Of a stretch of DNA of 64,000 bases, positions 1 through 64,000 are shown in pieces. Location of the stretch: sequence record ON286972, one strand, 5' to 3'. The position numbers and the translations under genes are program-made. Source of the stretch: Escherichia phage A4. A model generated the notes under the pieces. The model was given only the letters and a program-made list of their open reading frames with translations. It had not been told where the DNA came from and searched no databases. How positions within the stretch are numbered: the first letter of the stretch is position 1; the number at the start of each line of letters is the position of its first letter.

Positions 1-1
1 C

Positions 2-274
2 AAGAAGTACATGAATCATGAAGTACATTATGTTTTCGAGGACGGTAAAGAATATTTTGCTTATTTGAGTCCCAGGAGTTTAGGTAAGTACGAGTTGCTT
101 CAGGATCTTTCTCTTATGCAGGAAGATGAATTATTTCAGTACAGTCTAATTCATGACCCTTATATGTTTGATATAGATATTATGTGCAGTTTACAGAAGA
201 GGATGAAAGAAGTTTGGGATTCGATTAAAAGAGGTGATTGTATAGAATATGATAGTATACAAGAAGATGCCTAA
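2..274 (+). CDS. hypothetical protein, FQxS-motif paralog family (5' partial)
   Basis: Frame open from window edge; C-terminal motif DELFQYSLIHDPY shared with downstream paralogs. Confidence 0.5.
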   Translation, partial: KKYMNHEVHYVFEDGKEYFAYLSPRSLGKYELLQDLSLMQEDELFQYSLIHDPYMFDIDIMCSLQKRMKEVWDSIKRGDCIEYDSIQEDA

Positions 275-467
275 CGGATATGAATTGAAGTACAGACATT
301 TTATTCGAAATGTAGAATCAGATCCTTTTAATGTTAAAATGGCAGAGTTCGATTTATTATTTTATCTAGGAACGAGAGCACAGCCACAATTCGTTGATGC
401 ATACATAAGGGCTTTACGAACAGAGATAGTATGCACACCAAAGGAGTCTAAATGTACAAAAATGTAA
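249..467 (+). CDS. hypothetical small protein, FxLGT-motif family
   Basis: ORF-track ORF; motif LLFYLGTRAQ..YIRAL matches 452..709 and 10494..10918; start 249 or 267. Confidence 0.45.
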   Translation: MIVYKKMPNGYELKYRHFIRNVESDPFNVKMAEFDLLFYLGTRAQPQFVDAYIRALRTEIVCTPKESKCTKM

Positions 468-709
468 ACCATCATTTGTACGCATCAAAGTACAGGGATT
501 TTTGTTTACAAGGGGGCGATGAAGATTTTGCTTTGCGATTATCGGAATTTAATATGTTATTTTATCTTGGTACATCAGTACAAGAAGAAATGGTACAGAA
601 ATTTATCAAGCACCTTGAACGAAAAATTCATACGCAAATTTTGGTTGTTAAGTTACAGAATGAGATAAATGAATACAATGCAGAATCTAACAGTAGTACA
701 GGATCTTAG
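452..709 (+). CDS. hypothetical small protein, FxLGT-motif family
   Basis: Motif MLFYLGTSVQEEMVQKFIKHL, paralog of 249..467. Confidence 0.5.
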   Translation: MYKNVNHHLYASKYRDFCLQGGDEDFALRLSEFNMLFYLGTSVQEEMVQKFIKHLERKIHTQILVVKLQNEINEYNAESNSSTGS

Positions 710-1070
710 ACCAGTAATAATGATGTTAAATGCAAGACGAGATTTATGGCACGAAATGCATAACAACAAGGATTCATTTGCACAAATCAATTTAGTCTTT
801 CAGGAGTTAATCCAGAGTGCATTGGATGTTATAGTACCAAAATACAAAGATGGTATATTCTGTGTAAAGAATGCAGTTCGTCCTCATGCAATTCCAAGGA
901 AAATTAAGTTAGCCAGATTAACATTTGACGAGAGGGATTTCTTCAGTTATAATCCCAGTACAGCTTTATATTTTATTCCTGATTCAGACAAATATCATCC
1001 TATCCATTACGGATGGATTATGTCGTATGTAGTGAATGAAACGGAATACCCTATTAAATGGGAAAGATGA
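669..1070 (+). CDS. hypothetical protein
   Basis: ORF-track ORF in the + strand gene series; no recognised motif. Confidence 0.4.
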   Translation: MNTMQNLTVVQDLRPVIMMLNARRDLWHEMHNNKDSFAQINLVFQELIQSALDVIVPKYKDGIFCVKNAVRPHAIPRKIKLARLTFDERDFFSYNPSTALYFIPDSDKYHPIHYGWIMSYVVNETEYPIKWER

Positions 1071-1255
1071 TGATAGATGCAAAGACATTAAATGCATTAA
1101 ATGCATTACAGGATTCATTATTAGATAGTATTAAGCTGTATTACAATATGCATTTGAGGGGTGGTATCAATGATTACAATTATTATTTGAGTGTAATTAT
1201 ATTTGAGCATCTTTCAGTACAGGATAGAATTTTACACAAGTACAAACATTATTGA
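1058..1255 (+). CDS. hypothetical protein
   Basis: Short ORF, 4-nt overlap with upstream gene. Confidence 0.3.
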   Translation: MGKMMIDAKTLNALNALQDSLLDSIKLYYNMHLRGGINDYNYYLSVIIFEHLSVQDRILHKYKHY

Positions 1256-1266
1256 GGAAACAAAAT

Positions 1267-1617
1267 ATGTTCAATAAAATCATGTTCATTTTAACATTTG
1301 TGTTTTTATCATTTATAAACACCGCACATACAGCACAGGCATCATCGGATGTACCGTTATATGAAACATACAAATTTGATTGCAGATTACAGAATAATGA
1401 AATAATCAATATCTTTTTACACAATACAGAAGTACCTTATTTGCAGATTGAAGCAACGAAGTACATGTATTATGGTACGAATTCAGTACAGGAATTTTTA
1501 TTCAAACACACCAATCAGGATGTAATTATATCATTGCAGTACGTTGATAGTTCATTGTCTTTAATGCATTTCAAGAATGCAGAGGGATTAGTTACAGTGC
1601 TCAAATGCTATAGGTAA
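1267..1617 (+). CDS. hypothetical protein with N-terminal signal-peptide-like hydrophobic segment
   Basis: ATG at 1267 preceded by GAGG; N-terminus MFNKIMFILTFVFLSFINTAHTAQA; track start 1252 is a TTG. Confidence 0.45.
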   Translation: MFNKIMFILTFVFLSFINTAHTAQASSDVPLYETYKFDCRLQNNEIINIFLHNTEVPYLQIEATKYMYYGTNSVQEFLFKHTNQDVIISLQYVDSSLSLMHFKNAEGLVTVLKCYR

Positions 1618-1623
1618 TAATAT

Positions 1624-2139
1624 ATGAATGAAATTGAATTATTAACGCACAAGATTAGTACAATAATGCTTATGCTCAAAAATAATCATCCTATACATAA
1701 GTACATTGATATAGATGAATTACGCATAGAAGATAGGCATGGTAAATTATCGTTTATGTTTCACAATGCAAATAATGCAGGGAATGTTAACGTTTGTATT
1801 GCAGCATTTACCCAAGCCAATCCAGTACAAACATCTCCTGTTGTATACGAAAATAAAGAAGGGTATTTGTGGGTAAACACAAACGATTATTTCTTTTATG
1901 ATTTGAAACAAGATGATGAAGTAGAAGAACGAATTGATTTAATTGATATTAGTACAGATTGTAGTGCTGAATTATTTCAGAAATCGTTATTATATAGTCC
2001 TCGTCAAATGCATTATCTAAAGTTATTCAGTTCATTGTACGCGAATCCTTTAATTAAGGGTTTTAAATTTTATATAAAAGTTCCTGACATTCAAGCAGTT
2101 TATGATATTTTGATGCAAGGATATAGTTATGAAGTATAA
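1624..2139 (+). CDS. hypothetical protein, FQxS-motif paralog family
   Basis: Motif AELFQKSLLYSP. Confidence 0.55.
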   Translation: MNEIELLTHKISTIMLMLKNNHPIHKYIDIDELRIEDRHGKLSFMFHNANNAGNVNVCIAAFTQANPVQTSPVVYENKEGYLWVNTNDYFFYDLKQDDEVEERIDLIDISTDCSAELFQKSLLYSPRQMHYLKLFSSLYANPLIKGFKFYIKVPDIQAVYDILMQGYSYEV

Positions 2140-2437
2140 AATGCTTTATACAAAAGATATGATTTATGTTGAATTAGAAGGCGATGAAGACGGTTGGAAT
2201 TTGATTTATTCAAGTAGTTCAGGTTGGTACATGGCACATTTAAATGATAACGAAGTTACAGATTATTTTGTAGATTTCAATACATTATCAGACGAAGAAT
2301 TGTTTCAACAGCAATTAGTGATTGACACGGGTGGTTATGATGTGTTATTATTAAAAAAGATACAGAAAGCTGTTATGAATTTTAATGCCCAAGTATCCGA
2401 ATGGGAAAGGAAATATTATGACCTCGAAGTACAATAA
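2129..2437 (+). CDS. hypothetical protein, FQxS-like (divergent)
   Basis: Motif EELFQQQLVID. Confidence 0.5.
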   Translation: MKYKMLYTKDMIYVELEGDEDGWNLIYSSSSGWYMAHLNDNEVTDYFVDFNTLSDEELFQQQLVIDTGGYDVLLLKKIQKAVMNFNAQVSEWERKYYDLEVQ

Positions 2438-2786
2438 TACATTTGATATTAATAAGTTAACAGAATGGTTTTATAATATTGAAATTGAAGCTATTCCGTA
2501 TCACAAGTACGAACAACGTGATTTGCGTAGTATAGATATTCGTGAGTTGTACGAGTATTATCAGAGTGCATTAGAGATGCATAAGATATTTTTGAGTACA
2601 GAATACATGACACGTTGTAATGATGCGTTTGATGAATTCAAGAAGAATGATAATTTAGTACAGAAATATGTAATAGCAAAGTACATGTACCTTCAGGGAA
2701 TTACAAGTATAGTGGAATTCAATACAGTTCTTGCTTTAGTTGAGATTATTTTATTATGCAAAAATGTAAAGTGGAATTTAGTTTAG
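2385..2786 (+). CDS. hypothetical protein
   Basis: ORF-track ORF; start uncertain (alternative ATG ~2418). Confidence 0.45.
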   Translation: MPKYPNGKGNIMTSKYNNTFDINKLTEWFYNIEIEAIPYHKYEQRDLRSIDIRELYEYYQSALEMHKIFLSTEYMTRCNDAFDEFKKNDNLVQKYVIAKYMYLQGITSIVEFNTVLALVEIILLCKNVKWNLV

Positions 2787-3253
2787 AGAGTGCTGTACAG
2801 TACGTTAAGTACATTGAAGGTGTATACAATATAATGAAAGCATATGAAGGAAAAGGATATGCTTCAATAAATCACAAATATGATTACATCAACAATCAGT
2901 TAGAAGAATCAAATTCAGGTAAAGTGCTTTTTAGTTTTTTATATTTTGCTCCTGACAATGTATATCCTGATGAAGATGATCTTCGTCTGGATAGAGATGA
3001 CCTGTGGTATATGTATCCAGGACGTGATAAGCCAATGGATGATGCTTTGTTGGAAATCAAATACAGTACAGAACCATTGACACCGGAGTTGTGGTTCCAG
3101 TACAGTACAATACATGAAGAAATTGATATCTTTTTCTACGCAATATACAAGATGCTTTATGAGAATGGTGTGCTTAAGAATCATGTATATTTTTATTTCC
3201 AGCAAATGAAAAATGTATATGAGTCCTTTTACCCAACCGAGCCTGTATCGTAA
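2756..3253 (+). CDS. hypothetical protein, FQxS-motif paralog family
   Basis: Motif ELWFQYSTIHEE. Confidence 0.55.
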   Translation: MQKCKVEFSLESAVQYVKYIEGVYNIMKAYEGKGYASINHKYDYINNQLEESNSGKVLFSFLYFAPDNVYPDEDDLRLDRDDLWYMYPGRDKPMDDALLEIKYSTEPLTPELWFQYSTIHEEIDIFFYAIYKMLYENGVLKNHVYFYFQQMKNVYESFYPTEPVS

Positions 3254-3278
3254 GATATGGGCTTTTTTCGTTTTGGTA

Positions 3279-3307
3279 TTGACATAGAAGACCAAAGCTG
3301 TTATCAT
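3279..3307 (+). promoter_or_regulatory. sigma70-like promoter (TTGACA-17-TATCAT)
   Basis: Hexamers read in intergenic spacer upstream of 3334; AGGAG RBS follows. Confidence 0.4.
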
Positions 3308-3333
3308 GTGTATTCATTTTAAAGGAGACATTT

Positions 3334-3858
3334 ATGGCGAGTTTCATGATCCCAAGTACATACGAAGATGCATCAAGTGCAGTGTATAAGGTTCATTATA
3401 TTTTTAATTTAATTATTAGTGCATCAAAAAATAAAATGTATGCACCTCTTGTGAAATATGATAAAAATGAGGAAATTTTTGTTAGCACAGAACAAACGAT
3501 TTTTCCATATTTCAAAGAAGATAGATTGTGGTTCATGCATTCAGTCGTATTACAAAGATATAATATAACAAGGTCCAATGAGCATGATTATTTGGATATA
3601 CAATTAGATCAACCCGATATTGGAGAGGATGAATATTTTCAGTACAGCACAGTACACCACCATGAAGATATCTTTGCTGCTATGCTTATTGCTAAATTGA
3701 ACACCGTTGATTTGGAGCAGCACAAATACAATAATAAATCATGTAAGATCATAATCCCTGCATTCATTGCTCTTTATGATTACATTGTGCATAACAAAAA
3801 AGATGATACCTATGCTTTCAATGAAGAGTATTTGGATTTTTTTAAGGAGAACATATGA
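3334..3858 (+). CDS. hypothetical protein, FQxS-motif paralog family
   Basis: Motif EYFQYSTVHHHED; RBS AGGAG upstream. Confidence 0.6.
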   Translation: MASFMIPSTYEDASSAVYKVHYIFNLIISASKNKMYAPLVKYDKNEEIFVSTEQTIFPYFKEDRLWFMHSVVLQRYNITRSNEHDYLDIQLDQPDIGEDEYFQYSTVHHHEDIFAAMLIAKLNTVDLEQHKYNNKSCKIIIPAFIALYDYIVHNKKDDTYAFNEEYLDFFKENI

Positions 3859-4379
3859 GCAGTTCAACAATACAGAAAGCAATGACATTCAATGAAATTG
3901 GTGCATTTAAAGATAAGATTATTGATTGTATTGAATACGCGATTTGTAGTAATATCAAAAGTATAGAGGTATTTAACAAGTCAAATCGCTCTTACCATAT
4001 GATGTACATTGCAAACAATAATGGTATCATTCCATTTGTTTCGGATAGTACAATATGGTTCGCTTGCGATGTGAAAAAATACACAATAGGTTCATATGTC
4101 TTCGGTAAACATGGTGATCTAATTATTCCTGAGCATTGTATGCAAGAAGAAGAATATTTTCAAAAGCAATGTGTACATGAACCATTAGAGATGGTTGCTT
4201 TATATATGATACCTTATATCTCTAAATGTGTTCATGAGAATAAAGCTCCGTGGAATCATGAATTTGTATCGTTGAAGTTATTGTATAATGTTTTAGTACA
4301 ATATTATGATTACAGGCACAATGGTACAATCAGTGATGTATGGGATTTCGAAAATTTAAGGGTAAGTACATATGCATAA
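3855..4379 (+). CDS. hypothetical protein, FQxS-motif paralog family
   Basis: Motif EEYFQKQCVHEP; ATGA overlap with upstream gene. Confidence 0.55.
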   Translation: MSSSTIQKAMTFNEIGAFKDKIIDCIEYAICSNIKSIEVFNKSNRSYHMMYIANNNGIIPFVSDSTIWFACDVKKYTIGSYVFGKHGDLIIPEHCMQEEEYFQKQCVHEPLEMVALYMIPYISKCVHENKAPWNHEFVSLKLLYNVLVQYYDYRHNGTISDVWDFENLRVSTYA

Positions 4380-5010
4380 TTTTCCCAGAAATGCTTCACC
4401 GTATGAGGTGATGAAGTTCATGGAGCCTCATGTTCCTTATATGTTTGAAATGCTAAAGAAGTTCAATGCTATTTTCCCTGAGAATTCAAAATTGGAGATT
4501 CCATTTGATTCCGCATCCAGATACAGTGCATCCTGTGGTAAATTAGTTTTAGTTATCGGTAGTGACAGAATTGGTTTCAGGGAAGTATTTGACACGTCAT
4601 TAGCATTTGGTATATTCGATAACAACAATAACATCACATACATTGACAAGTACATTTGCGACATAGCAGGTTCCTCTAAGCCTGATTCCTTTGTGGATTC
4701 AGTTGCAGATTATGGTGTTTCAAAAGATGGTAATGTAATAAGTACAAAGACGTTCATATCATTATCGTTAGAAGATGACATATGTTACATTGCAGGTCAA
4801 GAGTACGAGGGTGTAGAGGAAGTGCTTTTTCAAATGTCCTTAGTACAGAAGGATATGGTGGACCCTACCGAAATCCTGAAGTTGTGCAAATATGCGAATG
4901 AGTACAAGAAATTGATTGAACCTGGGTTTAGTTTCAGTGCACAGAGTCCACATTTTCAGATAAAAGTATATGAAGATTTCATTTTGAAGTTAAAAGAGAT
5001 TGTGTTATAA
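4372..5010 (+). CDS. hypothetical protein, FQxS-motif paralog family
   Basis: Motif EVLFQMSLVQKD. Confidence 0.55.
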   Translation: MHNFPRNASPYEVMKFMEPHVPYMFEMLKKFNAIFPENSKLEIPFDSASRYSASCGKLVLVIGSDRIGFREVFDTSLAFGIFDNNNNITYIDKYICDIAGSSKPDSFVDSVADYGVSKDGNVISTKTFISLSLEDDICYIAGQEYEGVEEVLFQMSLVQKDMVDPTEILKLCKYANEYKKLIEPGFSFSAQSPHFQIKVYEDFILKLKEIVL

Positions 5011-5053
5011 TACGCTATAACATGCAATAACACACAATACAACAAAGACGGGA

Positions 5054-5599
5054 GTGATTGATATGATCCAGCACAAACATTTTGAGTACGAGTTCGCTGA
5101 CAATTTAGTAAAAATCGTACAGGCGTTTGAGGCTGGGGATTTTGACCACATCTATCCTAAGCACAAGGAAGGATGGCTTGAGCCTAAGAGCGATATTGAA
5201 CAGTATCCCTCTATTGTGTATTACAGGAGAGATACGGTAATGCACGCTGTAGGTGAGAAGATGCAGTTAGAGTATTGTCTTTTGTTCAATGCTATTACAT
5301 CGGCTACATCAGCATCTGAAGAGTTCGCTCCAGTGAATTGGATTCGTTATTTGGATATGAGCAAGAGAGAGGAAGAAACCTTTTTTGGTTTAACAAAGCA
5401 CGTTGATATTGCAACCTTAAATCCTAACATCCTGAGTCCTGAAGAATATTTTCAGGAGTCCTTAGTACAAGATCCTTATGTTTTACAGGTGCAGCAAGTA
5501 TATAATGTATTACGTGCTAATGTGAAAACGAATTTCTTTTTAGCTTTAACGTGGTACGATAGGTTAGTAAAAGATCTCAAAGAGATTAAGGGGGAGTAA
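5054..5599 (+). CDS. hypothetical protein, FQxS-motif paralog family
   Basis: Motif EEYFQESLVQDPY. Confidence 0.6.
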   Translation: MIDMIQHKHFEYEFADNLVKIVQAFEAGDFDHIYPKHKEGWLEPKSDIEQYPSIVYYRRDTVMHAVGEKMQLEYCLLFNAITSATSASEEFAPVNWIRYLDMSKREEETFFGLTKHVDIATLNPNILSPEEYFQESLVQDPYVLQVQQVYNVLRANVKTNFFLALTWYDRLVKDLKEIKGE

Positions 5600-6165
5600 T
5601 GCTGGACCTTCAGGACATAGAAAGTACATGCAAAGTGATAGAAGATGATTTAGAATACATCAAGGGGTTGTATTTAATTGTAGATAGGATTTACAAAAAT
5701 CCGAATGCGTTTCAGGAAACGTACCAGCATGATAAATTTCGTCACGATGCAATCATTACGCTTATGTCGGATTTATCGATTTACGAAAGAAAATCCAACA
5801 AATCACATAGTGTATTATTTGTGAGTACAGATAGATTTTACAGTACAACATCAATTTGTTCAGATGTATCATGTGCATGGTTCAGTTCAAATGAATATAT
5901 AACAGTTAAAAATAATGGCGAAAATGAGAAATTAAAAGTAAGTGAGCTTATTGATTTGATGCCATATAGTCCTGATGTAGTGTTTCAGTACAGTACATTG
6001 CACGATTATAATTCAATACGATATCGTTATTTTGTTAAGCATTATTATGATACCTTCGGGGAGTTAACGGAGAAGTTAACGTTGAGATTTGACAGAGATA
6101 TCGATCTCGTTGCATTGAATCAGTACCTTCAGGAAGTGTTTGATATAAACGCGGAAAAGGGGTAA
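5599..6165 (+). CDS. hypothetical protein, FQxS-motif paralog family
   Basis: Motif VVFQYSTLHDYN. Confidence 0.6.
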   Translation: MLDLQDIESTCKVIEDDLEYIKGLYLIVDRIYKNPNAFQETYQHDKFRHDAIITLMSDLSIYERKSNKSHSVLFVSTDRFYSTTSICSDVSCAWFSSNEYITVKNNGENEKLKVSELIDLMPYSPDVVFQYSTLHDYNSIRYRYFVKHYYDTFGELTEKLTLRFDRDIDLVALNQYLQEVFDINAEKG

Positions 6166-6379
6166 TTTTAAAATGATAAATATAGGCTTGTTTTTGGGGG
6201 CGTTTTGGGGGGTCAAAAAAATTTTCGCTGAAAAACATGTTAAGGTATATGTTTAATATAAAATTTTATATTGTGTTTTTCAGAGTACAGTTCATGTTTC
6301 CTTAAACAAAAAATACCCCCCGCCGCCGAACGTGCTCCTTATATTGGAGTTTACCTTATTAATTATAGTAGAGGTTATT

Positions 6380-6736
6380 ATGAGCAATGATTTTGCTATT
6401 CACAGTTTTTTCTACAAAAAGGTTGAGTTCTATTGTAATCTCGTTAAGGGTGATACCAATCATTCGTTGGACCAATATATTAAGTACACCTCAAATGGAT
6501 TTTCTTTTGTTGATTACGGTCGAGTTGGTGGTGGTGTTAATGAACCTATGCTGGACTATACAGAAATGGATGAGGCTACTCTATTTCAGGAATCATTAGT
6601 GTTCGATAAGAAATATATTTGTACACTAGATGAAGTTATTGGTATTCAGAATATCATGAAAGAATACTCTGCGAAGTGCATGATGGAATTAACTCAAGAT
6701 AAGCACAAGACTGTTCAGTGCTATTTCAATCTTTAG
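6380..6736 (+). CDS. hypothetical protein, FQxS-motif paralog family
   Basis: Motif ATLFQESLVFDKK; ATG at 6380 with GAGG RBS preferred over track start 6332. Confidence 0.55.
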   Translation: MSNDFAIHSFFYKKVEFYCNLVKGDTNHSLDQYIKYTSNGFSFVDYGRVGGGVNEPMLDYTEMDEATLFQESLVFDKKYICTLDEVIGIQNIMKEYSAKCMMELTQDKHKTVQCYFNL

Positions 6737-7092
6737 GGGTCTTAACTATGACATACAATGAATACCGTGAAATAGATCTTCTCCAGAATACATTATATGA
6801 AATTGAAGATTTAATGCACGGATGGACAAGTCTTTCTTTCTTTAATGAAATGTTCGAAGAAATAAAAGTAGTACTACAGAAAAAACATAATGGTACTAAA
6901 ATTAAAATAAAGACTTTCACTGGAGAAGTCTGGTGCGGAGAAATTGTGAAATACATTATAACTCGCAATAACGCATCATTCTGTTTGAATACTGGTCATT
7001 ACAGAAATCATTTCAACAATAGCAGTACTCAAGTTATTTCCGAGGAAGAATACAATGAGCACTGTAATAAACTTCTTAAGAGTAGATTCTAA
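6718..7092 (+). CDS. hypothetical protein
   Basis: ORF-track ORF; alternative start ~6748. Confidence 0.4.
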   Translation: MLFQSLGVLTMTYNEYREIDLLQNTLYEIEDLMHGWTSLSFFNEMFEEIKVVLQKKHNGTKIKIKTFTGEVWCGEIVKYIITRNNASFCLNTGHYRNHFNNSSTQVISEEEYNEHCNKLLKSRF

Positions 7093-7418
7093 TGAATACT
7101 AAAATATATGTTTCTTCAAGTACAATGGGAAGTGGTTTTACTTATACGTGCTTTTTTACTACATTGAATAAAACACCTATATTGATTATTCGTGATTTCA
7201 ATGAATGTAATATTGAGTACGTATCCAAAACAGATAAGCTTCCTAATTACATCGAATGTGAATACATGGAGAACTATGAAAGTTTTATATTTCAGGAATC
7301 ATTAGTATGGGATAAAGAAATCGATTTCTTTATGTACCTTGCATTACAAAAGTACTACAGAGATAACAAGGACAAAATAGTTCGTTCTTGCATTTATTCT
7401 ATTAATCTGGAGTACTGA
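7092..7418 (+). CDS. hypothetical protein, FQxS-motif paralog family
   Basis: Motif FIFQESLVWDKE. Confidence 0.55.
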   Translation: MNTKIYVSSSTMGSGFTYTCFFTTLNKTPILIIRDFNECNIEYVSKTDKLPNYIECEYMENYESFIFQESLVWDKEIDFFMYLALQKYYRDNKDKIVRSCIYSINLEY

Positions 7419-7589
7419 TGCTTAAAAAAGAACAAATGGAATCATTAATGAATGCAGTTATTCGTCGTTTTGTTAAAGACATTAGTCATAAAAACTGTAT
7501 TACAAATGACAGGTACGGTATAGAATTGTATATAGCTAATATTCACATGGCGTACAGAGAATATATTAAGACACGTCACAGGGGTTGAA

Positions 7590-8072
7590 ATGAGTTTAGA
7601 AAGTGCATTGAAAGAAGCAAAGAAGATTCATGAGTACATGAATATGGCAAAAGAAGGTTCAGTTTACGGTATTTTCAAAGACACAAGTACTCAATATTAT
7701 GTCTCTGATAACCTCATTGATAATGACTTCCCAGATACAGAAACGTGCGTACTAGATACCGACCCTAATGATTATGAATGTTTCATTGATATGCATAATG
7801 AGTACATGGTCTATGTTAATGATGGAGATATTACCATCTACAGTACTGTCCACGATACCGATGACATTATAATTCCGTGTGCAGTACTGGATGGTCCTTG
7901 GGATAGTGAAGAGTATTACTTCCAACAAAGTACTGTATACAATGAAGAAGAACTTGATTGTATTGTAATTATGTGGTACTTTAAAAGTATTGGTTCTGAG
8001 AACTTCTATTTCGATTACAGATACGTAAAGAAAACTGTAGATAACGGTATTAATAAACTTCACAGGGGTTGA
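7590..8072 (+). CDS. hypothetical protein, FQxS family, tandem copy 1 of 4
   Basis: N-terminus MSLESALKEAKKIHEYM, motif EYYFQQSTVYNEE..IMWYFKS; near-identical to 8984..9439. Confidence 0.65.
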   Translation: MSLESALKEAKKIHEYMNMAKEGSVYGIFKDTSTQYYVSDNLIDNDFPDTETCVLDTDPNDYECFIDMHNEYMVYVNDGDITIYSTVHDTDDIIIPCAVLDGPWDSEEYYFQQSTVYNEEELDCIVIMWYFKSIGSENFYFDYRYVKKTVDNGINKLHRG

Positions 8073-8073
8073 A

Positions 8074-8544
8074 ATGAGTTTAGAAAGAGCATTAGAGATT
8101 GCGAAGTTAATTGATTTATGCAGCAAAGAAATTGTATCAAATTGTCTCAATGGATATCTATTCAAGGAAGGTAAATCATATTGTCGAATGATATACGATG
8201 ACAGTAGTGAATATATTCATATGTATGAAGAAAATTTAGATTCTTCTGAAACAACACTCATTGGATGTGATGTTAATTTGGAAGATAATTACATGTACTT
8301 CTGTCGTGATGCTGATATTTTAATCCAAGATTCATTTATTCAAACAGGTGCACCAGAGGTATATATTCCGTATTCAGTACTGGATAATGACTGGGGAAGT
8401 GAAGAGTTCTACTTCCAGCAGAATACTATCTACGAGGAAGATGTGCTTGACAAGCTTGTCATTCTGTGGTACTTTAACAACACTGATTGTCCTAGCTTCT
8501 ATATGGACTTGGATCTATTACGAGTTATAAAAGAGGATATATGA
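8074..8544 (+). CDS. hypothetical protein, FQxS family, tandem copy 2 of 4
   Basis: MSLERALEIAK.., motif EFYFQQNTIYEED..ILWYFNN. Confidence 0.65.
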   Translation: MSLERALEIAKLIDLCSKEIVSNCLNGYLFKEGKSYCRMIYDDSSEYIHMYEENLDSSETTLIGCDVNLEDNYMYFCRDADILIQDSFIQTGAPEVYIPYSVLDNDWGSEEFYFQQNTIYEEDVLDKLVILWYFNNTDCPSFYMDLDLLRVIKEDI

Positions 8545-8984
8545 GTTTAGTAAGTGCACTTGAACTGGCACACAAAATACATCACTTCCACGATAACATA
8601 AAAAGTGGGTTCTATGGTGATAAAGTAAGTGCTTTTGGTAATGAGTATTATCTATCAGGTATAAAGACATACTCTGCTGATATTTTACTTATGGGTCATG
8701 ATAAAGACAATACTATACAGTACTCTTCATGTAGTCAATATACTAGTTTTATGGTATATATTCCAGGTACTAAGATTACTTTTGACACATCAAATTCACC
8801 TGTTGACTTCGGGGTACTTGATGGCCCGTGGGGTACTGAAGAGTATTACTTCCAACAGAGTCTCATTTTTAACCAAGAAATGCTTGATTCCTTGGTTGTG
8901 TTGTGGTACTTTAAGGAATTGAATTTTGAACCATTCTTTCTTGACTGGGGAGCATGTGAATATTTAAGTACAGGGGATTTGTAA
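8541..8984 (+). CDS. hypothetical protein, FQxS family, tandem copy 3 of 4
   Basis: MSLVSALELAHK.., motif EYYFQQSLIFNQE..VLWYFKE. Confidence 0.65.
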   Translation: MSLVSALELAHKIHHFHDNIKSGFYGDKVSAFGNEYYLSGIKTYSADILLMGHDKDNTIQYSSCSQYTSFMVYIPGTKITFDTSNSPVDFGVLDGPWGTEEYYFQQSLIFNQEMLDSLVVLWYFKELNFEPFFLDWGACEYLSTGDL

Positions 8985-9439
8985 TGTCGTTACAAAGTGC
9001 ATTGAAAGAAGCAAAGAAGATTCATGAGTACATGATTAAGGTCAAAGGTGGAGAAATTCCAGGTATCTTCAAAATGTCAGAGACTGAATATTGCACGAAG
9101 AATATTGAGGATTTTGATGGTTCTGATACATTAGTACTGCAATGTGATGATTATGATCATGATAATTGTGGTTATAACCCTTTGTACTACTTTATCAATT
9201 ACTACCCAGGGTCAGATATAACCGTATACAACCCTGATTATTATGCTAAAGATTTGACAATTCCGTTTTCAGTACTGGATGGTCCGTGGGATAGTGAAGA
9301 GTATTACTTTCAGCAAAGTACTGTATATACTGAACATGAACTCGATACTCTGGTCATTATGTGGTACTTTAAAAGTATAGATTCAACATGTTTCTATATG
9401 GATTATGAATACATAGAGACACAGAAATATAAGAGGTAA
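8984..9439 (+). CDS. hypothetical protein, FQxS family, tandem copy 4 of 4
   Basis: MSLQSALKEAKKIHEYM, motif EYYFQQSTVYTEHE..IMWYFKS. Confidence 0.65.
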   Translation: MSLQSALKEAKKIHEYMIKVKGGEIPGIFKMSETEYCTKNIEDFDGSDTLVLQCDDYDHDNCGYNPLYYFINYYPGSDITVYNPDYYAKDLTIPFSVLDGPWDSEEYYFQQSTVYTEHELDTLVIMWYFKSIDSTCFYMDYEYIETQKYKR

Positions 9440-9444
9440 TTGTA

Positions 9445-9891
9445 ATGTTTTTTTATTATTATGAAGTAAATGATAAGTTGGTTCAGGATATTGTACAAAT
9501 AATCAAGTACTTCAATGATAATCCTAACGTATTGGGTAGTGAGCTTGAATACGAGAAAGGTGGGTGTGTATATTTTACTTTCTGTGGTGGGTGCTCGGAA
9601 GAGCAATCATTTTTCAATTCTTATTCAAATTACATCTCCTATAATGCACTTGCAGACGAGTTGATTGTGGTACGTGACAGTAGTGATGACCGTACAGTGT
9701 ATACCAGAGAGACAATACAAAGTGTAGGTAATGAAGAAGGATACTTTCAATTGAGTACAGTACTGAATCATGAAGAACTACATGTATTACGTTTGTTTTA
9801 TCTTATTAGTACTATGAACTTGAAGCACGATCAGGTATACATTGATTTAGATTACTTTGAGTACTTACGTAAGATTAGTTCTAAAAAATAA
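9445..9891 (+). CDS. hypothetical protein, FQxS-motif paralog family
   Basis: Motif GYFQLSTVLNHEE; C-terminal VYIDLDYFEYL. Confidence 0.6.
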   Translation: MFFYYYEVNDKLVQDIVQIIKYFNDNPNVLGSELEYEKGGCVYFTFCGGCSEEQSFFNSYSNYISYNALADELIVVRDSSDDRTVYTRETIQSVGNEEGYFQLSTVLNHEELHVLRLFYLISTMNLKHDQVYIDLDYFEYLRKISSKK

Positions 9892-9902
9892 GTTCATGCT
9901 AT

Positions 9903-9929
9903 TGACAAGAGCCTGTACTGTGTTACAAT
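9903..9929 (+). promoter_or_regulatory. sigma70-like promoter (TTGACA-15-TACAAT)
   Basis: Hexamers in spacer upstream of 9964; spacer shorter than optimal. Confidence 0.3.
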
Positions 9930-9963
9930 GCACAGTAATATTAATTAAAAAGGTGCACATGAA

Positions 9964-10497
9964 ATGATTATTAATGCTTACAATGCTGAGGAAATGCAGG
10001 AATTATCTCGTAAAATCAACATTATAGTTCCTTTGCTTAAGGATTGCAGTACTGGTTTGATTCCATCACGAGACATTATTAAAGAAGGATACTACCTACA
10101 GGCAGTCTATAAGGGTGGTACATTTCATCGTTGTCGTGTATTACGTGATGGCCTTCCTGCACTTACACTCATTGGTATTGGTATTGCCGTATGCGGTACG
10201 AACCGTTTGTACTTGAATGAAAAAAATCAAATCATGAATTTGTTTTATACAGGAAAAAGTACTGAATTATATTTTGGTATTCAGAACTGGTGGGATACCG
10301 TAAAGAGTAGTACTATTGAAATCCCGAAATACAATTACAACTCATTTGAAGAGCAGATGTTTCAATTGTCATGTACTGATGACATGTACATGATTCTACG
10401 TCTCTATATGGAGATGCAAATGAACTTCAGAAGTAATTTATACATTGATACTTCAACATTTGAATTCGAAGATGTATTCGTTGATGGTATATTATGA
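9964..10497 (+). CDS. hypothetical protein, FQxS-motif paralog family
   Basis: Motif QMFQLSCTDDMY; C-terminal LYIDTSTFEFE. Confidence 0.55.
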   Translation: MIINAYNAEEMQELSRKINIIVPLLKDCSTGLIPSRDIIKEGYYLQAVYKGGTFHRCRVLRDGLPALTLIGIGIAVCGTNRLYLNEKNQIMNLFYTGKSTELYFGIQNWWDTVKSSTIEIPKYNYNSFEEQMFQLSCTDDMYMILRLYMEMQMNFRSNLYIDTSTFEFEDVFVDGIL

Positions 10498-10721
10498 AGT
10501 ATATTCCAAAACACCAGTACTACAGGATGTGTTCTGACATTTACACAAAATGGAATACATTTCATCCCCTTTTGAAGAAGAGGCGTCCATATCATGATTA
10601 TAAGTTGAATCATTTTCTTGGAACTAATTATCAAGAGGTTGTAATGAAAGATTACATTTTTAACCTTCAGAAATTAATTCAGAATAAAGTTCAAGGAAAG
10701 GGGGAGTCCACGTGGGTATAA
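10494..10721 (+). CDS. hypothetical small protein, FxLGT-motif family
   Basis: Motif NHFLGTNYQEVVMKDYIFNL. Confidence 0.4.
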   Translation: MKYIPKHQYYRMCSDIYTKWNTFHPLLKKRRPYHDYKLNHFLGTNYQEVVMKDYIFNLQKLIQNKVQGKGESTWV

Positions 10722-10918
10722 GACACAGAGACATGCAAGATATTCTTAACCAATACAGTGCTCAAATGTTCACTGCAATCAGGTCTTCCAATCAAAATGA
10801 CGTGTCGGAATTACAGTTACTGATGTACATAGGGACACAATACCAGGAGGCTTCAGTTGAGACGTATATTAAGTACCTATTGGGTATTATAAGGATGAAA
10901 AATGGACAATACTTTTGA
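10712..10918 (+). CDS. hypothetical small protein, FxLGT-motif family
   Basis: Motif LLMYIGTQYQEASVETYIKYL. Confidence 0.45.
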   Translation: MGIRHRDMQDILNQYSAQMFTAIRSSNQNDVSELQLLMYIGTQYQEASVETYIKYLLGIIRMKNGQYF

Positions 10919-11138
10919 ACAAGCACCAGCATCGGATTTTAGTTATGGGTTTATTATAGATATATTTTCTGGTACTGAAGCATCTGATATACCTCTTTAT
11001 ATCTTTGCTAATATGCGTTATATTTTTCGTATTGCAGAGGACAGTGATAAATCTGATATGTCTTTTATGATTAAAAAAATCATATACTTATCGTGCTATG
11101 AATATATGAATGAAATGAGCGAACACTATGACCTATGA
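10902..11138 (+). CDS. hypothetical protein
   Basis: ORF-track ORF; no motif recognised. Confidence 0.35.
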   Translation: MDNTFEQAPASDFSYGFIIDIFSGTEASDIPLYIFANMRYIFRIAEDSDKSDMSFMIKKIIYLSCYEYMNEMSEHYDL

Positions 11139-11676
11139 TGAGATAATTTCTTTTGCAAATAAGTTAAGTACACTAACCAAATTGACGGAAGTAGTACTGC
11201 AAGATGAGCGTATACTTTCTAGGAGTGAGCTAATTGTTTCACAAAACGATTCCATGACGTATATGTCTTTCAGATCGTCAGGCCGAACAATTATTAAGTT
11301 CGGTTCTGTTCCTGAAACAAATGGAAAATTATCTATGTGCACACATAATAATGGGGAATTGTATGGATTAGTGTACAGAAAAGATTCGACAGTACTGAAT
11401 ACTTTCAATGCAGGTGCGAGTGCAGTTGATGTTACATCATTGAGTGATGTTGACAAATACATAGATTTACCACACCTTGAAATTAATGAAGAAAGTGTTT
11501 TTCAGTTAAGTACAGTGCACAATGATATTGAAGTGTTTGGTATTTCTTTATGGAATATCCTTCGTTTAAGGGATGATGCTCCTGTATTTGTATATGCAAA
11601 TTATGAAGACATTGATACTTGTATTGATGAAATGGAGAAATACATTGATCAATTTAAACAAAACTTCCACATTTGA
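11128..11676 (+). CDS. hypothetical protein, FQxS-motif paralog family
   Basis: Motif SVFQLSTVHNDIE. Confidence 0.6.
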   Translation: MTYDEIISFANKLSTLTKLTEVVLQDERILSRSELIVSQNDSMTYMSFRSSGRTIIKFGSVPETNGKLSMCTHNNGELYGLVYRKDSTVLNTFNAGASAVDVTSLSDVDKYIDLPHLEINEESVFQLSTVHNDIEVFGISLWNILRLRDDAPVFVYANYEDIDTCIDEMEKYIDQFKQNFHI

Positions 11677-12223
11677 TATTCACGAGAAAGCTAAGCTACT
11701 TATCAGTACTGCTGAATATTATTACGATACAGTACTGAGTCAATCACCTTCTACATTTCGTGATTTAGTTAAATCATTTAATAAAACACAAAAAGATTGT
11801 GAGCTTTCATATAATGGTGTGAACTTTATGTATATTAAACCATATATGTCAAAGCGTGATTTGATTAAATGCAATGATGATTTCAAGATTGATCGTGATT
11901 TAAATCGTTTCTTCTACGATGTAAGAAGCAATCTGTATCAACTTACATTAAATTCCAGTACTTCTTTCATTATTGGATTGGGTAAGAATTTAGGTACTGG
12001 TACTTCATTTTATAATAAAGGTGAAGTACAAGATGTGGATCTCAATCCAAGTACTGATGTTGCATTCCAACAGGATTTGATTATGGATGTGGATTCAGCA
12101 GCTACATACAGTTCTAATGTTCTGTGCAAGGAATTTCAGAATTCCAAAATTCTTGAGTTATTGTACATTGCGGATTGCAATATACTGTACAAATTTTGTA
12201 CTCATCTGAAGGAGATTTTATGA
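11573..12223 (+). CDS. hypothetical protein, FQxS-like (divergent); start uncertain
   Basis: Motif VAFQQDLIMDVD; long overlap with upstream gene suggests a later start. Confidence 0.45.
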   Translation: MMLLYLYMQIMKTLILVLMKWRNTLINLNKTSTFDIHEKAKLLISTAEYYYDTVLSQSPSTFRDLVKSFNKTQKDCELSYNGVNFMYIKPYMSKRDLIKCNDDFKIDRDLNRFFYDVRSNLYQLTLNSSTSFIIGLGKNLGTGTSFYNKGEVQDVDLNPSTDVAFQQDLIMDVDSAATYSSNVLCKEFQNSKILELLYIADCNILYKFCTHLKEIL

Positions 12224-12588
12224 AAAAAGAAATTAGAATCCAATTCGGTATGAGGAAAAAAGAGGTCATTTGCACACTGAATCATGCGGTCGTGGAAAGG
12301 TTTGATGCATTACAAAAATTCTCCCATTTTGTTCTTGTACTATATGAAAATGGGTCTTTTAAAATCTTCACTTATGATGATTCAAAAAATTATCGTAATG
12401 ATTTTGTAAATCTTACAGTACTGTCAGAAGAGGAATTCTTTCAGGAAAGTACAGTCTGGGATTTACCAGGAGCACCAATTGAATACGTCCGTGCTACACA
12501 GGCAGAAATGATCAAAGCAATGCAGAACTATCCAGAAGATCATATGACTAAGTTTCCTGAATCTATTCATGTAGAGGTTGAGTACTGA
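12220..12588 (+). CDS. hypothetical protein, FQxS-motif paralog family
   Basis: Motif EFFQESTVWDLP; ATG at 12220 with GGAG RBS. Confidence 0.55.
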   Translation: MKKEIRIQFGMRKKEVICTLNHAVVERFDALQKFSHFVLVLYENGSFKIFTYDDSKNYRNDFVNLTVLSEEEFFQESTVWDLPGAPIEYVRATQAEMIKAMQNYPEDHMTKFPESIHVEVEY

Positions 12589-12926
12589 TGGATTTAGTAA
12601 AAGTTACTATAGCCAAACATCAGTACTATGTAATGATTGAGTTAGGTTATAACCACAAGAAAGAACATTTTTATTATCTTACATATGAAAAGAATATGTT
12701 CAAGATAATCACTAATAATTTAGCACGAGATGTATTTCATATTTTTGATTACAGTGATTATAGTGAGGAAGAGTTATTTCAGGAATCATTAGTATGGGAG
12801 TACAATAGAATTGTAGATATTGAAAAGTTAATTAAGTATCAACAACTAATGAAAGATATAATGAATAACTATCCATGTGAACTACAAAGAGAACTGGAAT
12901 TTATTGTCCAATACAAAGAGGTTTAA
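12588..12926 (+). CDS. hypothetical protein, FQxS-motif paralog family
   Basis: Motif ELFQESLVWEYN. Confidence 0.6.
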   Translation: MDLVKVTIAKHQYYVMIELGYNHKKEHFYYLTYEKNMFKIITNNLARDVFHIFDYSDYSEEELFQESLVWEYNRIVDIEKLIKYQQLMKDIMNNYPCELQRELEFIVQYKEV

Positions 12927-12928
12927 TT

Positions 12929-13465
12929 ATGTTAGATTATGACAGAATAGAGAAAGATGATTGGGACGGTACTCACCATTTAAAGGTTGACACTTTTGAA
13001 CACGCTCGCAGTACTGCTCAAGATCTTATGCAAATCCATGAGTTCATTTGTAATAACAGAGAGACTTCTATTTGGGTAAAATCTGACAGATTTATTGATT
13101 CAAGTTATGATTACTTCAGTATTCGTTCAAGAGGTCTGGATGATGACGGGTACAGTGTTGATATGTTCAATATCAACAAATTTAATGACCCTGAATATGA
13201 TCCAAAATACAGCGGTGGCTTTTTAAGTTATTCACCTGACTATGACAGAATAAAGTTCTTTTATGAAGAGGCAGACATTGTTATACCATTTATAGAAGAA
13301 GAACTTACCGAAGAACTGTTCTTTCAGATGAGTACTGTTGACGACCCGTACATAGTTGGTGTACAATTCATGTTCTCTTGGCTTAAACAGAATAACTTCC
13401 CTCCTTTTTATGTTGACCTTACTTTTTACGATCTAATTTGGAATTTTGTTCGTAATCCATCTTGA
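12929..13465 (+). CDS. hypothetical protein, FQxS-motif paralog family
   Basis: Motif LFFQMSTVDDPY; C-terminal FYVDLTFYDLI. Confidence 0.6.
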   Translation: MLDYDRIEKDDWDGTHHLKVDTFEHARSTAQDLMQIHEFICNNRETSIWVKSDRFIDSSYDYFSIRSRGLDDDGYSVDMFNINKFNDPEYDPKYSGGFLSYSPDYDRIKFFYEEADIVIPFIEEELTEELFFQMSTVDDPYIVGVQFMFSWLKQNNFPPFYVDLTFYDLIWNFVRNPS

Positions 13466-13490
13466 CACCTCCTTCTGTGCATGATATAAT
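13462..13490 (+). promoter_or_regulatory. sigma70-like promoter (TTGACA-17-TATAAT)
   Basis: Consensus hexamers with 17-nt spacer upstream of 13522. Confidence 0.5.
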
Positions 13491-13521
13491 CTTTTTCATC
13501 TAATACGAAAAGGATCATATC

Positions 13522-14019
13522 ATGCAATTCAATCCTGAACTCTCATACAGTAATGCTATAACTTTTGCAGACAATTTAATTCGCATTCATAACTTTTTAA
13601 GAGATGTTGAAACTAATTTTGACGTTACATATGTGGACCCCAAAAGTGGAGAGATGTTTACCGATACAGTACAGGTATCCAGTATTCTGTCATTTCGTAT
13701 GCATATGCTATACAGCAAAGTTGAAGCACATAATAATGTAAGAATTCTTGGTTCGTCATTCTTTGGATTCAATGCGAAAGCGAAAGGTACACTTCGTTTT
13801 TATAAAGAATTTTTGGAGTGCGAAGAGATAGATCTCATTGATATCAATGATGAGTGTGAATACTTTCAGTACTGCACAATCTATTCAGAAGATGTGGTTT
13901 TTGCATTAACTGCAATATCTGAATTGCATAAAAAATTACCACCAGATGCCCAATTTTACTTTGACCTTAGTGATTATGATATCATGTTGGATCATATTAA
14001 TCGTGTAGGAGAATTGTAA
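13522..14019 (+). CDS. hypothetical protein, FQxS-motif paralog family
   Basis: Motif EYFQYCTIYSED; C-terminal FYFDLSDYDIM. Confidence 0.6.
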   Translation: MQFNPELSYSNAITFADNLIRIHNFLRDVETNFDVTYVDPKSGEMFTDTVQVSSILSFRMHMLYSKVEAHNNVRILGSSFFGFNAKAKGTLRFYKEFLECEEIDLIDINDECEYFQYCTIYSEDVVFALTAISELHKKLPPDAQFYFDLSDYDIMLDHINRVGEL

Positions 14020-14522
14020 TGCCTGATATTAGCAAACTTAATTACGATGAGATTGAACAGTACGCAAAAGATATCTACGAAATCTATGATGAATTCAAGA
14101 ACAATACTACAGCATTTGGTTCAATGTATTCTCGAAAAAAGAGTCTTAACAGGGATAGGAAAAGTTGTTTAACATATACACAGAAATCAGGCGAAATGAT
14201 GGAAATCTTCTGTGAATCATTTGATGATAGTGAATATAGTGTAGGCATGAATTACCTATCTTACTCAAAAGAAGGTGAAGTTGTAGTAGATTTACGTGAT
14301 GAAAAGGGTCGTAATAAAAAGAGTAGTATCAAGGAAGAAGATGTAAAACTAATTTCTGAAGAAGATTACTTTCAGTTAAGTACTACTATGAATATGTTGG
14401 TATTGAATGTCATAACACTCTACGGTTTCCTCCGATATAAGCATGAAATTGAAACTGACTTCTATTTTGATTTGAATGATTTTGAAGTATGCAAGGGATA
14501 TCTAAATGGGAAAAGTAGTTGA
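14019..14522 (+). CDS. hypothetical protein, FQxS-motif paralog family
   Basis: Motif DYFQLSTTMNM; C-terminal FYFDLNDFEV. Confidence 0.6.
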   Translation: MPDISKLNYDEIEQYAKDIYEIYDEFKNNTTAFGSMYSRKKSLNRDRKSCLTYTQKSGEMMEIFCESFDDSEYSVGMNYLSYSKEGEVVVDLRDEKGRNKKSSIKEEDVKLISEEDYFQLSTTMNMLVLNVITLYGFLRYKHEIETDFYFDLNDFEVCKGYLNGKSS

Positions 14523-14844
14523 TATTGAGTACATGCACGATGGTGATGAAATTTTTATTGTCCAAAAAGAATGCAAGGCTGGACATTGGGTTATCTTCTC
14601 TGTAGAAGAGGATGAATCCATTGTATCTTTTATTTCTACTAAACATAAAGATACGAATTTGGAACTTCTTTACAATTTAAGTGAAGAAGAACTATTTCAA
14701 ATGAGCACTACATTTGAATATGATGTATACGAATTATTAGATGTACAGAATATTTTGTTGGAGTCTCTTCAGAAACTAAAACACAAAGATTTATTTCTGG
14801 TTAAATCATTTATGATGCACAAATTTACACTTGAGGTGGATTAA
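14506..14844 (+). CDS. hypothetical protein, FQxS-motif paralog family
   Basis: Motif ELFQMSTTFEYD. Confidence 0.55.
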   Translation: MGKVVDIEYMHDGDEIFIVQKECKAGHWVIFSVEEDESIVSFISTKHKDTNLELLYNLSEEELFQMSTTFEYDVYELLDVQNILLESLQKLKHKDLFLVKSFMMHKFTLEVD

Positions 14845-15275
14845 TGTATTTTGAAATTATAAAAGTTAAATCAAAGGCTTTACTTAATACAAGATTTCAA
14901 ACGTATGGTTGCACTCATAGTGTAATGCTGGATGATAATAACGAATTGTATTATTCTAAAGTAACACAACCAGTACCGGAGAATAAATTCTATATCTATT
15001 CTCACAAAGATAACTCACAATATGACATTGAGAATCTCGCTGTAATGCCACCTGACGAGCTATTTCAGTACAGCTTAGTATGTCCTTACCGTGGTGATAT
15101 TGACCTTCTCAAGAAGATTCAGGAGGGTTTAATGGACTTTGTGCCTAAGTCTAACCCTGAATATTTTTCAACTAATGTAGAGTTTTTAAAGATCGAAAGA
15201 GAAATTCCTGATTATATGCTTAGTGATGATGAGTTCTACGATAAGCATTTCCCAGGAAAAAAATGGAGAGATTAA
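14844..15275 (+). CDS. hypothetical protein, FQxS-motif paralog family
   Basis: Motif ELFQYSLVCPYRGD. Confidence 0.55.
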   Translation: MYFEIIKVKSKALLNTRFQTYGCTHSVMLDDNNELYYSKVTQPVPENKFYIYSHKDNSQYDIENLAVMPPDELFQYSLVCPYRGDIDLLKKIQEGLMDFVPKSNPEYFSTNVEFLKIEREIPDYMLSDDEFYDKHFPGKKWRD

Positions 15276-15745
15276 TGACATTCCAGGAAGATATTGATTT
15301 TGCAAAAAAGATTTACAAAATTCATCTTATAATGGAAAGTACTGAGTTCCAAAAGCGTTCATATGTCGATAAGATTAAAAGCTGTGATAAAAGTTCATTT
15401 GTCATAAAACTACCCACATTCAAATCCAAAAGAGAGGCCATCTACGCTACGATTTATGATGATTCAGAATACAATCTAATGGATTTGTACATGACCTTTA
15501 CCCCTGGGAATACACTTGTATGTTACTTCCAATGGGAGGAAGAGACAATTGTACTTGATAATATAGGTTCTTATAAGCCTACTGAAGAGACGCACTTTCA
15601 GTTATCTTTGATCTATACAGAAGAAACAGTTCGTGCTATAATGTTGTATTCATATCTCAATAGTGTAAATGCCAGTGCTTTCTATCTGGATTTAGTACAT
15701 CTTGAACTTATTGAGGAATTACTTGCAGAGGAACTTTCTCTATGA
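15275..15745 (+). CDS. hypothetical protein, FQxS-motif paralog family
   Basis: Motif THFQLSLIYTEE; ATG at 15275 overlaps upstream stop. Confidence 0.55.
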   Translation: MTFQEDIDFAKKIYKIHLIMESTEFQKRSYVDKIKSCDKSSFVIKLPTFKSKREAIYATIYDDSEYNLMDLYMTFTPGNTLVCYFQWEEETIVLDNIGSYKPTEETHFQLSLIYTEETVRAIMLYSYLNSVNASAFYLDLVHLELIEELLAEELSL

Positions 15746-16212
15746 TAGAATCCGAAGAGTTAGTACTGGATGGTCACGTTATCCGATACGATTCATATGC
15801 GGCGTGTATTGATTTTGCAAAGATTTTGATGAAGATTTATCATGCTGGTAATAATGGTAAATTTGACAAAGTGTTTGGAAAATCATTTACTCATAATGCA
15901 TGGTATTACGCTGGTACTGAAGTTTTAAACATAGGGGAATCAGTGTGTGATGATGAATCATTCATGAGCTTTGATTACTATTATATTCAGTACCATTCAT
16001 ACCTTGATAAAATTTGTGTTCATGACAGTGATTTTAAAGTATTACCTTCATATATTGAAATATGTAATGAAGAGATGTACTTTCAAAACTCATTATTATA
16101 TACAAGTAATATACTTTTACTATCTGTGATTGTGACATACTTAAGAAGCGAAGGACTTAATTCCTTTTATATTGATTTGGATTTCTTTAATACATTTTTG
16201 GAACATTTATAA
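15742..16212 (+). CDS. hypothetical protein, FQxS-motif paralog family
   Basis: Motif MYFQNSLLYTSN; C-terminal FYIDLDFFNTFL. Confidence 0.55.
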   Translation: MIESEELVLDGHVIRYDSYAACIDFAKILMKIYHAGNNGKFDKVFGKSFTHNAWYYAGTEVLNIGESVCDDESFMSFDYYYIQYHSYLDKICVHDSDFKVLPSYIEICNEEMYFQNSLLYTSNILLLSVIVTYLRSEGLNSFYIDLDFFNTFLEHL

Positions 16213-16221
16213 AGGTGCTAT

Positions 16222-16728
16222 ATGTCGAGGAAACTATCAGAACTAATAAAGTTCGCAAAGGATTGTCTTGATACAATAACTTATTTGTACGTTAATGAAG
16301 TTAATTTGCATAGATATTTCGCTATCCATCACAGTACTGAATCGTCTTTCAATATTCGTCACGGTGCTCATAGTATATATTTTCATACTAAAGCTGAAGA
16401 TCGTCTGGCTCATTCTATGTTTGAGAAAGGTAAAACAGACTATATTCTATTTCGTTCAGATGGTTCTGATATAAAATATATTTCACACCAAAGAGGAAAA
16501 GCACAATTTATTAATCATATACTTCCGTACATTACGGATTTAACGGATGAAAATTATTTCCAAAATTCATTAATTTACAATGACTCTGAACTTAAAGCTA
16601 TGTTTATTCTATCGTACTTTAAAAAATATAGTGAGTTTCAGAGAATTAGTTTTGAATTTGCTTCAATGAAGCACTTTATTAAACAGGTAAGGATTTTAAA
16701 AAATGCTGACAAACGAAACAATAGATAA
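16222..16728 (+). CDS. hypothetical protein, FQxS-motif paralog family
   Basis: Motif NYFQNSLIYNDSE. Confidence 0.55.
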   Translation: MSRKLSELIKFAKDCLDTITYLYVNEVNLHRYFAIHHSTESSFNIRHGAHSIYFHTKAEDRLAHSMFEKGKTDYILFRSDGSDIKYISHQRGKAQFINHILPYITDLTDENYFQNSLIYNDSELKAMFILSYFKKYSEFQRISFEFASMKHFIKQVRILKNADKRNNR

Positions 16729-17317
16729 AATTAGTCAGATAAGTTTAGAACTAATTCGTATTCATGAATTTGCATGGCGTCTAACAAATCGTGTTATTTC
16801 ATTTCATACCAGTACTGAACAAAATTCTACATACAAATTTGACCGTGGTGACAAATGGTTTGATTTAATGGATGAAAATGATAAATGTATCATCTGCGTA
16901 AGAACTGAATTGACCGACCGCAACAGTGCAAGAGATTTAGATATATATATGCCCGGTTCTTATATTTGTATCTCAAGAAGCGATGGTATTTTTATTAGTT
17001 CATCTGGACTTAATTATCTTAATAAAGTCTACATTGATATGGATGAAGAAGAAGAATACTATGTTACAACACATGAACCTGAATTTCTGGATATTCCAGA
17101 TGATGATGTACTCGACGAAACATTGTTTCAGTACTCATTAATTCACAATGCCTGTGTTATTGATGCTATTAAATTTTGTAAAAATCTATCCCCTAAATTA
17201 CCATTAACAAAGTATATCAAATTAGAACCTGAAATATTCAAAGAACAGGACTGGGATGGGTTATTACTTAAATTAAAAAGTATTACTGAAGAAAACATAT
17301 GTACAATTGAGGATTAA
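16703..17317 (+). CDS. hypothetical protein, FQxS-motif paralog family
   Basis: Motif TLFQYSLIHNAC. Confidence 0.55.
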   Translation: MLTNETIDKISQISLELIRIHEFAWRLTNRVISFHTSTEQNSTYKFDRGDKWFDLMDENDKCIICVRTELTDRNSARDLDIYMPGSYICISRSDGIFISSSGLNYLNKVYIDMDEEEEYYVTTHEPEFLDIPDDDVLDETLFQYSLIHNACVIDAIKFCKNLSPKLPLTKYIKLEPEIFKEQDWDGLLLKLKSITEENICTIED

Positions 17318-17321
17318 TTGA

Positions 17322-17954
17322 ATGAGTTCAAAAAGAAAACCAATTTCAAAGTACGTTTTTCATCGCCTAGAATATAAGCACTGCATTGCGTATGCACGAG
17401 CCTTAACGGACATATTACCACGTCTGAAAGATGATAAGTTCCTTGAATGTTATGACATGCGTTTTCATAACAATGTTCTTGAGTACATAGAATCAGATGA
17501 TAGTGAGTTGAATGAAGTATGGCTTGATTTCAGTCCTAGTGGTTTAGATAAAAATAGAGTTGGTAATTTGGGACCATTTTTTACGCACTGCTTGAACTTC
17601 GATTTGTCAGATAAAACATTAGTACTGGACAGTAATGAGGTACTTAGATTAAACCTCAATGATATGGATTATTCAGAAGAATCATTCTTTCAATATAGTT
17701 TATTATATGAACCGAATGATTTATTATATACTATTGTTTTCCCATATCTACATGAGCACCTTAAAGGTACTAAAGTTCAAAGAGCAGACATTGCCTTTAG
17801 TTTAGTAAATTTATTCAAGTACAGTGATGTGTTCAAAGAAATATGTATTGAAGGTGGTTACTTCGATGACCTTGCTGATTTGAATAACATGGCGTTTGAA
17901 AATGATAATTATTTTAACGATACCTATATAGGCGGTTCGAGGATAATGAAATGA
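17322..17954 (+). CDS. hypothetical protein, FQxS-motif paralog family
   Basis: Motif SFFQYSLLYEPND. Confidence 0.55.
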   Translation: MSSKRKPISKYVFHRLEYKHCIAYARALTDILPRLKDDKFLECYDMRFHNNVLEYIESDDSELNEVWLDFSPSGLDKNRVGNLGPFFTHCLNFDLSDKTLVLDSNEVLRLNLNDMDYSEESFFQYSLLYEPNDLLYTIVFPYLHEHLKGTKVQRADIAFSLVNLFKYSDVFKEICIEGGYFDDLADLNNMAFENDNYFNDTYIGGSRIMK

Positions 17955-18502
17955 GTCTCCCATTAACAATAAACCCAGTACTAAAAGATCTATCTAAAGT
18001 TATTATGAACTTTTTTCCTATTGTACTACAAGATATAAAACCTATATCAAATCTTGGTTCATGTTATATTCGACACAGTAATAATAAAAACGGTTCTATA
18101 GGTACTTTGTACATTAGTGATAGTTCATTGTTTCTTTTGCACCCTGAGTTATCAGATGAAGAAATACAAGATGGATGCTCGGAGGCACAGAATCGTGTAC
18201 TCACACGTTATCCATATGTGTACATAAGCAGCATTAAACATAAAAATCTTGCTAATAACTTTTGCCAATGCAATCACGGTGATAACTTAATAGATTTAAA
18301 TGTTGACGATGGGGTGCTTTTCCAGTACAGTACTCTATATGATCAGTTAACAATGGATATCATTGAGTTGGATAAGTTAGTGCGTGATTACATCCCTGAT
18401 GGTTTCTATCTTACAATGGATCTTAATGTACTGAATTCCGTAATGGAACAAGGCACTCTACCAAACATTCTGAGAGACTTACGAGCATTTAAAAGACCCT
18501 GA
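17951..18502 (+). CDS. hypothetical protein, FQxS-motif paralog family
   Basis: Motif VLFQYSTLYDQL. Confidence 0.55.
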   Translation: MSLPLTINPVLKDLSKVIMNFFPIVLQDIKPISNLGSCYIRHSNNKNGSIGTLYISDSSLFLLHPELSDEEIQDGCSEAQNRVLTRYPYVYISSIKHKNLANNFCQCNHGDNLIDLNVDDGVLFQYSTLYDQLTMDIIELDKLVRDYIPDGFYLTMDLNVLNSVMEQGTLPNILRDLRAFKRP

Positions 18503-18516
18503 TGGGTCTTTTTTCG
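18494..18516 (+). terminator. rho-independent terminator
   Basis: Hairpin AGACCC-tgat-GGGTCT followed by T6, overlapping stop of 17951..18502. Confidence 0.6.
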
Positions 18517-18524
18517 TTTATAGG

Positions 18525-18553
18525 TTGACATTAGTAATGTAGAATGTTAGAAT
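18525..18553 (+). promoter_or_regulatory. sigma70-like promoter (TTGACA-17-TAGAAT)
   Basis: Hexamers in intergenic region upstream of 18585. Confidence 0.4.
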
Positions 18554-18584
18554 ATTGTAACCTATTTAAAAGAGAGCGTATTTT

Positions 18585-19133
18585 ATGGACAGCATTGTAA
18601 ATATTATTGAATGCATGATTTATATTTTTAAAAACAGTCCTGATAATGAGACTGTTAATTTTGAGTTAGGTGAATTAAATATCAACCCAAAAGAATCTCC
18701 ATCAGTATATTCTAATATTACATTGTTCATTAGTGGTTTAGGTTATGTCGTAAAGATCATTAATGCAACACAACGTAGACAAGAATACAAGATGGAAATT
18801 CTACGCGGAGATAGTGAAATTCGTCTATATAATGTATCACGCTACACTAAGATACTGGTAAAACATTCTTATGAAGATGACGAGAAGTTAGCTGTAGCTA
18901 AAATTGATTCAAACACTTTCAAAGAACAAATGTTCATGGCTGCTATGTCATATGATCAATTAACTTATAATAAGCTAGAAATGGGTTATAAATTACTTAG
19001 GTTATTAGAAGATCATTATGAAATTACAATTATGGACAAATTGCTTACCAAAAGCCAAGAGGAACTAGAGAAAATGCATTTGTTATTAAAAAAATATATT
19101 GATGATAATTTAAATTATGGAGAAGTACGTTGA
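18585..19133 (+). CDS. hypothetical protein, FQxS-like (degenerate motif)
   Basis: Motif position reads [13 protein letters not shown]. Confidence 0.5.
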
Positions 19134-20542
19134 AAAGTAATTTAGAAAATATACGCAAAAAAGCCGATAATTTAGTACTATGTTGTATAGGGGCTTTATT
19201 TGCTGTTACTTTAGTTTCCGGTGTTGTTCATGGTAGTTTTATTATTGCACTTATCGGTGCAGTTTTATTATTAGTAATGCTAACTCCTTTACTATTTGTT
19301 GAAAGTAATGCATTCACTCGAACGTTATTAAGTATAAATGTGATGTGCTGGAGTGCGTTACTAATACATCTTGGCTTAGGGATGGTGGAATGGCACTTTA
19401 CAGTTTTTGTCTTTTTAAGTTTATTGATTGTATGGCGTGACTGGCGTTGTGTATTAGCAGGTTCAGTACTGATAGCAATACATCATTTATTATTTGGATT
19501 GTTGCAGGGTGCTGGAATTCCAATATTATTCGTGTTTTCTTTTCACCATATTTCGTTATGGCACATTATAGAGCACGCAATATATGTAGTAGTACAGGCA
19601 ATAGTTCTGATGTACGTTGCGTACATTATGGAGAAAGATGCAAATGAAGCAGATGAAATTCAACGAATTGCAAGATCAGTGAATTCTGAAGACGGCAATA
19701 TTACTTTAGAAATACAAAATAATCATTTCAACTCCGAATTTGCACAGACTTTTAGTAAAACAATATCAGCTATGCGTGAGGCAATTGAACAAGTACAAAT
19801 TACAGTTCAGTCAATGAAAAGCAACTCCTATCATCTCGAAAGTAAAAGTAATGATTTAGCTTTCAGAACTGAAACACAAGGACAGGCACTCACTCAAATC
19901 GCTGCTGCTATGGAAGAATTAAGTGCTACATCTGCAAATACATCTGATAACTCCAATACTGCAAAAAGTATGGTTAAAACTACAAAAGAATCCAGTACTA
20001 ATGCAATTGAAAGTATTAATAATTGCAAAGAGCAGATGAATAGAATTAAGGAAGATTCTAATGCTATAGTTGCTATACTCAAAAATATAGAAACTATTGC
20101 TTTCCAGACTAATATTCTTTCTTTAAATGCAAGCATTGAGGCTGCTAAAGCGGGTGAACATGGACGTGGATTCTCTGTTGTTGCACAGGAAGTTCGTAAC
20201 TTAGCAATGAAATGTGATACATGTAGTAAAGAAATTAAAGAAATCGTTGATAACTCCGTAAAAAACAACAACCAAGGAATTGAACAAATCAACGAGACAG
20301 CAAGTGATATTGATTCTATTGTAAAAAATGTTGATTCTCTCTTGCAGTTCATTGATGATTTAGCTATAATGGCTGAACAACAAAGTATTGCAATCCTTCA
20401 GGTCACTGAGAGTGTTAATATGATGGACCGTTCAGTACAGCAAAATGCGGAGCATGTCAAGGACACAATGCTGATGGTAGACAATCAACAGTCTGAAGTA
20501 CATGCTTTACAAAAAGCCACTTCGATTTTTAACGTGAAATAA
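19130..20542 (+). CDS. methyl-accepting chemotaxis protein-like membrane sensor
   Basis: C-terminal [37 protein letters not shown] matches the MCP signalling-domain core; N-terminal ~170 aa has 6-7 hydrophobic helices with paired His; TTG start with GGAG RBS. Confidence 0.85.
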
Positions 20543-20548
20543 TTTTAA

Positions 20549-20576
20549 AGCCAGGGTATTGACTCTGGCTTTTTTC
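20549..20576 (+). terminator. rho-independent terminator
   Basis: Hairpin AGCCAG..CTGGCT followed by TTTTTTC directly after MCP stop. Confidence 0.5.
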
Positions 20577-20615
20577 TTTGCTATTATTTTAATATTATTT
20601 AACCGAGGATATCAT

Positions 20616-21170
20616 ATGGACAATTACCTATTAATCTTACAAATTTACAACGAACTGGGAAAACTTCTTGAAACGTGTAATTCACCGGGACGTAAATTAA
20701 GAATCGGTTTCGATTATGAAATTGAATACACAGGAGAGGGTATTGCAACGCAGCAGATGTTCACAGAAGAAAATAAAACTATTCTGTGCATTTACCCACA
20801 TGAAGGTGATGAGGAAGACTGTGTTGTTGATTTTTCATATGACAGTTCTTGGGCTTTTATTTCACGTAATCCTCGAATGAAAGAGGCAGTGGATTACAAA
20901 GAACCATCATATGATCCTATTGCGTTGTTCAGTACTGAGAATTTAGAAGAACAAAATTTCCAGAGTTCTGTAACTCACGATAAATTAATCACTGATGCAC
21001 TTACGATTGAAGCTTTAGCACGTAACTATAAATTTGATTTCAATCTCAATAATTATTATATGTCATATAGTGCAACAGCATCATTACTCACTGATGATCA
21101 ATTAGTAGTATTACTCAAGGACTTGAAAAACTACGCACAAACGAGAAAAGAACATGAAAACACTAATTGA
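20616..21170 (+). CDS. hypothetical protein, FQxS-motif paralog family
   Basis: Motif QNFQSSVTHDKL; ATG 20616 downstream of terminator preferred over track start 20559. Confidence 0.55.
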   Translation: MDNYLLILQIYNELGKLLETCNSPGRKLRIGFDYEIEYTGEGIATQQMFTEENKTILCIYPHEGDEEDCVVDFSYDSSWAFISRNPRMKEAVDYKEPSYDPIALFSTENLEEQNFQSSVTHDKLITDALTIEALARNYKFDFNLNNYYMSYSATASLLTDDQLVVLLKDLKNYAQTRKEHENTN

Positions 21171-21726
21171 TATTTTTAAAGTACTAGAAGAACTTACTCA
21201 TAAGTTAGATGAACAAAAAAGAACTGAGAATATTTTTCATTACTTCAACAATCCAATGTACCGATTAGTTTTTGATTGCAGTACTTTGTATCGTTATGCT
21301 AATATCCAAATACAACACTGCATTCAACATAAAACCAAAAATATATGGTCAGTTGATGCTTCTTATGTGGCATCAGGCAGAGAGAGTAAATTTCTGGGTT
21401 CAGTTTCTGATTGTAGTCTTACGGTTAATAAACTTAAAGAAACTAACGAATTAATCGTCAGAAATTTGTACGATGATTATTATGATGATGAAGAATATCT
21501 TCATATTGCACCTGAGCTACAAAATCCAGAAGAGCGAGAAGCATATCTTTTCCAGTTGTCGTTGCTTCCTGGTTATGATATGATAGCTAAAGCTGATTTT
21601 GTATATCAACTATCAATGCAACTTGGTAGTGGGGAGTGTTCTGCTTTCAATAATCTATACAATGAAAGTACTGAAACACAAGAAGAATTATTGGAGGAAT
21701 TAAATGCATTTCTCAAATCTTTATAA
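21154..21726 (+). CDS. hypothetical protein, FQxS-motif paralog family
   Basis: Motif YLFQLSLLPGYD. Confidence 0.55.
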   Translation: MKTLIDIFKVLEELTHKLDEQKRTENIFHYFNNPMYRLVFDCSTLYRYANIQIQHCIQHKTKNIWSVDASYVASGRESKFLGSVSDCSLTVNKLKETNELIVRNLYDDYYDDEEYLHIAPELQNPEEREAYLFQLSLLPGYDMIAKADFVYQLSMQLGSGECSAFNNLYNESTETQEELLEELNAFLKSL

Positions 21727-22282
21727 TTACATGTCCGAAGAGTATCAATATTACACTAAGATGGTTTTGAAAGTGAATGCTATTCTTAATAGTGATTTAT
21801 GTAAAACTAAAAAGACATTTAATCTCCCATATATGCGTTTGGCGATTACTAAAGACCAGGAAGGTATGTATGATCATGCAGTAGTTTTGATGAATGATCT
21901 ACGTGTCTTTCTGATAATTAAGTACAATAAAGAAGATTTAACCAATAACGATGGGTACATTAACTACGATTATATTATTGGAGGAAATGCTGAAGTTCCA
22001 GGGACAAGTGAATTTGCAGGGATTGTTATTTCAGGTAAAAAAATTCCAAAGATTAATCTTAACAGTAGTACTATAGAAGAAGAACTATTCCAGTTAAGTA
22101 CTATGTACAGTACTAACGAATTGGATTTATTACTTTTCAGTACAATCGTCAATCATGAACTGGATAAGAAAGACAAATACTGTCCATTACAACAAATTGT
22201 TCATCGTTTTAAACGTAGTGAATTTAAAAGAATTCATGAAGGTCTGGACAGTCTTATCAACAATACTGGGGAGTTCTCATGA
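21704..22282 (+). CDS. hypothetical protein, FQxS-motif paralog family
   Basis: Motif ELFQLSTMYSTNE. Confidence 0.55.
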   Translation: MHFSNLYNYMSEEYQYYTKMVLKVNAILNSDLCKTKKTFNLPYMRLAITKDQEGMYDHAVVLMNDLRVFLIIKYNKEDLTNNDGYINYDYIIGGNAEVPGTSEFAGIVISGKKIPKINLNSSTIEEELFQLSTMYSTNELDLLLFSTIVNHELDKKDKYCPLQQIVHRFKRSEFKRIHEGLDSLINNTGEFS

Positions 22283-22839
22283 AATATAGTCTTTACAGTA
22301 GAGGAAAGTTTCTTGAGAAGTTCATTGAAGATTGTGTAGCTGCACTGAGTTTAATTCGTGAAGGTGAATACATTAAAGTCAATCACACTGTACTAAGAGA
22401 TCTTAATTTTTTTCTGAGTGGTGATTTGAATAATGATATGCACTTCACAATAACGTACAACCACAAAGATATCATTGAAATCAATACACAACAACGACAC
22501 ATAAAAGAATACACCCGATTACGCAATACCAAGACAAAGCGTGTAGTAATCAAAAAAGGTGATGTAGAGTTGATGTGTAAAGATAGTACTGCAATAGATA
22601 TCAGTACTTACTTCGATAATGAAGAAGATATGGATTGTGATTGCTTCCAGAAGAGTTTAATTATTGATGATCCGTATGTACTGTACGGTGCAGTACTGGC
22701 TCCGTTCTGTCAGAAGAACTTACCAGATGGATGTACGGTTGAATTGAACTTGACAGAACTCATGAATGATGATATATTTGAGTACATGAGTACTAACTCC
22801 AAGGCAATGATTGAACATATTAAGGCAATCCAATGTTAA
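22279..22839 (+). CDS. hypothetical protein, FQxS-motif paralog family
   Basis: Motif DCFQKSLIIDDPY. Confidence 0.55.
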   Translation: MKYSLYSRGKFLEKFIEDCVAALSLIREGEYIKVNHTVLRDLNFFLSGDLNNDMHFTITYNHKDIIEINTQQRHIKEYTRLRNTKTKRVVIKKGDVELMCKDSTAIDISTYFDNEEDMDCDCFQKSLIIDDPYVLYGAVLAPFCQKNLPDGCTVELNLTELMNDDIFEYMSTNSKAMIEHIKAIQC

Positions 22840-23318
22840 ATCCAGCAGACGTTATTAAATTTTGTAAAATTCTTGAGAAGTATTCTCATAAATTTGTGCA
22901 CGAAGTACAGATAATGATTGATGGCATTCCCTTTAACTTCGTGAAAAACAACGACATTATATCTGTGTTCTGTGGCTCATGGACATTTTGTGAACTCAAC
23001 TGTCAAGAATCTCAAAATGTTATTGTGAAACGAAACATGATCCTATCAAGGGAAAGTTCAGTATTCATTGAACCAAGTGGTGAAATCATATACGAGAAAA
23101 AGAACGGCGACAGAACTTTAGATGATTTTATGGCTGAATTGAGCCTTGATAATGAGTTTCATAGAAATGCAGTTCTGATACATAGTGCTATGGTGCATGA
23201 AACTAATTTAAATTCTATATCAATTAATTTCGGTGTTTATTCTTATTACAAATTTACATTTGATATGATATTTCAAACACTTAACAAACATCCTATATTC
23301 TGGAAATGCAATGAATAA
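22833..23318 (+). CDS. hypothetical protein (possible degenerate FQxS member)
   Basis: ORF in array; motif position degenerate. Confidence 0.45.
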   Translation: MLNPADVIKFCKILEKYSHKFVHEVQIMIDGIPFNFVKNNDIISVFCGSWTFCELNCQESQNVIVKRNMILSRESSVFIEPSGEIIYEKKNGDRTLDDFMAELSLDNEFHRNAVLIHSAMVHETNLNSISINFGVYSYYKFTFDMIFQTLNKHPIFWKCNE

Positions 23319-23769
23319 AGACGATTACGAATTACTGAAAAAGTTAATCCAGTACTGCCTCAATGAACTGGATAATGGTAAAGCTCGAAAATCAGGTTCA
23401 TGGTTTGATGTAAGCTATCCATCAGACGGCGATGATATGATGACATTATGGTCAAATGAAAGATACATTGATTATAGTGTAATGGATAATACTACTATAG
23501 ATTATGTCAATGACAATGTATGGTATTTCAATACACAGTTAATCATTGATATTAAAAGTATAGATTTAAGTACTGAGATTGATGAAGCAACCATATTTCA
23601 ATTAAGTACTTTGTATTCTGATGAAGTGATATATCCGTTATTACTTCTCCTACAGTTGAGAGCCATTGCAGCGGAACGTGGTTTCACATCCATATCATTT
23701 GCTCATGACATTGATGTACGAAGAGCAGAAATTACAAAATTAGTTGAGGGATATGATGGAACACTTTAG
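23311..23769 (+). CDS. hypothetical protein, FQxS-motif paralog family
   Basis: Motif TIFQLSTLYSDE. Confidence 0.55.
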   Translation: MNKDDYELLKKLIQYCLNELDNGKARKSGSWFDVSYPSDGDDMMTLWSNERYIDYSVMDNTTIDYVNDNVWYFNTQLIIDIKSIDLSTEIDEATIFQLSTLYSDEVIYPLLLLLQLRAIAAERGFTSISFAHDIDVRRAEITKLVEGYDGTL

Positions 23770-24247
23770 TACTAAAGACTTTGTGGAATTGCATAAAATT
23801 CTTGAAGAAAAATATATCAATGAACAATATGGTCGATTCGAACTGGCTCCAGATATTATTCTTAAAATACAAAAAGATGGTATGATCAGAGTTGTATTTG
23901 AGCAGAAAAGAGGTTTAGACCATGACATTTTCATGCTCTTTGATAGCAATAGTCCTATCTATGATGCACCAAGTTTCGATACAAGCACCATTGGTTCACA
24001 ATCCGCAGTCTTTCATCCAGGAACTACTGTTGTAAAAATCGATGGTGTAGATTGCAACATGCGACCTGTATCATTGGGTGAAATTGATGAAGTTGAATTT
24101 CAGAACAGTACTGTGAATAATTATAGTGCAATGTTCACCTACATGTGCTATCTTAACAGTACTTGTTGCAAATTTCTTATGTACACATCGTATGTAAATG
24201 AAGATGAAGTACTACACTATGTATTGAAAAAACTAAGAGAATTATGA
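23744..24247 (+). CDS. hypothetical protein, FQxS-motif paralog family
   Basis: Motif VEFQNSTVNNYS; start uncertain. Confidence 0.5.
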   Translation: MRDMMEHFSTKDFVELHKILEEKYINEQYGRFELAPDIILKIQKDGMIRVVFEQKRGLDHDIFMLFDSNSPIYDAPSFDTSTIGSQSAVFHPGTTVVKIDGVDCNMRPVSLGEIDEVEFQNSTVNNYSAMFTYMCYLNSTCCKFLMYTSYVNEDEVLHYVLKKLREL

Positions 24248-24248
24248 T

Positions 24249-24851
24249 ATGATCATTGACATGCCTATTCTTAATAAAATGCTTAACCCTGTCATTACGT
24301 TAGCTAAAAGTATTTCTAATAATGAAAAGTTGCATCTCCCATACTCTATGTTAACGTATGCAACTGATTTTTACAGGATTGAAATCTCGGCATGTGAACA
24401 ACGAATTACACTAGCATTCAAACGCCTTGGTGCTGGACTTGCAAATGATTTTGATATTTCACTGATACTTCATGGTGAATTAGAAGATAGTAAAATTCTG
24501 TCCTATGAAAGAATTCTTCGCAGTACAAATGAAATAAAATTATTCAAAACATTTTCACATTATAATGGTTCTGATGTTTCATATTATTTTGATAAGGATT
24601 CATTTAAGAATATCAAAAGTGTTGAAGTGAAAGATTTCAGCGAAGAATGGTATTTTCAAAATACATTAATTCATTCTTTACCTTCATATGAAGAAATGAA
24701 GATGAACATTGATCTTTATGAAAAATTAAAATCAGAACTGAAATGTAATTTTCTATTATCAATGAACTACAAAAAGATCAGTACTGATGTGGTATTAGAA
24801 GATGAACTAATGAAACGAATTTGGTCTGCTATACCAGTTATTAAGGAATAA
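24249..24851 (+). CDS. hypothetical protein, FQxS-motif paralog family
   Basis: Motif WYFQNTLIHSLP. Confidence 0.55.
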   Translation: MIIDMPILNKMLNPVITLAKSISNNEKLHLPYSMLTYATDFYRIEISACEQRITLAFKRLGAGLANDFDISLILHGELEDSKILSYERILRSTNEIKLFKTFSHYNGSDVSYYFDKDSFKNIKSVEVKDFSEEWYFQNTLIHSLPSYEEMKMNIDLYEKLKSELKCNFLLSMNYKKISTDVVLEDELMKRIWSAIPVIKE

Positions 24852-24853
24852 TA

Positions 24854-25393
24854 ATGCACATTGCAACATTATCAAATACTAAAGAATTTGAGCTATGGCC
24901 TGAGAAAGTTAACAGCTTACGTCAGCGTTATGTTAATTTCTGCCGTGGCATCAGGAAAGCCAGTAGAATGTCACATTCACTAAGCATGTCAATTGATGGT
25001 TGTGTTATGAATGCAGATAAGAACCGTTTGTACGTTGAATCATACAGTTCGCAAGCTCTGTACATTATGCTTCATGCTGGTACACAAATCCCACAGAATT
25101 CGATTGGTTGTTATTCAATTACATGGTCTGGACGAAAGTCTACTAAATTATATCCGTGCAAAAGAAACGACCAATCGTTCAGTGTTGATATTAATTACTG
25201 TGAGTACACTGAAGAAGAACACTTTCAGCACAGTACTCTTCATGATATCATTGAGTACAATGAATGCATCAATGTACTGGATAAATGTTATGATTTAGAA
25301 CATAATACTGGTATCGTTGTAGTTAATAATTGCTTTTTTGATAGTGATGTACTTGATACATTAGATTATTTTTTAGAGGGTTACAATGACTAA
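24854..25393 (+). CDS. hypothetical protein, FQxS-motif paralog family
   Basis: Motif EHFQHSTLHDII. Confidence 0.55.
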   Translation: MHIATLSNTKEFELWPEKVNSLRQRYVNFCRGIRKASRMSHSLSMSIDGCVMNADKNRLYVESYSSQALYIMLHAGTQIPQNSIGCYSITWSGRKSTKLYPCKRNDQSFSVDINYCEYTEEEHFQHSTLHDIIEYNECINVLDKCYDLEHNTGIVVVNNCFFDSDVLDTLDYFLEGYND

Positions 25394-26003
25394 CATTAGA
25401 ACAGAGTATGTTAAGTACGAGAAAGCACTACGTGATTTACTAAACATTGCACCGGATTTAATTAGAGCTAAACAAACACTATTTGACAAGTACGGTCCGA
25501 AAAGTGAACTCAAGCTATCAAAAAAGGGAAAACCCACACAATATACAACGCTGTATAATAGATATAGCGTTGGGATTTGTAATATCTATACAGATGAATT
25601 AGTACTGGAATTAACCCAAGACGATGATGAAGAAGCACATGATTTATTTCCTGAATTTGAAGAGTGCATGTTTAGTCCAGGTAATCCAGTGTTTTTAACC
25701 TTAAATGATGGAAGAAAAACGCTAAAAGAATCGTTCATCACATATGATGCCAAAACTAAAACACTAATGGATATTGAATCTGGGTATAAGACTGATCTGA
25801 AATCACTTGAAGATTGTAAGGGTGCATTGTTTCAGATGGGTGTAATCACAGAGGTTACCACTACACCAGAAGAATTATGGCTTATGGTTTCAGTACTGAA
25901 TGATTGGTACAAAGTGAAGAGTCTACGAAATATGTTCATTTATATCAAGCCTGATTGCATCAAGAAAGAAACACTAATTAACAATATGGTAATACCTGAA
26001 TGA
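25386..26003 (+). CDS. hypothetical protein, FQxS-like
   Basis: Motif ALFQMGVITEV. Confidence 0.5.
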   Translation: MTNIRTEYVKYEKALRDLLNIAPDLIRAKQTLFDKYGPKSELKLSKKGKPTQYTTLYNRYSVGICNIYTDELVLELTQDDDEEAHDLFPEFEECMFSPGNPVFLTLNDGRKTLKESFITYDAKTKTLMDIESGYKTDLKSLEDCKGALFQMGVITEVTTTPEELWLMVSVLNDWYKVKSLRNMFIYIKPDCIKKETLINNMVIPE

Positions 26004-26599
26004 AAAAAGATCCCAATGAAGACTTAATCAATTCTTTAAGTACTATCAAAGATTTGTGGTTACGATATCGTGGATTGTATAGTGTTAAAGATACAGAAAA
26101 TAACATACTCCAAAGTCTTAAAATCACGATTCGAATGCAATTCAAAAATGGAATGGCAGTTGATGTTGAGATGAACAAAACTGGAGTTTATGTATATGAT
26201 GGTTCTCGAACTGCAATCTTTATGGCAGAATTCATAGATGAAGACTGTAATCTATATTGTTCATACGACATTGAAAGTGGTGATATCGAAATGTTCGCTA
26301 ATGAACCTATCCTGCTCCGTTTCACTAAATCATGGAATGAAGATTACATTATATATCAAAATGGAGGCTTCTTAAATTCCGATGAGGAACCCATCGATAA
26401 CATAGAAGAAATGGCATTCCAGAGCAGTACTGTTAACGATGATGCATTATCTTATCAAGAAATCCTTGACACAGTGAATGGTTATGATAAAATACAGGCT
26501 GCAATGAAAGAGAACGGTATCTGTTATCTTACAGTACTGGACAAACTCTTCTACGATGAACTGTGTTCGTACCTGAACTGTATTCTCACTGAGGATTGA
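26000..26599 (+). CDS. hypothetical protein, FQxS-motif paralog family
   Basis: Motif MAFQSSTVNDDA. Confidence 0.55.
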   Translation: MKKDPNEDLINSLSTIKDLWLRYRGLYSVKDTENNILQSLKITIRMQFKNGMAVDVEMNKTGVYVYDGSRTAIFMAEFIDEDCNLYCSYDIESGDIEMFANEPILLRFTKSWNEDYIIYQNGGFLNSDEEPIDNIEEMAFQSSTVNDDALSYQEILDTVNGYDKIQAAMKENGICYLTVLDKLFYDELCSYLNCILTED

Positions 26600-27015
26600 T
26601 GATGATTCTATACCATGCAAGTACTGTTAAAATTGACAACTTCTACATTCCTTATGGTGGTTTACATATGGGAGGGAAGCATAGTGCTCTTGAGGCTGCG
26701 TTACGCAAGCTGAGAAGCCCACTGAACGTTGTTGATGCTGACATGGTGTACTTGCATACCTTAGAAGTTGACGTTGATAACGTGCTTCTGTGTGAGGATA
26801 TGGGTAGTGATGACGAATGGCGTTCACTTATTGAGTATTGTGATACTGAAGGTTACGATGCAGTTCAGTACAAGAATGAATACGAGCCGGACAATGTTCC
26901 TAGTTATATGATTTGGGATACATCTAAAGTTCGTATTGTTGAAGTTGATACTATGCATATGGATGAAGCTGAAATGATTATCGAAGATTTTCTTGATGAA
27001 TATGAAGGTGTATAA
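26596..27015 (+). CDS. hypothetical protein (not of the FQxS family)
   Basis: Acidic 139-aa ORF interrupting the array; no family motif. Confidence 0.5.
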   Translation: MMMILYHASTVKIDNFYIPYGGLHMGGKHSALEAALRKLRSPLNVVDADMVYLHTLEVDVDNVLLCEDMGSDDEWRSLIEYCDTEGYDAVQYKNEYEPDNVPSYMIWDTSKVRIVEVDTMHMDEAEMIIEDFLDEYEGV

Positions 27016-27539
27016 TGACTGATCCAATGACAGTACTGGTACGTACTAAGTTACTATTGAAGATTGGTGAGATTTTCACAGATCTTATGCACAATCAAAT
27101 TGATATTACAGAACTAGATATTAAGCAACCGTGGGAAATTACAAGGTTCTCGGCGTTCCACCGATTGTCATATAAAGGTGAAACTGTTCTTGATTTTAAT
27201 CACAAAGCACAATTCCTGGATTATGCCGCGTTGTACCGAAATAATTATTCAGGTTGTATAACCAATAACTTCAAAGAAATAAAAGTACAGATTGAATCAA
27301 TTGAATTTAACGAATTACTATATCCAGAATTTAAGTTAACTGAAGAATCTATGTTTCAGTACTCACTAATTCTAAAAGATCTAGAAACTCTAGAGTACTA
27401 CAGAGAGTTAGTAGATATTTTTATGAATGTTCGTCTTTCAAAAGATATTGTGATATTCTGGTATACAGAGCGTATTACAGAGGAAGTACTTGAAGAATTT
27501 CTCGTAAATATGACAGCTATTAAGGAGAATTTATGTTAG
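27015..27539 (+). CDS. hypothetical protein, FQxS-motif paralog family
   Basis: Motif SMFQYSLILKDLE. Confidence 0.55.
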   Translation: MTDPMTVLVRTKLLLKIGEIFTDLMHNQIDITELDIKQPWEITRFSAFHRLSYKGETVLDFNHKAQFLDYAALYRNNYSGCITNNFKEIKVQIESIEFNELLYPEFKLTEESMFQYSLILKDLETLEYYRELVDIFMNVRLSKDIVIFWYTERITEEVLEEFLVNMTAIKENLC

Positions 27540-27997
27540 ACATTTTAGGAAACATTGATACGGTAAACTTTTTTATTCAAGACGCTATTATCAATATCAC
27601 ATCAAAGCCAATCCAAGTTAGAAGTAACTTTTATAGTGGTGATGGTTATATGGTTGATATTGTTGAAGTTAAGAAAAATGTTTTCCAAATCAATATTCTC
27701 ACCCAAACGAGAACACAGATTTCTCGTATCATCATTAATAAAGATGAAGCCGTCATTCGTTATAATTCAAAATTTATGATGTTCTTTAAAAAGAAAACTG
27801 GTATGTTCAGTACTAATCTCTTTGATGAATCATTTTATTCAACCGATGTGGAATCTACCTTCTTCACACAAAGTACATTTATCAAATTTGATAGTATTGA
27901 GTTCGATTCAAATATCATGTCAGAAACATTACAATGCCTAAAGGTATTACATAATGAATTTACCAACTTTATCGATAGCCGAAACAAGATTAACTAA
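27533..27997 (+). CDS. hypothetical protein, FQxS-like (degenerate)
   Basis: Motif position reads FFTQSTFIKFD. Confidence 0.45.
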   Translation: MLDILGNIDTVNFFIQDAIINITSKPIQVRSNFYSGDGYMVDIVEVKKNVFQINILTQTRTQISRIIINKDEAVIRYNSKFMMFFKKKTGMFSTNLFDESFYSTDVESTFFTQSTFIKFDSIEFDSNIMSETLQCLKVLHNEFTNFIDSRNKIN

Positions 27998-28412
27998 TAT
28001 AAATGAATTAGTTAATGCTATCTTATCATGCAAATTAAAAATTGATACCAAATGTAAGTACAATGGTATTAATTTATACAAATTAAAATATTCACGAATA
28101 CATAATTCAGTAAAATACATTTACGGTACTAGTCAAATCATCTTTGAAACGGTTACAGTGAACAGTAAATTACTTATTGATGTTTATATCAGTAATAAGA
28201 TTAAAAATTCACAAAAAGTGTTGACAGTTTCTTCTGATAATGTTACTATGTTTGATACCAACAATAAGAAGTTAGATATTGATTTAGATGTTATTCTTGA
28301 TGGTGACTTATTCCAGTACGAGTGTATTGGTCTAAATAATCCATTTGATAAATCAGTACTAGTCAATTTAATCAAACATATTAAGGGTATTTTAGATGAA
28401 ACTAACAACTGA
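27954..28412 (+). CDS. hypothetical protein, FQxS-like
   Basis: Motif DLFQYECIGLNNP. Confidence 0.5.
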   Translation: MNLPTLSIAETRLTNINELVNAILSCKLKIDTKCKYNGINLYKLKYSRIHNSVKYIYGTSQIIFETVTVNSKLLIDVYISNKIKNSQKVLTVSSDNVTMFDTNNKKLDIDLDVILDGDLFQYECIGLNNPFDKSVLVNLIKHIKGILDETNN

Positions 28413-28896
28413 TATGAAACTTTGCATTTCTTTGATTATGCGTTCATTCGATGACAAAAGGACAAGTAAAGTTACTATCACCAATGACCATTTACAATGC
28501 AGTACACTCAATAGTACTGTAGTTTTCGGATTACATAGCCTCCGTTTGACGATAGTAAATAATATTGACAATACGGCGATGTGTATTACCCCCTGCCACG
28601 TTCAGGATGAACATGGTGTTTATCTTCACCACATGGGGACTTCGTATTTCATTTTCAATGAAGAAAAGGGAGTACAAAAAGACTTTAACACGTTGTGCGT
28701 AGACGGCGGTGAATTGTTCCAGATGGGAACTTTATATCAGTGTGATTTTACTGATACATCTGAAGTACTTCCATTATTTCTTGATCTCATTAAGAATTTA
28801 GGTTCATTTACTGGTCGCTATAACAAATCATTAAAGGCACAGGCAATTCAAAATATCTCGGAAGCAATAGAATATTACGAAAACGCTGTGTCGTAA
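28396..28896 (+). CDS. hypothetical protein, FQxS-like
   Basis: Motif ELFQMGTLYQCD. Confidence 0.5.
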   Translation: MKLTTDMKLCISLIMRSFDDKRTSKVTITNDHLQCSTLNSTVVFGLHSLRLTIVNNIDNTAMCITPCHVQDEHGVYLHHMGTSYFIFNEEKGVQKDFNTLCVDGGELFQMGTLYQCDFTDTSEVLPLFLDLIKNLGSFTGRYNKSLKAQAIQNISEAIEYYENAVS

Positions 28897-28936
28897 CACC
28901 AGCACATGGATGTGCGATGACGATCAAGGATAGATC

Positions 28937-29410
28937 ATGGAGATTAAAACTGTTGAAAACGGAAAGATTGATGACATTTTAGAGTTGGACGCTTTCAAAG
29001 TGCATGATATAATGTTTAACGTAAGAGACATTATCCAATGCCTTTTCTTGTGCAGCAAGTCAATGTATGAACATTTCCATTGCCCACGTACTAATATTTT
29101 TATACTAACTATCAGTACTGAAAACTCATTTATCATGGGTATTCCAATGAATACAAATGAAGAATATATTGATTGTGTTGTTCGTAATGATCCTTCTATC
29201 ACACCACAGAGTGAAGTGCATAAGAAGAAAAATACATATACTATTAAAGACGATAAAATTATGTTGTGCGTGACCAAGGGTTTTCTACTTGACAACTTCA
29301 TAATCAAAGATAGTTATCATGACTTTAAAGTATCTGAGAAGCAAGTCAATGTAGTTCTATATGCAAGTGATATCGAGAGCCTTACAGTGAAAGATCCAGA
29401 CCTGGAGTAA
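28937..29410 (+). CDS. hypothetical protein
   Basis: ORF-track ORF; Cys/His-containing, no motif recognised. Confidence 0.5.
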   Translation: MEIKTVENGKIDDILELDAFKVHDIMFNVRDIIQCLFLCSKSMYEHFHCPRTNIFILTISTENSFIMGIPMNTNEEYIDCVVRNDPSITPQSEVHKKKNTYTIKDDKIMLCVTKGFLLDNFIIKDSYHDFKVSEKQVNVVLYASDIESLTVKDPDLE

Positions 29411-29412
29411 TT

Positions 29413-29550
29413 ATGGCTAAGAAATCTAAAGTAAACAACTTTGTTGCAAAGCACTGTAATGAGTTTAATAAGGCTCAAGTGCACGTGGACCGCAAGAAAG
29501 CTGCAAAAAATGGAAAAATTAAACACCAGTCGAGATTTTATCTCGACTAA
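29413..29550 (+). CDS. small Lys-rich basic protein (45 aa), not in ORF track
   Basis: ATG 29413 five nt after GGAG; translates MAKKSKVNNFVAKHCNEFNKAQVHVDRKKAAKNGKIKHQSRFYLD; hairpin plus T7 at its stop. Confidence 0.45.
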   Translation: MAKKSKVNNFVAKHCNEFNKAQVHVDRKKAAKNGKIKHQSRFYLD

Positions 29551-29557
29551 TTTTTTT
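29529..29557 (+). terminator. rho-independent terminator
   Basis: Hairpin GTCGAGA-tttta-TCTCGAC followed by TAA and T7. Confidence 0.55.
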
Positions 29558-29567
29558 GAGGTAAAAT

Positions 29568-30214
29568 ATGGTATTCAATTTTGGAATAAATGATTCTAAT
29601 GGTGATTCTTCAAGAAAACATAAAGATAACAATATCTATAATTCATGGTATAATATGTTAAAACGATGCTATTCACCATCATTTCACAAAATTGAACCAT
29701 CGTATATTGATATAACCGTTTGTGATGATTGGAAACATTATTCTAATTACAAACAATGGTTCAAGGAAAATTACATACAAGGATATGAAATTGACAAAGA
29801 TATAGCACATGGATATTCAAAAATATATTCACCAAGAACTTGTTTTTTTGTTCCCAAATTAATTAACAATTGTATTTTAGAAGGTACGAAAAAATATCAA
29901 AATATCCCATTGGTGTATCGTATAAAAATAAAAGTTCAAGTATGATTAATGAATACAAAAAACCATATTCTTCACATATTACACGTTATGGTAAACTAAA
30001 AAATAATGGCTATTATCATACACCTGAAGAAGCACATAAAGTTTGGCAAATGTCAAAAAAAGAATATATAGAAGAACTTATAGATATATACAAAAATGAT
30101 GTTTCTATACAAATCATATCAGGTTTACAAAACATAGTTGATATGTTAGATTATGATATACAAAATAATTTAATCACAAAATCGTTAAAATTTAATATAT
30201 GGTGTTCAAAATGA
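29568..30214 (+). pseudogene. homing-endonuclease-associated protein, frameshifted copy
   Basis: ORFs 29568..29945 and 29870..30214 together align to intact paralog 34334..34948; frame changes at an A6 run near 29889-29894. Confidence 0.5.
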
Positions 30215-31050
30215 TGTTCTTAAACTTCAAAGAGTATTCAGTACTTGATCATATCAAGATTCTATCTGAGAATCCTGAAACATTTGGTGCAGTAAAAACA
30301 GCAAATGGAGAATCTTATGATGTTTATAACATTACAGGACATACTGTTTCTGTAAAAAACAATATCCGTCCTTCGACACTAGATATTAATATTCGTAATA
30401 ATGAAACTTATGAAACTTCACTATCATACGAATATGATTCAGATCTTAAGTCTGAAATATTCAACACACCATCAGTCCATTATTACAAGTCAGAAGATAC
30501 AATTCGTTACCGAGATACCACGATTAATGATATAGTTTTTAATCGTAGAATTAATGCCAGTGGTATAGTTTCAGTTCGTAGTACTGATAGATTTGCAAAA
30601 TATACTGTCGAAAATAATGTACGATCATTTGAAACAACTTTCCGTCTAACACAAGGTACAGAAGAAAGCAACATCACACTCCAAGAACGTTTGTCATCAG
30701 ACGGGATTATTATGCGTAGTGTTGCTTTTTTCAGATATAACACCGAAGATGGGCGTCCAGTGATGTGTGATTTGGATATCACTCGTACAGGTGATAAAAC
30801 AATCGCCACTATAACCTCTGGATACCGACATTCGTTTACATTAGAACTGGATGTACCTGATGCATCATTACTTGGTATTTTTGATCCGCTGGCAGCATTT
30901 CAAGCAGAGTTAGTGCTGAACCCTAAGCAGTACGAGATTCTTGATATCTTACGTAAAGGCATAGTTAATAAGTTGAAAACTTACCAACAGTTAGGTGGTA
31001 AGATGAGTATAGTTAATACTATTCTCGAAAATATTGAAAGAGTAAGTTAA
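30199..31050 (+). CDS. hypothetical protein
   Basis: 283-aa ORF rich in T/S/N/R; no motif recognised. Confidence 0.5.
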   Translation: MVFKMMFLNFKEYSVLDHIKILSENPETFGAVKTANGESYDVYNITGHTVSVKNNIRPSTLDINIRNNETYETSLSYEYDSDLKSEIFNTPSVHYYKSEDTIRYRDTTINDIVFNRRINASGIVSVRSTDRFAKYTVENNVRSFETTFRLTQGTEESNITLQERLSSDGIIMRSVAFFRYNTEDGRPVMCDLDITRTGDKTIATITSGYRHSFTLELDVPDASLLGIFDPLAAFQAELVLNPKQYEILDILRKGIVNKLKTYQQLGGKMSIVNTILENIERVS

Positions 31051-31070
31051 TACATGGAGATAGATTTAGT

Positions 31071-31373
31071 ATGGATACTAAATTTGAAATTAAATTCTTG
31101 ACACAACCATATACTCCTAATACTGGGAAACGTTTTATTCCTGAAGGAGCAGTAGAGGTTGTTCACCCTGATGGTACTAAATTGTATTTGAATCCATGTT
31201 CATATGAGCGTGCTGTTGAAATGCTTATCATGAACTGCAAGCACAATACAAAGACAGAGGACAGTAAGTACATCAGTTATCTATATAGCGAGCACATCCT
31301 CGACTTCCAAGACGAGAATATGTTCATTCTTGCAATTCAAGACTTTGAAAATTGGATTGAAAATATTGTCTAA
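31071..31373 (+). CDS. hypothetical protein
   Basis: ORF-track ORF. Confidence 0.45.
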   Translation: MDTKFEIKFLTQPYTPNTGKRFIPEGAVEVVHPDGTKLYLNPCSYERAVEMLIMNCKHNTKTEDSKYISYLYSEHILDFQDENMFILAIQDFENWIENIV

Positions 31374-31439
31374 AATCATCTGGACATATGACAATTCAAT
31401 GATATAATGTTCGCATCTTTTTGATAAACGGAGATAAAG

Positions 31440-31826
31440 ATGAATACAAGTTCTATTCTAAAAGCAATTGGTGGTGTACTTCTCATCGAAGTACAAGGTG
31501 AACCAAAACTATGTTGTTTAGAAGATATGAAACAAACTAAATTCTTTGGTACTGGTCAGATTTTCAATGCAATTCGCGTTTTGAATGATAAAACAGTAGG
31601 TGACTACGGTCGTGCATGGCCTAACTATCGCAATGACGAAGGTGAAATCAGTACTGACTGGAAAACAATTGAAGCTGTTCGTCAGAATTGTGATTCAGAT
31701 TGGGATTTCATTGTTGAAGTGTGTAATCAACTTCAAGAAGAAGTACCAGAGATTGTTGAACGTAAAGAAGTACTATCACAGCTAGAGAAGTTCCGTCACG
31801 GAACACTACAATACGAAGTACTGTAA
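31440..31826 (+). CDS. hypothetical protein
   Basis: ORF-track ORF with GGAG upstream. Confidence 0.5.
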   Translation: MNTSSILKAIGGVLLIEVQGEPKLCCLEDMKQTKFFGTGQIFNAIRVLNDKTVGDYGRAWPNYRNDEGEISTDWKTIEAVRQNCDSDWDFIVEVCNQLQEEVPEIVERKEVLSQLEKFRHGTLQYEVL

Positions 31827-31880
31827 TATCTCCGATTATTAAAACAAACTAATTAAACATTATATAAAAAGGAATTTAAA

Positions 31881-32189
31881 ATGGAAGACAACGGAATGAA
31901 ATTTGATATGTTTGAAGGTGTACCAGAGTTTGATTTCAACAAGCTTGAAAATGGCGAAGAAGCAGAACTCGTAAGTGTTACCTTAAAATCGGATACTAAG
32001 AAGAAATACTCTTCAGCAGTTCGTGCTCGTTCACAAGAAGAATATGAAACGTTCATTGAAAGTATTCATTATGAAACAATGACTCGTGTAGATGGAAGTA
32101 CTTATGAAGTTCGCGTTACAGTACTGAAACCTGAAGTTAATCCTCTTGAGAATTTGAAACCAGTCTACTGCTGGGGAACCTCAAACTAA
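31881..32189 (+). CDS. hypothetical protein
   Basis: ORF-track ORF with AGGAA upstream. Confidence 0.5.
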   Translation: MEDNGMKFDMFEGVPEFDFNKLENGEEAELVSVTLKSDTKKKYSSAVRARSQEEYETFIESIHYETMTRVDGSTYEVRVTVLKPEVNPLENLKPVYCWGTSN

Positions 32190-32202
32190 TACATAATAAA
32201 AA

Positions 32203-32229
32203 AGGTCGGGAATATTCTCGGCCTTTTTG
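32203..32229 (+). terminator. rho-independent terminator
   Basis: GC stem around palindrome GAATATTC followed by T5. Confidence 0.45.
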
Positions 32230-32242
32230 TCTATGAGGCACT

Positions 32243-33082
32243 ATGAAATTAAATTTTATTATCAACTTTAATGTTAAAGAAACCGATCATTACGCATCAG
32301 AAGATGACCGTGTTGCACCAGCTTCGTCTGAATACATCAGAAATGAAAATGTCCATATGCATGAAAATTATTTCGACTTTGGTAATTTTATTATCTACCG
32401 TGGATTTAAGGATGTTGTATTCCGTTCCAGATATGAAGACTTTGAACATGCACTCATTGATGTACCGGATGAATTAGTATTCCAGTTCATGTTACTTGGT
32501 ATTAAAGATTATGACTTTATAGTTTATAACCATTATACTAAGCGTATTATGATTGGTAATGATTCATATGATCTTACTTATTATTCCAGTACTGATGAAG
32601 ATTTAGAAAATATTAAACGCCGTTCTGGTGGTATACGTAATTGTTCATCTTCAAACTCCAGTAGAATGAGTGAAAGGTTTTTTGATTTCAAAAATAGCAA
32701 TAATAACGACTGTGAAGACGCGGACAATACTGAACATGTAATGTTTGAAATTGACCACAATAATGGATATAATGACTTCCTTAACGTTCTGAAGCCTTAT
32801 ATCAATCATAAATTCGTCAAAGATGTAAATCTGGTGGCACGTGACTTACAGTACAGTGATCGTACTGGTGGTATGCCTGTACCAATGGATCGTGTATGTA
32901 CGAACAATACAGTATTCAATGTCCCACGAGAAGATGTTGCATTTGTATTTCTGGCATTTTTGAATTCAGATGCACTATGGGACGATAATGAAAGACAATT
33001 TAGTTCAAGACATATTGAAATAATTCGTCAAAATACATTACTACTGTGGAAGAAATTTACTGAAAATACCCAGGACAAATAA
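32243..33082 (+). CDS. hypothetical protein
   Basis: 279-aa ORF; weak FQxS-like stretch ELVFQFMLLG. Confidence 0.5.
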   Translation: MKLNFIINFNVKETDHYASEDDRVAPASSEYIRNENVHMHENYFDFGNFIIYRGFKDVVFRSRYEDFEHALIDVPDELVFQFMLLGIKDYDFIVYNHYTKRIMIGNDSYDLTYYSSTDEDLENIKRRSGGIRNCSSSNSSRMSERFFDFKNSNNNDCEDADNTEHVMFEIDHNNGYNDFLNVLKPYINHKFVKDVNLVARDLQYSDRTGGMPVPMDRVCTNNTVFNVPREDVAFVFLAFLNSDALWDDNERQFSSRHIEIIRQNTLLLWKKFTENTQDK

Positions 33083-33103
33083 ATTCTTGGTGATATAATG
33101 ATG

Positions 33104-33137
33104 AGTGGCAATATATCTTTGTCACTCTTTTTTTTTT
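33104..33137 (+). terminator. rho-independent terminator
   Basis: Hairpin AGTGGCAA..TTGTCACT (one G-U) followed by T10. Confidence 0.55.
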
Positions 33138-33139
33138 AA

Positions 33140-33776
33140 TCCTGAAAGGTTCCATATGGAAATGATTAAGAGCCTAATCCACTCGAAAATGTAGAGGGTA
33201 GATGAGTAGTCCTTTCAGTACGAACAGCAGATGAAACCCGTCAGATGTGGGCATATTATGAACCCCTCACGGCAATGCGGCTGTATAAAGAACTCCGATA
33301 AGCACACAGAGAGTTCCTAGATAGACATATAAGGATCGCACCTTACCAGATTTGCTAAGGGAGATTTCATTAGAAATTGCGGTCAACTATTTGTACAAGA
33401 TAGTTGCGTCCAAAATTTGGTGAAATCAAATACCAGTACTGTTCATATGGTACTCGTATTATGTGTCGGGATGTTTAAGACCGACGACCGTTGCTACAAG
33501 AACCGCGATAGAGAGAAACAGAGCAACCCGCTTTCGCCTCGTTAAGAGAATTCGTGATATGAAATATGTGAAGACCACCAGCGTCAAATTTTAATTCTTT
33601 CCCCCAGTGGGGGGATGAAATATGCTCTTCCAAACCTCGTCAATATTAATTAAAACCATTTAGTACTATTAGAATTATTCAGAGCGTAGCGATGAATTAA
33701 TTCTACTGATGTTGATTGAGTGCTAACGAAATCAATATCGAGTACATTATTTGATGTTTCCTAAAAAGGAATAATA
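33140..33776. ncRNA. ORF-free, GC-enriched region with multiple stem-loops (candidate structured RNA or element remnant)
   Basis: No ORF of 60 aa or more on either strand across ~640 bp; hairpins such as CCCCC-agt-GGGGG and GTCGG..CCGAC; no tRNA T-loop consensus found. Confidence 0.25.
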
Positions 33777-34319
33777 ATGCCTGTATTTTCAAAGAACAAA
33801 ACAACAGAGATCATTTATAAATCAAAAGAATTTGAAGTACTAGAAGAATTTGATAGAGATTCATTTGATGGATATAAAATAGTAAAAGAAAAAGGAACTA
33901 TCAATCATATTGTTGAGTACATGGGAGGTGTAGAACTAGCAAAAATCACTTGTAGACCTACAAAAAACCCAGTAATTTTTTCTGTTCGCTATGGACATTA
34001 CGGAGAAGAGCGATATAATTCTAATACAGTATCAAGGAAATTCCATGTTGTAGATGGGAAATTAGAAGGGGAATCCAGACAATATAGTGTTCTTGGACTT
34101 CCTTTGTCAGTGAAGTACTTCCATCAAGGACATGATGTTACTATTGAAATTATGGATTTTATTGGGTTCAATGGTACAGTAGATGACTTCAACTTCTATG
34201 TATTAGCAGAAGATGAAGCATTCAATATAATGATGAAGTACGGTTCTAGATTTAAATTTTTATATGAGTACAACCTGGACAGTAAACTGTTCGATAATAT
34301 CTTACAGAACTGTCTATAA
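33777..34319 (+). CDS. hypothetical protein
   Basis: ORF-track ORF after the ORF-free region. Confidence 0.5.
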   Translation: MPVFSKNKTTEIIYKSKEFEVLEEFDRDSFDGYKIVKEKGTINHIVEYMGGVELAKITCRPTKNPVIFSVRYGHYGEERYNSNTVSRKFHVVDGKLEGESRQYSVLGLPLSVKYFHQGHDVTIEIMDFIGFNGTVDDFNFYVLAEDEAFNIMMKYGSRFKFLYEYNLDSKLFDNILQNCL

Positions 34320-34333
34320 TTAAAGGAAAATCA

Positions 34334-34948
34334 GTGATATATAATTTTGGTATTAATGACATTCCTGGCGACTCCATACCATCAAGTTTGGATTATCATA
34401 TATATGATAAATGGACTGGAATAATTAGGCGTTGCTATAGTCTTAAAAGAACTGATAAGAATTTATCATACATAAACACAACAGTTTGTGATGAATGGAA
34501 ATATTATTCCAATTTCAAAAAATGGTTTAAACTTCACTATATTGAGGGATATCAATTAGATAAAGATATAATTGGGGGAGATAAAGATATTTACTCACCT
34601 GAAACGTGTGCCTTTATACCTGGTTTAATTAACAGTTGTATAATTGACGGAAATAGAGGTAATAATTATATTGGTGTGTCGTATTTCAATGATGATAGGT
34701 GTTCCAAAAAATATAGACCTGCAATATGTAAATTTGGAAAACAAATACGAAACTTTGGGTTATTTCACACACCTGAAGAAGCTCATCAAGTATGGCAAAG
34801 GGAGAAAATAAAATATCTATATGAAATCATAGAAAAATACAGTTCTGTTGTCGATTTAAGAGTTATTAATGGAATAAAGCGTAGAATAGATATTTTACAA
34901 TATGATTTAGATAATGGTTTGATAACAGAAACAATAAGTAAAATTTAA
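34334..34948 (+). CDS. homing-endonuclease-associated DNA-binding protein (intact paralog)
   Basis: Motifs W..IIRRCYS, VCDEW, LDKDI..YSPETCAF typical of a phage family usually annotated as HNH/AP2 homing endonuclease; GTG start. Confidence 0.5.
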   Translation: MIYNFGINDIPGDSIPSSLDYHIYDKWTGIIRRCYSLKRTDKNLSYINTTVCDEWKYYSNFKKWFKLHYIEGYQLDKDIIGGDKDIYSPETCAFIPGLINSCIIDGNRGNNYIGVSYFNDDRCSKKYRPAICKFGKQIRNFGLFHTPEEAHQVWQREKIKYLYEIIEKYSSVVDLRVINGIKRRIDILQYDLDNGLITETISKI

Positions 34949-34964
34949 TAATGGAGAAAGTATT

Positions 34965-35486
34965 ATGTCGAAGAAGGATGCTTCGAAAAAACATTCGGTA
35001 CACTTCAGTACTGGAAAAGATAACTGGACTACTCCAAAGGAATTCTTTGAAGATTTGGATGAAGTCTGGGGATTCACACTTGATGCAGCATGTGTTAAAG
35101 AAACTGCATTATGTGACAAGTTTTTTACACCGGAAGATGATAGTCTTTCACAGGATTGGGGAAACAATATCGTCTTTCTTAACCCACCATACAGCGACCT
35201 GAAACCTTGGCTATCTAAGGCAGTTGATGCTTATAATAATGGTGCAACAGTACTGATACTTGTTCCATCACGTACTGATACAATTGCATTTCAGGAATAT
35301 GCATCTAAGCTTTGTGACTGTATTTGTTTTATTAAAGGACGTTTAAAATTTGGCATCCCTGAAGAACCAGATAAAAAGACTGATAGTGCTCCATTCCCTA
35401 GCTGTTTAATAGTACTGGATAAGTACTTAACACCAGCTAAAATCAACTATCTTAAATCTCTCGGTCAGGTGATGAAGAATATATGA
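34965..35486 (+). CDS. DNA N6-adenine methyltransferase (phage Dam-type)
   Basis: Catalytic NPPY motif plus N-terminal FSTGKDNWTTPKEFF signature. Confidence 0.7.
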   Translation: MSKKDASKKHSVHFSTGKDNWTTPKEFFEDLDEVWGFTLDAACVKETALCDKFFTPEDDSLSQDWGNNIVFLNPPYSDLKPWLSKAVDAYNNGATVLILVPSRTDTIAFQEYASKLCDCICFIKGRLKFGIPEEPDKKTDSAPFPSCLIVLDKYLTPAKINYLKSLGQVMKNI

Positions 35487-36022
35487 AAGACACTTGTATA
35501 GTAACGTATGGACGTATAAATCCAGTGCATTTGGGACATGGGTTAATTTTTGATAAAGCCGTATCGATGAAAGAACAATACAATGCTGACTTGAAAATAT
35601 ACCTTAGTACTACACAAGATTGTATTAAGAATCCATTACCACCTGAATTGAAAATGTATTACACTGAGGGTTTCTATCCAAGAATTCAACACAACATCAG
35701 TACTGAAGATAATCTTTTTGATATTATGCAGGAATTGAATGGTAAGTACAGTGATGTTCTTTTCATATGTGGTTCAGACAGGATAGAAAACTTTCAAAAT
35801 GTACTTGACAGATACAATGGAAACTTGTATAATTTTCGTAATATAAAAGCAATCCAAGCTGGTATAGACCGAACCGTTAGCAAGTACAGTTCAACTGAAA
35901 TGCGTTCTTTTGCTAAGCGTGATGATTTTGAAAGCTTCAGTTCTTATCTACCAGGTGATGATAATGACTTGAAAATAAAACTTTTTAAAGATGTAATAAA
36001 ATACATGAGGAAAGAACCATGA
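35483..36022 (+). CDS. NMN adenylyltransferase-like nucleotidyltransferase (NadM type)
   Basis: GRINPVHLGH (HxGH) and SKYSSTEMR (ISSTxxR-like) nucleotidyltransferase motifs. Confidence 0.65.
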   Translation: MKDTCIVTYGRINPVHLGHGLIFDKAVSMKEQYNADLKIYLSTTQDCIKNPLPPELKMYYTEGFYPRIQHNISTEDNLFDIMQELNGKYSDVLFICGSDRIENFQNVLDRYNGNLYNFRNIKAIQAGIDRTVSKYSSTEMRSFAKRDDFESFSSYLPGDDNDLKIKLFKDVIKYMRKEP

Positions 36023-36312
36023 CAGTACTCTTCAAAACTAACCCAGTACTATGGGAACAAAATGAAAGTTCAGGATATCGTAATATCCAAGTAGAATACA
36101 AAGGTAACACTATTGTATCGGTTGTTGCGAACAAAACCCTAGGTGAATGGACATGTCAAGTGGTTCCAATGGGTTATTCATATCGTCTGGATGAAGTTGA
36201 ATTTCTCGCTAATCTTTATTCACAAATGCAGTTCATTATGAACTTCCTTTGTACTGATACTGAACTTACACACGATGATGTAATCAACTTACTGGACAAT
36301 TTACATGTCTGA
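36019..36312 (+). CDS. hypothetical protein
   Basis: ORF-track ORF, ATGA overlap. Confidence 0.45.
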   Translation: MTVLFKTNPVLWEQNESSGYRNIQVEYKGNTIVSVVANKTLGEWTCQVVPMGYSYRLDEVEFLANLYSQMQFIMNFLCTDTELTHDDVINLLDNLHV

Positions 36313-36595
36313 AATAAATGATATCACTTCTATCATATTGGATGAGTGTATTTTAGGATCATACGAAACATTTTCAGTACTAGACGGTATAGAACTATGG
36401 CACATTAAATGCCGTGGTATCAATGGCTTCAGTACTGAATGCAAAAAACTCTTGACTTCGTACAGTACAGAAGGTAAACTGTGTACAGTGAGGTCATCAC
36501 CGAGTCTTTCATATACTGGATATATAATTTATCTTGGAAGTGATCATTTATTCTATCTCACCAAGGAGAACTATTTTGACAAATACAAACAGTAA
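36305..36595 (+). CDS. hypothetical protein
   Basis: ORF-track ORF. Confidence 0.45.
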   Translation: MSEINDITSIILDECILGSYETFSVLDGIELWHIKCRGINGFSTECKKLLTSYSTEGKLCTVRSSPSLSYTGYIIYLGSDHLFYLTKENYFDKYKQ

Positions 36596-37193
36596 TACTT
36601 ATTTTCGTTATCTACGCCTTGGGCTATCCCTTCGTCCAATTCGAGGTAAATGTGATTCTCTTGCTGATTTAGATTATGCATATTCCATTTATGATGATGG
36701 TGTACAGTATGTTCTGGGTGACTTCGGTGAGTTTGAAGAAACCAATGACAGTACTGGTATTATGGACGGCATTGAGAATCTAGATTGCATCGTAAACAGT
36801 TCAAGACATGATGTAATCAAAGAAATTCATAAATTTATTGAAACTAACACAGCAAAAACTACATGGTGTTTAGTAGGTACAGATCCACAAATGGCAATTG
36901 CTTTTGGTAATGAAGATGGATATGTAGCACAACTTATCATGGATTTTGCATCTAAAGAGAAATTTGAAGAATTCAAAGCAAAGATGGTTCAATCACTTCT
37001 TCAGATGGGTATCCCTGAAGATAAGATGCCAGAGATTCAAGATATTGAAGAATTTGTCTTAATTCCTTCAGATGAAAAATATGACGTATTATTCAGTACT
37101 CTGAACATTCCAGGTGTTATCGTTGAAAGCTTTGATGACGATGATGGTGAAATCTACATCGAACTGGATGATGATGACGACGACGATGAATAA
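36534..37193 (+). CDS. hypothetical acidic protein; start uncertain
   Basis: C-terminal poly-Asp/Glu tail DDDDGEIYIELDDDDDDDE; overlaps upstream gene. Confidence 0.45.
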   Translation: MEVIIYSISPRRTILTNTNSNTYFRYLRLGLSLRPIRGKCDSLADLDYAYSIYDDGVQYVLGDFGEFEETNDSTGIMDGIENLDCIVNSSRHDVIKEIHKFIETNTAKTTWCLVGTDPQMAIAFGNEDGYVAQLIMDFASKEKFEEFKAKMVQSLLQMGIPEDKMPEIQDIEEFVLIPSDEKYDVLFSTLNIPGVIVESFDDDDGEIYIELDDDDDDDE

Positions 37194-37198
37194 TAATT

Positions 37199-37226
37199 AT
37201 GCCCGACTTTGTTCGGGCATCTTTTT
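37199..37226 (+). terminator. rho-independent terminator
   Basis: Perfect 8-bp stem ATGCCCGA-ctttgt-TCGGGCAT followed by CTTTTT. Confidence 0.7.
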
Positions 37227-37238
37227 AAGGAAAAGTAA

Positions 37239-37511
37239 ATGGATTATCGAGTACTGAATAGAACATATAAAGCTTTATACAAAACATATATTGAAAGTAA
37301 AGTACATAATCCTATCATTTATAAAAATCCAGTTTATATTATATGGAATGAATATTTTACAATGATTCAAAATTACTTTTACGCTAACGAAATCTTTATA
37401 GATGGTGAAATGCGTAAGCTAACACGCGTTGATAGTATAGGTGGTGAAATTGTGTTATTCTATACTGATTCTATTATTGGACAACAATCTATAAATTTAG
37501 AGATATTATAA
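37239..37511 (+). CDS. hypothetical small protein, YIGK-motif paralog family
   Basis: ~90-aa paralog; MDYRVLNRTYKALY. Confidence 0.5.
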   Translation: MDYRVLNRTYKALYKTYIESKVHNPIIYKNPVYIIWNEYFTMIQNYFYANEIFIDGEMRKLTRVDSIGGEIVLFYTDSIIGQQSINLEIL

Positions 37512-37777
37512 TGAATTATAAGGATTTACATTTCACCTATAAACTAACATTTTATATGTATCGTTACGCTGATAACAACTTCATGGATAATGCATTTTAT
37601 CATCGTTTGTGGAGTGATTATATAAATTCTTTACGTGAACATTTTATAGGTACTATAATTCAATACGAAGGTAAAACAGTAAAAATATTTCAAGTTGATA
37701 GTTACAACGGGGATCTATGCTTCAAGGGTAGAGATTCTAGTGATGGATTACATGAGATTTATATCTATGAATTATAA
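37511..37777 (+). CDS. hypothetical small protein, YIGK-motif paralog family
   Basis: MNYKDLHFTYKL..EHFIGTIIQYEGKTVKIFQVDS. Confidence 0.55.
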   Translation: MNYKDLHFTYKLTFYMYRYADNNFMDNAFYHRLWSDYINSLREHFIGTIIQYEGKTVKIFQVDSYNGDLCFKGRDSSDGLHEIYIYEL

Positions 37778-38042
37778 GGATTTACAATTCACGTACAAAA
37801 TTCTTCATGAACAATATGAACGTGGTGAAGGAATATTAACTTACGATGAACGAGATTTTTTTCTTACATTGTGGTGTGAATATTTGGCAATGATTAACGA
37901 GATTTTTGTTGATAAAGAATATATGATTGACGACATGACTGTACGTATTATCAGAATTAAAAGTTATAATGGAAGTCTTGTTGGAATTTACTATAACAAT
38001 GAAAAGGCGAAAAGCGGATTTGTTGATTTGGAGTACCTATGA
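37767..38042 (+). CDS. hypothetical small protein, YIGK-motif paralog family
   Basis: MNYKDLQFTYKIL; start adjusted to ATG 37767. Confidence 0.5.
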   Translation: MNYKDLQFTYKILHEQYERGEGILTYDERDFFLTLWCEYLAMINEIFVDKEYMIDDMTVRIIRIKSYNGSLVGIYYNNEKAKSGFVDLEYL

Positions 38043-38302
38043 ACTATAATGATTTACAATTCACGTATCAACTTTTATATGATGATATGAATAACGAACT
38101 AGGTTTCTATTATGAAGCACATAATAAAATATGGTCAAATTATCTATCTGAGATACAACATCATTTTATAGGACTTCCAATACGTAGAAATAATAAAAAC
38201 TATCGTTGTACTGATGTAGTAAGTCATAGAGGTAGGTTGCGTTTAGAATTCTACCGCAGAGACGGGGACTTCATTGGTATAAATTTACTGGATTTTAAAT
38301 GA
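38039..38302 (+). CDS. hypothetical small protein, YIGK-motif paralog family
   Basis: MNYNDLQFTYQLL..HHFIGLPI. Confidence 0.55.
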   Translation: MNYNDLQFTYQLLYDDMNNELGFYYEAHNKIWSNYLSEIQHHFIGLPIRRNNKNYRCTDVVSHRGRLRLEFYRRDGDFIGINLLDFK

Positions 38303-38586
38303 TGAAAAACAACTTAAAGGAAATACAAGTATTTTATAGATTCTTATACTTGTCATATGTAACAGATGAGTACTATGAAAGTGTATATTATTTTTTATGG
38401 CAACATTACCGTACTATAGTAAGAGATTTATATATAGGAAAATCTATCATATCCAATGGTGAAAAATGTACCTGTACTGATGTCGTTAGTTTTAATGGTT
38501 CTTTAACACTGTGTTTCATATGCGATAATAATAGTGGGTCATTTTCATTAAACGTATATCAGTTAGAAGGAATAAATTTTGAATAA
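38299..38586 (+). CDS. hypothetical small protein, YIGK-motif paralog family
   Basis: ..DLYIGKSIISNGEKCTCTDVVS. Confidence 0.55.
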   Translation: MMKNNLKEIQVFYRFLYLSYVTDEYYESVYYFLWQHYRTIVRDLYIGKSIISNGEKCTCTDVVSFNGSLTLCFICDNNSGSFSLNVYQLEGINFE

Positions 38587-38779
38587 GTGTCCATATTGTA
38601 ACAGTACTCAATTAGCTCGTTTCCGCTTAGATTCAGACTGGGCCACTGGTGCTGGGGATTTCTTTCCCATCAATGATGATGCGGAATACACTGAAGAACA
38701 GCACAAAGATTTTGATAAATCATGGCGACCAGACATTGAGTGCATTTATTGCCTTAATTGTGAGCGTGTACATGACTAA
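38579..38779 (+). CDS. zinc-ribbon protein
   Basis: Two CxxC pairs (CPYC..CLNC) in 66 aa. Confidence 0.5.
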   Translation: MNKCPYCNSTQLARFRLDSDWATGAGDFFPINDDAEYTEEQHKDFDKSWRPDIECIYCLNCERVHD

Positions 38780-39035
38780 AGCTGAACTAATAGTTCATAC
38801 ATATAAAATGATAGCCAGTACTGAGTTATCCTGTGGTGCAGATAATCCAGTACTGGACTATTTTATAGAATCTTTGAAAGAACATTATATTGGTAAATCA
38901 CTGATTCTTAATAATATTAATTTCACTGTAAAGGATGTAGCACCTGGAAAAAACGTACTAATAGTATGTGTTACTTCATCTGATAACCCAGTATACCCAA
39001 TAACAATAATTTTTGAGGTATTAGGTGATTTATGA
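38772..39035 (+). CDS. hypothetical small protein, YIGK-motif paralog family
   Basis: ..LKEHYIGKSLILNN; start adjusted to ATG 38772. Confidence 0.5.
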   Translation: MTKAELIVHTYKMIASTELSCGADNPVLDYFIESLKEHYIGKSLILNNINFTVKDVAPGKNVLIVCVTSSDNPVYPITIIFEVLGDL

Positions 39036-39322
39036 ATATCATTTTAATACAGAAAACATATGCTATATTGGTGAAAGATTATTCCATTACTTTCGATTCA
39101 CAAGAAAGTGCTCTACATAACCTATACAAAAACGTATCACAAGAATACAGAAATATGTTTTCTGACTTAGTAGTAGGAAGATATTTCAGTACTAGAAAAT
39201 ATCCAAAACTTCAAGTAGAAGATGTTTCTTTTTATTTCAATGGTCATATTACTATTCATAGTTTAGACCAAAATTCACCAACGTACTTAAACTTTTCATT
39301 CGATGAGGTAACCTTTTTATGA
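39032..39322 (+). CDS. hypothetical small protein, YIGK-like
   Basis: ..FSDLVVGRYFSTRKY. Confidence 0.45.
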   Translation: MNIILIQKTYAILVKDYSITFDSQESALHNLYKNVSQEYRNMFSDLVVGRYFSTRKYPKLQVEDVSFYFNGHITIHSLDQNSPTYLNFSFDEVTFL

Positions 39323-39501
39323 GAACATTATTTTTTATCTGGAGTCTTTTTTCTCTTGCAGTACTGACAGTATGTGGGATTTGTTTCTTATCGACAATGA
39401 ATGTCTGGTACATTAATTTACTATTCCCATTCGTAGGTGTAGGTTTAGGATTTACTTTACATAGTGTATGTAAGGATTTCAATGACAAATCAAACAAATG
39501 A
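39319..39501 (+). CDS. small membrane protein (two predicted TM helices)
   Basis: 60 aa with hydrophobic segments FFIWSLFSLAVLTVCGICFL and INLLFPFVGVGLGF. Confidence 0.45.
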   Translation: MRTLFFIWSLFSLAVLTVCGICFLSTMNVWYINLLFPFVGVGLGFTLHSVCKDFNDKSNK

Positions 39502-39766
39502 AGTACTTATTGCTGAAACAATGAAGATGATTTATAGTATTACTACAGCACAGAATATGCCCTATCCCATTAAGTCTTTATTGAGGACCGTGTATCTTGT
39601 GACTGTGCAGGAATACTATAAATCCAAGCACAAAAGCATTATTAGTGTTCATCGTGATTATGAAAGGATTCGTATTTTGTACTGGAACAAGAACCGAGTA
39701 CGTTCTGAATGTGACCTTGCGGACTTCAAATTAGAGAATCTTTATTGTTATAAAGCGGGACAGTAG
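39482..39766 (+). CDS. hypothetical small protein
   Basis: ATG 39482 with AGGA upstream; ~94 aa. Confidence 0.45.
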   Translation: MTNQTNEVLIAETMKMIYSITTAQNMPYPIKSLLRTVYLVTVQEYYKSKHKSIISVHRDYERIRILYWNKNRVRSECDLADFKLENLYCYKAGQ

Positions 39767-39824
39767 TATAAGTAGTGATATAATTGTTGGTATGGAATAA
39801 TAACTAACACAAGGAGCGTGTAGA

Positions 39825-40553
39825 GTGATTGACCGTATCAGATTTGCCAGCGAGTTAGCAAACCAATTAAACATTGCAAATTTCCAAATGCTAACATCCG
39901 TAATGGCAGAACATGCAACTGCATATTCAGTAAGTGGTGTCCAATGCGGACAAGAGAATTTACTAGCTGATGTATACAGTGAAGTGCAAGGTAAACAATA
40001 TTCAGTCAAAACATACAAGGATAAGTTTGTTAGTCTGTATATGAACGGCGATATTGAAGAAGAACGTAAGTTTACCGATTTTATTATTGAACGCCGTGTA
40101 TCAGGTGTGTCAAACCCGAATGCTGCAAGTGATGTAGTATTTGATGAAGTACTGAAAGATATATACGAAAATGAAGCAAAAAGTAAGAATCATTACAATG
40201 TACGTGAAACTAACACAGTGCTCTTGGGATATGATGAAGACGAATTTTTCTATTATTTCCGTATAACTGAAGTACCTTTTGATTATAAAAAACCACATAC
40301 CACATGTGCTCGTGAATTTACTGAAAAGAGTAAAAACTACAAAAAGCACGAAGGTAATCGTTGTAGCGTAAATGGTTATGATGAGAATGGTGTACACATT
40401 TATGAATGGGTGCACCCGAACTGTCAGACTTACACACGTTGCCTTAAAAAGAGATATAATTTAGAAGAACATGAGTCTTTCTACTTCAAAGTTAAGAAGC
40501 AAGATTATAACAGACCAGACGATTCTGAATTACTTGGTATGATTTACTTCTAA
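39825..40553 (+). CDS. hypothetical protein
   Basis: GTG start with AAGGAG RBS; 242 aa; no motif recognised. Confidence 0.5.
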   Translation: MIDRIRFASELANQLNIANFQMLTSVMAEHATAYSVSGVQCGQENLLADVYSEVQGKQYSVKTYKDKFVSLYMNGDIEEERKFTDFIIERRVSGVSNPNAASDVVFDEVLKDIYENEAKSKNHYNVRETNTVLLGYDEDEFFYYFRITEVPFDYKKPHTTCAREFTEKSKNYKKHEGNRCSVNGYDENGVHIYEWVHPNCQTYTRCLKKRYNLEEHESFYFKVKKQDYNRPDDSELLGMIYF

Positions 40554-40561
40554 GGTAAGTT

Positions 40562-40840
40562 ATGAATTTACAAAGAGATGTGTGGACATATGAATATCTT
40601 TTAGAACTTTATGGTGATATGTATATTAAAAATAAACCATACATAGACGATATAAGGGCTATGATAGATGATTTTTCTTCTGAGTTTATTCCACTTTATA
40701 CTAATAAAGAAGTTACACATAAATCAATGAATAAATCAGGTATCATTGATGAAATTGATTTTGATACACATGGTGTATATTTTTATATTATTTTCTCCAA
40801 TGATACTGTTGGTATATACACGTATAAAGAATTAAAATAA
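40562..40840 (+). CDS. hypothetical protein
   Basis: ORF-track ORF followed by terminator. Confidence 0.5.
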   Translation: MNLQRDVWTYEYLLELYGDMYIKNKPYIDDIRAMIDDFSSEFIPLYTNKEVTHKSMNKSGIIDEIDFDTHGVYFYIIFSNDTVGIYTYKELK

Positions 40841-40844
40841 GTAC

Positions 40845-40872
40845 AGGCCAGCATGGATTGCTGGTCTTTTTT
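40845..40872 (+). terminator. rho-independent terminator
   Basis: Stem GGCCAGCA-tggat-TGCTGGTC followed by T6. Confidence 0.65.
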
Positions 40873-40883
40873 GTAGGTACATT

Positions 40884-41183
40884 ATGGACAAAATACAATT
40901 AGTTAGTAGTACGATAACAATGCTCGCAGATGCTGCCAGATGGAGCAGTGGTGGTTCCGTTAGTACTATGCTCAGTATACTCACGCAATACACCTATACC
41001 TGCAATGCAATGTTATATGGCAAGGAAGTTGAAATTGATGATCCCTATGGAATTCCCATATCATATGACCGAGGTGTAATAAAAAGGGTTACTATGAGAC
41101 TAACATATCATCCATATTTTGTAGTAGAACTTCCTGATGGAAAATTAAGAGAATATGTTGCTAAAAGGTTAAAACTAAAATGA
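40884..41183 (+). CDS. hypothetical protein
   Basis: ORF-track ORF. Confidence 0.45.
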   Translation: MDKIQLVSSTITMLADAARWSSGGSVSTMLSILTQYTYTCNAMLYGKEVEIDDPYGIPISYDRGVIKRVTMRLTYHPYFVVELPDGKLREYVAKRLKLK

Positions 41184-41758
41184 ATATTGTAGAATTAAGT
41201 ACTAAGCTGATTACTATGCGTAACGAGTGGTACAATTGGTATTATAACGGTACTGACATGGATTTTTCAAAATATCCATTTATGGAATCAGGATGTGATT
41301 CAAGATACCGCTGGTTGAGTAAAGATGATTCTGGTTTACATATTCGAGTTGATGATAGTGGTCAGGGAATTATAAAAGATTTACTTCAAGTTGAAGAACT
41401 CGTCCATGATGAGTGGTGTGATAATGATCCATACCTAGGAAATATAATTTATGTAACTGAAGATGATTGTATATTCGTCATTCAGCGTCATGGTGATTCT
41501 ATGTTTTATATAGCAGACAGCAGTACACCTGAAGGTGCAGCATCAGATGGTCTTATTCCTAAGATTAATATATTAGATTTTGGCTTACCTGAGCACTTCC
41601 AGATGAGTACTCTATTCGATATTCCACCGTTTGAGTTCTTTGAAGAATTTAAATTGTACTACAGTGATCTTCAGAAATTGAGTACCGAGAGTCGTATTGA
41701 AATAACTGTCAGGTACATGGACGGGGCAAAATTAACCGACACGGGGATAGAATTTTGA
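41180..41758 (+). CDS. hypothetical protein, FQxS-motif paralog family (outlying member)
   Basis: Motif EHFQMSTLFDIPPFEF. Confidence 0.55.
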   Translation: MNIVELSTKLITMRNEWYNWYYNGTDMDFSKYPFMESGCDSRYRWLSKDDSGLHIRVDDSGQGIIKDLLQVEELVHDEWCDNDPYLGNIIYVTEDDCIFVIQRHGDSMFYIADSSTPEGAASDGLIPKINILDFGLPEHFQMSTLFDIPPFEFFEEFKLYYSDLQKLSTESRIEITVRYMDGAKLTDTGIEF

Positions 41759-42444
41759 TTAAAGATTTAGATAGAATTTTATATGTACTAAGGGGTGTAA
41801 TTACTTTACAACCACAGATTAACCGCATGGAGAGAGCCTTTGAATTAAAATCAAGAGAAACTCCATATTCACATATATCAAATGTAGTTGGATCATTCTG
41901 CTCTGAAGACTCTCCTTACGATATTTGTGTATGTGAAGTACAGCCCAGTAATGATCTTGGTTTTGCAATCTTCGATAAAAATCAAGTACTGGTCAGTATG
42001 TTTCAGTGTAATAATCCTTTCTGGAAAACATGCCTGTACCCTGATTGGGCTATGCTTGACCCTACGAATAGTAAGATTAAAGTATATGACTCTAAGAATG
42101 AAGAAGTTGTTATTGATTTAGATGAATCAATGACAGAGGAAGAACACTTCCAGCTTATGATGATGCGTGCAATGCCAGACTATGAAGCAATGATTAACAC
42201 CGTACAATACATTAAGGATACGATGAGATCATTGCGTACACATGAGTTTTGTCATCCAGTATCGTATGAACATTTGGATTTAGATTTCAGTACTATCAAG
42301 TTTAAAGATAGTGTTATTGAATATATCCAAGAGAACACTAAATTTGATTTTATTAGTACTATGATTAATAATCCTGATACAAATTTCAGGCATCAGTACA
42401 ATGAATCTTTGTCTGGTGGTCGAGATACCAGTTGGTGGAAATAA
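41755..42444 (+). CDS. hypothetical protein, FQxS-like (divergent)
   Basis: Motif EEHFQLMMMRAMPDYE; TTG start. Confidence 0.45.
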   Translation: MIKDLDRILYVLRGVITLQPQINRMERAFELKSRETPYSHISNVVGSFCSEDSPYDICVCEVQPSNDLGFAIFDKNQVLVSMFQCNNPFWKTCLYPDWAMLDPTNSKIKVYDSKNEEVVIDLDESMTEEEHFQLMMMRAMPDYEAMINTVQYIKDTMRSLRTHEFCHPVSYEHLDLDFSTIKFKDSVIEYIQENTKFDFISTMINNPDTNFRHQYNESLSGGRDTSWWK

Positions 42445-42445
42445 T

Positions 42446-42709
42446 ATGAATATCCAAGATAGATTGCAATTGTTGCACACACTTGAAGAAGCTGCTTTTG
42501 AACTTGTTAATAAAATTGCACAAGAACTCCCAAAAGGAACCAACGTTCGTGTTCGTGAAATGGATTATTTAACGGGAGAAATTGAAGAAAAAGTTCTAAC
42601 AGTGATCAAAGTAACATACTATGAATCAGAGTTATCAATTCAATGTAAGTCAGATAATGGTTACGTTTCCTACTATGGCACAGATGTAGATATAGAGGTA
42701 ATTAGATGA
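42446..42709 (+). CDS. hypothetical protein
   Basis: ATG 42446 just after upstream stop; 87 aa. Confidence 0.45.
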   Translation: MNIQDRLQLLHTLEEAAFELVNKIAQELPKGTNVRVREMDYLTGEIEEKVLTVIKVTYYESELSIQCKSDNGYVSYYGTDVDIEVIR

Positions 42710-43851
42710 GTAATTTACGAGAAATATACAATGATTTAATGGAACTATGTGAATCTAATGATGCATTTTTCTATATAGATCACACAAGCCCTGGTGGTGG
42801 TTTATACCGTGTATTCACCTATCGTCTGGCATCTTATACCGATTTCACAAATAAAAATGCACTAGAAACTCGTGGTTCTATGTGGGAAATCGATTCCAAC
42901 GGAATTATGATTCGTTGTGCAGCACGTACAATGAAAAAGTTCTTCAATGCATATGAAAACCCGTACACAATGTTCAGTACTGATACGACATGTGATGATA
43001 TTGCAGTTGTAATGCCTAAACTTGATGGTTCTATCATCAGCACATTCCGTGATAACGATGGTGAAATCCGTTGCAAATCACACACTTCGTTATCTTCTGA
43101 CCATGCTATTAACAGTACTCGACTTTTGAACGAGAACCAAAATCTCTATCAATACATTGATGAAGCAGACCGTTTGGGCTATACTGTGAATCTGGAATAC
43201 ACAAGCCCAGAGTATCGAATTGTGTTACCATATCAGGTGGAACAGTTATTTGTTCTTAACGTTCGTCATCGTATTAGTGGTGAGTTGTTATGCGGTAAAG
43301 CACTACGTGATAAGTTTCCATGCCTTTCACAGTACAGTACTAATATGACAGGTAATGACATTCATCATACATTCCCGATTATGCCTACATTTAAAGAGTC
43401 AATCGATAAAGTACGTTCTATGATTGACATTGAAGGTTTTGTGTGTATAATGAAAGATGGTACAATGTGCAAAATCAAAACTGACTGGTATTGCTCTTTG
43501 CATTTAACAAAAGATTCCATTCTTATTGATTCCCATTTATATGAAGCTGTACTGACTGGTGCAAGTGATGACTTAAAACAATTGTTCAGTACTGATACAT
43601 ATGCAATGGATAAGATATTAAGAATGGAACAATTGGTATTTTCGTGCTATAATGCTTTACAAGATGAGGTAGAAAGCTTCGTCCATGCATACAAGCACTT
43701 AGAGCGAAAGGAATTCGCTCAAAAGGTTCAGCAAGATTTACCTAATGTATTGAACCGACAAGGCTTGGCCTTTGCGTTGTACAATGGCAAAAGTGTCGAT
43801 TATAAAGAGACTTTACTAAAGTACTACAAAGATGTACTAAAGGATTTTTAG
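42706..43851 (+). CDS. rnlA: RNA ligase 1
   Basis: Collinear with T4 Rnl1 as recalled: N-terminal NDLMELCE, nucleotidyltransferase KxDG motif (KLDGS), EGFVCIMKDG..KIKTDWY, GASDDLK. Confidence 0.9.
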   Translation: MSNLREIYNDLMELCESNDAFFYIDHTSPGGGLYRVFTYRLASYTDFTNKNALETRGSMWEIDSNGIMIRCAARTMKKFFNAYENPYTMFSTDTTCDDIAVVMPKLDGSIISTFRDNDGEIRCKSHTSLSSDHAINSTRLLNENQNLYQYIDEADRLGYTVNLEYTSPEYRIVLPYQVEQLFVLNVRHRISGELLCGKALRDKFPCLSQYSTNMTGNDIHHTFPIMPTFKESIDKVRSMIDIEGFVCIMKDGTMCKIKTDWYCSLHLTKDSILIDSHLYEAVLTGASDDLKQLFSTDTYAMDKILRMEQLVFSCYNALQDEVESFVHAYKHLERKEFAQKVQQDLPNVLNRQGLAFALYNGKSVDYKETLLKYYKDVLKDF

Positions 43852-43880
43852 TACTAACTAGCCCAGCACAAGGAGAAGTG

Positions 43881-44135
43881 ATGGCTAAACCTAAGTATAA
43901 AAATGATGGTTCCCTTTCTCCTACTGAGTTCAGGAAAATACAACAAGAAATCGATGATTTACAGCACAAACGCTCAATGAAAGGTGTGAAGATTAGTAAG
44001 AAGCGAATCGAGAATACTTTTGGGTGTAGTAGTACTGAATATAAGAAGAAAAGGAAACCAAAGGATGTTAAGCCGAGAATACATGATGTAACTCGCTATA
44101 CATCGAAACGTGAAAATAAATTCGATCCACTATAA
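43881..44135 (+). CDS. hypothetical basic protein
   Basis: AGGAG RBS then ATG 43881; Lys/Arg-rich 84 aa. Confidence 0.5.
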   Translation: MAKPKYKNDGSLSPTEFRKIQQEIDDLQHKRSMKGVKISKKRIENTFGCSSTEYKKKRKPKDVKPRIHDVTRYTSKRENKFDPL

Positions 44136-44144
44136 GGAGTTCAT

Positions 44145-44381
44145 ATGAAAGTTGAAGTTCAGCATAGTATTGTTCAGGATATGTCAGTGGTTAAGTTTCT
44201 TTCTCTGAAAGATTACTTCAGATGTATCAAGTTCCTTGAAGAATCTCAATTACAGTGGACCCCCTTAAAGTACAGTTCATCCAATGACACTGCTAGTATT
44301 CGTTGTGATGAAGCTGTACTTGTAAAAATCTCCAAGCGATTTGGAGTTGGGAAATACAATGAAAAACAATCATTCAAGTGA
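44145..44381 (+). CDS. hypothetical protein
   Basis: ORF-track ORF with GGAG upstream. Confidence 0.45.
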   Translation: MKVEVQHSIVQDMSVVKFLSLKDYFRCIKFLEESQLQWTPLKYSSSNDTASIRCDEAVLVKISKRFGVGKYNEKQSFK

Positions 44382-44613
44382 TTTGTTATATTATAAAGTA
44401 CTATCAGAATGTTTGACGGATATATTGTACCGTGAGAGTAATACTCTACGTGCAAAATATATTAACAAAAGAGTACGTTATAAATCATCTTATGATGGGA
44501 TGAATGTTTATGGTAAAATCACTAATGTATATGTAGATGATGATTTTACATTGAATATCATTGTCGATAATTGTATTGATATCTCAATTGATGATATTAT
44601 TGAGGTAATCTAA
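44359..44613 (+). CDS. hypothetical small protein, YIGK-like
   Basis: ..RAKYINKRVRYKSS; start adjusted. Confidence 0.45.
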   Translation: MKNNHSSDLLYYKVLSECLTDILYRESNTLRAKYINKRVRYKSSYDGMNVYGKITNVYVDDDFTLNIIVDNCIDISIDDIIEVI

Positions 44614-44924
44614 TGAATAAAGCATTAAAAGAACTTAATAATTTAATGAATGCAGAAATTGAATTAACTAATACTATTTCTGAAATTGTTCATGATATGA
44701 TTACACAATACAAGAAATCACTCATTGGTAAGAAAGTTGAATGCTGGGATTACAACACTAAAACATGGTTCGAAACTATCATTAGTGATGTTAATGTTAA
44801 ATTTCATGTAGTTACTCATCACATTTCTGACGAGTGCTATGTAGAAGTAACTATAGGACACAACACGAGACATGAACGTTTTTCGTGGTACAATCTAAAG
44901 AATGTGAAATTTATTGAGGATTAA
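44613..44924 (+). CDS. hypothetical small protein, YIGK-motif paralog family
   Basis: ..YKKSLIGKKVECWDY. Confidence 0.5.
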   Translation: MNKALKELNNLMNAEIELTNTISEIVHDMITQYKKSLIGKKVECWDYNTKTWFETIISDVNVKFHVVTHHISDECYVEVTIGHNTRHERFSWYNLKNVKFIED

Positions 44925-45857
44925 ATGCCAACTATTACACTAACAGTTGGATTGCCAGGATGTGGTAAAACCACGTGGGCAGTGCAAGAAATTAAAAAAG
45001 CAAAGTCCAAGACTATCAACATCAATCGTGATGATATTCGAGAGTCTATGGCTGGGTCACATGATGCTTATAAATTCACTGATGCGAACGAGAAGTACGT
45101 AACTAATCAACAGTTCAGTGCAGCAAACGCAGCAGCAGCGAATGGATGGAACATTATTGTGTCCGATACGAACCTGAAACAAGGTTTTCGTGATGAATGG
45201 AAACGTTGGGCTAAAGATAATGGCTACGACTACAAAGAAAAGAACTTCTACGAAGATTTTGTACCGAATGAAGACCGTGGTGCAGATGTTCATGAATTCT
45301 TTAAGATTAAGGAATTCGTGAAGCTCTGTAAGAAACGCAACCTTCTTCGTGTGCGTTCAGTACAAGATGAAATCATTGACACTATGGCAGATACGTACTA
45401 TTATAGTAAGGCGATGCACATTGGTTACTATGGTAATGCACGTGAAGCTGCTATCATTGTTGATATCGACGGTACTCTTGCTCATAAGTGGGGACGTAAC
45501 CCGTTTGATGAAAGTACTGTCCTTCAGGATACACCAGATGAAGAAGTAATTCTGTCTGTCATTGCTGAGGCTGTTTTCCATAAGCGTAAGGTAATCGTCA
45601 TGAGTGGGCGTACTGAAGGGTGTCGTGCTGATACTGAACAGTGGCTTAAGAATTGGGGCATTCCCTACGATGTATTGTTAATGCGAGCTATCGATGATAA
45701 ACGTCCTGATGATGTTGTCAAATTCGAGTTGTATATGAATAACGTTGTTAATCATTACGATGTTAAGAAAGTATTTGATGACAGGGCCGCCGTTGTATTC
45801 ATGTGGCGTAAGCTACTAGGCTTGAAAGTATTTCAGGTGGAACCTGGACTATTTTGA
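44925..45857 (+). CDS. pseT: polynucleotide 5'-kinase/3'-phosphatase
   Basis: Walker A GLPGCGKTTWA, INRDD kinase motif, phosphatase DxDGT motif (VDIDGTLA), C-terminal KVFQVEPGLF collinear with T4 Pnk as recalled. Confidence 0.9.
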   Translation: MPTITLTVGLPGCGKTTWAVQEIKKAKSKTININRDDIRESMAGSHDAYKFTDANEKYVTNQQFSAANAAAANGWNIIVSDTNLKQGFRDEWKRWAKDNGYDYKEKNFYEDFVPNEDRGADVHEFFKIKEFVKLCKKRNLLRVRSVQDEIIDTMADTYYYSKAMHIGYYGNAREAAIIVDIDGTLAHKWGRNPFDESTVLQDTPDEEVILSVIAEAVFHKRKVIVMSGRTEGCRADTEQWLKNWGIPYDVLLMRAIDDKRPDDVVKFELYMNNVVNHYDVKKVFDDRAAVVFMWRKLLGLKVFQVEPGLF

Positions 45858-45865
45858 TTATTACA

Positions 45866-45895
45866 AAGGGATCAGTACTGATCCCTTTTCTTTTA
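45866..45895 (+). terminator. rho-independent terminator
   Basis: Palindrome AAAGGGATCAGT/ACTGATCCCTTT followed by a T-run. Confidence 0.6.
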
Positions 45896-45909
45896 ATTTA
45901 GGTGATATA

Positions 45910-46170
45910 ATGGATAATAGTTATGATGTACATTTCAAACAATGCCAGTTGGTTTTACACTCCCTAATGGAAGAGTTGCGAATCAAGTACATAGGCAAAA
46001 TTGCTACATGTTTATCAACTGGAAGACGTGGGCAAATTGTAGAGATTTATTATTCTCCACTTAGTGATGAAATTAAAATAAAAGCTAAAATATTCCTAAC
46101 TGGATCTAACAATTTCTTGGGTGAACATATGGTAAAAATTATCTCTGAATTATCGATAACGGATGAATAA
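45910..46170 (+). CDS. hypothetical small protein, YIGK-motif paralog family
   Basis: ..LRIKYIGKIATCLSTGRRGQIVEIYY. Confidence 0.5.
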   Translation: MDNSYDVHFKQCQLVLHSLMEELRIKYIGKIATCLSTGRRGQIVEIYYSPLSDEIKIKAKIFLTGSNNFLGEHMVKIISELSITDE

Positions 46171-46172
46171 AC

Positions 46173-46439
46173 ATGAATATTAATATAGATTTCCAATTTG
46201 TTAATTCACATATTCAAGTACTGAAAAATTTAGTAAAGCAACTATCAGAAAAATATAAAGATACATATGTTAAATGTGTTTATGATACAAGTGACTGGGA
46301 ACGCATTATTAAAATTGATTCAGTATATCTTGATACTAACAATAATATAGTTGTATCTGGCGTTGATATGTATGGGCATAGATACCAATTCACAACGCGA
46401 GCAACAATAACTACAGTGGATGGATATGAATACGAATGA
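46173..46439 (+). CDS. hypothetical small protein, YIGK-like
   Basis: ..LSEKYKDTYVKCVYD. Confidence 0.45.
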   Translation: MNINIDFQFVNSHIQVLKNLVKQLSEKYKDTYVKCVYDTSDWERIIKIDSVYLDTNNNIVVSGVDMYGHRYQFTTRATITTVDGYEYE

Positions 46440-46725
46440 ATTCCAAGCATTATTGAAAACATTATATCTTCTTAAAGAAGAATCTCTTGCAATGTATAAT
46501 GAAAAACAATACAAGTTTGAAGAACAACTCATTCATTTTCATGATGAATATCTTGCCTTTTTGAATAAAAAATACTCAAATGTTCAGTGCAAATATCGAG
46601 GTAGTGATGTTATTATTACCGAAATAGAATCAAGTACTTACGGATATCCATACCTTTGTTGCAAATATATCCCAAGTGATATAACATTTCGCTCAAGAAT
46701 ATATTCGAGGTTTATTTTTTCATGA
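46426..46725 (+). CDS. hypothetical small protein, YIGK-like
   Basis: ..FLNKKYSNVQCKYRGSDVIITEIE; start adjusted. Confidence 0.45.
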   Translation: MNTNEFQALLKTLYLLKEESLAMYNEKQYKFEEQLIHFHDEYLAFLNKKYSNVQCKYRGSDVIITEIESSTYGYPYLCCKYIPSDITFRSRIYSRFIFS

Positions 46726-47003
46726 ATAATGATTCATTGAAGTTTTTTTATTATCATTATCGTATTTTACGCAGTTTATATTTTTCAGAATCCGATGAAA
46801 GATTACTAACATCATTATCAGTACTGATGGATAATTACGAGAACGAATTGTCTAAATTGGTTTTTGGTGTCAATGTTCTAGATGATACCGATTTAACATG
46901 GACAATTATTGAAGTGGCGACCTGGAATGGTAATATTTTGTACAGGTGCGAACGAGCAGGTTTTTTATGGGATGCCACATATGACGAAATTAGAATTGTA
47001 TGA
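46722..47003 (+). CDS. hypothetical small protein, YIGK-like
   Basis: ..LSKLVFGVNVLDD. Confidence 0.45.
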   Translation: MNNDSLKFFYYHYRILRSLYFSESDERLLTSLSVLMDNYENELSKLVFGVNVLDDTDLTWTIIEVATWNGNILYRCERAGFLWDATYDEIRIV

Positions 47004-47280
47004 CAGGCAAGTGAAATTGATAAGAGATACTCGTCGTTTCTTTCATACTCAATTAGTAGATCCATGTTATGATATTTCCGATTTCCTTGAAACCTATCTC
47101 CTTGATCTAACTACACCACTGCTTAAAAAATACGTAGGCACAAAAGCTATATATCTTGGAAGAGAAGTTGAAATTACCAACATATCATATTCTTATGGGG
47201 CATACATGTATACGGCAAAATCTGATAATGGACAAAGATATTATGCAATACGATCAAGAGAACTTACGATTATTGGATAG
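46981..47280 (+). CDS. hypothetical small protein, YIGK-like
   Basis: ..LLKKYVGTKAIYLGREVEITN; start adjusted. Confidence 0.45.
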   Translation: MTKLELYDRQVKLIRDTRRFFHTQLVDPCYDISDFLETYLLDLTTPLLKKYVGTKAIYLGREVEITNISYSYGAYMYTAKSDNGQRYYAIRSRELTIIG

Positions 47281-47572
47281 GCATCTTGCTATTCTTATCG
47301 ACCTTGTGATGGAAAGTGATGTAAAAATTTTTGAAAGTAGATTTCTTGAGGATTATAAAACTGAATTGCAAGAACTGTACAAAGGTAAAAAAGTATTACT
47401 TAGTACTGGTGACTATGGTAAAATTGAGTACGTGTATTATGAATGGAAAAAGGTTATATATTTTATAAAAACCAAAATAAAATACCAAAATAAAACAAGA
47501 ACCTATAAAGCATATTACGATTCAAATGAGATAGAGATTATATATGACCAACACGTTAATAACAAAAAGTGA
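47243..47572 (+). CDS. hypothetical small protein, YIGK-like
   Basis: ..LQELYKGKKVLLSTGDYGKIEY; start adjusted. Confidence 0.45.
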   Translation: MQYDQENLRLLDRHLAILIDLVMESDVKIFESRFLEDYKTELQELYKGKKVLLSTGDYGKIEYVYYEWKKVIYFIKTKIKYQNKTRTYKAYYDSNEIEIIYDQHVNNKK

Positions 47573-47867
47573 ATTAGATTATTTGAATTATATAAACAGA
47601 TACTTTCTGATTCTATATAATATACTTCTTGAAGAACAATGCACTAAATCAAACCATCAGTTATATAACTATATTAACTGTATAATTAGTGAAATATATG
47701 AATCATTGGAAAAGAGATTTAAGTACAGAACTATTAAGTGCGAAGATGATATTGTATATATTCATGGTGTTTTTGGTACAGGATATGGAATATTCGTTGA
47801 TTATAAAATACACCCATTTGATCCGTACATAGAAAATAGTATGTACATAGAAGAGATTGAACTATGA
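47544..47867 (+). CDS. hypothetical small protein, YIGK-like
   Basis: ..LEKRFKYRTIKCEDD. Confidence 0.45.
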   Translation: MTNTLITKSELDYLNYINRYFLILYNILLEEQCTKSNHQLYNYINCIISEIYESLEKRFKYRTIKCEDDIVYIHGVFGTGYGIFVDYKIHPFDPYIENSMYIEEIEL

Positions 47868-48181
47868 CACAAGAAGAATATAATAAATTAATAATGTACG
47901 AGAATCATTTTAATTATTGTCTGAAATGGTTATTGTACATTGATAACGTTGAGATGGATATGTACAGAAAAGAGGTGAATAAACGTGTTAAAGATTTCTA
48001 TTACGAATTGACTGATCTTTTTTATAATAATGTAGTATATGAAGCAAATACCAGTCGTGATTATGACCTTTATATCAAGCAAATATGGGGTACTGACTAC
48101 GGTCTGATGATTGATTGCAGTACTGGTCCTAATATAGACAGACCCAGTACTACATTGTATCTGGATGAGATTTTCATATGA
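47864..48181 (+). CDS. hypothetical small protein (array member)
   Basis: ORF in array, ATGA overlap. Confidence 0.45.
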   Translation: MTQEEYNKLIMYENHFNYCLKWLLYIDNVEMDMYRKEVNKRVKDFYYELTDLFYNNVVYEANTSRDYDLYIKQIWGTDYGLMIDCSTGPNIDRPSTTLYLDEIFI

Positions 48182-48480
48182 ATGAACTATTACTTTGTCA
48201 TAAAACATACATTATGCTATTCAGAACGTGCCATGATATGCGAATTGAAGGTATACTAGACTACCCAACTATGATGATTAACTTCAGGGTGTTAATGGAT
48301 TCATATTCACAATCTGTCATTGATGCATTTGAAGGTAGAGAAATAAAGTTCAAAAATGCCAGGACAAATAATGAGCTATGTGATACAATTAAATCAGTGG
48401 GGATTTCGGTTCCAAATGTGTACGTAATCCCATTGATGTACGGAAGAGTAGTATCCACTAACGAAATTATTAGTATATGA
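48178..48480 (+). CDS. hypothetical small protein (array member)
   Basis: ORF in array. Confidence 0.45.
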   Translation: MNELLLCHKTYIMLFRTCHDMRIEGILDYPTMMINFRVLMDSYSQSVIDAFEGREIKFKNARTNNELCDTIKSVGISVPNVYVIPLMYGRVVSTNEIISI

Positions 48481-48776
48481 TTAAAATATTATATGAAGCA
48501 GAAGAAACATATAAACTTCTGTGGGAAACTTTTATTTTTGACAAATACTATAATAGAACTGAATGGTTAGAGGTAAGTAAAATATATCTTCAAATTTTAA
48601 ATGATTATTTTTGTCCGTTCGTTGCTGAATGTAAAAATAATCCAATTGAAGAAATTAATATAATCGAAATAGTAGATGGGTTTGGTGCGTGGTTGATATA
48701 CCAAGACAACTATCACTTTTCTAATTATATCGAAGATATCGGTAAAATAATTGTAATTAAAGGAGTCATACTATGA
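48477..48776 (+). CDS. hypothetical small protein (array member)
   Basis: ORF in array. Confidence 0.45.
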   Translation: MIKILYEAEETYKLLWETFIFDKYYNRTEWLEVSKIYLQILNDYFCPFVAECKNNPIEEINIIEIVDGFGAWLIYQDNYHFSNYIEDIGKIIVIKGVIL

Positions 48777-49378
48777 TTTATGCACTATACGTACTATACG
48801 TACTTGGTCTGGTTATTGGTTGGTTTTTGGCAAAATCTTACAACCGTAATGCACTGGCATACACAGTATTTGGTATTATTTTTACGCCAGTACTAGAACT
48901 AGGTTTACTCATTATTATGGGTCGCCGTGACATGACACCAGTCATTGACGATAATCGTGATAAAGCAGTACATGATGTACCCGTTTTTGAAGGATATACG
49001 CCAACTTTAACAGTTGATGACGTTTACATTGATGGTGCTGAAGAAGTTAAATCAGTTCAGGAAGAAGTTGAAGAAGTTCCAGTTAAAGAAGAACCACAAC
49101 CAAAAGCACCAACAACTAAAACAAAAGCAAAAACTTCTAAGAAAACGAAAGGTCGCAAGACTAGCACTAAAAATACCAAAAAAACCAGTACAACTCGCAA
49201 AAGCACTAAAACTGATAAGGAAGCATCTTCCAGTACTGATGATGGTACAAGCACTGTTCTACTGACAGCAGCAACAACTGCCGCAATTATCAGTACTTCA
49301 TCCTATAGCGACTCATCTTCCTCTTATGATAGTGGCTCTTGTGATAGTTCAAGCTCAAGTTCAGGAAGCTGTGATTAA
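48773..49378 (+). CDS. membrane-anchored low-complexity protein (acidic, K/T-rich and S/C-rich segments)
   Basis: Two N-terminal hydrophobic helices, then EEVKSVQEEVEEVPVKEEP, TKTKAKTSKKTKGRKTSTK, and SSSYDSGSCDSSSSSSGSCD. Confidence 0.5.
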   Translation: MIYALYVLYVLGLVIGWFLAKSYNRNALAYTVFGIIFTPVLELGLLIIMGRRDMTPVIDDNRDKAVHDVPVFEGYTPTLTVDDVYIDGAEEVKSVQEEVEEVPVKEEPQPKAPTTKTKAKTSKKTKGRKTSTKNTKKTSTTRKSTKTDKEASSSTDDGTSTVLLTAATTAAIISTSSYSDSSSSYDSGSCDSSSSSSGSCD

Positions 49379-49722
49379 TGGTTCCGTTATCATCTGAACT
49401 AAGGTACTTCGAATCTCTCCTTGATCTTCAATCAGAATTCGTTAGTGCCTTAAAAAATAAATTAATAGGCAAAAAAGTAAAATTCACTCAAGAGTATATT
49501 GACCACATCAATAAGGCTAAGGAGGATGAAGTAGATTCTGACTGGATTTATTGTGATGATGAAGCTTCTCATATCAACGAAAATACAGTTATGTTTATTA
49601 CTTTGTTGCGAGTAAAGAATTCATCAATCTATGTTGATGTGGAATATGAAAATCCAAAAAGTTCTGAATGGTACGGATTCACTTACCGTTTAGATCGTTT
49701 AGAACTAATAGAAGAGGAATAA
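49378..49722 (+). CDS. hypothetical small protein, YIGK-motif paralog family
   Basis: ..LKNKLIGKKVKFTQEY. Confidence 0.5.
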   Translation: MVPLSSELRYFESLLDLQSEFVSALKNKLIGKKVKFTQEYIDHINKAKEDEVDSDWIYCDDEASHINENTVMFITLLRVKNSSIYVDVEYENPKSSEWYGFTYRLDRLELIEEE

Positions 49723-49965
49723 ATGATTTTATTTTTTGCTTTGTATGGTGTAGGAGTACTGAGTACATTTTTGAGTACTTTTCTTATCATCAATTGGGGT
49801 TCTTTTAAAGATACCCCTACCACAATGATTAATATTAGTACCTGCTCTATGTTATCAGTACTGTGGCCTGTGTCGTTGGTGTATCTTTTCATTTCAATCT
49901 GTAAAGATTTTTACGATACACTAACAAAATTCAAGAAGAAGAAACATGACAAAGACGGAAATTGA
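49723..49965 (+). CDS. small membrane protein
   Basis: 80 aa, two or three hydrophobic helices, basic C-terminus. Confidence 0.45.
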   Translation: MILFFALYGVGVLSTFLSTFLIINWGSFKDTPTTMINISTCSMLSVLWPVSLVYLFISICKDFYDTLTKFKKKKHDKDGN

Positions 49966-50200
49966 ACAGTTAAAGATGTTACAATCGTTATCTGATGATT
50001 TTGTCCAACGTGCTAAGCACAAATATATTGGTCAAGAAATTCTTCTTAAACACTCCAGAGGTTGGCAAAAAATATGCATAAGAGATATGGGAACATATCA
50101 TGGTGATGTGCGATATTACGTAGATTGCTATGTTAATGACCAAATTGCCAATACTCAAGTTGTCACCTATGATAAAATTATATGGATTAAAGAACAATGA
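49946..50200 (+). CDS. hypothetical small protein, YIGK-motif paralog family
   Basis: ..RAKHKYIGQEILLKH. Confidence 0.5.
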   Translation: MTKTEIEQLKMLQSLSDDFVQRAKHKYIGQEILLKHSRGWQKICIRDMGTYHGDVRYYVDCYVNDQIANTQVVTYDKIIWIKEQ

Positions 50201-50940
50201 AACATTTCTTAGAAGTAACAGTTCCTGATGAAAAAGATTTGTATATAGTAGGAGACATTCACGGTAATGCAAAACTATGGGAACATACCAAGAAAGAATT
50301 TGGTATTACTCCTGAAGATTATGTATTCAGTTTAGGCGATTTAATTGACAGAGGTGAGCAAAGTGCTCACCTTTTGTTTGAGTTTTTATTCGCTGAGAAT
50401 CGATATATGATCATGGGCAATCATGAATCGATGTGTATTGATTCTGCAACTCATCGTGACTGGTATCATTGCTGGACACAGAATGGGGGCGATAAGTTCC
50501 TGGAAGAAGTTGGTGTATCAGGAGTGGAATTCTTCCGTCAGTACTTGGACCAGCTACCTATGATTATCCAAATCAATCACAGAGGACTCAAGATTGGTCT
50601 TGTACATGCAGGTGTAGATCTGAAGTACAATGACTGGAATAAGTTCATTACTGGGACAAAATCAATGTCCAGTGATACAATTGAGTCATGCCTATGGGAC
50701 AGAAAGACATTTGATTTCTGTAAAGCCAACAACGTCTTTAATGCATCACGTATTACCAACGTAGATTATGTACTTAGTGGGCATACTGCCGTGTTTGATC
50801 CCCTCATTTATGGTAACCGTATCTGGATTGACAGTCAGTTTCTTACTGGTGATTTGACTATTGCTACCCCACAAGGTGGTAAGATGCGTTATTTGCGTAA
50901 AGAAAAAGACGAATATTCATTTAGTCGATTCAAAAGGTAA
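50197..50940 (+). CDS. Ser/Thr protein phosphatase-like metallophosphoesterase
   Basis: GDIHG, GDLIDRG and GNHE calcineurin-like motifs. Confidence 0.75.
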   Translation: MKHFLEVTVPDEKDLYIVGDIHGNAKLWEHTKKEFGITPEDYVFSLGDLIDRGEQSAHLLFEFLFAENRYMIMGNHESMCIDSATHRDWYHCWTQNGGDKFLEEVGVSGVEFFRQYLDQLPMIIQINHRGLKIGLVHAGVDLKYNDWNKFITGTKSMSSDTIESCLWDRKTFDFCKANNVFNASRITNVDYVLSGHTAVFDPLIYGNRIWIDSQFLTGDLTIATPQGGKMRYLRKEKDEYSFSRFKR

Positions 50941-50945
50941 TTATT

Positions 50946-51224
50946 ATGCATGACATGATTGATAGTGCATTAACCGAATTTAACTTTTTTAAAAAATCAC
51001 TCGATGCAATAATCAATGATACCAACCAACAAATGAAAGACCATTTAAGTGATAAATTGGTTGGTCGTTGGGTTGAGCTACCATATATAGATGGAACTAC
51101 TGTTGGTGTGATTCATAGAATTGTAACAATTCATGAAGTGAAGGTGTATGTTGAAATTCTGGTTGACAATGAAACTAACAAATGTTTTGTACAATTAAGT
51201 ACTGAAGATTTAACTTTTTTATAA
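50946..51224 (+). CDS. hypothetical small protein, YIGK-like
   Basis: ..LSDKLVGRWVELPYIDG. Confidence 0.45.
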   Translation: MHDMIDSALTEFNFFKKSLDAIINDTNQQMKDHLSDKLVGRWVELPYIDGTTVGVIHRIVTIHEVKVYVEILVDNETNKCFVQLSTEDLTFL

Positions 51225-51233
51225 GGATATAAA

Positions 51234-51461
51234 ATGAAAGTAATTTATGTTCAGGTTGAAAAATATCAAACTGAAGATGGTCGCATTTTTGATTCAGCTA
51301 AACAAGCTGAGCATCATGAACGTATTATTTCTGGTGTTCGTCGCATTTGTCCTAAATGTAACGGAACACAACAAGTTCCCGATGAAGAATTTCGTCGCTA
51401 TTATGCATGTCCAGATTGTGATGGTAAAGGATATGTAGAAAAACAAGAGGTATGGAAGTGA
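51234..51461 (+). CDS. DnaJ-type zinc-finger small protein
   Basis: Two CxxCxGxG motifs (CPKCNGTQ, CPDCDGKG). Confidence 0.5.
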   Translation: MKVIYVQVEKYQTEDGRIFDSAKQAEHHERIISGVRRICPKCNGTQQVPDEEFRRYYACPDCDGKGYVEKQEVWK

Positions 51462-51871
51462 AACTATATTGCTTAACAAACATGTACTGTCAGGGTGTTC
51501 AGGCTGGAGTTCAGGCATTTCATGCTGGTATTAAACTTGTCAAAGAGTATGAAGGTTCAGTATTCAGTACTCTAATCGATGAATGGTATAATGAGCACGA
51601 AACTATTGTAATCCTCAATGCTGGCAACCAAGATAAATTAACCACTCACTATGAGAATCTATCCAAACAGGGCAAGGTTCCATTTGCTAAATTCAATGAA
51701 CCAGGTTTGAACGATACCCTCACTAGTGTAGCAGTATTATGCACTGAAGAAATGATTGATGACATGGCACTGATGCGTACTAACGACCCAATGACTGATT
51801 TACAGCTATGTCACAAATACGGTCATATGTACGAAACACTAAAAGCTATGAGTACAATGAGGACTATTTGA
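51452..51871 (+). CDS. hypothetical protein
   Basis: ORF-track ORF. Confidence 0.45.
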   Translation: MEVKLYCLTNMYCQGVQAGVQAFHAGIKLVKEYEGSVFSTLIDEWYNEHETIVILNAGNQDKLTTHYENLSKQGKVPFAKFNEPGLNDTLTSVAVLCTEEMIDDMALMRTNDPMTDLQLCHKYGHMYETLKAMSTMRTI

Positions 51872-53067
51872 TGAATTTTCCTGAAAAGATTTTCGTCGCA
51901 AGACGTTTTGTTAGTGGGGATCAGGTTGACGGATATATTATCGACGCAACTAAAATGCACACTAAAGCATTTGAAACTAAGAAAGAACGTGTTGAGTACT
52001 GGGCAAGAACCAATAATATGCCGTCACTTACACTCGACAATGAACCGAAAAAAGGTTTCGCTATTGTTCAGAAATTGATTCACAGTGGTCGCGATACTTA
52101 TTTCGTTTGCCGTCACCCAGAAGGATTTGAGTTCAATATCACTGCAAACAATATGCTGGACTTAATCACACACAATGATATCGTTAATGGTGTATTCCAA
52201 GATGCTATGTTCTTTAATAATAATCTTGAACTCATTAATGGTAATACAAAAACATTTGCTAAGATGCAAGAGAAGCAAGAGAAAGCTGAAGAACGTAAAT
52301 GCGTTGTTGGTGAGTTGAAAGTTGGTGATGGATTCCTTTATAACAAAAAAGAGTACTACTATTGTGGTCGCGTTCATGCTCTTTGTTTGAAGAAAACTAA
52401 AGAATTCTCTTTACCTAACAAAAGTTCTTTCTATCATATGGTGTATTGTATCGCTGATGGTACATATGGTGTATGTGCAAGCCTTGACCGATACGAATTA
52501 ACACCCAGAGCACTCCATAACGTTAAAACAACAATGGAAGCTGAAATTGTTAAAGCAAATGCGTATTTCAATACGTACCGAATGCGAACTGAGAACGCAT
52601 TAGGTGAATGCAATAGACCAGTACTGATCAGTACTAAATCATTTAAAAGTACTGATATGAAAGTAAAATACACTGAAATCACTAAAGACGTTCTTGTTAA
52701 TGGTCGTTTCAATGAAAACGTATTATTCATGACTGAACAGAATGGTCAAAAATATCGTGTATTCTTTGGTATTTCAGATAACAACAGCAGAAATTCTTAT
52801 GGATATTATCGCCATGATTATTCTATAGCGTACAAGGGTGATTTTGAAAAATACTGCGGATACCCAGTAGAAGTTGATGCGAATGGTGTAATGTCAATGG
52901 ATGTTGATATCGATGAACATACATCTTTCAATACATGGCGTGGTTATAATTCACCTTTCTATCCACCAACCAAACGATACAGTAATAATACATCAGAATC
53001 TAATAAAAAACCTATGGTTCATATTAGCACTGACTGTCCTATTTTTTATGGAACCTATTATCTATAA
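51871..53067 (+). CDS. hypothetical protein (~398 aa)
   Basis: ATG 51871 overlapping upstream stop (ATGA); no motif recognised; directly upstream of DNA ligase. Confidence 0.55.
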   Translation: MNFPEKIFVARRFVSGDQVDGYIIDATKMHTKAFETKKERVEYWARTNNMPSLTLDNEPKKGFAIVQKLIHSGRDTYFVCRHPEGFEFNITANNMLDLITHNDIVNGVFQDAMFFNNNLELINGNTKTFAKMQEKQEKAEERKCVVGELKVGDGFLYNKKEYYYCGRVHALCLKKTKEFSLPNKSSFYHMVYCIADGTYGVCASLDRYELTPRALHNVKTTMEAEIVKANAYFNTYRMRTENALGECNRPVLISTKSFKSTDMKVKYTEITKDVLVNGRFNENVLFMTEQNGQKYRVFFGISDNNSRNSYGYYRHDYSIAYKGDFEKYCGYPVEVDANGVMSMDVDIDEHTSFNTWRGYNSPFYPPTKRYSNNTSESNKKPMVHISTDCPIFYGTYYL

Positions 53068-53076
53068 GGGAATATA

Positions 53077-54495
53077 ATGAGCATTTTAGCAATTCTGGAA
53101 CAAATCAAAAAGACTTCAAGTACACTTGGTAAGAAAGCAATCCTTGAAGAAAACAAAAACAATGAAACACTCAAAAAAGTACTGAAATATACGCTAGACC
53201 CTACTATCGTAAGTGGCTATAAGAAGCTACCAGACGCTGCTGACGTGTATCAACATATGACGTTAGATGAAGCTATTGATAAGCTAGAATGCATCTATAA
53301 GCGTGGTGTGACGGGTAATACAGGGCGTGATTTCATTGCTTCAGTACTAGGTGCTGTTCCTGAAGATGACCAGGAAGTTCTCCGTAAAATGCTCACGAAG
53401 AACCTTGATTGTGGTATTCAGGAAAAGAACTGTAATGATGTATTCGGTAAAGGCTTCATTAAAGATGAACCTTATATGCGTTGTTCATTGATTGACAAGA
53501 AAACTGCTAAGAACATCAACTTCAAAGATTATGGTTATGCCGTTGCTGAAGTTAAGATGGATGGTCAGTACTTGAACCACGTTGTTATCAATGCATCATT
53601 AACATCCACTTCCCGTAATGGTAAGATTTATGACTTCCTCGGTTGTCGTGATGCTGAAATGGCTGGTCTTGCTCATCATATCCAACGTACAGATGAACGT
53701 TTCAGTAGTGGTGTAGTCTTTATGGGCGAGGGTTTAGTACTGGATACTGATGGGGAAACTATTCTTCCACGTACAACTGGTAACGGCATCATTCAGAAAG
53801 CTGGTAAGGATACTATCACCCAAAACGAAGCAATGCGTACTGTATTTGTACTATGGGATGTAGTGCCATACGATGCATATTGTGATGGTATCTGGGATGT
53901 AAAACGTAAGGAACGACGCGAGATTCTCGAAGGTGCAATCAATGCATTAGGTAGTGAATTCGTGCGTATGGTTGGATATCGTAAGGTGAAGGATCTCAAA
54001 GAAGCCTTTGCTTACAACTCTGAACTCATGAGTTCCGGTGAAGAAGGTTCAGTACTGAAATGTGAAGATGGTATCTGGAAATCTCATACTTCTCCTAAGC
54101 AGTTGAAAATGAAATTGAAAATGCAACTGGACTTGCGTATTGTTGGTTTCAATGAAGGTGAAGGTAAGCGTAAAGGTATGCTTGGTTCTTTACAACTGGA
54201 AAGTGCTTGTGGTACACTAAAAGTAAGCGTAGGAACAGGCATTAAAGAGAAAGATGCTGAATGGACATTTAAAACCATTTGGGAAAGAATGCAAGAACTC
54301 ATTGGTAAAGTTGTTACAATTGAGTGCAATGACGTAGTATATGATAAGCGTACTGGTGAACCGTCACTATTCTTACCAGTGTTTATTGAATTTAGATTTG
54401 ACAAAAACACTTGTGACGATTATACTCGTATCTTAGAAATTCGCGATAGTGCAGTTGAGGTCTTCTCAAACAGTATTATTGAATCACTTGGCTAA
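53077..54495 (+). CDS. 30: ATP-dependent DNA ligase
   Basis: N-terminal ILEQIKKTSSTLGKKAILEENKNNETLKKV resembles T4 gp30 as recalled; adenylation KxDG motif (KMDGQ); C-terminal LFLPVFIEFRFDK. Confidence 0.9.
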   Translation: MSILAILEQIKKTSSTLGKKAILEENKNNETLKKVLKYTLDPTIVSGYKKLPDAADVYQHMTLDEAIDKLECIYKRGVTGNTGRDFIASVLGAVPEDDQEVLRKMLTKNLDCGIQEKNCNDVFGKGFIKDEPYMRCSLIDKKTAKNINFKDYGYAVAEVKMDGQYLNHVVINASLTSTSRNGKIYDFLGCRDAEMAGLAHHIQRTDERFSSGVVFMGEGLVLDTDGETILPRTTGNGIIQKAGKDTITQNEAMRTVFVLWDVVPYDAYCDGIWDVKRKERREILEGAINALGSEFVRMVGYRKVKDLKEAFAYNSELMSSGEEGSVLKCEDGIWKSHTSPKQLKMKLKMQLDLRIVGFNEGEGKRKGMLGSLQLESACGTLKVSVGTGIKEKDAEWTFKTIWERMQELIGKVVTIECNDVVYDKRTGEPSLFLPVFIEFRFDKNTCDDYTRILEIRDSAVEVFSNSIIESLG

Positions 54496-54514
54496 ACATT
54501 TATTGGAGGTAATT

Positions 54515-55306
54515 ATGAAATTTGTCGTAACATCTGATGTGCACGGTGGCACTGATTACCTCCACAGTGGTGATTACAGTGACACAGTACTGATCATTGC
54601 TGGTGACTTTGATGAAGTTAAACGCAGCCGTTATCGTACTGGTATCGAATCACTGTGTAAGCAGTTCAAGAATGTAGTACTGGTTCCTGGCAACCACGAG
54701 TACTACGGTTCGAACATTTACAAAACGCATCAAGTACTGTCCGATATACAAGATGAGTTTCCTAATTTCATCTTTTTGCAAAACAAATTTGTATGGCTGG
54801 ATGGTGTTTTGCTCGTTGGGAGTACTCTGTGGACAGACTTTGACAAAGGTAATTCCATGACGAAGTTTGATGCTCGTCAGAAGATGAACGATTACAAACA
54901 CATCCGTCATGGAACAACATCCGAGCCTTGGCGTAAGAAACTGACACCAGAAGATACTGAGTTCATGCATCACAAAGATAAACAATTTATCAAAAATTCA
55001 GTTGACACAGTACGCTTAATGCAGGATAATGATTTCAAGGTCATCGTGATTACCCATCACGCACCGAGTTTTCAAAGTGTTTCACCAAAATATAAAAACG
55101 ATTCACTGAATGGTTGTTACTGTTCAGACATGGATCAGTACATTGAAGATTTGGGTGCTGATGTTTGGATTCATGGTCATGTTCATAGTAGCTTTGATTA
55201 CCACATCGGTAAGACACGTATCATTTGTAATCCAAGAGGTTACGAATCTTATAGTGGAGCTTGTGAGAATTTCGATTACAATCCTAAATTGGTATTCGAA
55301 ATCTAA
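54515..55306 (+). CDS. calcineurin-like metallophosphoesterase
   Basis: SDVHGG, AGDFDE, GNHEYYG, ITHHAP and GHVH motifs; ATG 54515 after GGAGG RBS. Confidence 0.7.
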   Translation: MKFVVTSDVHGGTDYLHSGDYSDTVLIIAGDFDEVKRSRYRTGIESLCKQFKNVVLVPGNHEYYGSNIYKTHQVLSDIQDEFPNFIFLQNKFVWLDGVLLVGSTLWTDFDKGNSMTKFDARQKMNDYKHIRHGTTSEPWRKKLTPEDTEFMHHKDKQFIKNSVDTVRLMQDNDFKVIVITHHAPSFQSVSPKYKNDSLNGCYCSDMDQYIEDLGADVWIHGHVHSSFDYHIGKTRIICNPRGYESYSGACENFDYNPKLVFEI

Positions 55307-55315
55307 GGGATTACT

Positions 55316-55711
55316 ATGATATATACATTGCATACAAAAGACAAAATGATCGTAATCAATGGAAGTGCTCGTATGTTCCAAAGATATGGTATGCGTCTGG
55401 TGACATATTGTGATAAAGTTCAATTCTATGATGATAAGAAAGGAATCAACTCAGTACTGAAAGATAGGTATCACTATAGTCGTGATATCCAGAGAGCAGA
55501 TGATTTGGATTCTTTTAGTGGTAAAGTGTACGTTGTTGTTTGTGATGATAGTAAAGGTGATGTGTTACCTTTCAGTACTTTTGCATGTAATATGTTCTTT
55601 AGAAATGAACTCCCTGATTCATTAAGAATGATTGAGGTTGATTTTGATACCATACCATGTGGAATTCGTTTAGAATTTCTTAACGCACTGGTATCAATTA
55701 GGGAGTACTGA
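55316..55711 (+). CDS. hypothetical protein
   Basis: ORF-track ORF. Confidence 0.45.
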   Translation: MIYTLHTKDKMIVINGSARMFQRYGMRLVTYCDKVQFYDDKKGINSVLKDRYHYSRDIQRADDLDSFSGKVYVVVCDDSKGDVLPFSTFACNMFFRNELPDSLRMIEVDFDTIPCGIRLEFLNALVSIREY

Positions 55712-56094
55712 TGAAAATTATTACTGTGTACACAATTGTATATAATAACGAAATCAAGTACGTGTTAAATGCAAACTTACACCACACTAGAGGTGAAACA
55801 AAGTTACAACAGAACAGTACTGAAATCTCTCACTACTGGCTGGATGATGATTCAGTTGAAGTGTATATTGATGGTCGTGCTGAATACTATGATGCAGTTT
55901 TCTTTGAAGATTTAGATAAATCGAACGAATTCTTCATTTATGTCAGTACTGACCAATATTATACGCATTCTTTGTTTGACATTACCAACACTTCTGTGTA
56001 TGATACATGTATGGTTAGGTTACTGAAGATAGACCCAACTCTGTACAACAAAGAAACAATTTACGGTTTACTAGATTTTACAAGAAAATTGTAG
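55711..56094 (+). CDS. hypothetical protein
   Basis: ORF-track ORF. Confidence 0.45.
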   Translation: MKIITVYTIVYNNEIKYVLNANLHHTRGETKLQQNSTEISHYWLDDDSVEVYIDGRAEYYDAVFFEDLDKSNEFFIYVSTDQYYTHSLFDITNTSVYDTCMVRLLKIDPTLYNKETIYGLLDFTRKL

Positions 56095-56119
56095 ACAAAT
56101 ACGAACACTGTGATATAAT
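56092..56119 (+). promoter_or_regulatory. sigma70-like promoter with extended -10 (TAGACA-16-TGnTATAAT)
   Basis: Hexamers in spacer upstream of the ClpP-like gene. Confidence 0.4.
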
Positions 56120-56154
56120 ACTCACATCAATGAAACAATAGAGGAAAATATACA

Positions 56155-56850
56155 ATGACTCAACAATTTATGTTTGGTGGTTATGCGAATGGTGAAACAA
56201 CTAACATTTCAATTCCATATGTAGTTGAAAAAGTTAATGGCAACGAACGTACTTATGATCTAGCATCTCGTATGATGCAAGACCGTATCATTTTCCTTGA
56301 TACTGATTTCAACGACCAGATGGCACATATCATCAAGCAACAATTGGTGTGGTTGGATTCTCAAGGTTCTGAACCAATTACTCTTTATATTTCCTCGCCG
56401 GGTGGTAGTGTTCATGCAGGTTTGGGTATTTCTGATATTGCTAAATCTTGTGTATCACCAATCCGCACAGTAGTGATGGGTTATGCAGCATCAATGGGTT
56501 GCTACACACAATCAGTAGTTGGTACTAAAGGTTATCGTCTTGGTGGTAAACGCTCGTACTTTATGTGTCACCAAGTAAGTTCTGGTACACAAGGTCTGAT
56601 CACTGATCAGAAAATTGCACTAAAACACTCTGATGCATTGAACACATTGCTGACGAAAGAAATCGCTGAAGCTGTAGGTGTTTCTCATGAAAAACTACTA
56701 GAAGATGCGGACCGCGATTTGTGGTTGAGTGCAGATGAAGCACTTGAGTATGGTGAACTTGGATTTATCGATGGTATTATCCTTGGTCCACGTAATGAAA
56801 AAGGTCAATACCTAGTTAAACGTCGCGGTGGTGTGGAAGAGTGGGTATAA
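56155..56850 (+). CDS. clpP: ClpP-family serine peptidase
   Basis: RIIFL..LYISSPGG..MGYAASMG (Ser), FMCHQ (His), DADRD (Asp) collinear with ClpP catalytic triad. Confidence 0.85.
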   Translation: MTQQFMFGGYANGETTNISIPYVVEKVNGNERTYDLASRMMQDRIIFLDTDFNDQMAHIIKQQLVWLDSQGSEPITLYISSPGGSVHAGLGISDIAKSCVSPIRTVVMGYAASMGCYTQSVVGTKGYRLGGKRSYFMCHQVSSGTQGLITDQKIALKHSDALNTLLTKEIAEAVGVSHEKLLEDADRDLWLSADEALEYGELGFIDGIILGPRNEKGQYLVKRRGGVEEWV

Positions 56851-56876
56851 TTCAGTACTAAAACTTAAAATATATT

Positions 56877-56901
56877 ATGCCTCACTATGTGGGGCATTTT
56901 C
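56877..56901 (+). terminator. rho-independent terminator
   Basis: Stem ATGCCTCAC-tat-GTGGGGCAT followed by TTTTC. Confidence 0.55.
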
Positions 56902-56913
56902 TAAGGAGTTAAA

Positions 56914-57207
56914 ATGTCAAAGAAACTTGTACGAAACTCTAGCACTGAAGAAGTTGAAATTCTTGATGATTCGGAATTCATCAGTACTGCACTAGAGCAG
57001 ATCAGTACTCAAGCGTTAGCACTAAAAGACATTAAAGAATCAGAAGACCTACTGGTTGGTATGGCTGAAATTCTTGAATTGATGCAAGAAGTTCTTATGA
57101 AGAACAATATTAAACCAATTGATGCGGTGCAATATGCTGCAAATTTGCGAGCCGAACACGGTTCATTCAACGAGAAAAAAGCTGTCAGCACAGAAGATAA
57201 GGAATAA
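56914..57207 (+). CDS. hypothetical protein
   Basis: AGGAG RBS upstream; acidic 97 aa. Confidence 0.5.
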   Translation: MSKKLVRNSSTEEVEILDDSEFISTALEQISTQALALKDIKESEDLLVGMAEILELMQEVLMKNNIKPIDAVQYAANLRAEHGSFNEKKAVSTEDKE

Positions 57208-57211
57208 TACA

Positions 57212-57658
57212 ATGGCTAATGAACAATACAAAGATGGTTATGATGCGTTTAAAAATAAACTAGTATTGTCACCAGAACAACTTAAAATGCAGCATCCAAT
57301 TTTCCGTCAAGGCTATCGTGCTGCACAAGCTGACGCAATGAAGAAAAACAATGTAACCTTCCCAACTACATTGTTTGATATTCCTAAACGTCCTGAAGTG
57401 TTTAAGGCTGATTGGACTGATATTATGGCAGCAACTAAACGACCACGTTTTGCAAAACTACATACCGACGAAGGTAAATGGCTGCTAATGGGTATCATGA
57501 AAGCTGTTGAAAAACGTGCACATACTATTGTCCGTTATCGTGATGTTGTTACTATGGTAGATGAAGCATTTGATATTGTACTTCAGTACGGCTACGATGA
57601 AGGTGTATTAACTGTTGAAGATTGTCAACAATATAACTATACACCGACCGAAAAGTGA
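57212..57658 (+). CDS. hypothetical protein
   Basis: ATG 57212 after AGGAA preferred over overlapping track start 57119. Confidence 0.5.
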   Translation: MANEQYKDGYDAFKNKLVLSPEQLKMQHPIFRQGYRAAQADAMKKNNVTFPTTLFDIPKRPEVFKADWTDIMAATKRPRFAKLHTDEGKWLLMGIMKAVEKRAHTIVRYRDVVTMVDEAFDIVLQYGYDEGVLTVEDCQQYNYTPTEK

Positions 57659-57668
57659 TTAAATAAAT

Positions 57669-57691
57669 GGGAGTCATTGTACTCCCTTTTC
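57669..57691 (+). terminator. rho-independent terminator
   Basis: Stem GGGAGT-cattgt-ACTCCC followed by TTTT. Confidence 0.6.
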
Positions 57692-57706
57692 GCATAGGTA
57701 AATTAT

Positions 57707-58060
57707 ATGAGTAAAGTTTACATTTCTGTTGATATGGATTATTCATCTGATCCTATATGGACTTCTGAAACAGGAGACTATTGGATTAATGATGATCTTG
57801 ATGGATACAAAAAACTTTTTAGTGCAGGTTTAATGCATAGCTTGTATGTTTACCAGCAAATTTGGGAGGCATCCAATTGGAGTTCATATCTGTCACCATC
57901 GGATATGATAAATGTGGAAGCACCTGGGATGTTTATGATCCAACAAGCATCACATATATTAAGTCAAGCTTGTGCAGTACAAATAAAGAAGGAGTTTCCT
58001 GACTGGCACGTCTTTTATTGGTGCGACGCAAGTAACACTAGGAAGGAGGTAATACTTTAA
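57707..58060 (+). CDS. hypothetical protein
   Basis: ORF-track ORF. Confidence 0.5.
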   Translation: MSKVYISVDMDYSSDPIWTSETGDYWINDDLDGYKKLFSAGLMHSLYVYQQIWEASNWSSYLSPSDMINVEAPGMFMIQQASHILSQACAVQIKKEFPDWHVFYWCDASNTRKEVIL

Positions 58061-58569
58061 TGATCTTTAAAATCACTAAAGAAAGCAGTATTGAGTTCTC
58101 AAAAAATATGTTTTTAATAAATGAGTACGCAAAAAATATCAGTACTGAAGCAATAGAAATAACCAAGAAATGGTACGATAATTATTTGAATACAAGAAAA
58201 TGGTATCATAAAATTAATGATTACCAGTGGTTTCTTACTACTATAACTGAGGGAGATGGACTAGTATTAAGATATAATTGTATGAATTTTAATTACATTG
58301 GACTTGATTTCAATTCAACAATTGTTGGTATGGATATTAAAAAAATTAGAAAATTAACATCAATCAATACTAAGGAAATATATGAAGAATCGGGTAAAGT
58401 TTGGGAAGCTGTAACATTTATGATTAAGCACTCGTCATTTATGTATAGAAATTATGATATTAGTATGGATTTACAAAGTCGTAATATCCCATATACTTTA
58501 GATGAAAAACAATATCATCACATGAAAATGTGTGAAGAGATGGTTGAATCTTTAAAATTAAAGGAGTGA
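58060..58569 (+). CDS. hypothetical protein
   Basis: ORF-track ORF. Confidence 0.5.
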   Translation: MIFKITKESSIEFSKNMFLINEYAKNISTEAIEITKKWYDNYLNTRKWYHKINDYQWFLTTITEGDGLVLRYNCMNFNYIGLDFNSTIVGMDIKKIRKLTSINTKEIYEESGKVWEAVTFMIKHSSFMYRNYDISMDLQSRNIPYTLDEKQYHHMKMCEEMVESLKLKE

Positions 58570-58570
58570 T

Positions 58571-59092
58571 ATGAACTATAATCAATTATCACAAGAAGAT
58601 ACTGATATTTGGCTAAAGAACGTAAACAATACGTTGGAACTTGTGCGACAATGTATTTCGGAAGCTGACCGTGTATCAGACGAAGCTAAAGAAAAAACAT
58701 ACAAACACTTTCACCGTAATATCTTCATGAAAATTTATGCACTTACTATGTATAATATGTACAAACCATCTGATATTTTTATTGGGTTGTATAGTGGGGC
58801 GATGTTCACATTAGGTGGGATTTTTTCAGATACTGGTCGTACATTAGAACAAAACGAAAAAGATGTTATCGTGGCAGTTGATAAGATTATGAATAAGGAA
58901 GTGGATTTCATTCTGGAAATCGTTCGTTGCTGGAATGTTTATAGCTCAAAACCATTTGACATTACACAGAAAGATATAGTAGACTATATGCGTATTTTAC
59001 GTACACATCAGATCTGTAAAGAACTATTAACCAATTTAGGGACATATGATGAAACATACAACGTGGTTGAAGATAGCCAGTGTCGTTGCTGA
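58571..59092 (+). CDS. hypothetical protein
   Basis: ORF-track ORF; 3' end overlaps cd start. Confidence 0.45.
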   Translation: MNYNQLSQEDTDIWLKNVNNTLELVRQCISEADRVSDEAKEKTYKHFHRNIFMKIYALTMYNMYKPSDIFIGLYSGAMFTLGGIFSDTGRTLEQNEKDVIVAVDKIMNKEVDFILEIVRCWNVYSSKPFDITQKDIVDYMRILRTHQICKELLTNLGTYDETYNVVEDSQCRC

Positions 59093-59528
59093 GGAAAGTA
59101 AGTGTCTTTCCCAGAAAGTAGGTTGTGTTATTGTAAAGAATAACCGAGTATTGAGTACTGGATATAACGGTACACCATCAAAGCAACCTAACTGTTGTGA
59201 TGTTAATAAACATCTCGTAAACAATGGTCAGTTTCAGGATTGGATTGATGAAGATGCAAAACACTTACATCACGAGTGGAGCAACATTCATGAGATCCAT
59301 GCGGAAATGAATGCATTACTATATAGTTCACCACAAGAACGTCAGGGTGCAACACTTTACACCACACTCCAACCGTGCTATACTTGTTCTAAGTTAATCG
59401 CTGGTAGTGGTATTTCTCGTGTAATTTACGAAAAATCGTATCCTCGCACTCCACCAGAAGCTATTAAAGTACTGGAAGATGCTGGGATTATTGTAAATTG
59501 TATCTATGATAATGGACTCAATAAATGA
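59046..59528 (+). CDS. cd: dCMP deaminase
   Basis: Zinc-binding HAEMNAL and PCYTCSK motifs of the cytidine/dCMP deaminase family. Confidence 0.9.
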   Translation: MMKHTTWLKIASVVAEESKCLSQKVGCVIVKNNRVLSTGYNGTPSKQPNCCDVNKHLVNNGQFQDWIDEDAKHLHHEWSNIHEIHAEMNALLYSSPQERQGATLYTTLQPCYTCSKLIAGSGISRVIYEKSYPRTPPEAIKVLEDAGIIVNCIYDNGLNK

Positions 59529-59785
59529 CAATGGTATATTTGTTTCTAGGTTGTATTGTTATATTTGTATTGTTTGCTATCTATTGTTTAGTTGATACTG
59601 ATTATTCAATGCGTGGTAATAAGAATTATCAAGTACGTTTTTCCCCGCATAATAACAAGTACTACATTGTGAATGTTAGCCACACTACTGGTCGTGAAAT
59701 GAAAGTAACTGGTAGATTTGGCTTTACAATTTACTATGATAACCAAATTGATGTTGATTATGTTGTTGAAAAGTTAAATAAATGA
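59525..59785 (+). CDS. small membrane protein
   Basis: N-terminal hydrophobic helix MVYLFLGCIVIFVLFAIYCLV. Confidence 0.5.
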   Translation: MTMVYLFLGCIVIFVLFAIYCLVDTDYSMRGNKNYQVRFSPHNNKYYIVNVSHTTGREMKVTGRFGFTIYYDNQIDVDYVVEKLNK

Positions 59786-59786
59786 G

Positions 59787-59812
59787 AAAAGGAGCCTATG
59801 GCTCCTTTTTTA
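59787..59812. terminator. bidirectional rho-independent terminator at convergent gene junction
   Basis: A-run, stem GGAGCC-tat-GGCTCC, T-run; sits between + strand block and minus-strand genes. Confidence 0.65.
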
Positions 59813-60187
59813 TTATGCTTTTTTACGTAGGATGTATTGTCCATTATGTAATTTAATTTTGTGAATCATGTACATAGTGCAAAACCCTTCAATACCTGCT
59901 TCTTCATCTTTCAATTTAATGAAGAAAGTATTATCTCTTAGGCTTTCTACAAGGCTTTCATCTGAATCTTCGAAATTCATGATATATGAATCTTTATTTC
60001 TATACACCATCTGAACATATTCATAAACCTTACCGCTTTCATCGATTAGATCATAAGTATGTGCTGAACGTTGTTTTAAAATATATAGTTTACCAAGAAT
60101 AGCTGCTCCATTAATTTTAGCACCAGTAATTTCGATACCATTAATAGAAAAAGGAAGTCTTCCGGTTAATGCAATTGGTTTACCCAT
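59813..60187 (-). CDS. hypothetical protein, paralog of the N-terminal domain of the Big_2 protein
   Basis: MGKPIALTGRLPFSINGIEITGAKINGAAILGKLYILKQRS.. aligns with N-termini of 60245..62413 and 62517..63020; start at internal Met. Confidence 0.55.
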   Translation of the reverse strand: MGKPIALTGRLPFSINGIEITGAKINGAAILGKLYILKQRSAHTYDLIDESGKVYEYVQMVYRNKDSYIMNFEDSDESLVESLRDNTFFIKLKDEEAGIEGFCTMYMIHKIKLHNGQYILRKKA

Positions 60188-60244
60188 TATTATACTTCTC
60201 CAAGTAAAGTGCATGATAATTTTCATGCACTATATTATTAAAAA

Positions 60245-62413
60245 TTAAGCACTGATTGTTACAGTTGCAGTATCAGTTTTATTGCCATTCGCAGTAGTCA
60301 CTGTAATGACTACAGTACCTTCTTCTAGAGCAGTTACTAATCCATCATCACTAATAGATACTTTAGTAGGTTCATCTGCACTATAAGTTACTGATTTGTT
60401 AGTTGCGTTAGCTGGAAGAACTTCTGGAACTAGTTGAACTGTTTTAGTACCTGATAGTGAAAGATCAGTGGCTTTAGGTGTTAAACCAACGCTGGATACT
60501 GGTACTGGAATATTAACAGTTACAGCACATTTTGCAGTTTTTGCACCATCAGTAGTTTTTACAGTGATATCAGCAGTACCGTTTGCAACAGCAGTGATTA
60601 AACCACTTGCACTAACAGTTGCGACCCCAGCAGCAGAAGTACTATAAGTTACTGCTTTGTTAGTTGCATTAGCTGGTAGTACAGTTGGTGTTAGTTGTTG
60701 AGTTGCACCAACAGATGTTAAAGTTGCTGTTGTTGGAGAAACAGAAACACTAGCTACAGGAACTGGGATTGACACAGTAATGACACCTTGACCTGTTTTA
60801 CCACTTCCATCAGCGGCAGTTGCGATAATGTTTGCAGTACCGTTAGTTAACGCAGTTACAACACCAGTACTAGCATCAACTTTCGCTACAGCAGGTGCAC
60901 TAGAAGACCATGTTACAGCTTTATTAGTTGCGTTAGCTGGAAGAACTTCAGCAGCCATTGCTTGAGTTGCGTTAACAGCAGTCAATGTTTTAGTTGCTGG
61001 AGTAACATTAATAGTTGTTACTGGAACTGGAATTGCTACAGTTACTGCACAAACTTTACTAAAGCCACCATCAGCAGTAGTAGCCGTGATATTAGCAGTG
61101 CCATTCGCTACCGCAGTGATTAAACCACTTGTACTAACGGTTGCAACACCAGCAGCAGAAGTTGCGTATGTTACTGCTTTGTTACGAGCATTAGCTGGTA
61201 GAACAGTTGCAGTTAATTGCTGTGTTGCACCAACAGAAGTTAATGAAGCGGTTGCAGGTGTTAGGTTAATACCAGTTACTGGAATCGTCACATCAATAAT
61301 TGATTGTGCGGTTTTTTCACCATCAATAGTTGTTACTGTAATAGTGGCAGTACCATTATTAACAGAAGTTACTAAACCGTCATCATCAACTTCTGCTACT
61401 GTAGGTGCAGAAGATTCATAACGAACTTCCTGATTTGATGCAGTTCTTGGTAGTACCGTTGCTGTTAATGGTTCATTTGCACCAATAGTAGTGAATGTAT
61501 ATGTTTCAGGTGTTAACGTAACACCAGTTACTGCTGTTTGAACTTTAATAGAAGAAGTATCAGTAAATGAACCATCTTCAGTTGTTGCAGTAATAGTAAC
61601 ATCACCATTGGATACACCTGTTACCAACCCAGAATCTTTATCAACTGTTGCAACGGATGGAGCAGATGAAGCCCATGTAACTTTCTTGTCTGTTGCTGAG
61701 GCCGGAGTAACTTCAGCTAACAATTGTTGAGTTGCCCCAACGTTTACAGTTGCAGTTTTAGGAGAAACGGTAACACCAGTAACACCAGTACTGACAACGA
61801 TAGAACACACATCTGTGAAATCACCATCGTGAGTTGTTACGGTTACATCAGCATTGCCATTTGCAAGTGCAGTTGCTAGACCTGTTTGAGCATCAACTTC
61901 AACGATTGTAGGAGCAGATGAAGAGTAGGTTACTGCCTTGTCTTTTGCATTAGATGGAACTACTTGGGCTGATAGTTGTTTTGTTGCACCAACTTTAAGA
62001 GATGCATCTTTGGGTGTAATTACAACACCAGTTACGGGGACATCAGCATTAACATAATCGCGTTTTACGATACGACCATTATTTAATTTAATAACACGAC
62101 CCATATAAAGCATAGTATATCCCATGCTAATACCATCATCAACATAGATCATGAATGAATTGTCTTGAACCATATTAATTGCGTCTGCTGGTTCAACAGA
62201 ATTTGGAATGTCGATACCACGAGTATCATACCAACGCATGGAAACTTTGTAATAGATATCACCATTATCATTGATGAGATCATACACGTTACCGGAACGT
62301 TGACGGTTAATATATAAAGTTTCGGTTAACACCTTACCATCGATTTTAGCGACGGAAACTTTAATACCACCAATACCAAAAGGCAATTTACCTTCACTAG
62401 ATATTGCTTTCAT
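60245..62413 (-). CDS. Ig-like (Big_2) repeat protein with unique N-terminal domain, likely virion-associated
   Basis: ~125-aa N-terminal domain followed by ~7 repeats of ~80 aa (..GATQQL.A.VLPANATNKAVTY.SSA..VA.V..SGL.TAVANGTA.IT..); TATAAATA upstream. Confidence 0.75.
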   Translation of the reverse strand: MKAISSEGKLPFGIGGIKVSVAKIDGKVLTETLYINRQRSGNVYDLINDNGDIYYKVSMRWYDTRGIDIPNSVEPADAINMVQDNSFMIYVDDGISMGYTMLYMGRVIKLNNGRIVKRDYVNADVPVTGVVITPKDASLKVGATKQLSAQVVPSNAKDKAVTYSSSAPTIVEVDAQTGLATALANGNADVTVTTHDGDFTDVCSIVVSTGVTGVTVSPKTATVNVGATQQLLAEVTPASATDKKVTWASSAPSVATVDKDSGLVTGVSNGDVTITATTEDGSFTDTSSIKVQTAVTGVTLTPETYTFTTIGANEPLTATVLPRTASNQEVRYESSAPTVAEVDDDGLVTSVNNGTATITVTTIDGEKTAQSIIDVTIPVTGINLTPATASLTSVGATQQLTATVLPANARNKAVTYATSAAGVATVSTSGLITAVANGTANITATTADGGFSKVCAVTVAIPVPVTTINVTPATKTLTAVNATQAMAAEVLPANATNKAVTWSSSAPAVAKVDASTGVVTALTNGTANIIATAADGSGKTGQGVITVSIPVPVASVSVSPTTATLTSVGATQQLTPTVLPANATNKAVTYSTSAAGVATVSASGLITAVANGTADITVKTTDGAKTAKCAVTVNIPVPVSSVGLTPKATDLSLSGTKTVQLVPEVLPANATNKSVTYSADEPTKVSISDDGLVTALEEGTVVITVTTANGNKTDTATVTISA
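60250..62040 (-). repeat. tandem Ig-like domain repeats within the Big_2 gene
   Basis: Recurrent stretches such as cagcagcagaagt and tactgctttgtta in successive units. Confidence 0.6.
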
Positions 62414-62449
62414 ATACTTTCCTTTATAAATTGTATTGTAGTGTTATAT

Positions 62450-62457
62450 TATTTATA
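62450..62457 (-). promoter_or_regulatory. T4 late-promoter-like TATAAATA box
   Basis: Reverse complement of + strand TATTTATA, ~40 nt upstream of the Big_2 start. Confidence 0.35.
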
Positions 62458-62481
62458 TTATACCAAAAGTATTTTAGGATT

Positions 62482-62503
62482 AAAAAAGGAGTCCGAAGAC
62501 TCC
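62482..62503 (-). terminator. rho-independent terminator for the upstream minus-strand gene
   Basis: Stem GGAGTC-cgaa-GACTCC with A6 on + strand (T-run on minus) just 3' of the gene ending at 62517. Confidence 0.55.
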
Positions 62504-62516
62504 TTAAAATATAAAG

Positions 62517-63020
62517 TTATTGGAAACGAGCATACGGTGGAAATCTGGTTTGGTCAGGCCAATCTTTCGGAGAGAAGTAAGCAGTGAATTGCATTTTATC
62601 ATTTGAATAAAGAACAAAATCATCTGGCTTTATTATAACTTTAGACAACGAATTTGGCTCCACGTTCGTTCTTCTGAAAATTATTTCACCATTATGTAAT
62701 TTTATTTTATTACTTTGATATTGAATACCAAAACCATACTTATTATTAATAGCATCAGCTTCTTTTATGCAAAATGTATTATTTGCTAAAGATTTAGCAA
62801 TTTCAGCATCGTCATCATCATACTACAATGTTGATTTATCTTTATTTCTACCTGTGATTTTTATCTTGAAATTTTCAGATATTAAATCATATGAATCGAA
62901 TGTTCTTTGTTTTATAACATACAATTCTTTAACAAATACTTGCCCTTCTATCTTTGCAGCAGTAACCTGCAATCCACCTATAACAAATGGAAATTGATCT
63001 AAGCCAGCTATTGGTTTCAT
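62517..63020 (-). pseudogene. paralog of Big_2 N-terminal domain, interrupted by in-frame amber (TAG) codon
   Basis: Track ORF 62823..63020 stops at TAG (+ strand 62823-62825); same frame continues to TAA at 62517-62519 and stays collinear with paralog 59813..60187 across the stop. Confidence 0.55.
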
Positions 63021-63154
63021 AACATCTCCTTACCTTAAAAATGGGATTGTAAACTGCCTCCCAATATGATACCATAGTTCAAATGGTCAATTGGTAAATC
63101 AATGAACTTAACAAAAACACTTGATACTACAGTCATAATTGTTCAGTTTTGCAC

Positions 63155-63183
63155 TTGACATAATTGATCAATTATTGTACTAT
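63155..63183 (+). promoter_or_regulatory. sigma70-like promoter (TTGACA-17-TACTAT)
   Basis: Hexamers in divergent intergenic region upstream of 63219. Confidence 0.35.
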
Positions 63184-63218
63184 TATTTATGTTCCTTAAC
63201 TCAAATCCGAGGTAATCA

Positions 63219-63824
63219 ATGAAACGAATCTTGAAAGAGATTGTACAAACCGTTGTTTTAATCGCTGCATTAAACTTTCCGGCAGCGGCAGAAGTTTCAA
63301 AAAAATCATCAGTTTTTCTATTAAATGAACATGTTGTGTCAATTGATGGTGAACTAAATGATGAAACTGTACAAGAAGTGAAGAAGTTGTGGAAAGAAAC
63401 AAGATTTAAAATTTTAACAATTACATCACCTGGTGGAGATTTTGATGCAGGATTAGATTTGGGATTGTTTGTGGCTGCTAAAAAGTTAACTGTTTATGTC
63501 CCAAAGCAATGTAATTCGTCTTGTAGTCTGGTTTTTTTCTCTGCATCATCTGAACGTAGGGATATGAGTGATACCGCAGTGATGGGTTTACATAACATCT
63601 CACTAGTATCTACGAATGGTGCAGATCCAGATACGACATTCGTTTCAGTTAGACAGTTGATGGAGTTTACACATCAAGTCTCAACTAAAGTTGGGTATCT
63701 TTTTACACTGTACGCACATAACGGTATCCCCGCTGAAACACTCATTGATATCAGTACTAAACATGGTGAGGATATCGTTGTCTTACGAAGAACAGATCTA
63801 GTTAAATGGGGAATTATTCAATAA
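63219..63824 (+). CDS. secreted ClpP/SppA-fold serine-peptidase-like protein
   Basis: Signal-peptide-like N-terminus (..VVLIAALNFPAAAEV); core ILTITSPGGDFDAGLDLGLF..CNSSCSLVFFSAS resembles the ClpP/S49 fold. Confidence 0.55.
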   Translation: MKRILKEIVQTVVLIAALNFPAAAEVSKKSSVFLLNEHVVSIDGELNDETVQEVKKLWKETRFKILTITSPGGDFDAGLDLGLFVAAKKLTVYVPKQCNSSCSLVFFSASSERRDMSDTAVMGLHNISLVSTNGADPDTTFVSVRQLMEFTHQVSTKVGYLFTLYAHNGIPAETLIDISTKHGEDIVVLRRTDLVKWGIIQ

Positions 63825-63950
63825 AAGTTGTATTTTTTATGAAGCAATGATATAATCCTAATACTAATTCATGATTTTGGTTAAGGGTGGTGTACTGCCA
63901 CCCGATTTTAAGATATAATGGTTGCACATTAAACAACCAAGGAAACAAAA

Positions 63951-64000
63951 AATGACAGAATTATCACATCTTCAAGGCTGGACAGAGTTCATCTTCTATG
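63951..64000 (+). CDS. hypothetical protein (3' partial at window edge)
   Basis: ATG 63951 after AAGGAAA; frame open to window end. Confidence 0.3.

Follow-up and report, generated by a model that had tools for sequence, protein, structure and literature searches.

A chemoreceptor gene in the jumbo phage A4: a methyl-accepting chemotaxis protein with a six-helix, histidine-bearing membrane sensor

The stretch of DNA analysed here (referred to throughout as the window; 64,000 nucleotides from sequence record ON286972) comes from Escherichia phage A4, a Rak2/Asteriusvirus-like jumbo phage with a genome of 355.5 kb. An earlier note on this DNA had spoken of a T4-like phage; this needs correcting, as the nearest relatives are not Tevenvirinae but Rak2/Asteriusvirus-like jumbo phages, the window sharing 78-86% nucleotide identity with Escherichia phages of 350-385 kb (e.g. 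UE-S1, 121Q (Asteriusvirus) and Turkey3), and the description of A4 itself calling it Rak2-like and related to PBECO4. At the locus of interest lies a gene for a methyl-accepting chemotaxis protein (MCP), the name that the A4 protein already carried in GenBank, set between the following features:

18491-18512, plus strand: terminator-like hairpin closing the preceding transcription unit (9-bp stem with 4 GC pairs, then a T-run), directly 3' of ORF 17951-18502
18525-18553, plus strand: sigma-70-type promoter-like site for a two-gene unit (TTGACA-17-TAGAAT with a TG-extended -10; 11/12 matches)
18585-19133, plus strand: 182-aa ORF 5' of the MCP gene, a tandem-array paralogue (paralogue HMM, E=1e-9), its stop codon overlapping the MCP start
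19119-19122, plus strand: ribosome-binding site GGAG, 7 nt 5' of the TTG start, read directly in the sequence
19130-20542, plus strand: MCP coding sequence, 470 aa, identical to USL83455.1 of Escherichia phage A4
20547-20572, plus strand: intrinsic-terminator-like hairpin (11-pair stem with 5 GC pairs), 5 nt past the MCP stop codon, followed by TTTCTTTGCT
20559-20587, plus strand: promoter-like site for the following unit (TTGACT-17-TATTAT with TG; 10/12 matches), overlapping the MCP terminator
20616-21170, plus strand: 184-aa ORF of the paralogue array, a gene call in L004, without a match in 121Q

The MCP reading frame opens at a TTG codon that overlaps the stop codon of the preceding ORF (gtacgTTGAaa), and both this start and the unbroken frame recur in six independent assemblies. 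The suggestion that the gene has its own ribosome-binding site and terminator is borne out by the GGAG at 19119-19122, and by the hairpin at 20547-20572 with its T-run. Because the likely promoter sits 5' of the preceding ORF (the site at 18525-18553 is the best match of the region and falls in the 82-nt gap before ORF 18585), the MCP gene is placed second in what is likely a co-transcribed unit of two genes; promoter calls here are consensus matches only, with 16 sites in the region against 11.8 expected from shuffles. A 152-aa antisense ORF (19894-20352) was considered and is taken to be a by-product of the coiled-coil coding sequence.

The genes on either side are those of a phage. The 182-aa ORF is the orthologue of gene 395 of phage 121Q (tblastn to the 121Q locus 21957-22355, E=1e-6), and the MCP gene and the 184-aa ORF are inserted between it and the orthologue of gene 396; in 121Q itself, genes 395 and 396 stand side by side. 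Around 40 uncharacterised phage paralogues, forming an array of small accessory genes, surround the MCP gene; nowhere else does the genome vary more, and array proteins here share 25-40% identity with the corresponding proteins of 121Q. The same flanks are found in at least six independent assemblies, complete contigs of ~355 kb among them. The gene is absent from 121Q and from all other records of the phage collection that we searched (50,697 records, by megablast and tblastn), where no close phage relative of the A4 protein was recovered and MCP hits were mostly mislabelled bacterial contigs; a scan of IMG/VR with the protein and with a profile of its sensor domain also returned nothing.

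The encoded protein divides into a membrane sensor, a linker and a long cytoplasmic hairpin, as follows:

19139-19630, plus strand: six-helix membrane sensor domain (residues 4-167, N-in/C-in), of a family without a Pfam model
19388-19576, plus strand: conserved polar cluster in the periplasm-facing half of TM4-TM6 (E87, H89, H118, H119, Q126 and H149, with H80 just before and Q156 just after)
19631-19789, plus strand: HAMP-shaped linker (residues 168-220), comprising the TM6 extension, an 18-residue connector and a second helix
19790-20524, plus strand: kinase-control hairpin of the 36H class (residues 221-465), with its turn at 341 and tip glutamate E343
19913-19918, plus strand: methylation-site consensus at E262-E263, the sole perfect match, equivalent to Tsr E310-Q311
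20093-20245, plus strand: protein-interaction tip (residues 322-372, equivalent to Tsr 370-420), 65% identical to Tsr

That the C-terminal part carries an MCP signalling domain is confirmed by profile search, with Pfam MCPsignal (PF00015) matching residues 281-434 at E=4.2e-37 and 128.1 bits, against a cut-off of 34.6. This score above the curated threshold, together with a long antiparallel coiled-coil hairpin bearing a conserved tip, places the protein in the MCP superfamily. The full-length model has hairpin helices at residues 203-340 and 342-465, and the C-terminal arm of 127 aa amounts to ~18 heptads. Alignment with Tsr 269-517 is gapless, with a constant offset of 48 residues from ~195 to 469, and this shared register across both arms assigns the hairpin to the 36H class. 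The core motif picked out previously corresponds to the hairpin tip, where E343 is equivalent to Tsr E391; the residues retained there are (in Tsr numbering) F373, I377, L380, N381, E385, E391, R394, V398 and E402, with V384I and R388K as conservative changes.

Using [A/S/T/G]2-x2-[E/Q]2-x2-[A/S/T/G]2 as the methylation consensus, a full match is found at one of the five Tsr positions, with T255-Q256 and Q453-Q454 partial and the equivalents of Tsr-297 and Tsr-493 lost; the NWETF tether is missing. All three glycine-hinge positions (Tsr G340, G341 and G439) are replaced in the phage copy, whereas Enterobacter homologues retain G340/G341, and with the hinge gone signalling may be biased or locked.

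Between sensor and hairpin, the full-length model runs as a helix to residue 184, is non-helical from 185 to 202 and becomes helical again from 203, collinear with the TM2-HAMP segment of Tar/Tsr and 3 residues shorter. The HAMP profile (PF00672) gave no hit to the A4 protein at E<=1, and hhalign returned a probability of 1.3% when the family linker was compared with 57 canonical HAMP segments. The earlier impression of no obvious HAMP therefore holds as far as profiles go, but does need qualifying, in that a helix-connector-helix of HAMP length does follow TM6: the geometry expected of a HAMP (a helix, a ~14-residue connector and a helix, spanning ~50 aa and starting immediately past the last TM) is present, although geometry alone does not establish membership.

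The N-terminal ~170 aa do form an integral-membrane domain, as had been proposed. An AlphaFold2 model (pLDDT 93.8, pTM 0.88) contains six helices, at residues 4-33, 37-56, 61-81, 86-102, 105-127 and 143-184/186; of the six to seven suggested beforehand, six are thus upheld and a seventh is not supported. All lysines and arginines lie on the predicted cytoplasmic side. The periplasmic loops are of just 3, 4 and 15 residues and, with the largest only 15 aa long, there is no periplasmic ligand-binding domain, again in line with the previous proposal. Six TM segments and no such domain correspond to the class III chemoreceptor topology, as attributed to Lacal et al. 2010 in PMC13401364.

The sensor belongs to a large, modular, bacterial family, comprising 2,696 clusters at 50% identity (545 of them at E<=1e-10), which we have left unnamed and define here from our alignment (A2). 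Its members are mostly fused to MCPsignal and occasionally to PAS/HisKA, and the nearest bacterial representative matches the A4 sensor at E=5e-28; the architecture is not unique to the phage but that of a widespread bacterial receptor family. The sensor domain matched nothing in Pfam, NCBIfam or PHROGs; across 58 family members it was left without any Pfam hit, and NCBIfam matches for the A4 protein were confined to generic MCP equivalogs, far under their cut-offs. Source names of family members were uninformative (‘methyl-accepting chemotaxis protein’ or ‘hypothetical’ only). An MHYT domain (PF03707), suggested by the WHFT and HH motifs, was considered and rejected: it had no Pfam hit in the 58 members, and hhalign gave a probability of 1.3% when A2 was compared with the MHYT region of an MHYT-GGDEF-EAL protein from Paraburkholderia.

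Seven positions are invariant in the family (G84, H89, F90, F93, A116, H119 and H149) and the near-invariant ones include D13, R64, E87, D104, W105, H118 and Q126; the phage copy retains 7/7 of the former and 14/15 of the latter, the exception being Y102, replaced by W. Within the polar cluster, H89, H119 and H149 are conserved at 100%, E87 at 98%, H118 at 96% and Q126 at 93%, with position 156 being E or Q in 98%. The idea of conserved histidine pairs consequently survives in part: H118/H119 (in the motif ‘HHLLF’) and H149 are invariant or nearly so, but H139/H140 are found in just 21-30% of members, and H145 occurs in the phage copy only. The polar residues E87, H89, H149, H118/119 and E/Q156 stretch from the periplasmic face towards mid-membrane, and the positions of the histidines along the predicted helices suggest that they cluster in space. 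We would guess that the input is most likely a bound or periplasmic transition-metal ion or a redox cofactor, with a membrane lipid as the alternative; a search for a cofactor motif in the sensor found none.

A sequence profile of the sensor found no solved homologue in the PDB, and Foldseek of the domain against PDB and BFVD gave nothing significant. In fold and helix topology it resembles the 6TM modules of membrane nucleotide cyclases, namely the class III adenylyl cyclases AC9 (6R3Q), AC5 (8SL3) and M. tuberculosis Cya/Rv1625c (7YZI), as well as that of ImcA (8WCN), a diguanylate cyclase, at 10-12% identity and with no link by sequence or profile searches. These modules differ in feeding a cyclase output rather than an MCP hairpin, and the histidine cluster is confined to the MCP family; we regard the similarity as a resemblance at the level of fold, with homology not established. 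The only characterised receptor that we found with the layout of the A4 protein is HtrVIII (Htr8), the 642-aa archaeal aerotaxis transducer of Halobacterium salinarum, which, according to the review PMC13401364, begins with six TM segments, lacks an extracellular domain and ends in an MCP module; the likeness noted here is in architecture. Its histidine-containing TM segments were proposed to bind haem (PMC13401364, citing Brooun et al. 1998).

Full-length homologues of the A4 protein, at 37-40% identity, are found among the MCPs encoded on the chromosomes of Enterobacter, Pantoea and Siccibacter, and the phage protein branches as the sister of the Enterobacteriaceae/Erwiniaceae clade; it is here that its origin lies. 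These proteins are uncharacterised and 483 aa long (from Enterobacter soli, E. wuhouensis, E. chuandaensis, Pseudocitrobacter, Siccibacter and Pantoea, e.g. P0005 and P0012; 94-99% coverage), and they share with the phage MCP the 6TM histidine-cluster sensor, the length of the linker, the motifs FARTFS and MSEQQ, the 36H hairpin and an end just past VFRF without a pentapeptide. The phage copy differs in being AT-rich, 13 aa shorter at its N-terminus and devoid of the glycine hinge, and in having extra histidines in the TM5-TM6 loop. The bacterial genes are chromosomal and GC-rich (59%), and in the single locus looked at (P0002, three contigs) exbBD lies upstream of the gene. No conserved gene neighbour emerged for bacterial homologues in the contexts examined, which were exbBD for the Enterobacter-like genome, TctC with another MCP for Cupriavidus, an MHYT-GGDEF-EAL gene next to the homologue for Paraburkholderia, and unrelated genes in the rest.

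Relative to the E. coli receptors Tsr and Tar (36H; PDB 6S1K, 1QU7), the A4 protein has in common the gapless kinase-control module, one methylation consensus and the HAMP-length linker after the last TM. It differs in having six TM segments in place of a periplasmic four-helix-bundle sensor with two, in lacking the NWETF tether and glycine hinge, in its weak set of methylation sites and in an overall identity of ~30% across the cytoplasmic part. A sensor of this type does not seem to be present in E. coli itself: the DNA of the Enterobacter sensor domain found no match in 5,426 complete E. coli genomes, by blastn only, which makes this a weak test.

The gene has been resident in the phage for some time, and is being kept. 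Its GC and GC3 (34.5% and 25.5%) equal those of the phage, against 59% and 68% for an Enterobacter homologue; this complete amelioration of base composition implies long residence and, with the frame intact in six assemblies, disposes of the possibility raised in the earlier note, that the ORF might prove to be a recent host-derived fragment with a broken frame. Among the six alleles, polymorphic codons number 29 synonymous-only against 6 replacement (11 against 0 in the sensor domain), and pairwise pN/pS lies between 0.03 and 0.10. The phage MCP gene is under strong purifying selection, and selectively maintained.

Synthesising these findings, we lean, on balance, towards the A4 protein being a functional class-III chemoreceptor, captured by the A4 lineage from an Enterobacteriaceae-type host and then kept. 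The gene would be transcribed second in its short promoter-to-terminator unit, probably by host RNA polymerase, and the protein would insert N-in with its six helices and then dimerise, such that TM6 could pass conformational signals through the HAMP-shaped linker to the 36-heptad hairpin. The hairpin tip may be close enough to host receptors to allow mixed trimers of dimers and the binding of CheW and CheA. CheA activity, and with it the running and tumbling of the infected cell, would then be coupled to the stimulus perceived by the six-helix sensor, whichever this is. Judged from its sequence, the protein would most likely join host receptor arrays; both the 36H register and the conservation of the tip agree with the earlier suggestion that it feeds a signal into the CheA/CheW arrays of the host. 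This suggests, without amounting to proof, that the phage alters the swimming of infected cells; what the analysis demonstrates is the identity and architecture of the protein, its origin, the site of insertion, the intactness of the gene and purifying selection, and it is by inference that we speak of when the gene is expressed, whether its product enters arrays, what it binds and what the phage gains.

As to that benefit, A4 does not lyse its host in broth (PMC9355613), and complete phage-sized contigs (352-359 kb) are present in assemblies of E. coli isolates. Both observations suit an infection that is drawn out, during which a change in host behaviour could pay off. We would only tentatively, and with considerable doubt, go on to propose a working receptor of a sensory type that the host seems to lack (for a metal, redox cofactor or lipid, through the periplasm-facing histidine cluster), which plugs into host arrays during prolonged non-lytic infection by this virulent phage and confers a new taxis, steering cells and phage to conditions or locations in which the phage is better produced or spread.

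Other readings of the gene have to be weighed. An unlikely one is that the protein enters arrays through its conserved tip and imposes a fixed output, turning chemotaxis off or biasing it whatever the stimulus; constant smooth swimming, for example, might disperse infected cells, or tumbling hold them in place. A receptor of this kind could well have lost, as the phage copy has, the three hinge positions (two of them kept in Enterobacter), and could do without a full consensus at four of the five methylation positions and without a CheR/CheB tether. However, the Enterobacter homologues are also without the Tsr-493 site and the pentapeptide, which makes these absences family traits and not phage decay, and a sensor that keeps every family-invariant residue, and shows no replacement polymorphism, is hard to explain as a mere membrane anchor.

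Rather improbable, to our minds, is a role outside chemotaxis, in which the protein works with phage partners as a sensor of membrane state, proton-motive force or metal, or as a scaffold, the hairpin serving as an interaction rod; it might, for instance, help to time infection or lysis, or to exclude superinfecting phages. The atypical, non-lytic course of A4 in broth (PMC9355613), the conserved polar residues running in from the periplasmic face and the position of the gene among phage paralogues would all suit such a role. Against it, the strongest conservation outside the sensor is at the tip that contacts CheA, CheW and trimer partners, in register with host 36H receptors; no CheW-like or CheY-like gene was found in the 64-kb window (of 355 kb) at E<=1 with approximate query sequences, and literature searches gave no precedent.

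We give very little credence to the gene being a neutral passenger, captured by accident and drifting in a hypervariable accessory region: its location where the genome varies most and its absence from 121Q, the other searched phage records and IMG/VR would be in keeping with this, but the low pN/pS, the intact frame in six alleles, the fully ameliorated base composition and the retention of conserved family residues when identity to the closest bacterial homologue is no more than 38% are not. An assembly chimera or bacterial contamination, which the many mislabelled bacterial contigs among the MCP hits might bring to mind, has practically no chance of being correct and is refuted by the flanks shared among assemblies (at least six, complete ~355-kb contigs included), the phage-like GC and the synteny of the flanking phage paralogues with 121Q.

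It is known that phages reprogram the metabolism of their hosts. A virus-encoded receptor that directly manipulates the navigation of the host has, as far as our literature searches go, not previously been shown, and if the functional reading of the A4 receptor is true, it would amount to viral manipulation of host navigation via a sensory gene; on the function of phage chemoreceptors, Asteriusvirus chemotaxis and six-TM chemoreceptors, these searches returned nothing beyond bare annotations. Should the receptor be inert, or only jam arrays, it would be an accessory-gene curiosity that GenBank had annotated already. The case is a tractable one, in that the E. coli host is the reference organism for chemotaxis and the phage has been cultured (PMC9355613); moreover, the heptad register shared with Tsr and Tar means that standard FRET, tethered-cell and localisation assays apply directly. 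Quite apart from the phage, the sensor family is a large one without a Pfam model (~2,700 clusters at 50% identity), mostly MCP-fused and with an invariant histidine cluster, and its fold ties chemoreceptors to those membrane domains of adenylyl cyclases whose role as ‘receptors’ is debated.

Finally, A4 is not the only phage with an MCP. Neither IMG/VR nor BFVD yielded a relative of the 6TM histidine-cluster domain, and the MCPs of other phages with large genomes (PHROG 8572, QAX96201 of Vibrio phage vB_VmeM-Yong XC31 and WMU93215 of Microcystis phage MaAM05) align with the A4 protein at the hairpin only, at 33-37% identity. The sensors of QAX96201 and WMU93215 are of other kinds, one having dCache plus HAMP, the other protoglobin, and a 6TM histidine-cluster domain is carried by none of these phage MCPs. 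Genes for MCP, CheR and CheY are also listed for Nitrosospira phages in a preprint.

The phage carries an intact, selected, membrane-sensor methyl-accepting chemotaxis protein (MCP), in register with the receptors of its host and inserted as an accessory unit of a jumbo coliphage. Its 470-aa ORF (19130..20542, plus strand) begins at a TTG overlapping the stop codon of the ORF before it. A profile search recovers the signalling domain (Pfam MCPsignal, residues 281-434; E=4.2e-37; 128 bits, gathering threshold 34.6), bearing out the earlier note's reading of a phage-encoded MCP; residues 140-469 also match a phage family without an assigned function, PHROG 8572 (E=9e-52). The ribosome-binding site and terminator that had been ascribed to the gene were both found, the former as GGAG, 7 nt 5' of the TTG, and the latter as a terminator-like hairpin.

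Signals around the MCP gene
18491-18512, plus strand: terminator-like hairpin, directly 5' of the promoter-like site
18525-18553, plus strand: promoter-like site, TTGACA-17-TAGAAT with extended -10 TG, 11/12 matches, the region's best
20547-20572, plus strand: terminator-like hairpin 3' of the MCP gene, 11 pairs then a T-run, starting 5 nt past the stop codon

The promoter calls are consensus matches only, with 16 promoter-like sites in the region against 11.8 expected from shuffles; as the site at 18525-18553 lies upstream of the preceding 182-aa ORF, the MCP gene is probably the second of a two-gene unit. At 18491-18553 and 20547-20587, strong sigma-70-like promoters with an extended -10 TG directly follow or overlap terminator hairpins, and such terminator-promoter pairs break up the accessory array into short transcription units that resemble cassettes. 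A 152-aa antisense ORF (19894-20352, minus strand) within the hairpin-coding region of the gene probably arises as a side effect of the repetitive, AT-rich sequence that codes for the coiled coil.

For the N-terminal sensor domain, AlphaFold2 (57-sequence alignment) predicts a six-helix bundle (pLDDT 93.8, pTM 0.88), with helices at residues 4-33, 37-56, 61-81, 86-102, 105-127 and 143-186 and a 15-residue TM5-TM6 loop; the expected membrane domain of '6-7' helices thus stands with six, the seventh being absent from the model. All Lys/Arg residues fall on the predicted cytoplasmic side, which argues for an N-in/C-in topology. Searched exhaustively with HMMER, residues 1-189 returned 2,696 clusters (50% identity) at E<=1e-3 and 545 at E<=1e-10, in nearly all of which the domain is N-terminal in proteins of ~500 aa. 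MCPsignal is present in 39/58 sampled family members, some with an additional HAMP or GAF, and the membrane domain itself has a Pfam match in 0/58; the profile search also gave a few fusions to PAS and HisKA, pointing to a modular sensor used mainly by chemoreceptors.

Conserved positions in the sensor family
Invariant: G84, H89, F90, F93, A116, H119, H149
At least 90% conserved: D13, R64, M72, I79, E87, L96, L99, Y102 (W in the phage), D104, W105, H118, L125, Q126, A150, V153
Position 156: E or Q in 98%

By helix position, E87/H89 (TM4 start), H118/H119 (TM5 outer third) and H149 (TM6 outer third) lie in the periplasm-facing half, and D13, R64 and the YRDWR motif on the cytoplasmic face; placed in this way, the conserved His/Glu residues would cluster together. 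The TM5-TM6 loop is somewhat His-rich family-wide (6.4% His; at least two His in 22/57 members).

No PDB sequence matched the sensor profile, and Foldseek with the sensor gave no significant match in PDB or BFVD. A fold comparison of the sensor gave the following.

Sensor fold comparison (structure; the two comparison values)
Adenylyl cyclase 9 (6R3Q): 12.9; 169
Diguanylate cyclase ImcA (8WCN): 10.8; 170
Adenylyl cyclase 5 (8SL3): 10.7; 181
M. tuberculosis Cya/Rv1625c (7YZI): 8.4; 142

ImcA forms a homodimer of 6TM subunits (PMC10904736). The dimer interface of Cya consists of TM4-6, and an extracellular cleft there acts as a cation site, neutralisation of which reduces enzyme activity (PMC9433096); a lipid-receptor role is also reported for cyclase membrane domains (PMC11606603, PMC12505454). 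By analogy, the TM4-6 His/Glu cluster of the MCP family could, speculatively, line a periplasm-facing cleft in the dimer, and because the analogy puts the cluster there we favour, equally speculatively, a metal or redox cofactor, or alternatively a lipid, as the sensor's input. Among characterised receptors, only HtrVIII of Halobacterium has six TM helices plus an MCP module, a likeness of layout; haem binding has been proposed for it (PMC13401364).

A reading of the sensor as MHYT was tested and rejected. In a Paraburkholderia sp. locus (L009, 6001-9708), a homologue with the 6TM His-cluster sensor sits directly 5' of a same-strand MHYT-GGDEF-EAL gene, making neighbours of two different sensors, each six-TM and His-bearing; the pairing is absent from the other loci and may be coincidence.

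Turning to the signalling end, residues 174-469 align with Tsr (6S1K) 219-517 with only three gap positions, all within the HAMP region, and the offset stays constant at 48 from about residue 195 on; this register places the protein in the 36H class, that of the E. coli host's own receptors. The tip (equivalent to Tsr 370-420) is 65% identical to Tsr, keeping F373, I377, L380, N381, E385, E391, R394, V398 and E402 (Tsr numbering) with conservative changes V384I and R388K. Trimer contacts and methylation sites were read off the alignment with the residue set and numbering of Tsr: only E262-E263 has a perfect methylation consensus, two positions being partial and two lost. The C-terminal linker and NWETF pentapeptide are missing; these C-terminal traits are common to the phage protein and its Enterobacter homologues. 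All three glycine-hinge residues are replaced (292/293/391 = A, I, A), whereas in the closest bacterial homologues the GG pair is retained and a Gly adjoins the third position; this phage-only triple replacement could bias or stiffen signalling. In the full-length AF2 model (pLDDT 87.9), TM6 is helical to 184, followed by a non-helical connector (185-202) and a helix from 203 to the tip, a geometry and length that are HAMP-like; HAMP profiles found nothing on the linker in Pfam, and hhalign gave a probability of 1.3%. We therefore call the linker HAMP-shaped rather than a HAMP domain, so that 'no obvious HAMP' holds for the profiles but not for the helix-connector-helix shape after TM6.

We propose that host polymerase would transcribe the gene from the sigma-70-like promoter, and that the protein would insert into the membrane and dimerise, its conserved tip allowing it to enter the CheA/CheW lattice and mixed trimers of dimers; the state of the six-helix sensor would then be coupled to kinase activity and hence to how the infected cell swims. 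The lost glycine hinge and weak methylation sites speak for a signal-independent jammer of the array or a kinase lock, but the strict conservation of the sensor speaks against it, and we regard this as unlikely. A role outside chemotaxis, with phage partners, seems to us more doubtful still.

Enterobacter, Pseudocitrobacter, Siccibacter and Pantoea encode 483-aa MCPs that are homologous over the full length (94-99% coverage, 37-40% identity), followed at about 31% identity by those of Cupriavidus, Paraburkholderia and Aquabacterium; one of these homologues (P0002) lies on a bacterial chromosome just 3' of exbBD. No full-length homologue was found among 50,697 records of the phage collection, and neither the protein nor its sensor domain had a relative in IMG/VR. 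A rough neighbour-joining tree places the phage protein, on a long branch, as sister to the Enterobacteriaceae/Erwiniaceae clade, whose linker and hairpin motifs it carries gap-free, suggesting an Enterobacteriaceae-type origin. The gene is fully ameliorated (GC 34.5% and GC3 25.5%, as in its phage neighbours; 59% and 68% in the Enterobacter-type gene). Orthology links the flanking ORFs (18585-19133 and 21154-21726) to genes 395 and 396 of the Asteriusvirus 121Q; these being adjacent there, the MCP gene plus one extra small ORF have been inserted into a collinear accessory array. Across six alleles, 29 codons vary by synonymous changes only and 6 by replacements (11 against 0 in the sensor domain), with pairwise pN/pS of 0.03-0.10 and the TTG start kept; few replacements, a conserved start and amelioration together mark the gene as an old acquisition under active maintenance. 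A neutral passenger is contradicted by this evidence of selection. A recent fragment, pseudogene or assembly artefact is ruled out by amelioration, shared flanks and the allele pattern; the frame is kept in all six alleles, contrary to the recent host-derived fragment with a broken frame that would have refuted the earlier note's reading.

A protein search found no full-length E. coli homologue, the only E. coli-labelled copies being the phage gene, and the Enterobacter sensor-domain DNA had no match in complete E. coli genomes (blastn only, a weak test). With no counterpart found, the receptor we propose would give the host a sensory input that it seems to lack. Several more NCBI E. coli protein accessions are the same MCP gene.

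The phage is not 'T4-like': the part of the window at 50-63 kb is 78-86% nucleotide-identical to 350-385-kb Escherichia phages such as UE-S1, 121Q and Turkey3. The paper describing A4 presents it as Rak2-like, a PBECO4 relative with 591 ORFs, does not mention chemotaxis and reports lysis in broth to be absent (PMC9355613). At least 6 assemblies share the gene together with its flanks, among them E. coli isolate assemblies whose phage-sized contigs measure 352-359 kb; GCA_036253495.1 and GCA_011911785.2 contain complete A4-like genomes on such contigs. Together with the absence of broth lysis, these genomes suggest a carrier state or pseudolysogeny and fit a long-lived infection, in which steering of the host could matter.

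An MCP with class III topology is of a known kind, and GenBank already labels the exact protein 'methyl-accepting chemotaxis protein [Escherichia phage A4]' (USL83455.1; record 355,528 bp). To this we add the correction of the phage's affiliation, the Enterobacteriaceae-type origin, insertion site and selection evidence, 36H compatibility with E. coli receptors, and the view of the sensor as a large His-cluster 6TM family, unmodelled by Pfam and of cyclase-type fold. We found no functional studies of phage MCPs in the literature. A few other large phages carry MCP genes with different sensors, among them two full MCPs annotated only 'hypothetical protein': Vibrio phage vB_VmeM-Yong XC31 (L006 1187-3019; dCache+HAMP+MCPsignal, 610 aa) and Microcystis phage MaAM05 (L007 1796-3322; Protoglobin+MCPsignal, 508 aa, HemAT-like), the latter beside thiL and ispD, unusual in a phage.

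Elsewhere in the window, ~40 tandem, highly diverged candidate paralogues of 110-210 aa occupy 1600-28400 (plus strand) and 41180-42444, sharing a C-terminal-half motif such as 'LFQYS(L/T)'; iterative HMM searches from seven seeds gathered 42 ORFs at E<1e-3, BLASTP finding small subclusters only. In 121Q the collinear genes are ~367 to 409, each of them annotated hypothetical, and protein identity to 121Q is only 25-40% within it and 80-90% at its right edge (26.6-29.4 kb). A nucleic-acid repair/processing cluster follows at 42706-55306 (plus strand), and the window's only large minus-strand gene encodes Ig-like repeats.

PHROG matches
42706-43851, plus strand: RNA ligase / tail-fibre attachment catalyst-like protein
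44925-45857, plus strand: polynucleotide kinase
50197-50940, plus strand: NinI-like Ser/Thr phosphatase
53077-54495, plus strand: ATP-dependent DNA ligase
54449-55306, plus strand: metallophosphoesterase
60245-62413, minus strand: 722-aa protein with about seven Ig-like repeats (PHROG 215, 'structural protein with Ig domain', E=7e-168)

What the first reader, a model, noticed from the sequence alone, without database searches (positions are those of the whole stretch)
29413..29550. Unannotated 45-aa Lys-rich ORF with its own RBS and terminator
ATG at 29413 sits five nt after GGAG and translates to MAKKSKVNNFVAKHCNEFNKAQVHVDRKKAAKNGKIKHQSRFYLD. Its stop is embedded in a hairpin plus T7 terminator. 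It is below the ORF-track size cutoff and could be a small nucleic-acid-binding or ribosome-associated protein.
Basis: seen in the sequence. Interest (0 to 1): 0.35.

Follow-up and report, generated by a model that had tools for sequence, protein, structure and literature searches.

The report
Phage gene resembling ribosome-rescue factor
The 45-residue ORF is a real, strongly conserved phage gene of the uncharacterised family DUF7230, and because bacterial members of that family are built like the known ribosome-rescue factors ArfA and BrfA, it is probably a phage-made factor that frees ribosomes stuck on broken messenger RNAs.

Summary
In detail: GGAG, 5 nt, then ATG at 29413; a 45-aa ORF; TAA straddling the 3' edge of a 9-bp hairpin followed by T7.

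**The gene is real.**
- It matches Pfam DUF7230 at E = 3.7e-18.
- dN/dS against related jumbo phages is 0.02-0.19.
- Homologues occur in roughly 1,000-2,000 phage records, including T-even phages next to arn.
- It is not truly unannotated: gene callers call this exact protein, and 121Q lists it as gp410.

**The functional lead comes from cellular relatives.**
- In 79 of 80 Acinetobacter species the chromosomal homologue carries a covarying terminator hairpin inside the ORF, directly after the conserved core (KHK in most). The stop codon lies 13-54 nt beyond it.
- This non-stop mRNA design is otherwise known from the rescue factors arfA and brfA.
- The same layout recurs, with unrelated stems, on a conjugative element and on a viral contig.

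**Homology to known rescue factors is not detectable.** hhalign against ArfA gives about 0.1% probability, and a profile search of the PDB finds nothing.

Best reading (confidence about 0.5): a phage-encoded, constitutively made analogue of ArfA/BrfA. The function is inferred, not shown.

The parts
29404..29407 (+). Shine-Dalgarno-like GGAG, 5 nt upstream of the ATG. The stop codon of the upstream ORF (29408-29410) lies in the spacer, so translational coupling is possible.
   Evidence: Read directly from the sequence and the ORF table.
29413..29550 (+). 45-aa ORF (stop included), a member of Pfam DUF7230.
   Evidence: dN/dS is 0.02-0.19. The identical protein is called on 11 public contigs.
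29428..29541 (+). Conserved DUF7230 core (residues 6-43): N-N-F-V-A-K-H...F-N-K-A-x-V-H-x-D-R-K-K...K-x-G-K-x-K-H.
   Evidence: Pfam match to residues 6-43. Invariant and near-invariant columns in alignments A1 and A6.
29528..29548 (+). 9-bp stem, 3-nt loop hairpin that encodes the last residues (SRFYLD). It starts directly after the conserved ...KHQ.
   Evidence: The same layout occurs with a different stem in RaK2-like phages (L092) and with a near-identical stem in 121Q.
29548..29550 (+). Stop codon TAA. Its T is the last paired base of the stem.
29551..29557 (+). T7 run completing an intrinsic-terminator-like site. A transcript ending in this run would still contain the stop codon.
   Evidence: The position of the 3' end is inferred from established knowledge of intrinsic terminators.

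Best explanation
The ORF is a real phage gene encoding a 45-residue basic peptide of family DUF7230. The most likely function is an alternative ribosome-rescue factor that works like ArfA and BrfA. In that model the peptide binds ribosomes stalled at the 3' end of truncated (non-stop) mRNAs, its Lys/Arg/His-rich C-terminal half occupies the empty mRNA channel, and its conserved N-terminal half helps a class-I release factor hydrolyse the peptidyl-tRNA, freeing the ribosome.

Shown here: the gene, its conservation, its family membership and the terminator. Also shown: bacterial relatives (Acinetobacter chromosomes, one conjugative-element locus) and one viral contig place an intrinsic terminator inside the ORF, directly after the conserved core, so their mRNA should lack a stop codon.

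Inferred: that this non-stop design means regulation by trans-translation and a rescue function, as it does for arfA and brfA, and that the phage protein keeps the same biochemical activity.

In this phage, as in most phages, the ORF ends at a normal stop codon, here at the 3' edge of the terminator stem. The peptide would then be made constitutively rather than only when tmRNA fails. That would plausibly recycle ribosomes stalled on mRNAs cut during infection by phage or host nucleases.
For: 1. Family and constraint. Pfam DUF7230 matches at E = 3.7e-18. There are 94 representatives and 880 proteins in the family, nearly all 40-70 aa. dN/dS is 0.02-0.19. The 33-residue core is 64% identical (21 of 33, counted by eye) to the Acinetobacter chromosomal protein P0291 (sequences).

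2. Non-stop design in cellular relatives. In 79 of 80 Acinetobacter species a hairpin of -11 to -23 kcal/mol with a T-rich tail starts within 5 nt of the end of the conserved core (KHK in most), inside the ORF, and the stop codon is 13-54 nt beyond it. The stem is under RNA-level selection: 97.5% of cells are paired against 42-73% in slid controls, the covariation score is 0.187 against 0.044 or less, and there are compensatory changes at three pairs, while the encoded residues switch between LP and RP. The tail beyond the hairpin is variable in length and hydrophobic, as in ArfA (PMC8012679).

3. The same layout with unrelated stems occurs at a locus next to F-type tra genes (L150) and on a 107-kb viral contig (L100).

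4. Precedent. arfA and brfA are the described cases of this design, and both encode RF2-dependent rescue factors (PMC8012679, PMC6881298, PMC10107115). Mature ArfA has 52-55 aa (PMC6299226). The predicted non-stop Acinetobacter product has about 57 aa.

5. The Acinetobacter gene sits in chromosomal, non-prophage context. Three UniRef entries name it 'Ribosome alternative rescue factor ArfA'. No ArfA, ArfB or RQC was found in 188 A. baumannii genomes (PMC8522692).

6. Canonical ArfA-like ORFs also occur in a few large phages, two of them annotated as such, so phage-borne rescue factors have precedent in annotation.

7. In Chester-like vibriophages the N-terminal half of the domain is fused to a 3'-5' exoribonuclease domain, which fits an RNA or ribosome context.

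8. In T-even phages the gene lies in the early motA-asiA region.
Against: There is no experimental evidence for any member of the family. Sequence homology to ArfA is not detectable: 0 of 85 members hit PF03889, hhalign gives about 0.1% probability even with a diversified ArfA alignment, and the family profile hits nothing in the PDB, which holds ArfA and BrfA. The ArfA KGKGS motif is absent. The window ORF itself is not a non-stop gene, and 49 of 56 phage loci have no hairpin at all, so the key argument is transferred from cellular relatives. A. baumannii, the species reported to lack back-up systems, was not seen among named carriers. In A. portensis the hairpin could also act as a bidirectional terminator for the convergent ptsP-like gene. 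E. coli hosts already have ArfA and ArfB, so the benefit to the phage is conjectural. The gene is disrupted in at least two related phage records, so it is dispensable at least in some settings. The AlphaFold model has low confidence (pLDDT 66) and is uninformative.
Confidence: 0.5

Rival explanations
1. The peptide binds the ribosome, for example in the mRNA channel or decoding centre, but does not rescue it. It might act as a translation inhibitor, a host shut-off factor, a hibernation- or protection-type factor, or a competitor that keeps tmRNA-SmpB from tagging products.
For: The composition and size are the same as for channel-binding tails, and the core is extremely conserved across very distant phages, as expected for a conserved host target. 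The gene lies in the early region in T-even phages. A non-stop design in cellular relatives would also suit any factor meant to appear only when trans-translation fails.
Against: The only described genes with this design are rescue factors (PMC8012679, PMC6881298). The whole core, not just the basic tail, is 64% identical (counted by eye) between the phage protein and a chromosomal Acinetobacter gene (sequences), which argues for one shared activity. A chromosomal gene kept in at least 80 species is an unlikely toxin-like inhibitor.
Confidence: 0.15
2. The peptide is a generic small basic nucleic-acid-binding protein, such as a DNA- or RNA-coating protein or an RNA chaperone, with no specific link to ribosomes.
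For: It is Lys-rich with a predicted short-helix architecture. The fusion partner in vibriophages belongs to an exonuclease family often annotated as a DNA exonuclease. Several members carry Zn-ribbon-like extensions (L097-type).
Against: Generic charge-driven binders are not usually conserved residue by residue (N, V-A-K-H, F-N-K, D-R-K-K and K-H are invariant or nearly so). This reading does not explain the in-ORF terminator of cellular members.
Confidence: 0.12
3. The peptide is an anti-defence or host-takeover protein aimed at another target, such as a restriction or abortive-infection component, as suggested by its position next to arn in T-even phages.
For: In T-even phages the ORF overlaps the start of arn (the McrBC inhibitor) and sits among early takeover genes.
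Against: The arn neighbourhood is specific to that lineage. In the window and its relatives the neighbours are unrelated hypothetical proteins. There is no PADLOC hit. Chromosomal Acinetobacter homologues in non-prophage context with a non-stop design do not fit an anti-defence role.
Confidence: 0.08
4. The ORF is a chance reading frame over an operon terminator and is not expressed as a protein.
For: It is short, and its last six codons are dictated by the hairpin.
Against: The Pfam match is E = 3.7e-18, dN/dS is 0.02-0.19, and there are homologues in more than 1,000 phage records and at least 80 Acinetobacter species.
Confidence: 0.02

Closest known systems
Pfam DUF7230 (PF23876) / phrog_1359
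   Same: The ORF is a full-length member: 65.8 bits against a cut-off of 27, with residues 6-43 matching profile positions 2-39 of 42. It has the same motif set as 880 other proteins.
   Different: Nothing differs; this is its family. The family has no assigned function, and no paper mentioning it was found.
ArfA (YhdL, PF03889), the RF2-dependent alternative ribosome-rescue factor of beta- and gamma-proteobacteria
   Same: Both are small: mature ArfA has 52-55 aa. Both have a basic Lys/Arg/Gly/His-rich C-terminal half ending in K-H. Cellular DUF7230 genes share the stem-loop or terminator inside the ORF that yields a non-stop mRNA, and the variable hydrophobic tail beyond it. Both families occur in gamma-proteobacteria and their phages. 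Some databases already label Acinetobacter DUF7230 proteins 'ArfA'.
   Different: No detectable sequence homology (HMM, hhalign and PDB profile searches are all negative). The KGKGS motif is absent. The window gene has a stop codon within the terminated transcript, so it is not a non-stop gene. Dependence on RF2 is untested.
BrfA (YqkK) of Bacillus subtilis
   Same: brfA has a rho-independent terminator inside the coding region, so the protein is made from non-stop mRNA. This is the same design as the Acinetobacter, L150 and L100 DUF7230 genes. BrfA is also unrelated in sequence to ArfA yet works the same way, which is a precedent for convergent families.
   Different: No sequence similarity: BrfA is in the PDB and was not hit by the profile. 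BrfA is found in Gram-positive bacteria and has N-terminal helices with no counterpart here.
ArfT of Francisella tularensis
   Same: It is a 40-aa basic peptide that recruits RF1 or RF2. Like most phage DUF7230 genes, it is made from an ordinary stop-containing mRNA and is not regulated as ArfA is.
   Different: ArfT carries a KKGGSTNKK motif and was linked to a KGG-repeat-type family (PMC6514570). DUF7230 has neither feature.

Membership tests
Pfam DUF7230 (PF23876) | Score above the curated gathering threshold over most of the model | tested here: met
   65.8 bits against a cut-off of 27, E = 3.7e-18, residues 6-43 on profile positions 2-39 of 42. All 85 aligned relatives also match.
Pfam DUF7230 (PF23876) | Conserved motif N-x-V-A-K-H ... 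F-N-K-A-x-V ... D-R-K-K ... K-x-G-x-x-K-H-K | tested here: met
   The window protein has NNFVAKH...FNKAQVHVDRKK...KNGKIKHQ. The invariant and near-invariant columns are listed.
ArfA (PF03889) | Detectable sequence or profile similarity to the ArfA family | tested here: not met
   0 of 85 members hit PF03889 at E <= 10. hhalign probability is 0.08-0.12% with enterobacterial and with diversified ArfA alignments. The profile search of the PDB finds no hit.
ArfA (PF03889) | KGKGS motif in the tail that binds the mRNA channel | tested here: not met
   The window has KKAAKNGKIKHQ and Acinetobacter has KKDAKRGYSKHKKG. These are basic and contain Gly, but they are not KGKGS.
ArfA (PF03889) | Made from a non-stop mRNA created by a stem-loop inside the ORF | tested here: not met
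   In the window gene the TAA lies at the 3' edge of the stem, before the T-run, so a terminated transcript keeps the stop codon. The feature is met by cellular relatives: 79 of 80 Acinetobacter loci, plus L150 and L100. Actual 3' ends were not measured.
ArfA (PF03889) | [quoted passage not shown] | not testable with these tools
   This needs biochemistry or cryo-EM. The AlphaFold monomer model has low confidence (pLDDT 66).
BrfA | Sequence similarity to B. subtilis BrfA | tested here: not met
   The family profile finds no PDB chain at E <= 10. PMC6881298 reports a cryo-EM structure of the BrfA-RF2-ribosome complex, so BrfA should be among the PDB chains searched.
BrfA | Rho-independent terminator inside the coding region | tested here: not met
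   Not met for the window gene, where the stop precedes the T-run. Met for the Acinetobacter, L150 and L100 relatives.
ArfT | KKGGSTNKK-type C-terminal motif and KGG-repeat family membership | tested here: not met
   The motif is absent by inspection of the window protein and alignment A1. The ArfT description comes from PMC6299226 and PMC6514570. The ArfT sequence itself was not available for alignment.
Intrinsic (rho-independent) terminator | G+C-containing hairpin followed directly by a U-run, conserved in position | tested here: met
   9-bp stem with 4 G-C pairs, 3-nt loop and T7 run. z = -3.3. The position is conserved in 121Q, TH47 and RaK2, with a different stem in RaK2. Termination activity was not measured.

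The most novel reading that the evidence does not exclude
DUF7230 is a previously unrecognised family of release-factor-dependent ribosome-rescue factors, alongside ArfA, ArfT and BrfA, and its main reservoir is large lytic phages. It occurs in more than 1,000 genomes, including T-even, KVP40-like, rV5-like and jumbo phages. On this reading, phages express a constitutive form with a stop codon to recycle ribosomes stalled on mRNAs that are cut during infection. Acinetobacter, some plasmids and some phages carry the tmRNA-controlled non-stop form.
Probability: 0.4. Interest if true: 0.8.

Novelty: new variant of a known kind. Interest (0 to 1): 0.6.

Why it matters
If the inference holds, ribosome rescue becomes a process that phages routinely supply for themselves, including the classic T-even phages. 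That would add a new class to the short list of alternative rescue factors. It would give a candidate back-up system for Acinetobacter, a genus in which the pathogen A. baumannii was reported to have none, which bears on trans-translation inhibitors as antibiotics. It would also give a function to a small ORF present in over a thousand sequenced phage genomes. The hypothesis can be tested directly with a synthetic 45-residue peptide. If it fails, the ORF remains an ordinary conserved phage gene of unknown function.

Tried and rejected
1. Homology to ArfA. This was prompted by an eye-level resemblance (N-x-[IV]...D...Q...K-K...K-H). It was rejected by the Pfam scan of 85 members, by hhalign with two ArfA alignments in local and global modes, and by single-sequence and profile searches of the PDB. 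The Ralstonia phage RsoM2USA ORF (MKNVVAKDL...KGKGSFRRGKKGKH) looks intermediate by eye, but adding it did not raise the score.

2. Ribosomal-protein or SmpB/ArfB-tail homology. The profile finds no PDB hit.

3. ArfT/KGG-repeat membership. The motif is absent.

4. NCBIfam and PADLOC return no hits.

5. The word-indexed protein search with the single 45-aa query found only one near-identical protein. The exhaustive search and a profile were needed.

6. The search for related loci failed with the full alignment and with the single protein. Narrower alignments worked.

7. The structure prediction had low confidence, so no fold search was run.

8. Rfam gives only a sub-threshold sraA match on the minus strand (23.8 bits against a gathering score of 56), treated as chance.

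9. The idea that the window gene is itself non-stop was rejected from the sequence, because TAA precedes the T-run. A variant in which 3' trimming to the stem base removes the AA of the stop codon cannot be tested here and is given little weight.

10. Literature searches for DUF7230, an Acinetobacter rescue factor or a phage-encoded ArfA found nothing specific.

11. Whether A. baumannii carries the gene could not be settled.

Full report
**Observation.** The sequence is as described.
- GGAG lies at 29404-29407. The 5-nt spacer TAATT contains the stop codon of the upstream ORF (28937-29410). ATG is at 29413.
- The ORF 29413-29550 encodes MAKKSKVNNFVAKHCNEFNKAQVHVDRKKAAKNGKIKHQSRFYLD.
- A 9-bp stem with a 3-nt loop (AGTCGAGAT-TTT-ATCTCGACT) spans 29528-29548.
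- The stop codon TAA is at 29548-29550, and its T is the last paired base. Seven T's follow at 29551-29557.
- This is the best terminator-like site on the + strand in 26000-33000. It folds at -13.3 kcal/mol with z = -3.3, and none of 200 shuffles folds as well.

**The ORF is a real gene.**
- It matches the curated Pfam family DUF7230 (PF23876) at 65.8 bits against a cut-off of 27, E = 3.7e-18. It also matches phrog_1359.
- The window belongs to a relative of the Asteriusvirus jumbo phages 121Q and PBECO4, at about 80% DNA identity.
- 121Q annotates the homologue as gp410, a hypothetical protein.
- The identical 45-aa protein is called as a gene on 11 public contigs, three of them about 350 kb long.
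- Against 121Q, TH47 and RaK2 the gene shows dN/dS of 0.02-0.19 with near-saturated synonymous sites.

**Distribution.**
- tblastn finds the family in 954 phage records with the window protein.
- It finds 1,197 records with the T-even-type homologue.
- Carriers include Straboviridae (where the gene sits between arn.1 and arn in the early motA-asiA region and overlaps the arn start), KVP40-like and other vibriophages, rV5-like phages, and jumbo phages of Escherichia, Klebsiella and Serratia.
- An exhaustive HMMER search gives 94 cluster representatives, nearly all 40-70 aa. A profile search gives 880 proteins.
- The conserved core is N-x-V-A-K-H-x-x-x-F-N-K-A-x-V-x-x-D-R-K-K-x-x-K-x-G-x-x-K-H-K.

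**Cellular relatives give the functional lead.**
- The profile search showed chromosomal Acinetobacter members of 59-68 aa. Three carry the UniRef name 'Ribosome alternative rescue factor ArfA'.
- In A. portensis the gene lies between a catalase gene and ptsP/NUDIX genes, not in a prophage.
- A strong terminator-like hairpin lies inside that ORF, directly after the conserved KHK. The stop codon is further downstream.
- A scan of species-representative genomes returned 124 matches, of which the best 80 were kept. All but one are labelled Acinetobacter; the exception is a MAG labelled Bacteroidaceae, probably mis-binned.
- In 79 of those 80 loci a hairpin of -11 to -23 kcal/mol with a T-rich tail starts within 5 nt of the end of the core, inside the ORF. 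The stop codon is 13-54 nt beyond the hairpin.
- On an ungapped alignment of 76 distinct sequences, 97.5% of stem cells are paired, against 42-73% when partners are slid. The covariation score is 0.187, against 0.044 or less for the slid controls.
- Three stem positions show compensatory double changes: CG 34 / AU 31 / GU 11; GC 63 / UA 7 / UG 6; AU 55 / CG 5. The encoded residues switch between LP and RP at the same time.
- The peptide tail beyond the hairpin is variable in length and hydrophobic. Selection therefore acts on the RNA structure, not on the tail.
- A transcript ended by this terminator has no stop codon.
- The same layout, with unrelated stems, occurs at a locus next to F-type tra genes (L150) and on a 107-kb viral contig (L100).

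**Why this points to ribosome rescue.**
- arfA contains a stem-loop that causes premature termination or RNase III cleavage. ArfA is therefore made from non-stop mRNA and is repressed by trans-translation, and its hydrophobic C-terminal tail makes the full-length protein unstable (PMC8012679, PMC10107115).
- brfA has a rho-independent terminator inside its coding region, with the same consequence (PMC6881298).
- Both encode small basic peptides that occupy the empty mRNA channel and recruit RF2.
- Mature ArfA has 52-55 aa (PMC6299226). The predicted non-stop Acinetobacter product has about 57 aa.
- No ArfA, ArfB or RQC was found in 188 A. baumannii genomes (PMC8522692). I could not show that A. 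baumannii itself carries DUF7230.

**The phage genes differ.**
- Of 56 phage loci analysed, 49 have an ordinary stop codon shortly after the core (within about 10 residues in most) and no strong hairpin.
- Six loci, including the window, 121Q and RaK2, have a hairpin with the stop codon inside it or at its 3' edge. In the window, 121Q and RaK2 the TAA straddles the 3' stem edge, and the stem sequence differs between Asteriusvirus and RaK2-like phages.
- One locus (L100) has the non-stop layout.
- In the window the terminated transcript should keep its stop codon. The phage peptide thus corresponds to the 'already truncated' active part and would be made regardless of tmRNA activity.

**Membership tests.**
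- Homology to ArfA is not detectable. None of the 85 members hits PF03889.
- hhalign gives about 0.1% probability with an enterobacterial ArfA alignment and with one diversified by phage and Pseudomonas ArfA-like sequences.
- Neither the single sequence nor the family profile hits any PDB chain at a meaningful E-value, although ArfA, BrfA and the ribosomal proteins are in the PDB.
- The ArfT motif is absent (PMC6299226, PMC6514570).
- DUF7230 is therefore filed as its own family. It may work like ArfA and BrfA, but it is not a member of either.

**Other evidence.**
- Canonical ArfA-like ORFs exist in a few large phages, and two are annotated as ArfA.
- In Chester-like vibriophages the N-terminal half of DUF7230 is fused to an Rv2179c-like 3'-5' exoribonuclease domain.
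- The AlphaFold model has low confidence (pLDDT 66) with two short helices, as expected for a peptide that folds on its target.
- NCBIfam, PADLOC and Rfam give nothing useful.
- No paper on DUF7230, or on a rescue factor of this kind in Acinetobacter or phages, was found in the held library.

**Verdict.**
- The gene and its terminator are real and conserved.
- The best-supported mechanism is a phage-encoded analogue of the RF-dependent rescue factors, at a confidence of about 0.5.
- The chain of inference has three links. Family membership is shown. The non-stop design in cellular relatives is shown at the sequence and covariation level. Rescue function is inferred by analogy with the two described precedents, and I found no other class of gene described with this design.
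- The rivals are another ribosome-directed activity, generic nucleic-acid binding, and an anti-defence role. None is excluded.
- The claim can be tested directly with a synthetic peptide.

Noticed in passing
window 29568-30214 (+): Two overlapping ORFs (125 aa and 114 aa) match consecutive parts of one HNH-endonuclease profile (phrog_953 positions 198-316 and 310-402 of 420). They look like a frameshifted, N-terminally truncated homing-endonuclease remnant inserted right after the terminator. The stretch is absent from 121Q and from the ~350-kb contigs that encode the identical or 98%-identical 45-aa protein (L152, L156).
   Followed up: partly
L139 (Salmonella phage Arash 57934-58158), L140 (Pseudomonas phage pf16), L144 (Ralstonia phage RsoM2USA): Canonical ArfA-like ORFs in large phages are mis-annotated or unannotated. 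In Arash the ORF is called 'ribosomal protein L2'. In pf16 and RsoM2USA nothing is annotated on that strand. The RsoM2USA ORF (MKNVVAKDL...KKKKGKGSFRRGKKGKH) looks by eye like a mix of DUF7230 and ArfA motifs.
   Followed up: partly
L099, L112, L113 (Chester-like vibriophage contigs): The N-terminal half of the DUF7230 domain, without the basic K-H-K tail, is fused to an Rv2179c-like 3'-5' exoribonuclease domain (PF16473, E = 4.5e-27). The records annotate the protein as a putative exodeoxyribonuclease.
   Followed up: partly
L150 3001-3171: A DUF7230 gene with a G+C-rich in-ORF terminator (AAGCCCGG...CCGGGCTT followed by CTTCTTTT) lies next to F-type conjugation genes (TraU, TrbC, a TraF-like peptidase). 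The non-stop form therefore also travels on conjugative elements.
   Followed up: partly
L147 (Salmonella phage SD-6_S16) and L146 (Escherichia phage CMSTMSU): The DUF7230 gene is disrupted in both records: a short deletion removes the VAKH motif in SD-6_S16, and there is a frameshift in CMSTMSU. Either the gene is dispensable or these are sequencing errors. CMSTMSU is flagged UNVERIFIED_ORG.
   Followed up: no
L097, L098, L102-L109 (IMG/VR contigs): A subgroup carries a C-terminal extension of about 44 residues with CPNC...CPN, which looks like a zinc ribbon, after the DUF7230 core.
   Followed up: no
L003 4131-4199 (A. portensis): The in-ORF terminator is symmetric, with an A-run before the stem and a T-run after it. 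The convergent ptsP-like gene ends 4 nt after the DUF7230 stop codon, so the hairpin may terminate transcription from both directions.
   Followed up: no
P0002: The top hit of the exhaustive search is an 816-aa tandem-repeat translation at 23% identity with 13 matched stretches. Its score is inflated by summing the repeats, and it is not a family member.
   Followed up: yes

What the first reader, a model, noticed from the sequence alone, without database searches (positions are those of the whole stretch)
33090..33776. A ~640-bp ORF-free, GC-richer structured region flanked by homing-endonuclease-like genes
Intergenic spacers elsewhere in the window are mostly under 60 bp, yet this stretch has no ORF of 60 aa or more on either strand. 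It is visibly richer in G+C than the surrounding coding DNA and contains several stable stem-loops (CCCCC-agt-GGGGG; GTCGG-n11-CCGAC; GTTGCT..AGCAAC; CAACTAT..ATAGTTG). It begins just after a strong terminator (T10) and a TGnTATAAT-like element at ~33091. I could not find tRNA T-loop or anticodon-arm signatures, nor group I or II intron core motifs. Candidates are a phage small-RNA locus, a ribozyme or intron remnant, or cargo of a mobile element.
Basis: seen in the sequence. Interest (0 to 1): 0.6.

Follow-up and report, generated by a model that had tools for sequence, protein, structure and literature searches.

The report
New large structured phage RNA gene
The ORF-free stretch is a stand-alone gene for a ~510-nt, heavily pseudoknotted non-coding RNA from a family I could not find described; every Rak2/121Q-like jumbo phage keeps four copies, and it also occurs in prophages and genomic islands of enterobacteria, including E. 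coli.

Summary
Window 33083-33776 is the largest ORF-free gap in the window (694 bp; median gap 26.5 bp) and is G+C-rich (42% against 34%). It is not junk, an intron or a tRNA locus. Positions ~33140-33650 (+) encode one member of a large structured-RNA family.

- **Structure:** on 58 non-redundant relatives, a 21-helix model with four pseudoknotted helices is 90.6% paired, against 72.5% in shuffles and ~40% in slid controls. Of 109 pairs, 85 change on both sides.
- **Strand and transcription:** the excess of G-U over A-C pairs fixes the + strand. 50 of 58 members carry their own extended -10 promoter.
- **Copy number:** jumbo phages hold four ancient paralogs, each with unrelated neighbouring genes.
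- **Wider range:** members lie next to integrase/CI genes in enterobacterial prophages and in an E. coli island. A variant sharing the 3' core occurs on metagenome contigs, one with T4-like genes.
- **Prior knowledge:** no Rfam 15 family, tRNA or tmRNA matches, and no paper found describes it.

The function is unknown. My best reading is a trans-acting structured RNA used in phage-host conflict. The flanking genes are not homing endonucleases, apart from a truncated HNH gene one gene downstream.

The parts
33072..33099 (+). Sigma-70-type promoter with an extended -10 box (AGGACA, 16-nt spacer, TG-n-TATAAT)
   Evidence: 10 of 12 consensus matches with TG before the -10; 50 of 58 family members have TGnTAYAMT within 90 nt upstream of helix P1, and 57 of 58 have a -10 hexamer.
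33103..33137 (+). Hairpin plus T10: intrinsic terminator of the upstream gene, placed between the promoter and the RNA body. The predicted start site (~33105-07, inferred) falls inside its 5' arm.
   Evidence: 9-pair stem 33103-33127 followed by T10. The same promoter-hairpin-T-run-RNA order is seen in the orthologous copies of GAP32 (terminator annotated there), Yen9-04 and CBB.
33140..33650 (+). Conserved body of the large structured RNA (extent conserved across the family)
   Evidence: BLAST: 86-92% identity in Asteriusvirus and 66-74% in other genera. nhmmer E = 1.9e-144. Covariation on alignment A1. CM R1 scores the 3' core at 136 bits, E = 3e-26, and finds only one copy in the window.
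33142..33344 (+). 5' domain. Helices: P1 33142-49/33211-18; hp1 33150-53/33158-61; Hb 33174-84/33194-201; Hc 33224-28/33280-84; Hd 33238-41/33269-72; Hf 33290-95/33311-16; Hg 33331-34/33341-44. Pseudoknots: 'mini' 33207-08/33219-20 and PK1 33275-77/33326-28.
   Evidence: Hc, PK1 and mini are 100% paired, Hd 99.6%, Hf 93.7%, Hb 93.4%, P1 83.4%. Most pairs change on both sides.
33345..33428 (+). Linker with the conserved stretch UAAGGGAG (AAGGGA invariant; 33355-62), then a variable arm closed by Hh 33363-69/33421-27 that contains Hv 33385-90/33400-05
   Evidence: One search lists the invariant columns; the outer part of Hh is 97% paired, while its inner part (48.5% paired) and Hv (62.4%) are poorly conserved. 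This arm is shortened or missing in several members.
33429..33644 (+). 3' domain, the most conserved part. Helices: Hi 33429-40/33449-60, whose loop 33442-47 pairs with 33558-63 (PK2); Hj 33465-69/33481-85; Hl 33504-08/33552-56; Hm 33511-15/33531-35; Hk 33490-94/33523-27, which crosses Hl and Hm; Hn 33538-40/33546-48; Hp 33570-74/33581-85; H3' 33600-05/33610-15.
   Evidence: PK2 is 99.7% paired with 6 of 6 pairs covarying; Hk and Hm 100%; Hl 99%; Hn 96.6%. This domain is shared with the type B relatives and with K64-1.
33576..33587 (+). Repeat motif, copy 1 (ACCACCAGCGUCAA)
   Evidence: it changes in step with copy 2. Examples are C/C or U/U at one position, CGACAA in L071, CUUCAA in K64-1 and CGAAG in type B.
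33632..33643 (+). Repeat motif, copy 2 (AAACCUCGUCAA), at the end of family-wide conservation
   Evidence: A search for a pairing partner was inconclusive.
33651..33776 (+). Lineage-specific 3' tail with local hairpins, and the ribosome-binding site of gene 33777-34319. The 3' end of the RNA is not defined.
   Evidence: This part is conserved only within Asteriusvirus (alignments run to query position 686). In other genera the match ends at about query 560-588, that is 33649-33677. No terminator-like site was found here.

Best explanation
Window ~33140-33650 (+) is a stand-alone gene for a large (~510 nt conserved; family range ~490-620 nt), compactly folded, multi-pseudoknotted non-coding RNA. 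I could not find the family described anywhere.

Shown:
- The sequence is conserved across all Rak2/121Q-like jumbo phages, and more strongly than the flanking genes.
- About 20 helices, four of them pseudoknotted or long-range, are maintained by compensatory changes, and the pairing fits only the + strand.
- Almost every copy has its own extended -10 promoter.
- Each jumbo genome keeps four paralogs that diverged before the phage genera did.
- The neighbouring genes differ from copy to copy.
- Members also sit in enterobacterial prophages (between an integrase or serine recombinase gene and the CI repressor gene), in genomic islands, and, as a variant sharing the 3' core, on metagenome contigs, one of which carries T4-like genes.

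Inferred:
- Host sigma-70 RNA polymerase transcribes it from 33072-33099.
- In this copy the start site lies inside the 5' arm of the upstream gene's terminator, so promoter-initiated transcripts may escape that terminator.
- The RNA folds into a 5' domain and a 3' domain. The 3' domain is locked by the Hk/Hl/Hm pseudoknot and by the Hi-loop pairing (PK2).

Proposed function: it acts in trans on a target that is conserved in the host rather than encoded by the phage, since no phage protein travels with it. My best guess (about 40%) is that it serves as a binding scaffold or RNA particle used in phage-host or phage-phage conflict. That is the kind of accessory function typically found at the int/cI edge of prophages and in islands. 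The two co-varying repeat motifs would then be paired binding sites.
For: Anatomy and chance:
- It is the largest ORF-free gap in the window and a G+C outlier.
- The longest stop-to-stop ORF on the + strand across members has a median of 54 aa.

Conservation:
- 61-79 phage records match, at 86-92% identity in Escherichia jumbo phages against ~80% for the flanking coding DNA, and 66-74% in Yersinia, Salmonella, Erwinia, Xanthomonas, Serratia, Cronobacter and Pectobacterium phages.
- Klebsiella K64-1 has a divergent copy at the syntenic site.

Copy number:
- There are four copies in EC22.5-2, at 89.9, 143.4, 223.2 and 333.3 kb, all in ORF-poor gaps with unrelated flanking proteins.
- There are also four in 121Q, GAP32 and BF.
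- The NJ tree shows four paralog lineages, each spanning several genera.

Structure:
- Of 109 pairs, 90.6% of cells are paired, against 72.5 +/- 0.3% in shuffles (0 of 500 reach it) and 38-42% when partners are slid.
- 85 pairs change on both sides, and the covariation score is 0.460 against 0.165 and 0.07-0.115 (an independent mutual-information scan is).
- There are 386 G-U cells against 116 A-C cells.

Transcription signals.

Not cis-linked to any gene: the copy-3 downstream gene is on the opposite strand, and in prophages the RNA converges on cI.

Wider range: eight bacterial assemblies carry it, including the complete Serratia fonticola chromosome. So does an E. coli LR-29-1 island between ffs and ybaA, and 65 metagenome loci. 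The type B variant is on metagenome contigs, one with T4-like portal and baseplate genes.

No protein is shared between the islands or prophages and the jumbo phage near the RNA.
Against: - There is no direct evidence of transcription, of transcript ends or of function.
- The single-sequence folding energy is not exceptional (z = -1.72).
- In this copy a strong terminator lies between the promoter and the RNA, so expression may be low or may depend on read-through.
- No terminator follows the RNA in the window. It could be co-transcribed with gene 33777-34319.
- About half of the members carry a terminator-like hairpin with a U-run inside the conserved body, which the simple 'one long RNA' picture does not explain.
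- The 'scaffold in conflict' function rests only on genomic context.
- The shuffle control ignores phylogeny, although the slid controls, which keep it, agree.
- The structure was partly derived from these same sequences.
Confidence: 0.85

Rival explanations
1. It is a ribozyme: a catalytic RNA that cleaves or ligates itself or a trans substrate. This would be a sub-case of the structured-RNA gene with a different mechanism. The invariant Hk/Hl/Hm pseudoknot core (GACCGUUG...AGAAAC...CAACCCGC) would form the active site.
For: The size, the ~85 invariant nucleotides and the multiple pseudoknots and long-range pairs resemble large ribozymes. No protein partner is conserved next to it. The 3' core is retained in all subtypes while the 5' domain is replaced.
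Against: No ribozyme family in Rfam matches, even at permissive thresholds. No conserved cleavage-site signature or processing junction is visible. I could test nothing catalytic.
Confidence: 0.2
2. It is a cis-acting leader, a giant riboswitch- or attenuator-like element that controls the downstream gene 33777-34319 (phrog_16210) and the Dam methyltransferase / cytidylyltransferase genes behind it.
For: This paralog has the same downstream genes in 121Q, GAP32, Yen9-04 and K64-1. No terminator separates the RNA from gene 33777. Some members have internal terminator-like hairpins that could act as expression platforms.
Against: The other three paralogs, the prophage copies and the island copies have unrelated downstream genes, or genes on the opposite strand. 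Conservation ends ~125 nt before the start codon, and that spacer is lineage-specific.
Confidence: 0.05
3. It is a remnant or ORF-less form of a mobile self-splicing intron, or another RNA-based mobile element.
For: The family is found at many unrelated loci and has moved between jumbo phages and bacterial islands. A truncated HNH endonuclease gene lies 558 bp downstream. A zinc-finger endonuclease-like gene lies upstream of copy 3 in EC22.5-2; that reading is by eye.
Against: No group I or group II intron model matches. There are no interrupted exons, because the flanking ORFs are complete. Each copy has its own promoter. The four paralogs are old and syntenic rather than recently inserted. 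The order of helices does not follow the P3-P9 core of group I introns or the six-domain plan of group II; that is my reading of the structure.
Confidence: 0.04
4. It works at the DNA level (replication origin, packaging or recombination site, or a promoter cluster), or it is decayed coding sequence.
For: There are several dispersed copies per genome, all on one strand. Several public annotations place small 'hypothetical proteins' on it.
Against: Pairing is kept through G-U wobbles far more often than through A-C (386 against 116). That fits an RNA of the + strand, not duplex DNA. The helices include long-range pseudoknots with compensatory changes. No reading frame is conserved: the longest-ORF median is 54 aa and indels are frequent.
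Confidence: 0.03

Closest known systems
GOLLD and ROOL RNAs (large 'ornate' RNAs of phages and prophages; Rfam RF01998 and RF03087; cryo-EM in PMC12286853)
   Same: These are also non-coding RNAs several hundred nucleotides long, with many conserved helices and pseudoknots. They are carried by phages and prophages as stand-alone genes without a dedicated protein partner, and their function is unknown.
   Different: There is no sequence or structure match to either model. The hosts here are Gammaproteobacteria, not Firmicutes or lake and rumen bacteria (the usual GOLLD/ROOL hosts are from my own knowledge). The element is not next to tRNA genes: the nearest cluster is 12 kb away. There are four ancient paralogs per genome. 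Whether it forms oligomers is untested.
The four RNA-seq-defined 'putative lncRNAs' of Pseudomonas jumbo phage PA5oct (PMC7318152), a distant relative of the Rak2/121Q group
   Same: They lie in a related jumbo phage. They are four ORF-free, + strand, independently transcribed RNAs of 236-619 nt with unknown function, and two of them are highly expressed.
   Different: They match neither the family HMM nor the 3' core covariance model, and they lack all signature motifs. They are at best functional analogues.
Group I and group II self-splicing introns of phages
   Same: They are large pseudoknotted RNAs found in phage genomes, often near homing endonuclease genes.
   Different: No model matches, there are no exons, each copy has its own promoter, and the helix order differs.
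Bacterial RNase P RNA and tmRNA
   Same: They have a similar size range (350-400 nt) and long-range pseudoknots, and they act in trans.
   Different: ARAGORN finds no tmRNA. No Rfam RNase P or tmRNA model matches. The conserved RNase P P4 sequences and the tRNA-like ends of tmRNA are absent; that is my reading of the sequence.
Guide or scaffold RNAs of mobile elements (HEARO/omega RNA of IscB and TnpB, retron msr-msd, IS110 bridge RNA)
   Same: They are structured RNAs carried by mobile elements and islands.
   Different: Those RNAs always sit beside their protein gene (IscB, TnpB, reverse transcriptase or recombinase). Here the neighbours differ at every copy, and no protein is shared between the islands and the jumbo phage next to the RNA. 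There is no Rfam match.

Membership tests
tRNA / tmRNA | Cloverleaf or tRNA-like domain detectable by ARAGORN | tested here: not met
   no genes in the whole window.
Any Rfam 15 family (including group I and II introns, RNase P, 6S, GOLLD, ROOL, HEARO, OLE, raiA and riboswitches) | Covariance-model score at or above the family's gathering threshold | tested here: not met
   no hits in the window at gathering thresholds; at E up to 10 there are only six sub-threshold chance-level hits, of which the three with E below 3 lie on the promoter/terminator stretch, and none is to a large RNA family; no hit on nine homologous loci at E up to 0.1.
Self-splicing intron | Interrupts a gene, so that flanking exons restore one reading frame | tested here: not met
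   The upstream ORF ends with TAA at 33080-82. The downstream ORF starts at 33777 with its own ribosome-binding site. Each of the two matches a complete PHROG family.
Cis-regulatory leader / riboswitch | Constant association with, and same-strand position upstream of, one gene family | tested here: not met
   The four paralogs and the prophage and island copies have unrelated or opposite-strand downstream genes.
Large ornate phage/prophage RNAs (GOLLD/ROOL-like kind, not family) | More than 400 nt, with many helices supported by covariation, including pseudoknots | tested here: met
   21 helices and 109 pairs, 85 of them with changes on both sides; four helices are pseudoknotted.
Large ornate phage/prophage RNAs (GOLLD/ROOL-like kind, not family) | Carried by phages and prophages as a stand-alone gene | tested here: met
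Large ornate phage/prophage RNAs (GOLLD/ROOL-like kind, not family) | Frequent adjacency to tRNA genes | tested here: not met
   no tRNA in the window; the only tRNA cluster of EC22.5-2 lies 12 kb from the nearest copy.
Large ornate phage/prophage RNAs (GOLLD/ROOL-like kind, not family) | Homo-oligomeric RNA-only assembly | not testable with these tools
   This needs SEC-MALS, native gels or cryo-EM.
PA5oct lncRNA001-004 | Sequence or structure homology to the RNA-seq-defined transcripts | tested here: not met
   no HMM hit, no covariance-model hit (best E of 4 or more), and no signature motifs.
The family defined here (window copy as a member) | Full-length match to the family HMM and to the 3' core covariance model, with the helices preserved | tested here: met
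   E = 1.9e-144; 136 bits, E = 2.9e-26. The window sequence was part of both models, so this is partly circular. Independent support comes from 72-76% identity to the three paralogs of EC22.5-2.

The most novel reading that the evidence does not exclude
This is a new class of large functional RNA, either a ribozyme or an RNA-only or RNP particle comparable to ROOL and GOLLD, that phages of Gammaproteobacteria use against a conserved host target or defence. Four sub-functionalised paralogs would be kept in every Rak2-like jumbo phage, with single copies traded among prophages, islands and uncultured phages. Because it occurs in E. coli phages and in an E. coli island, it would be the first such RNA that can be studied directly by E. 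coli genetics.
Probability: 0.35. Interest if true: 0.9.

Novelty: new variant of a known kind. Interest (0 to 1): 0.78.

Why it matters
Large, intricately folded bacterial and phage RNAs of unknown function, such as OLE, GOLLD, ROOL and raiA, are a long-standing puzzle. Most live in organisms that are hard to manipulate. This family has comparable structural complexity, with about 20 helices, four or more pseudoknots and ~85 invariant nucleotides. It sits in cultured E. coli, Salmonella, Klebsiella, Yersinia and Erwinia jumbo phages and in an E. coli genomic island. Knock-outs, pull-downs, structure probing and cryo-EM are therefore all feasible.

Every jumbo phage has retained four paralogs since before the genera split, which argues for an important and possibly diversified role. 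The family also corrects annotation: many public records call tiny 'hypothetical proteins' across these loci. Finally, it could be submitted to Rfam as a new family.

Tried and rejected
- **tRNA, tmRNA and Rfam.** Scans of the window and of nine homologous loci found nothing.
- **Extra copies in the window.** Neither BLAST nor the covariance model finds one; there is only one copy here.
- **PA5oct's four RNA-seq ncRNAs as homologues.** Rejected by the HMM, by motif search and by the covariance model.
- **A conserved protein partner.** The flanking proteins of the four paralogs are unrelated. The neighbours shared among prophages are only int, cI and cro-type genes. tblastn of the island and prophage ORFs against a whole jumbo genome gave only a DUF4326 protein, 13 kb from a copy.
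- **A link to RNA-repair genes.** The DUF6267 protein next to a type B copy shows no significant similarity to GAP32 RnlA.
- **Adjacency to tRNA genes.** Not seen.
- **Plasmids.** No match in PLSDB.
- **A pairing partner for repeat motif 2.** The best recurring candidate is the invariant GAUGAG at 33201-06, but the L071, K64-1 and type B variants do not support it.
- **Thermodynamic stability as evidence.** Weak.
- **Literature.** Six full-text searches, including searches for the signature sequences, and three papers read found no description of the family. The supplement of the 10,006-csRNA catalogue (PMC10690425) is not held, so I could not check whether an anonymous entry there overlaps.
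Full report
**1.
Between the stop codon of ORF 32243-33082 and the start of ORF 33777-34319 there is no ORF longer than 52 aa on either strand. This 694-bp stretch is the largest one without an ORF of 60 aa or more in the 64-kb window. The next largest is 353 bp and the median gap is 26.5 bp. G+C of 33140-33650 is 0.421, against 0.337 for the window, and only 0.9% of same-size windows reach that value. A TG-extended -10 promoter (AGGACA-16-TGATATAAT, 33072-33099) and a strong intrinsic terminator (33103-33127 plus T10) lie at the left edge. ARAGORN finds no tRNA or tmRNA in the window. Rfam 15 finds nothing at gathering thresholds in the whole window, and only chance-level hits at E up to 10 in 32900-33900.

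**2. The window is a Rak2/121Q-like jumbo phage, and the gap is its best-conserved DNA.**
Around the gap, the window is ~80% identical to Escherichia phages 121Q, PBECO4, phAPEC6 and relatives (Asteriusvirus). The gap itself is 86-92% identical to them. It also matches, at 66-74% over ~480 nt, jumbo phages of Yersinia (fHe-Yen9-04), Salmonella (7t3, Munch), Erwinia, Xanthomonas (XbC2, XaC1), Serratia (BF), Cronobacter (GAP32) and Pectobacterium (CBB). Klebsiella K64-1 and RaK2 hold a more divergent copy.

The site is syntenic. It follows a ~270-aa protein and a terminator, and precedes a ~180-aa protein, a Dam-type methyltransferase and a cytidylyltransferase. No record annotates an RNA there. 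Several call tiny 'hypothetical proteins' over it.

**3. It is a multi-copy gene family.**
BLAST reported 4-5 matching places per genome. I assembled the unannotated genome of phage EC22.5-2 and found four copies, all on the + strand, at 89.9, 143.4, 223.2 and 333.3 kb. They are 72-76% identical to the window copy. All four lie in ORF-poor gaps, and their flanking proteins are unrelated to one another.

Three pattern scans of IMG/VR gave about 50 loci, all from 350-380-kb jumbo contigs or fragments of them. 121Q, GAP32 and BF also have four copies each. A neighbour-joining tree resolves four paralog lineages, each containing several genera. The duplications therefore predate the split of the genera, and all four have been kept since. 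The window copy groups with the syntenic copies of 121Q, GAP32, Yen9-04 and CBB. The window itself holds only this one copy.

**4. The family reaches beyond jumbo phages.**
One pattern scan of 185,579 species-representative genomes found eight bacterial assemblies with near full-length members (nhmmer E from 1e-83 to 1e-91). They are Buttiauxella, Silvania, Enterobacter chinensis, two Serratia (one of them the complete S. fonticola chromosome), two unnamed Enterobacteriaceae, and one 2.8-kb 'Clostridium' MAG contig that may be mis-binned.

In these genomes the RNA sits at the edge of integrated elements. In four of the loci a CI-like S24 repressor gene lies beside the RNA, three of them followed by a cro-like gene, with an integrase or large serine recombinase gene on the RNA's other side in several. 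In S. fonticola the order is serine recombinase, two ParB-like genes and the RNA, next to the host genes rof and tilS.

Two of 5,426 complete E. coli genomes carry it. In strain LR-29-1 a full-length copy (E = 2e-125) lies in a 1.4-kb unannotated gap of an island inserted between ffs and ybaA. In the tree that copy nests inside one jumbo-phage paralog group, which points to horizontal transfer.

The metagenome scan gave 65 more loci. Nine of these form a 'type B' subgroup. It keeps the 3' domain but has a different 5' domain. It is also preceded by TGTTATAAT, and one of its contigs carries T4-like portal and baseplate genes. A third, still more divergent variant (L095) retains only the core. 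No plasmid in PLSDB matches.

**5. It is a structured RNA of the + strand.**
I aligned 58 members that are less than 96% identical to each other (alignment A1). An unbiased mutual-information scan recovered stacked covarying pairs. From these I wrote a 21-helix model and tested it.

| Measure | Model | Shuffled control | Partners slid by 1-3 columns |
|---|---|---|---|
| Cells forming standard pairs | 90.6% | 72.5 +/- 0.3% (0 of 500 reach it) | 38-42% |
| Pairs (of 109) changed on both sides | 85 | 65.5 | 41-47 |
| Cells with double changes | 1,062 | 316 | 156-221 |
| Covariation score | 0.460 | 0.165 | 0.07-0.115 |

Four helices are pseudoknots or long-range contacts, and all are essentially always paired:
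- 'mini', 33207-08/33219-20: 100% paired, with three pair types.
- PK1, 33275-77/33326-28: 100% paired.
- PK2, the loop of hairpin Hi (33442-47) with 33558-63: 99.7% paired, and 6 of 6 pairs covary.
- Hk, 33490-94/33523-27: 100% paired. It crosses Hl (33504-08/33552-56, 99%) and Hm (33511-15/33531-35, 100%).

G-U cells outnumber A-C cells by 386 to 116, so the pairing belongs to an RNA of the + strand, not to duplex DNA or to the opposite strand. No reading frame is conserved: the longest + strand ORF has a median of 54 aa, and indels are frequent. The folding energy of the single sequence is unremarkable (z = -1.72 and -0.57). The case therefore rests on comparative evidence.

A covariance model of the 3' core (155 positions, 23 pairs) scores the window copy at 136 bits, K64-1 at 113 bits and L095 at 56 bits. 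Nothing else in the window scores better than E = 0.2.

**6. It is an independent gene, not a leader.**
50 of 58 members have TGnTAYAMT within 90 nt upstream of the first helix, and 57 of 58 have a -10 hexamer. The downstream genes differ among paralogs and contexts. Some lie on the opposite strand: the downstream gene of copy 3, and cI in the prophages.

In the window copy and its orthologues, the terminator of the upstream gene sits between the promoter and the RNA. The predicted start site falls within the 5' arm of that hairpin, so promoter-initiated transcripts might not form it. This is inference. Family-wide conservation ends near 33650. The remaining 125 nt are conserved only within Asteriusvirus and contain no terminator-like site. 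The 3' end is therefore unknown.

**7. What it is not.**
- It matches no Rfam family, either in the window or in nine homologous loci.
- It is not an intron: the flanking ORFs are complete, each copy has its own promoter, and the helix order differs.
- It is not associated with tRNA genes.
- It is not linked to any protein gene.
- It is not the PA5oct lncRNA family. PA5oct is a distant relative with four RNA-seq-defined ncRNAs (PMC7318152), but none of them matches the HMM, the covariance model or the signature motifs.
The immediate neighbours belong to PHROGs of unknown function and have no Pfam hit. Only 34334-34948, one gene further downstream and absent at this site in 121Q, matches the C-terminal half of HNH endonucleases.

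**8. How it probably works.**
The following points are shown:
- It is a compact two-domain RNA with an invariant pseudoknotted 3' core.
- Each copy has its own promoter.
- Four ancient paralogs are kept in each jumbo genome.
- The gene has moved horizontally into prophage int/cI borders and into islands.
- It has no dedicated protein partner.

From these I infer that it acts in trans on something the host supplies. Its positions in temperate elements are those typical of accessory, exclusion or defence genes. My best guess is a binding scaffold or RNA particle used in phage-host or phage-phage conflict (about 40%). A ribozyme is second (about 20%).

One feature is odd and unexplained. Two 10-12-nt motifs, 33576-87 and 33632-43, keep the same sequence as each other whenever they change. 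Examples are C/C or U/U at one position, CGACAA in both copies in L071, CUUCAA in both in K64-1, and CGAAG in both in type B. This suggests either two equivalent binding sites for one partner or alternative pairings. I found no convincing partner for the second copy.

A second unexplained point is that about half of the members carry a terminator-like hairpin with a U-run inside the conserved body.

**9. Novelty.**
Six full-text searches, including searches for the signature sequences, and the jumbo-phage genome papers I read mention nothing of this kind. PGAP leaves the E. coli locus unannotated.

The family may be hidden as an anonymous entry in the 10,006-motif viral catalogue (PMC10690425), which I could not check. 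That paper does mention candidates upstream of DNA N-6-adenine methyltransferase genes.

I rate it as a new family within a known kind, the large structured phage and prophage RNAs of unknown function. Interest is high because the hosts are genetically tractable.

Noticed in passing
window 34334-34948 (+): A 204-aa ORF matches only the C-terminal half of HNH homing endonucleases (phrog_953 positions 198-402 of 420, E = 1e-64). No gene sits at this position in 121Q, where the phrog_16210 homologue is followed directly by the methyltransferase. It looks like a lineage-specific, probably truncated, homing-endonuclease insertion.
   Followed up: partly
window 62414-62766 (also 63021-63195): This is the second-largest ORF-free stretch in the window (353 bp). 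It contains a bidirectional terminator-like hairpin, AAAAAAGGAGTCCGAAGACTCCTTAAAA, near 62484-62510. There is no Rfam or tRNA hit. The rest may be a decayed minus-strand gene.
   Followed up: no
L062 (K64-1) 1413-2068; L003 (Yen9-04) 20032-20513; several Escherichia and Salmonella phage records: Public annotations place ORFs of 23-70 aa labelled 'hypothetical protein' (up to five per locus) across the RNA gene. These are very probably false gene calls.
   Followed up: partly
L140 (E. coli LR-29-1, NZ_AP027515.1) 6955-7563: A full-length family member lies in a 1.4-kb unannotated gap of a ~10-kb island between ffs and ybaA. The island also carries an IS3, an integrase fragment, and DUF4326, DUF488 and dual-OB genes. 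About 700 nt of the gap downstream of the RNA remain unexplained.
   Followed up: partly
L086, L092, L099, L117-L119, L126, L127, L138 (metagenome contigs); L095: A 'type B' subfamily shares the 3' core but has a different 5' domain, and one of its contigs carries T4-like portal and baseplate genes. In L119 it directly follows a DUF6267 protein that has a KFDGA stretch resembling ligase motif I. L095 is a third, more divergent variant.
   Followed up: partly
L063-L066 (Pseudomonas phage PA5oct ncRNA001-004): PA5oct also has four ORF-free lncRNA loci detected by RNA-seq, two of them highly expressed, but they are unrelated in sequence and core structure to this family. They may be a functional analogue worth comparing.
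   Followed up: yes
EC22.5-2 genome 130356-130673 (L006) and L140 9997-10590: A DUF4326 protein is shared (41% identity over 109 aa) between the E. coli island that carries the RNA and the jumbo phage. It lies 13 kb from paralog 2. It is the only protein shared between the two contexts, and the match is probably coincidental.
   Followed up: no
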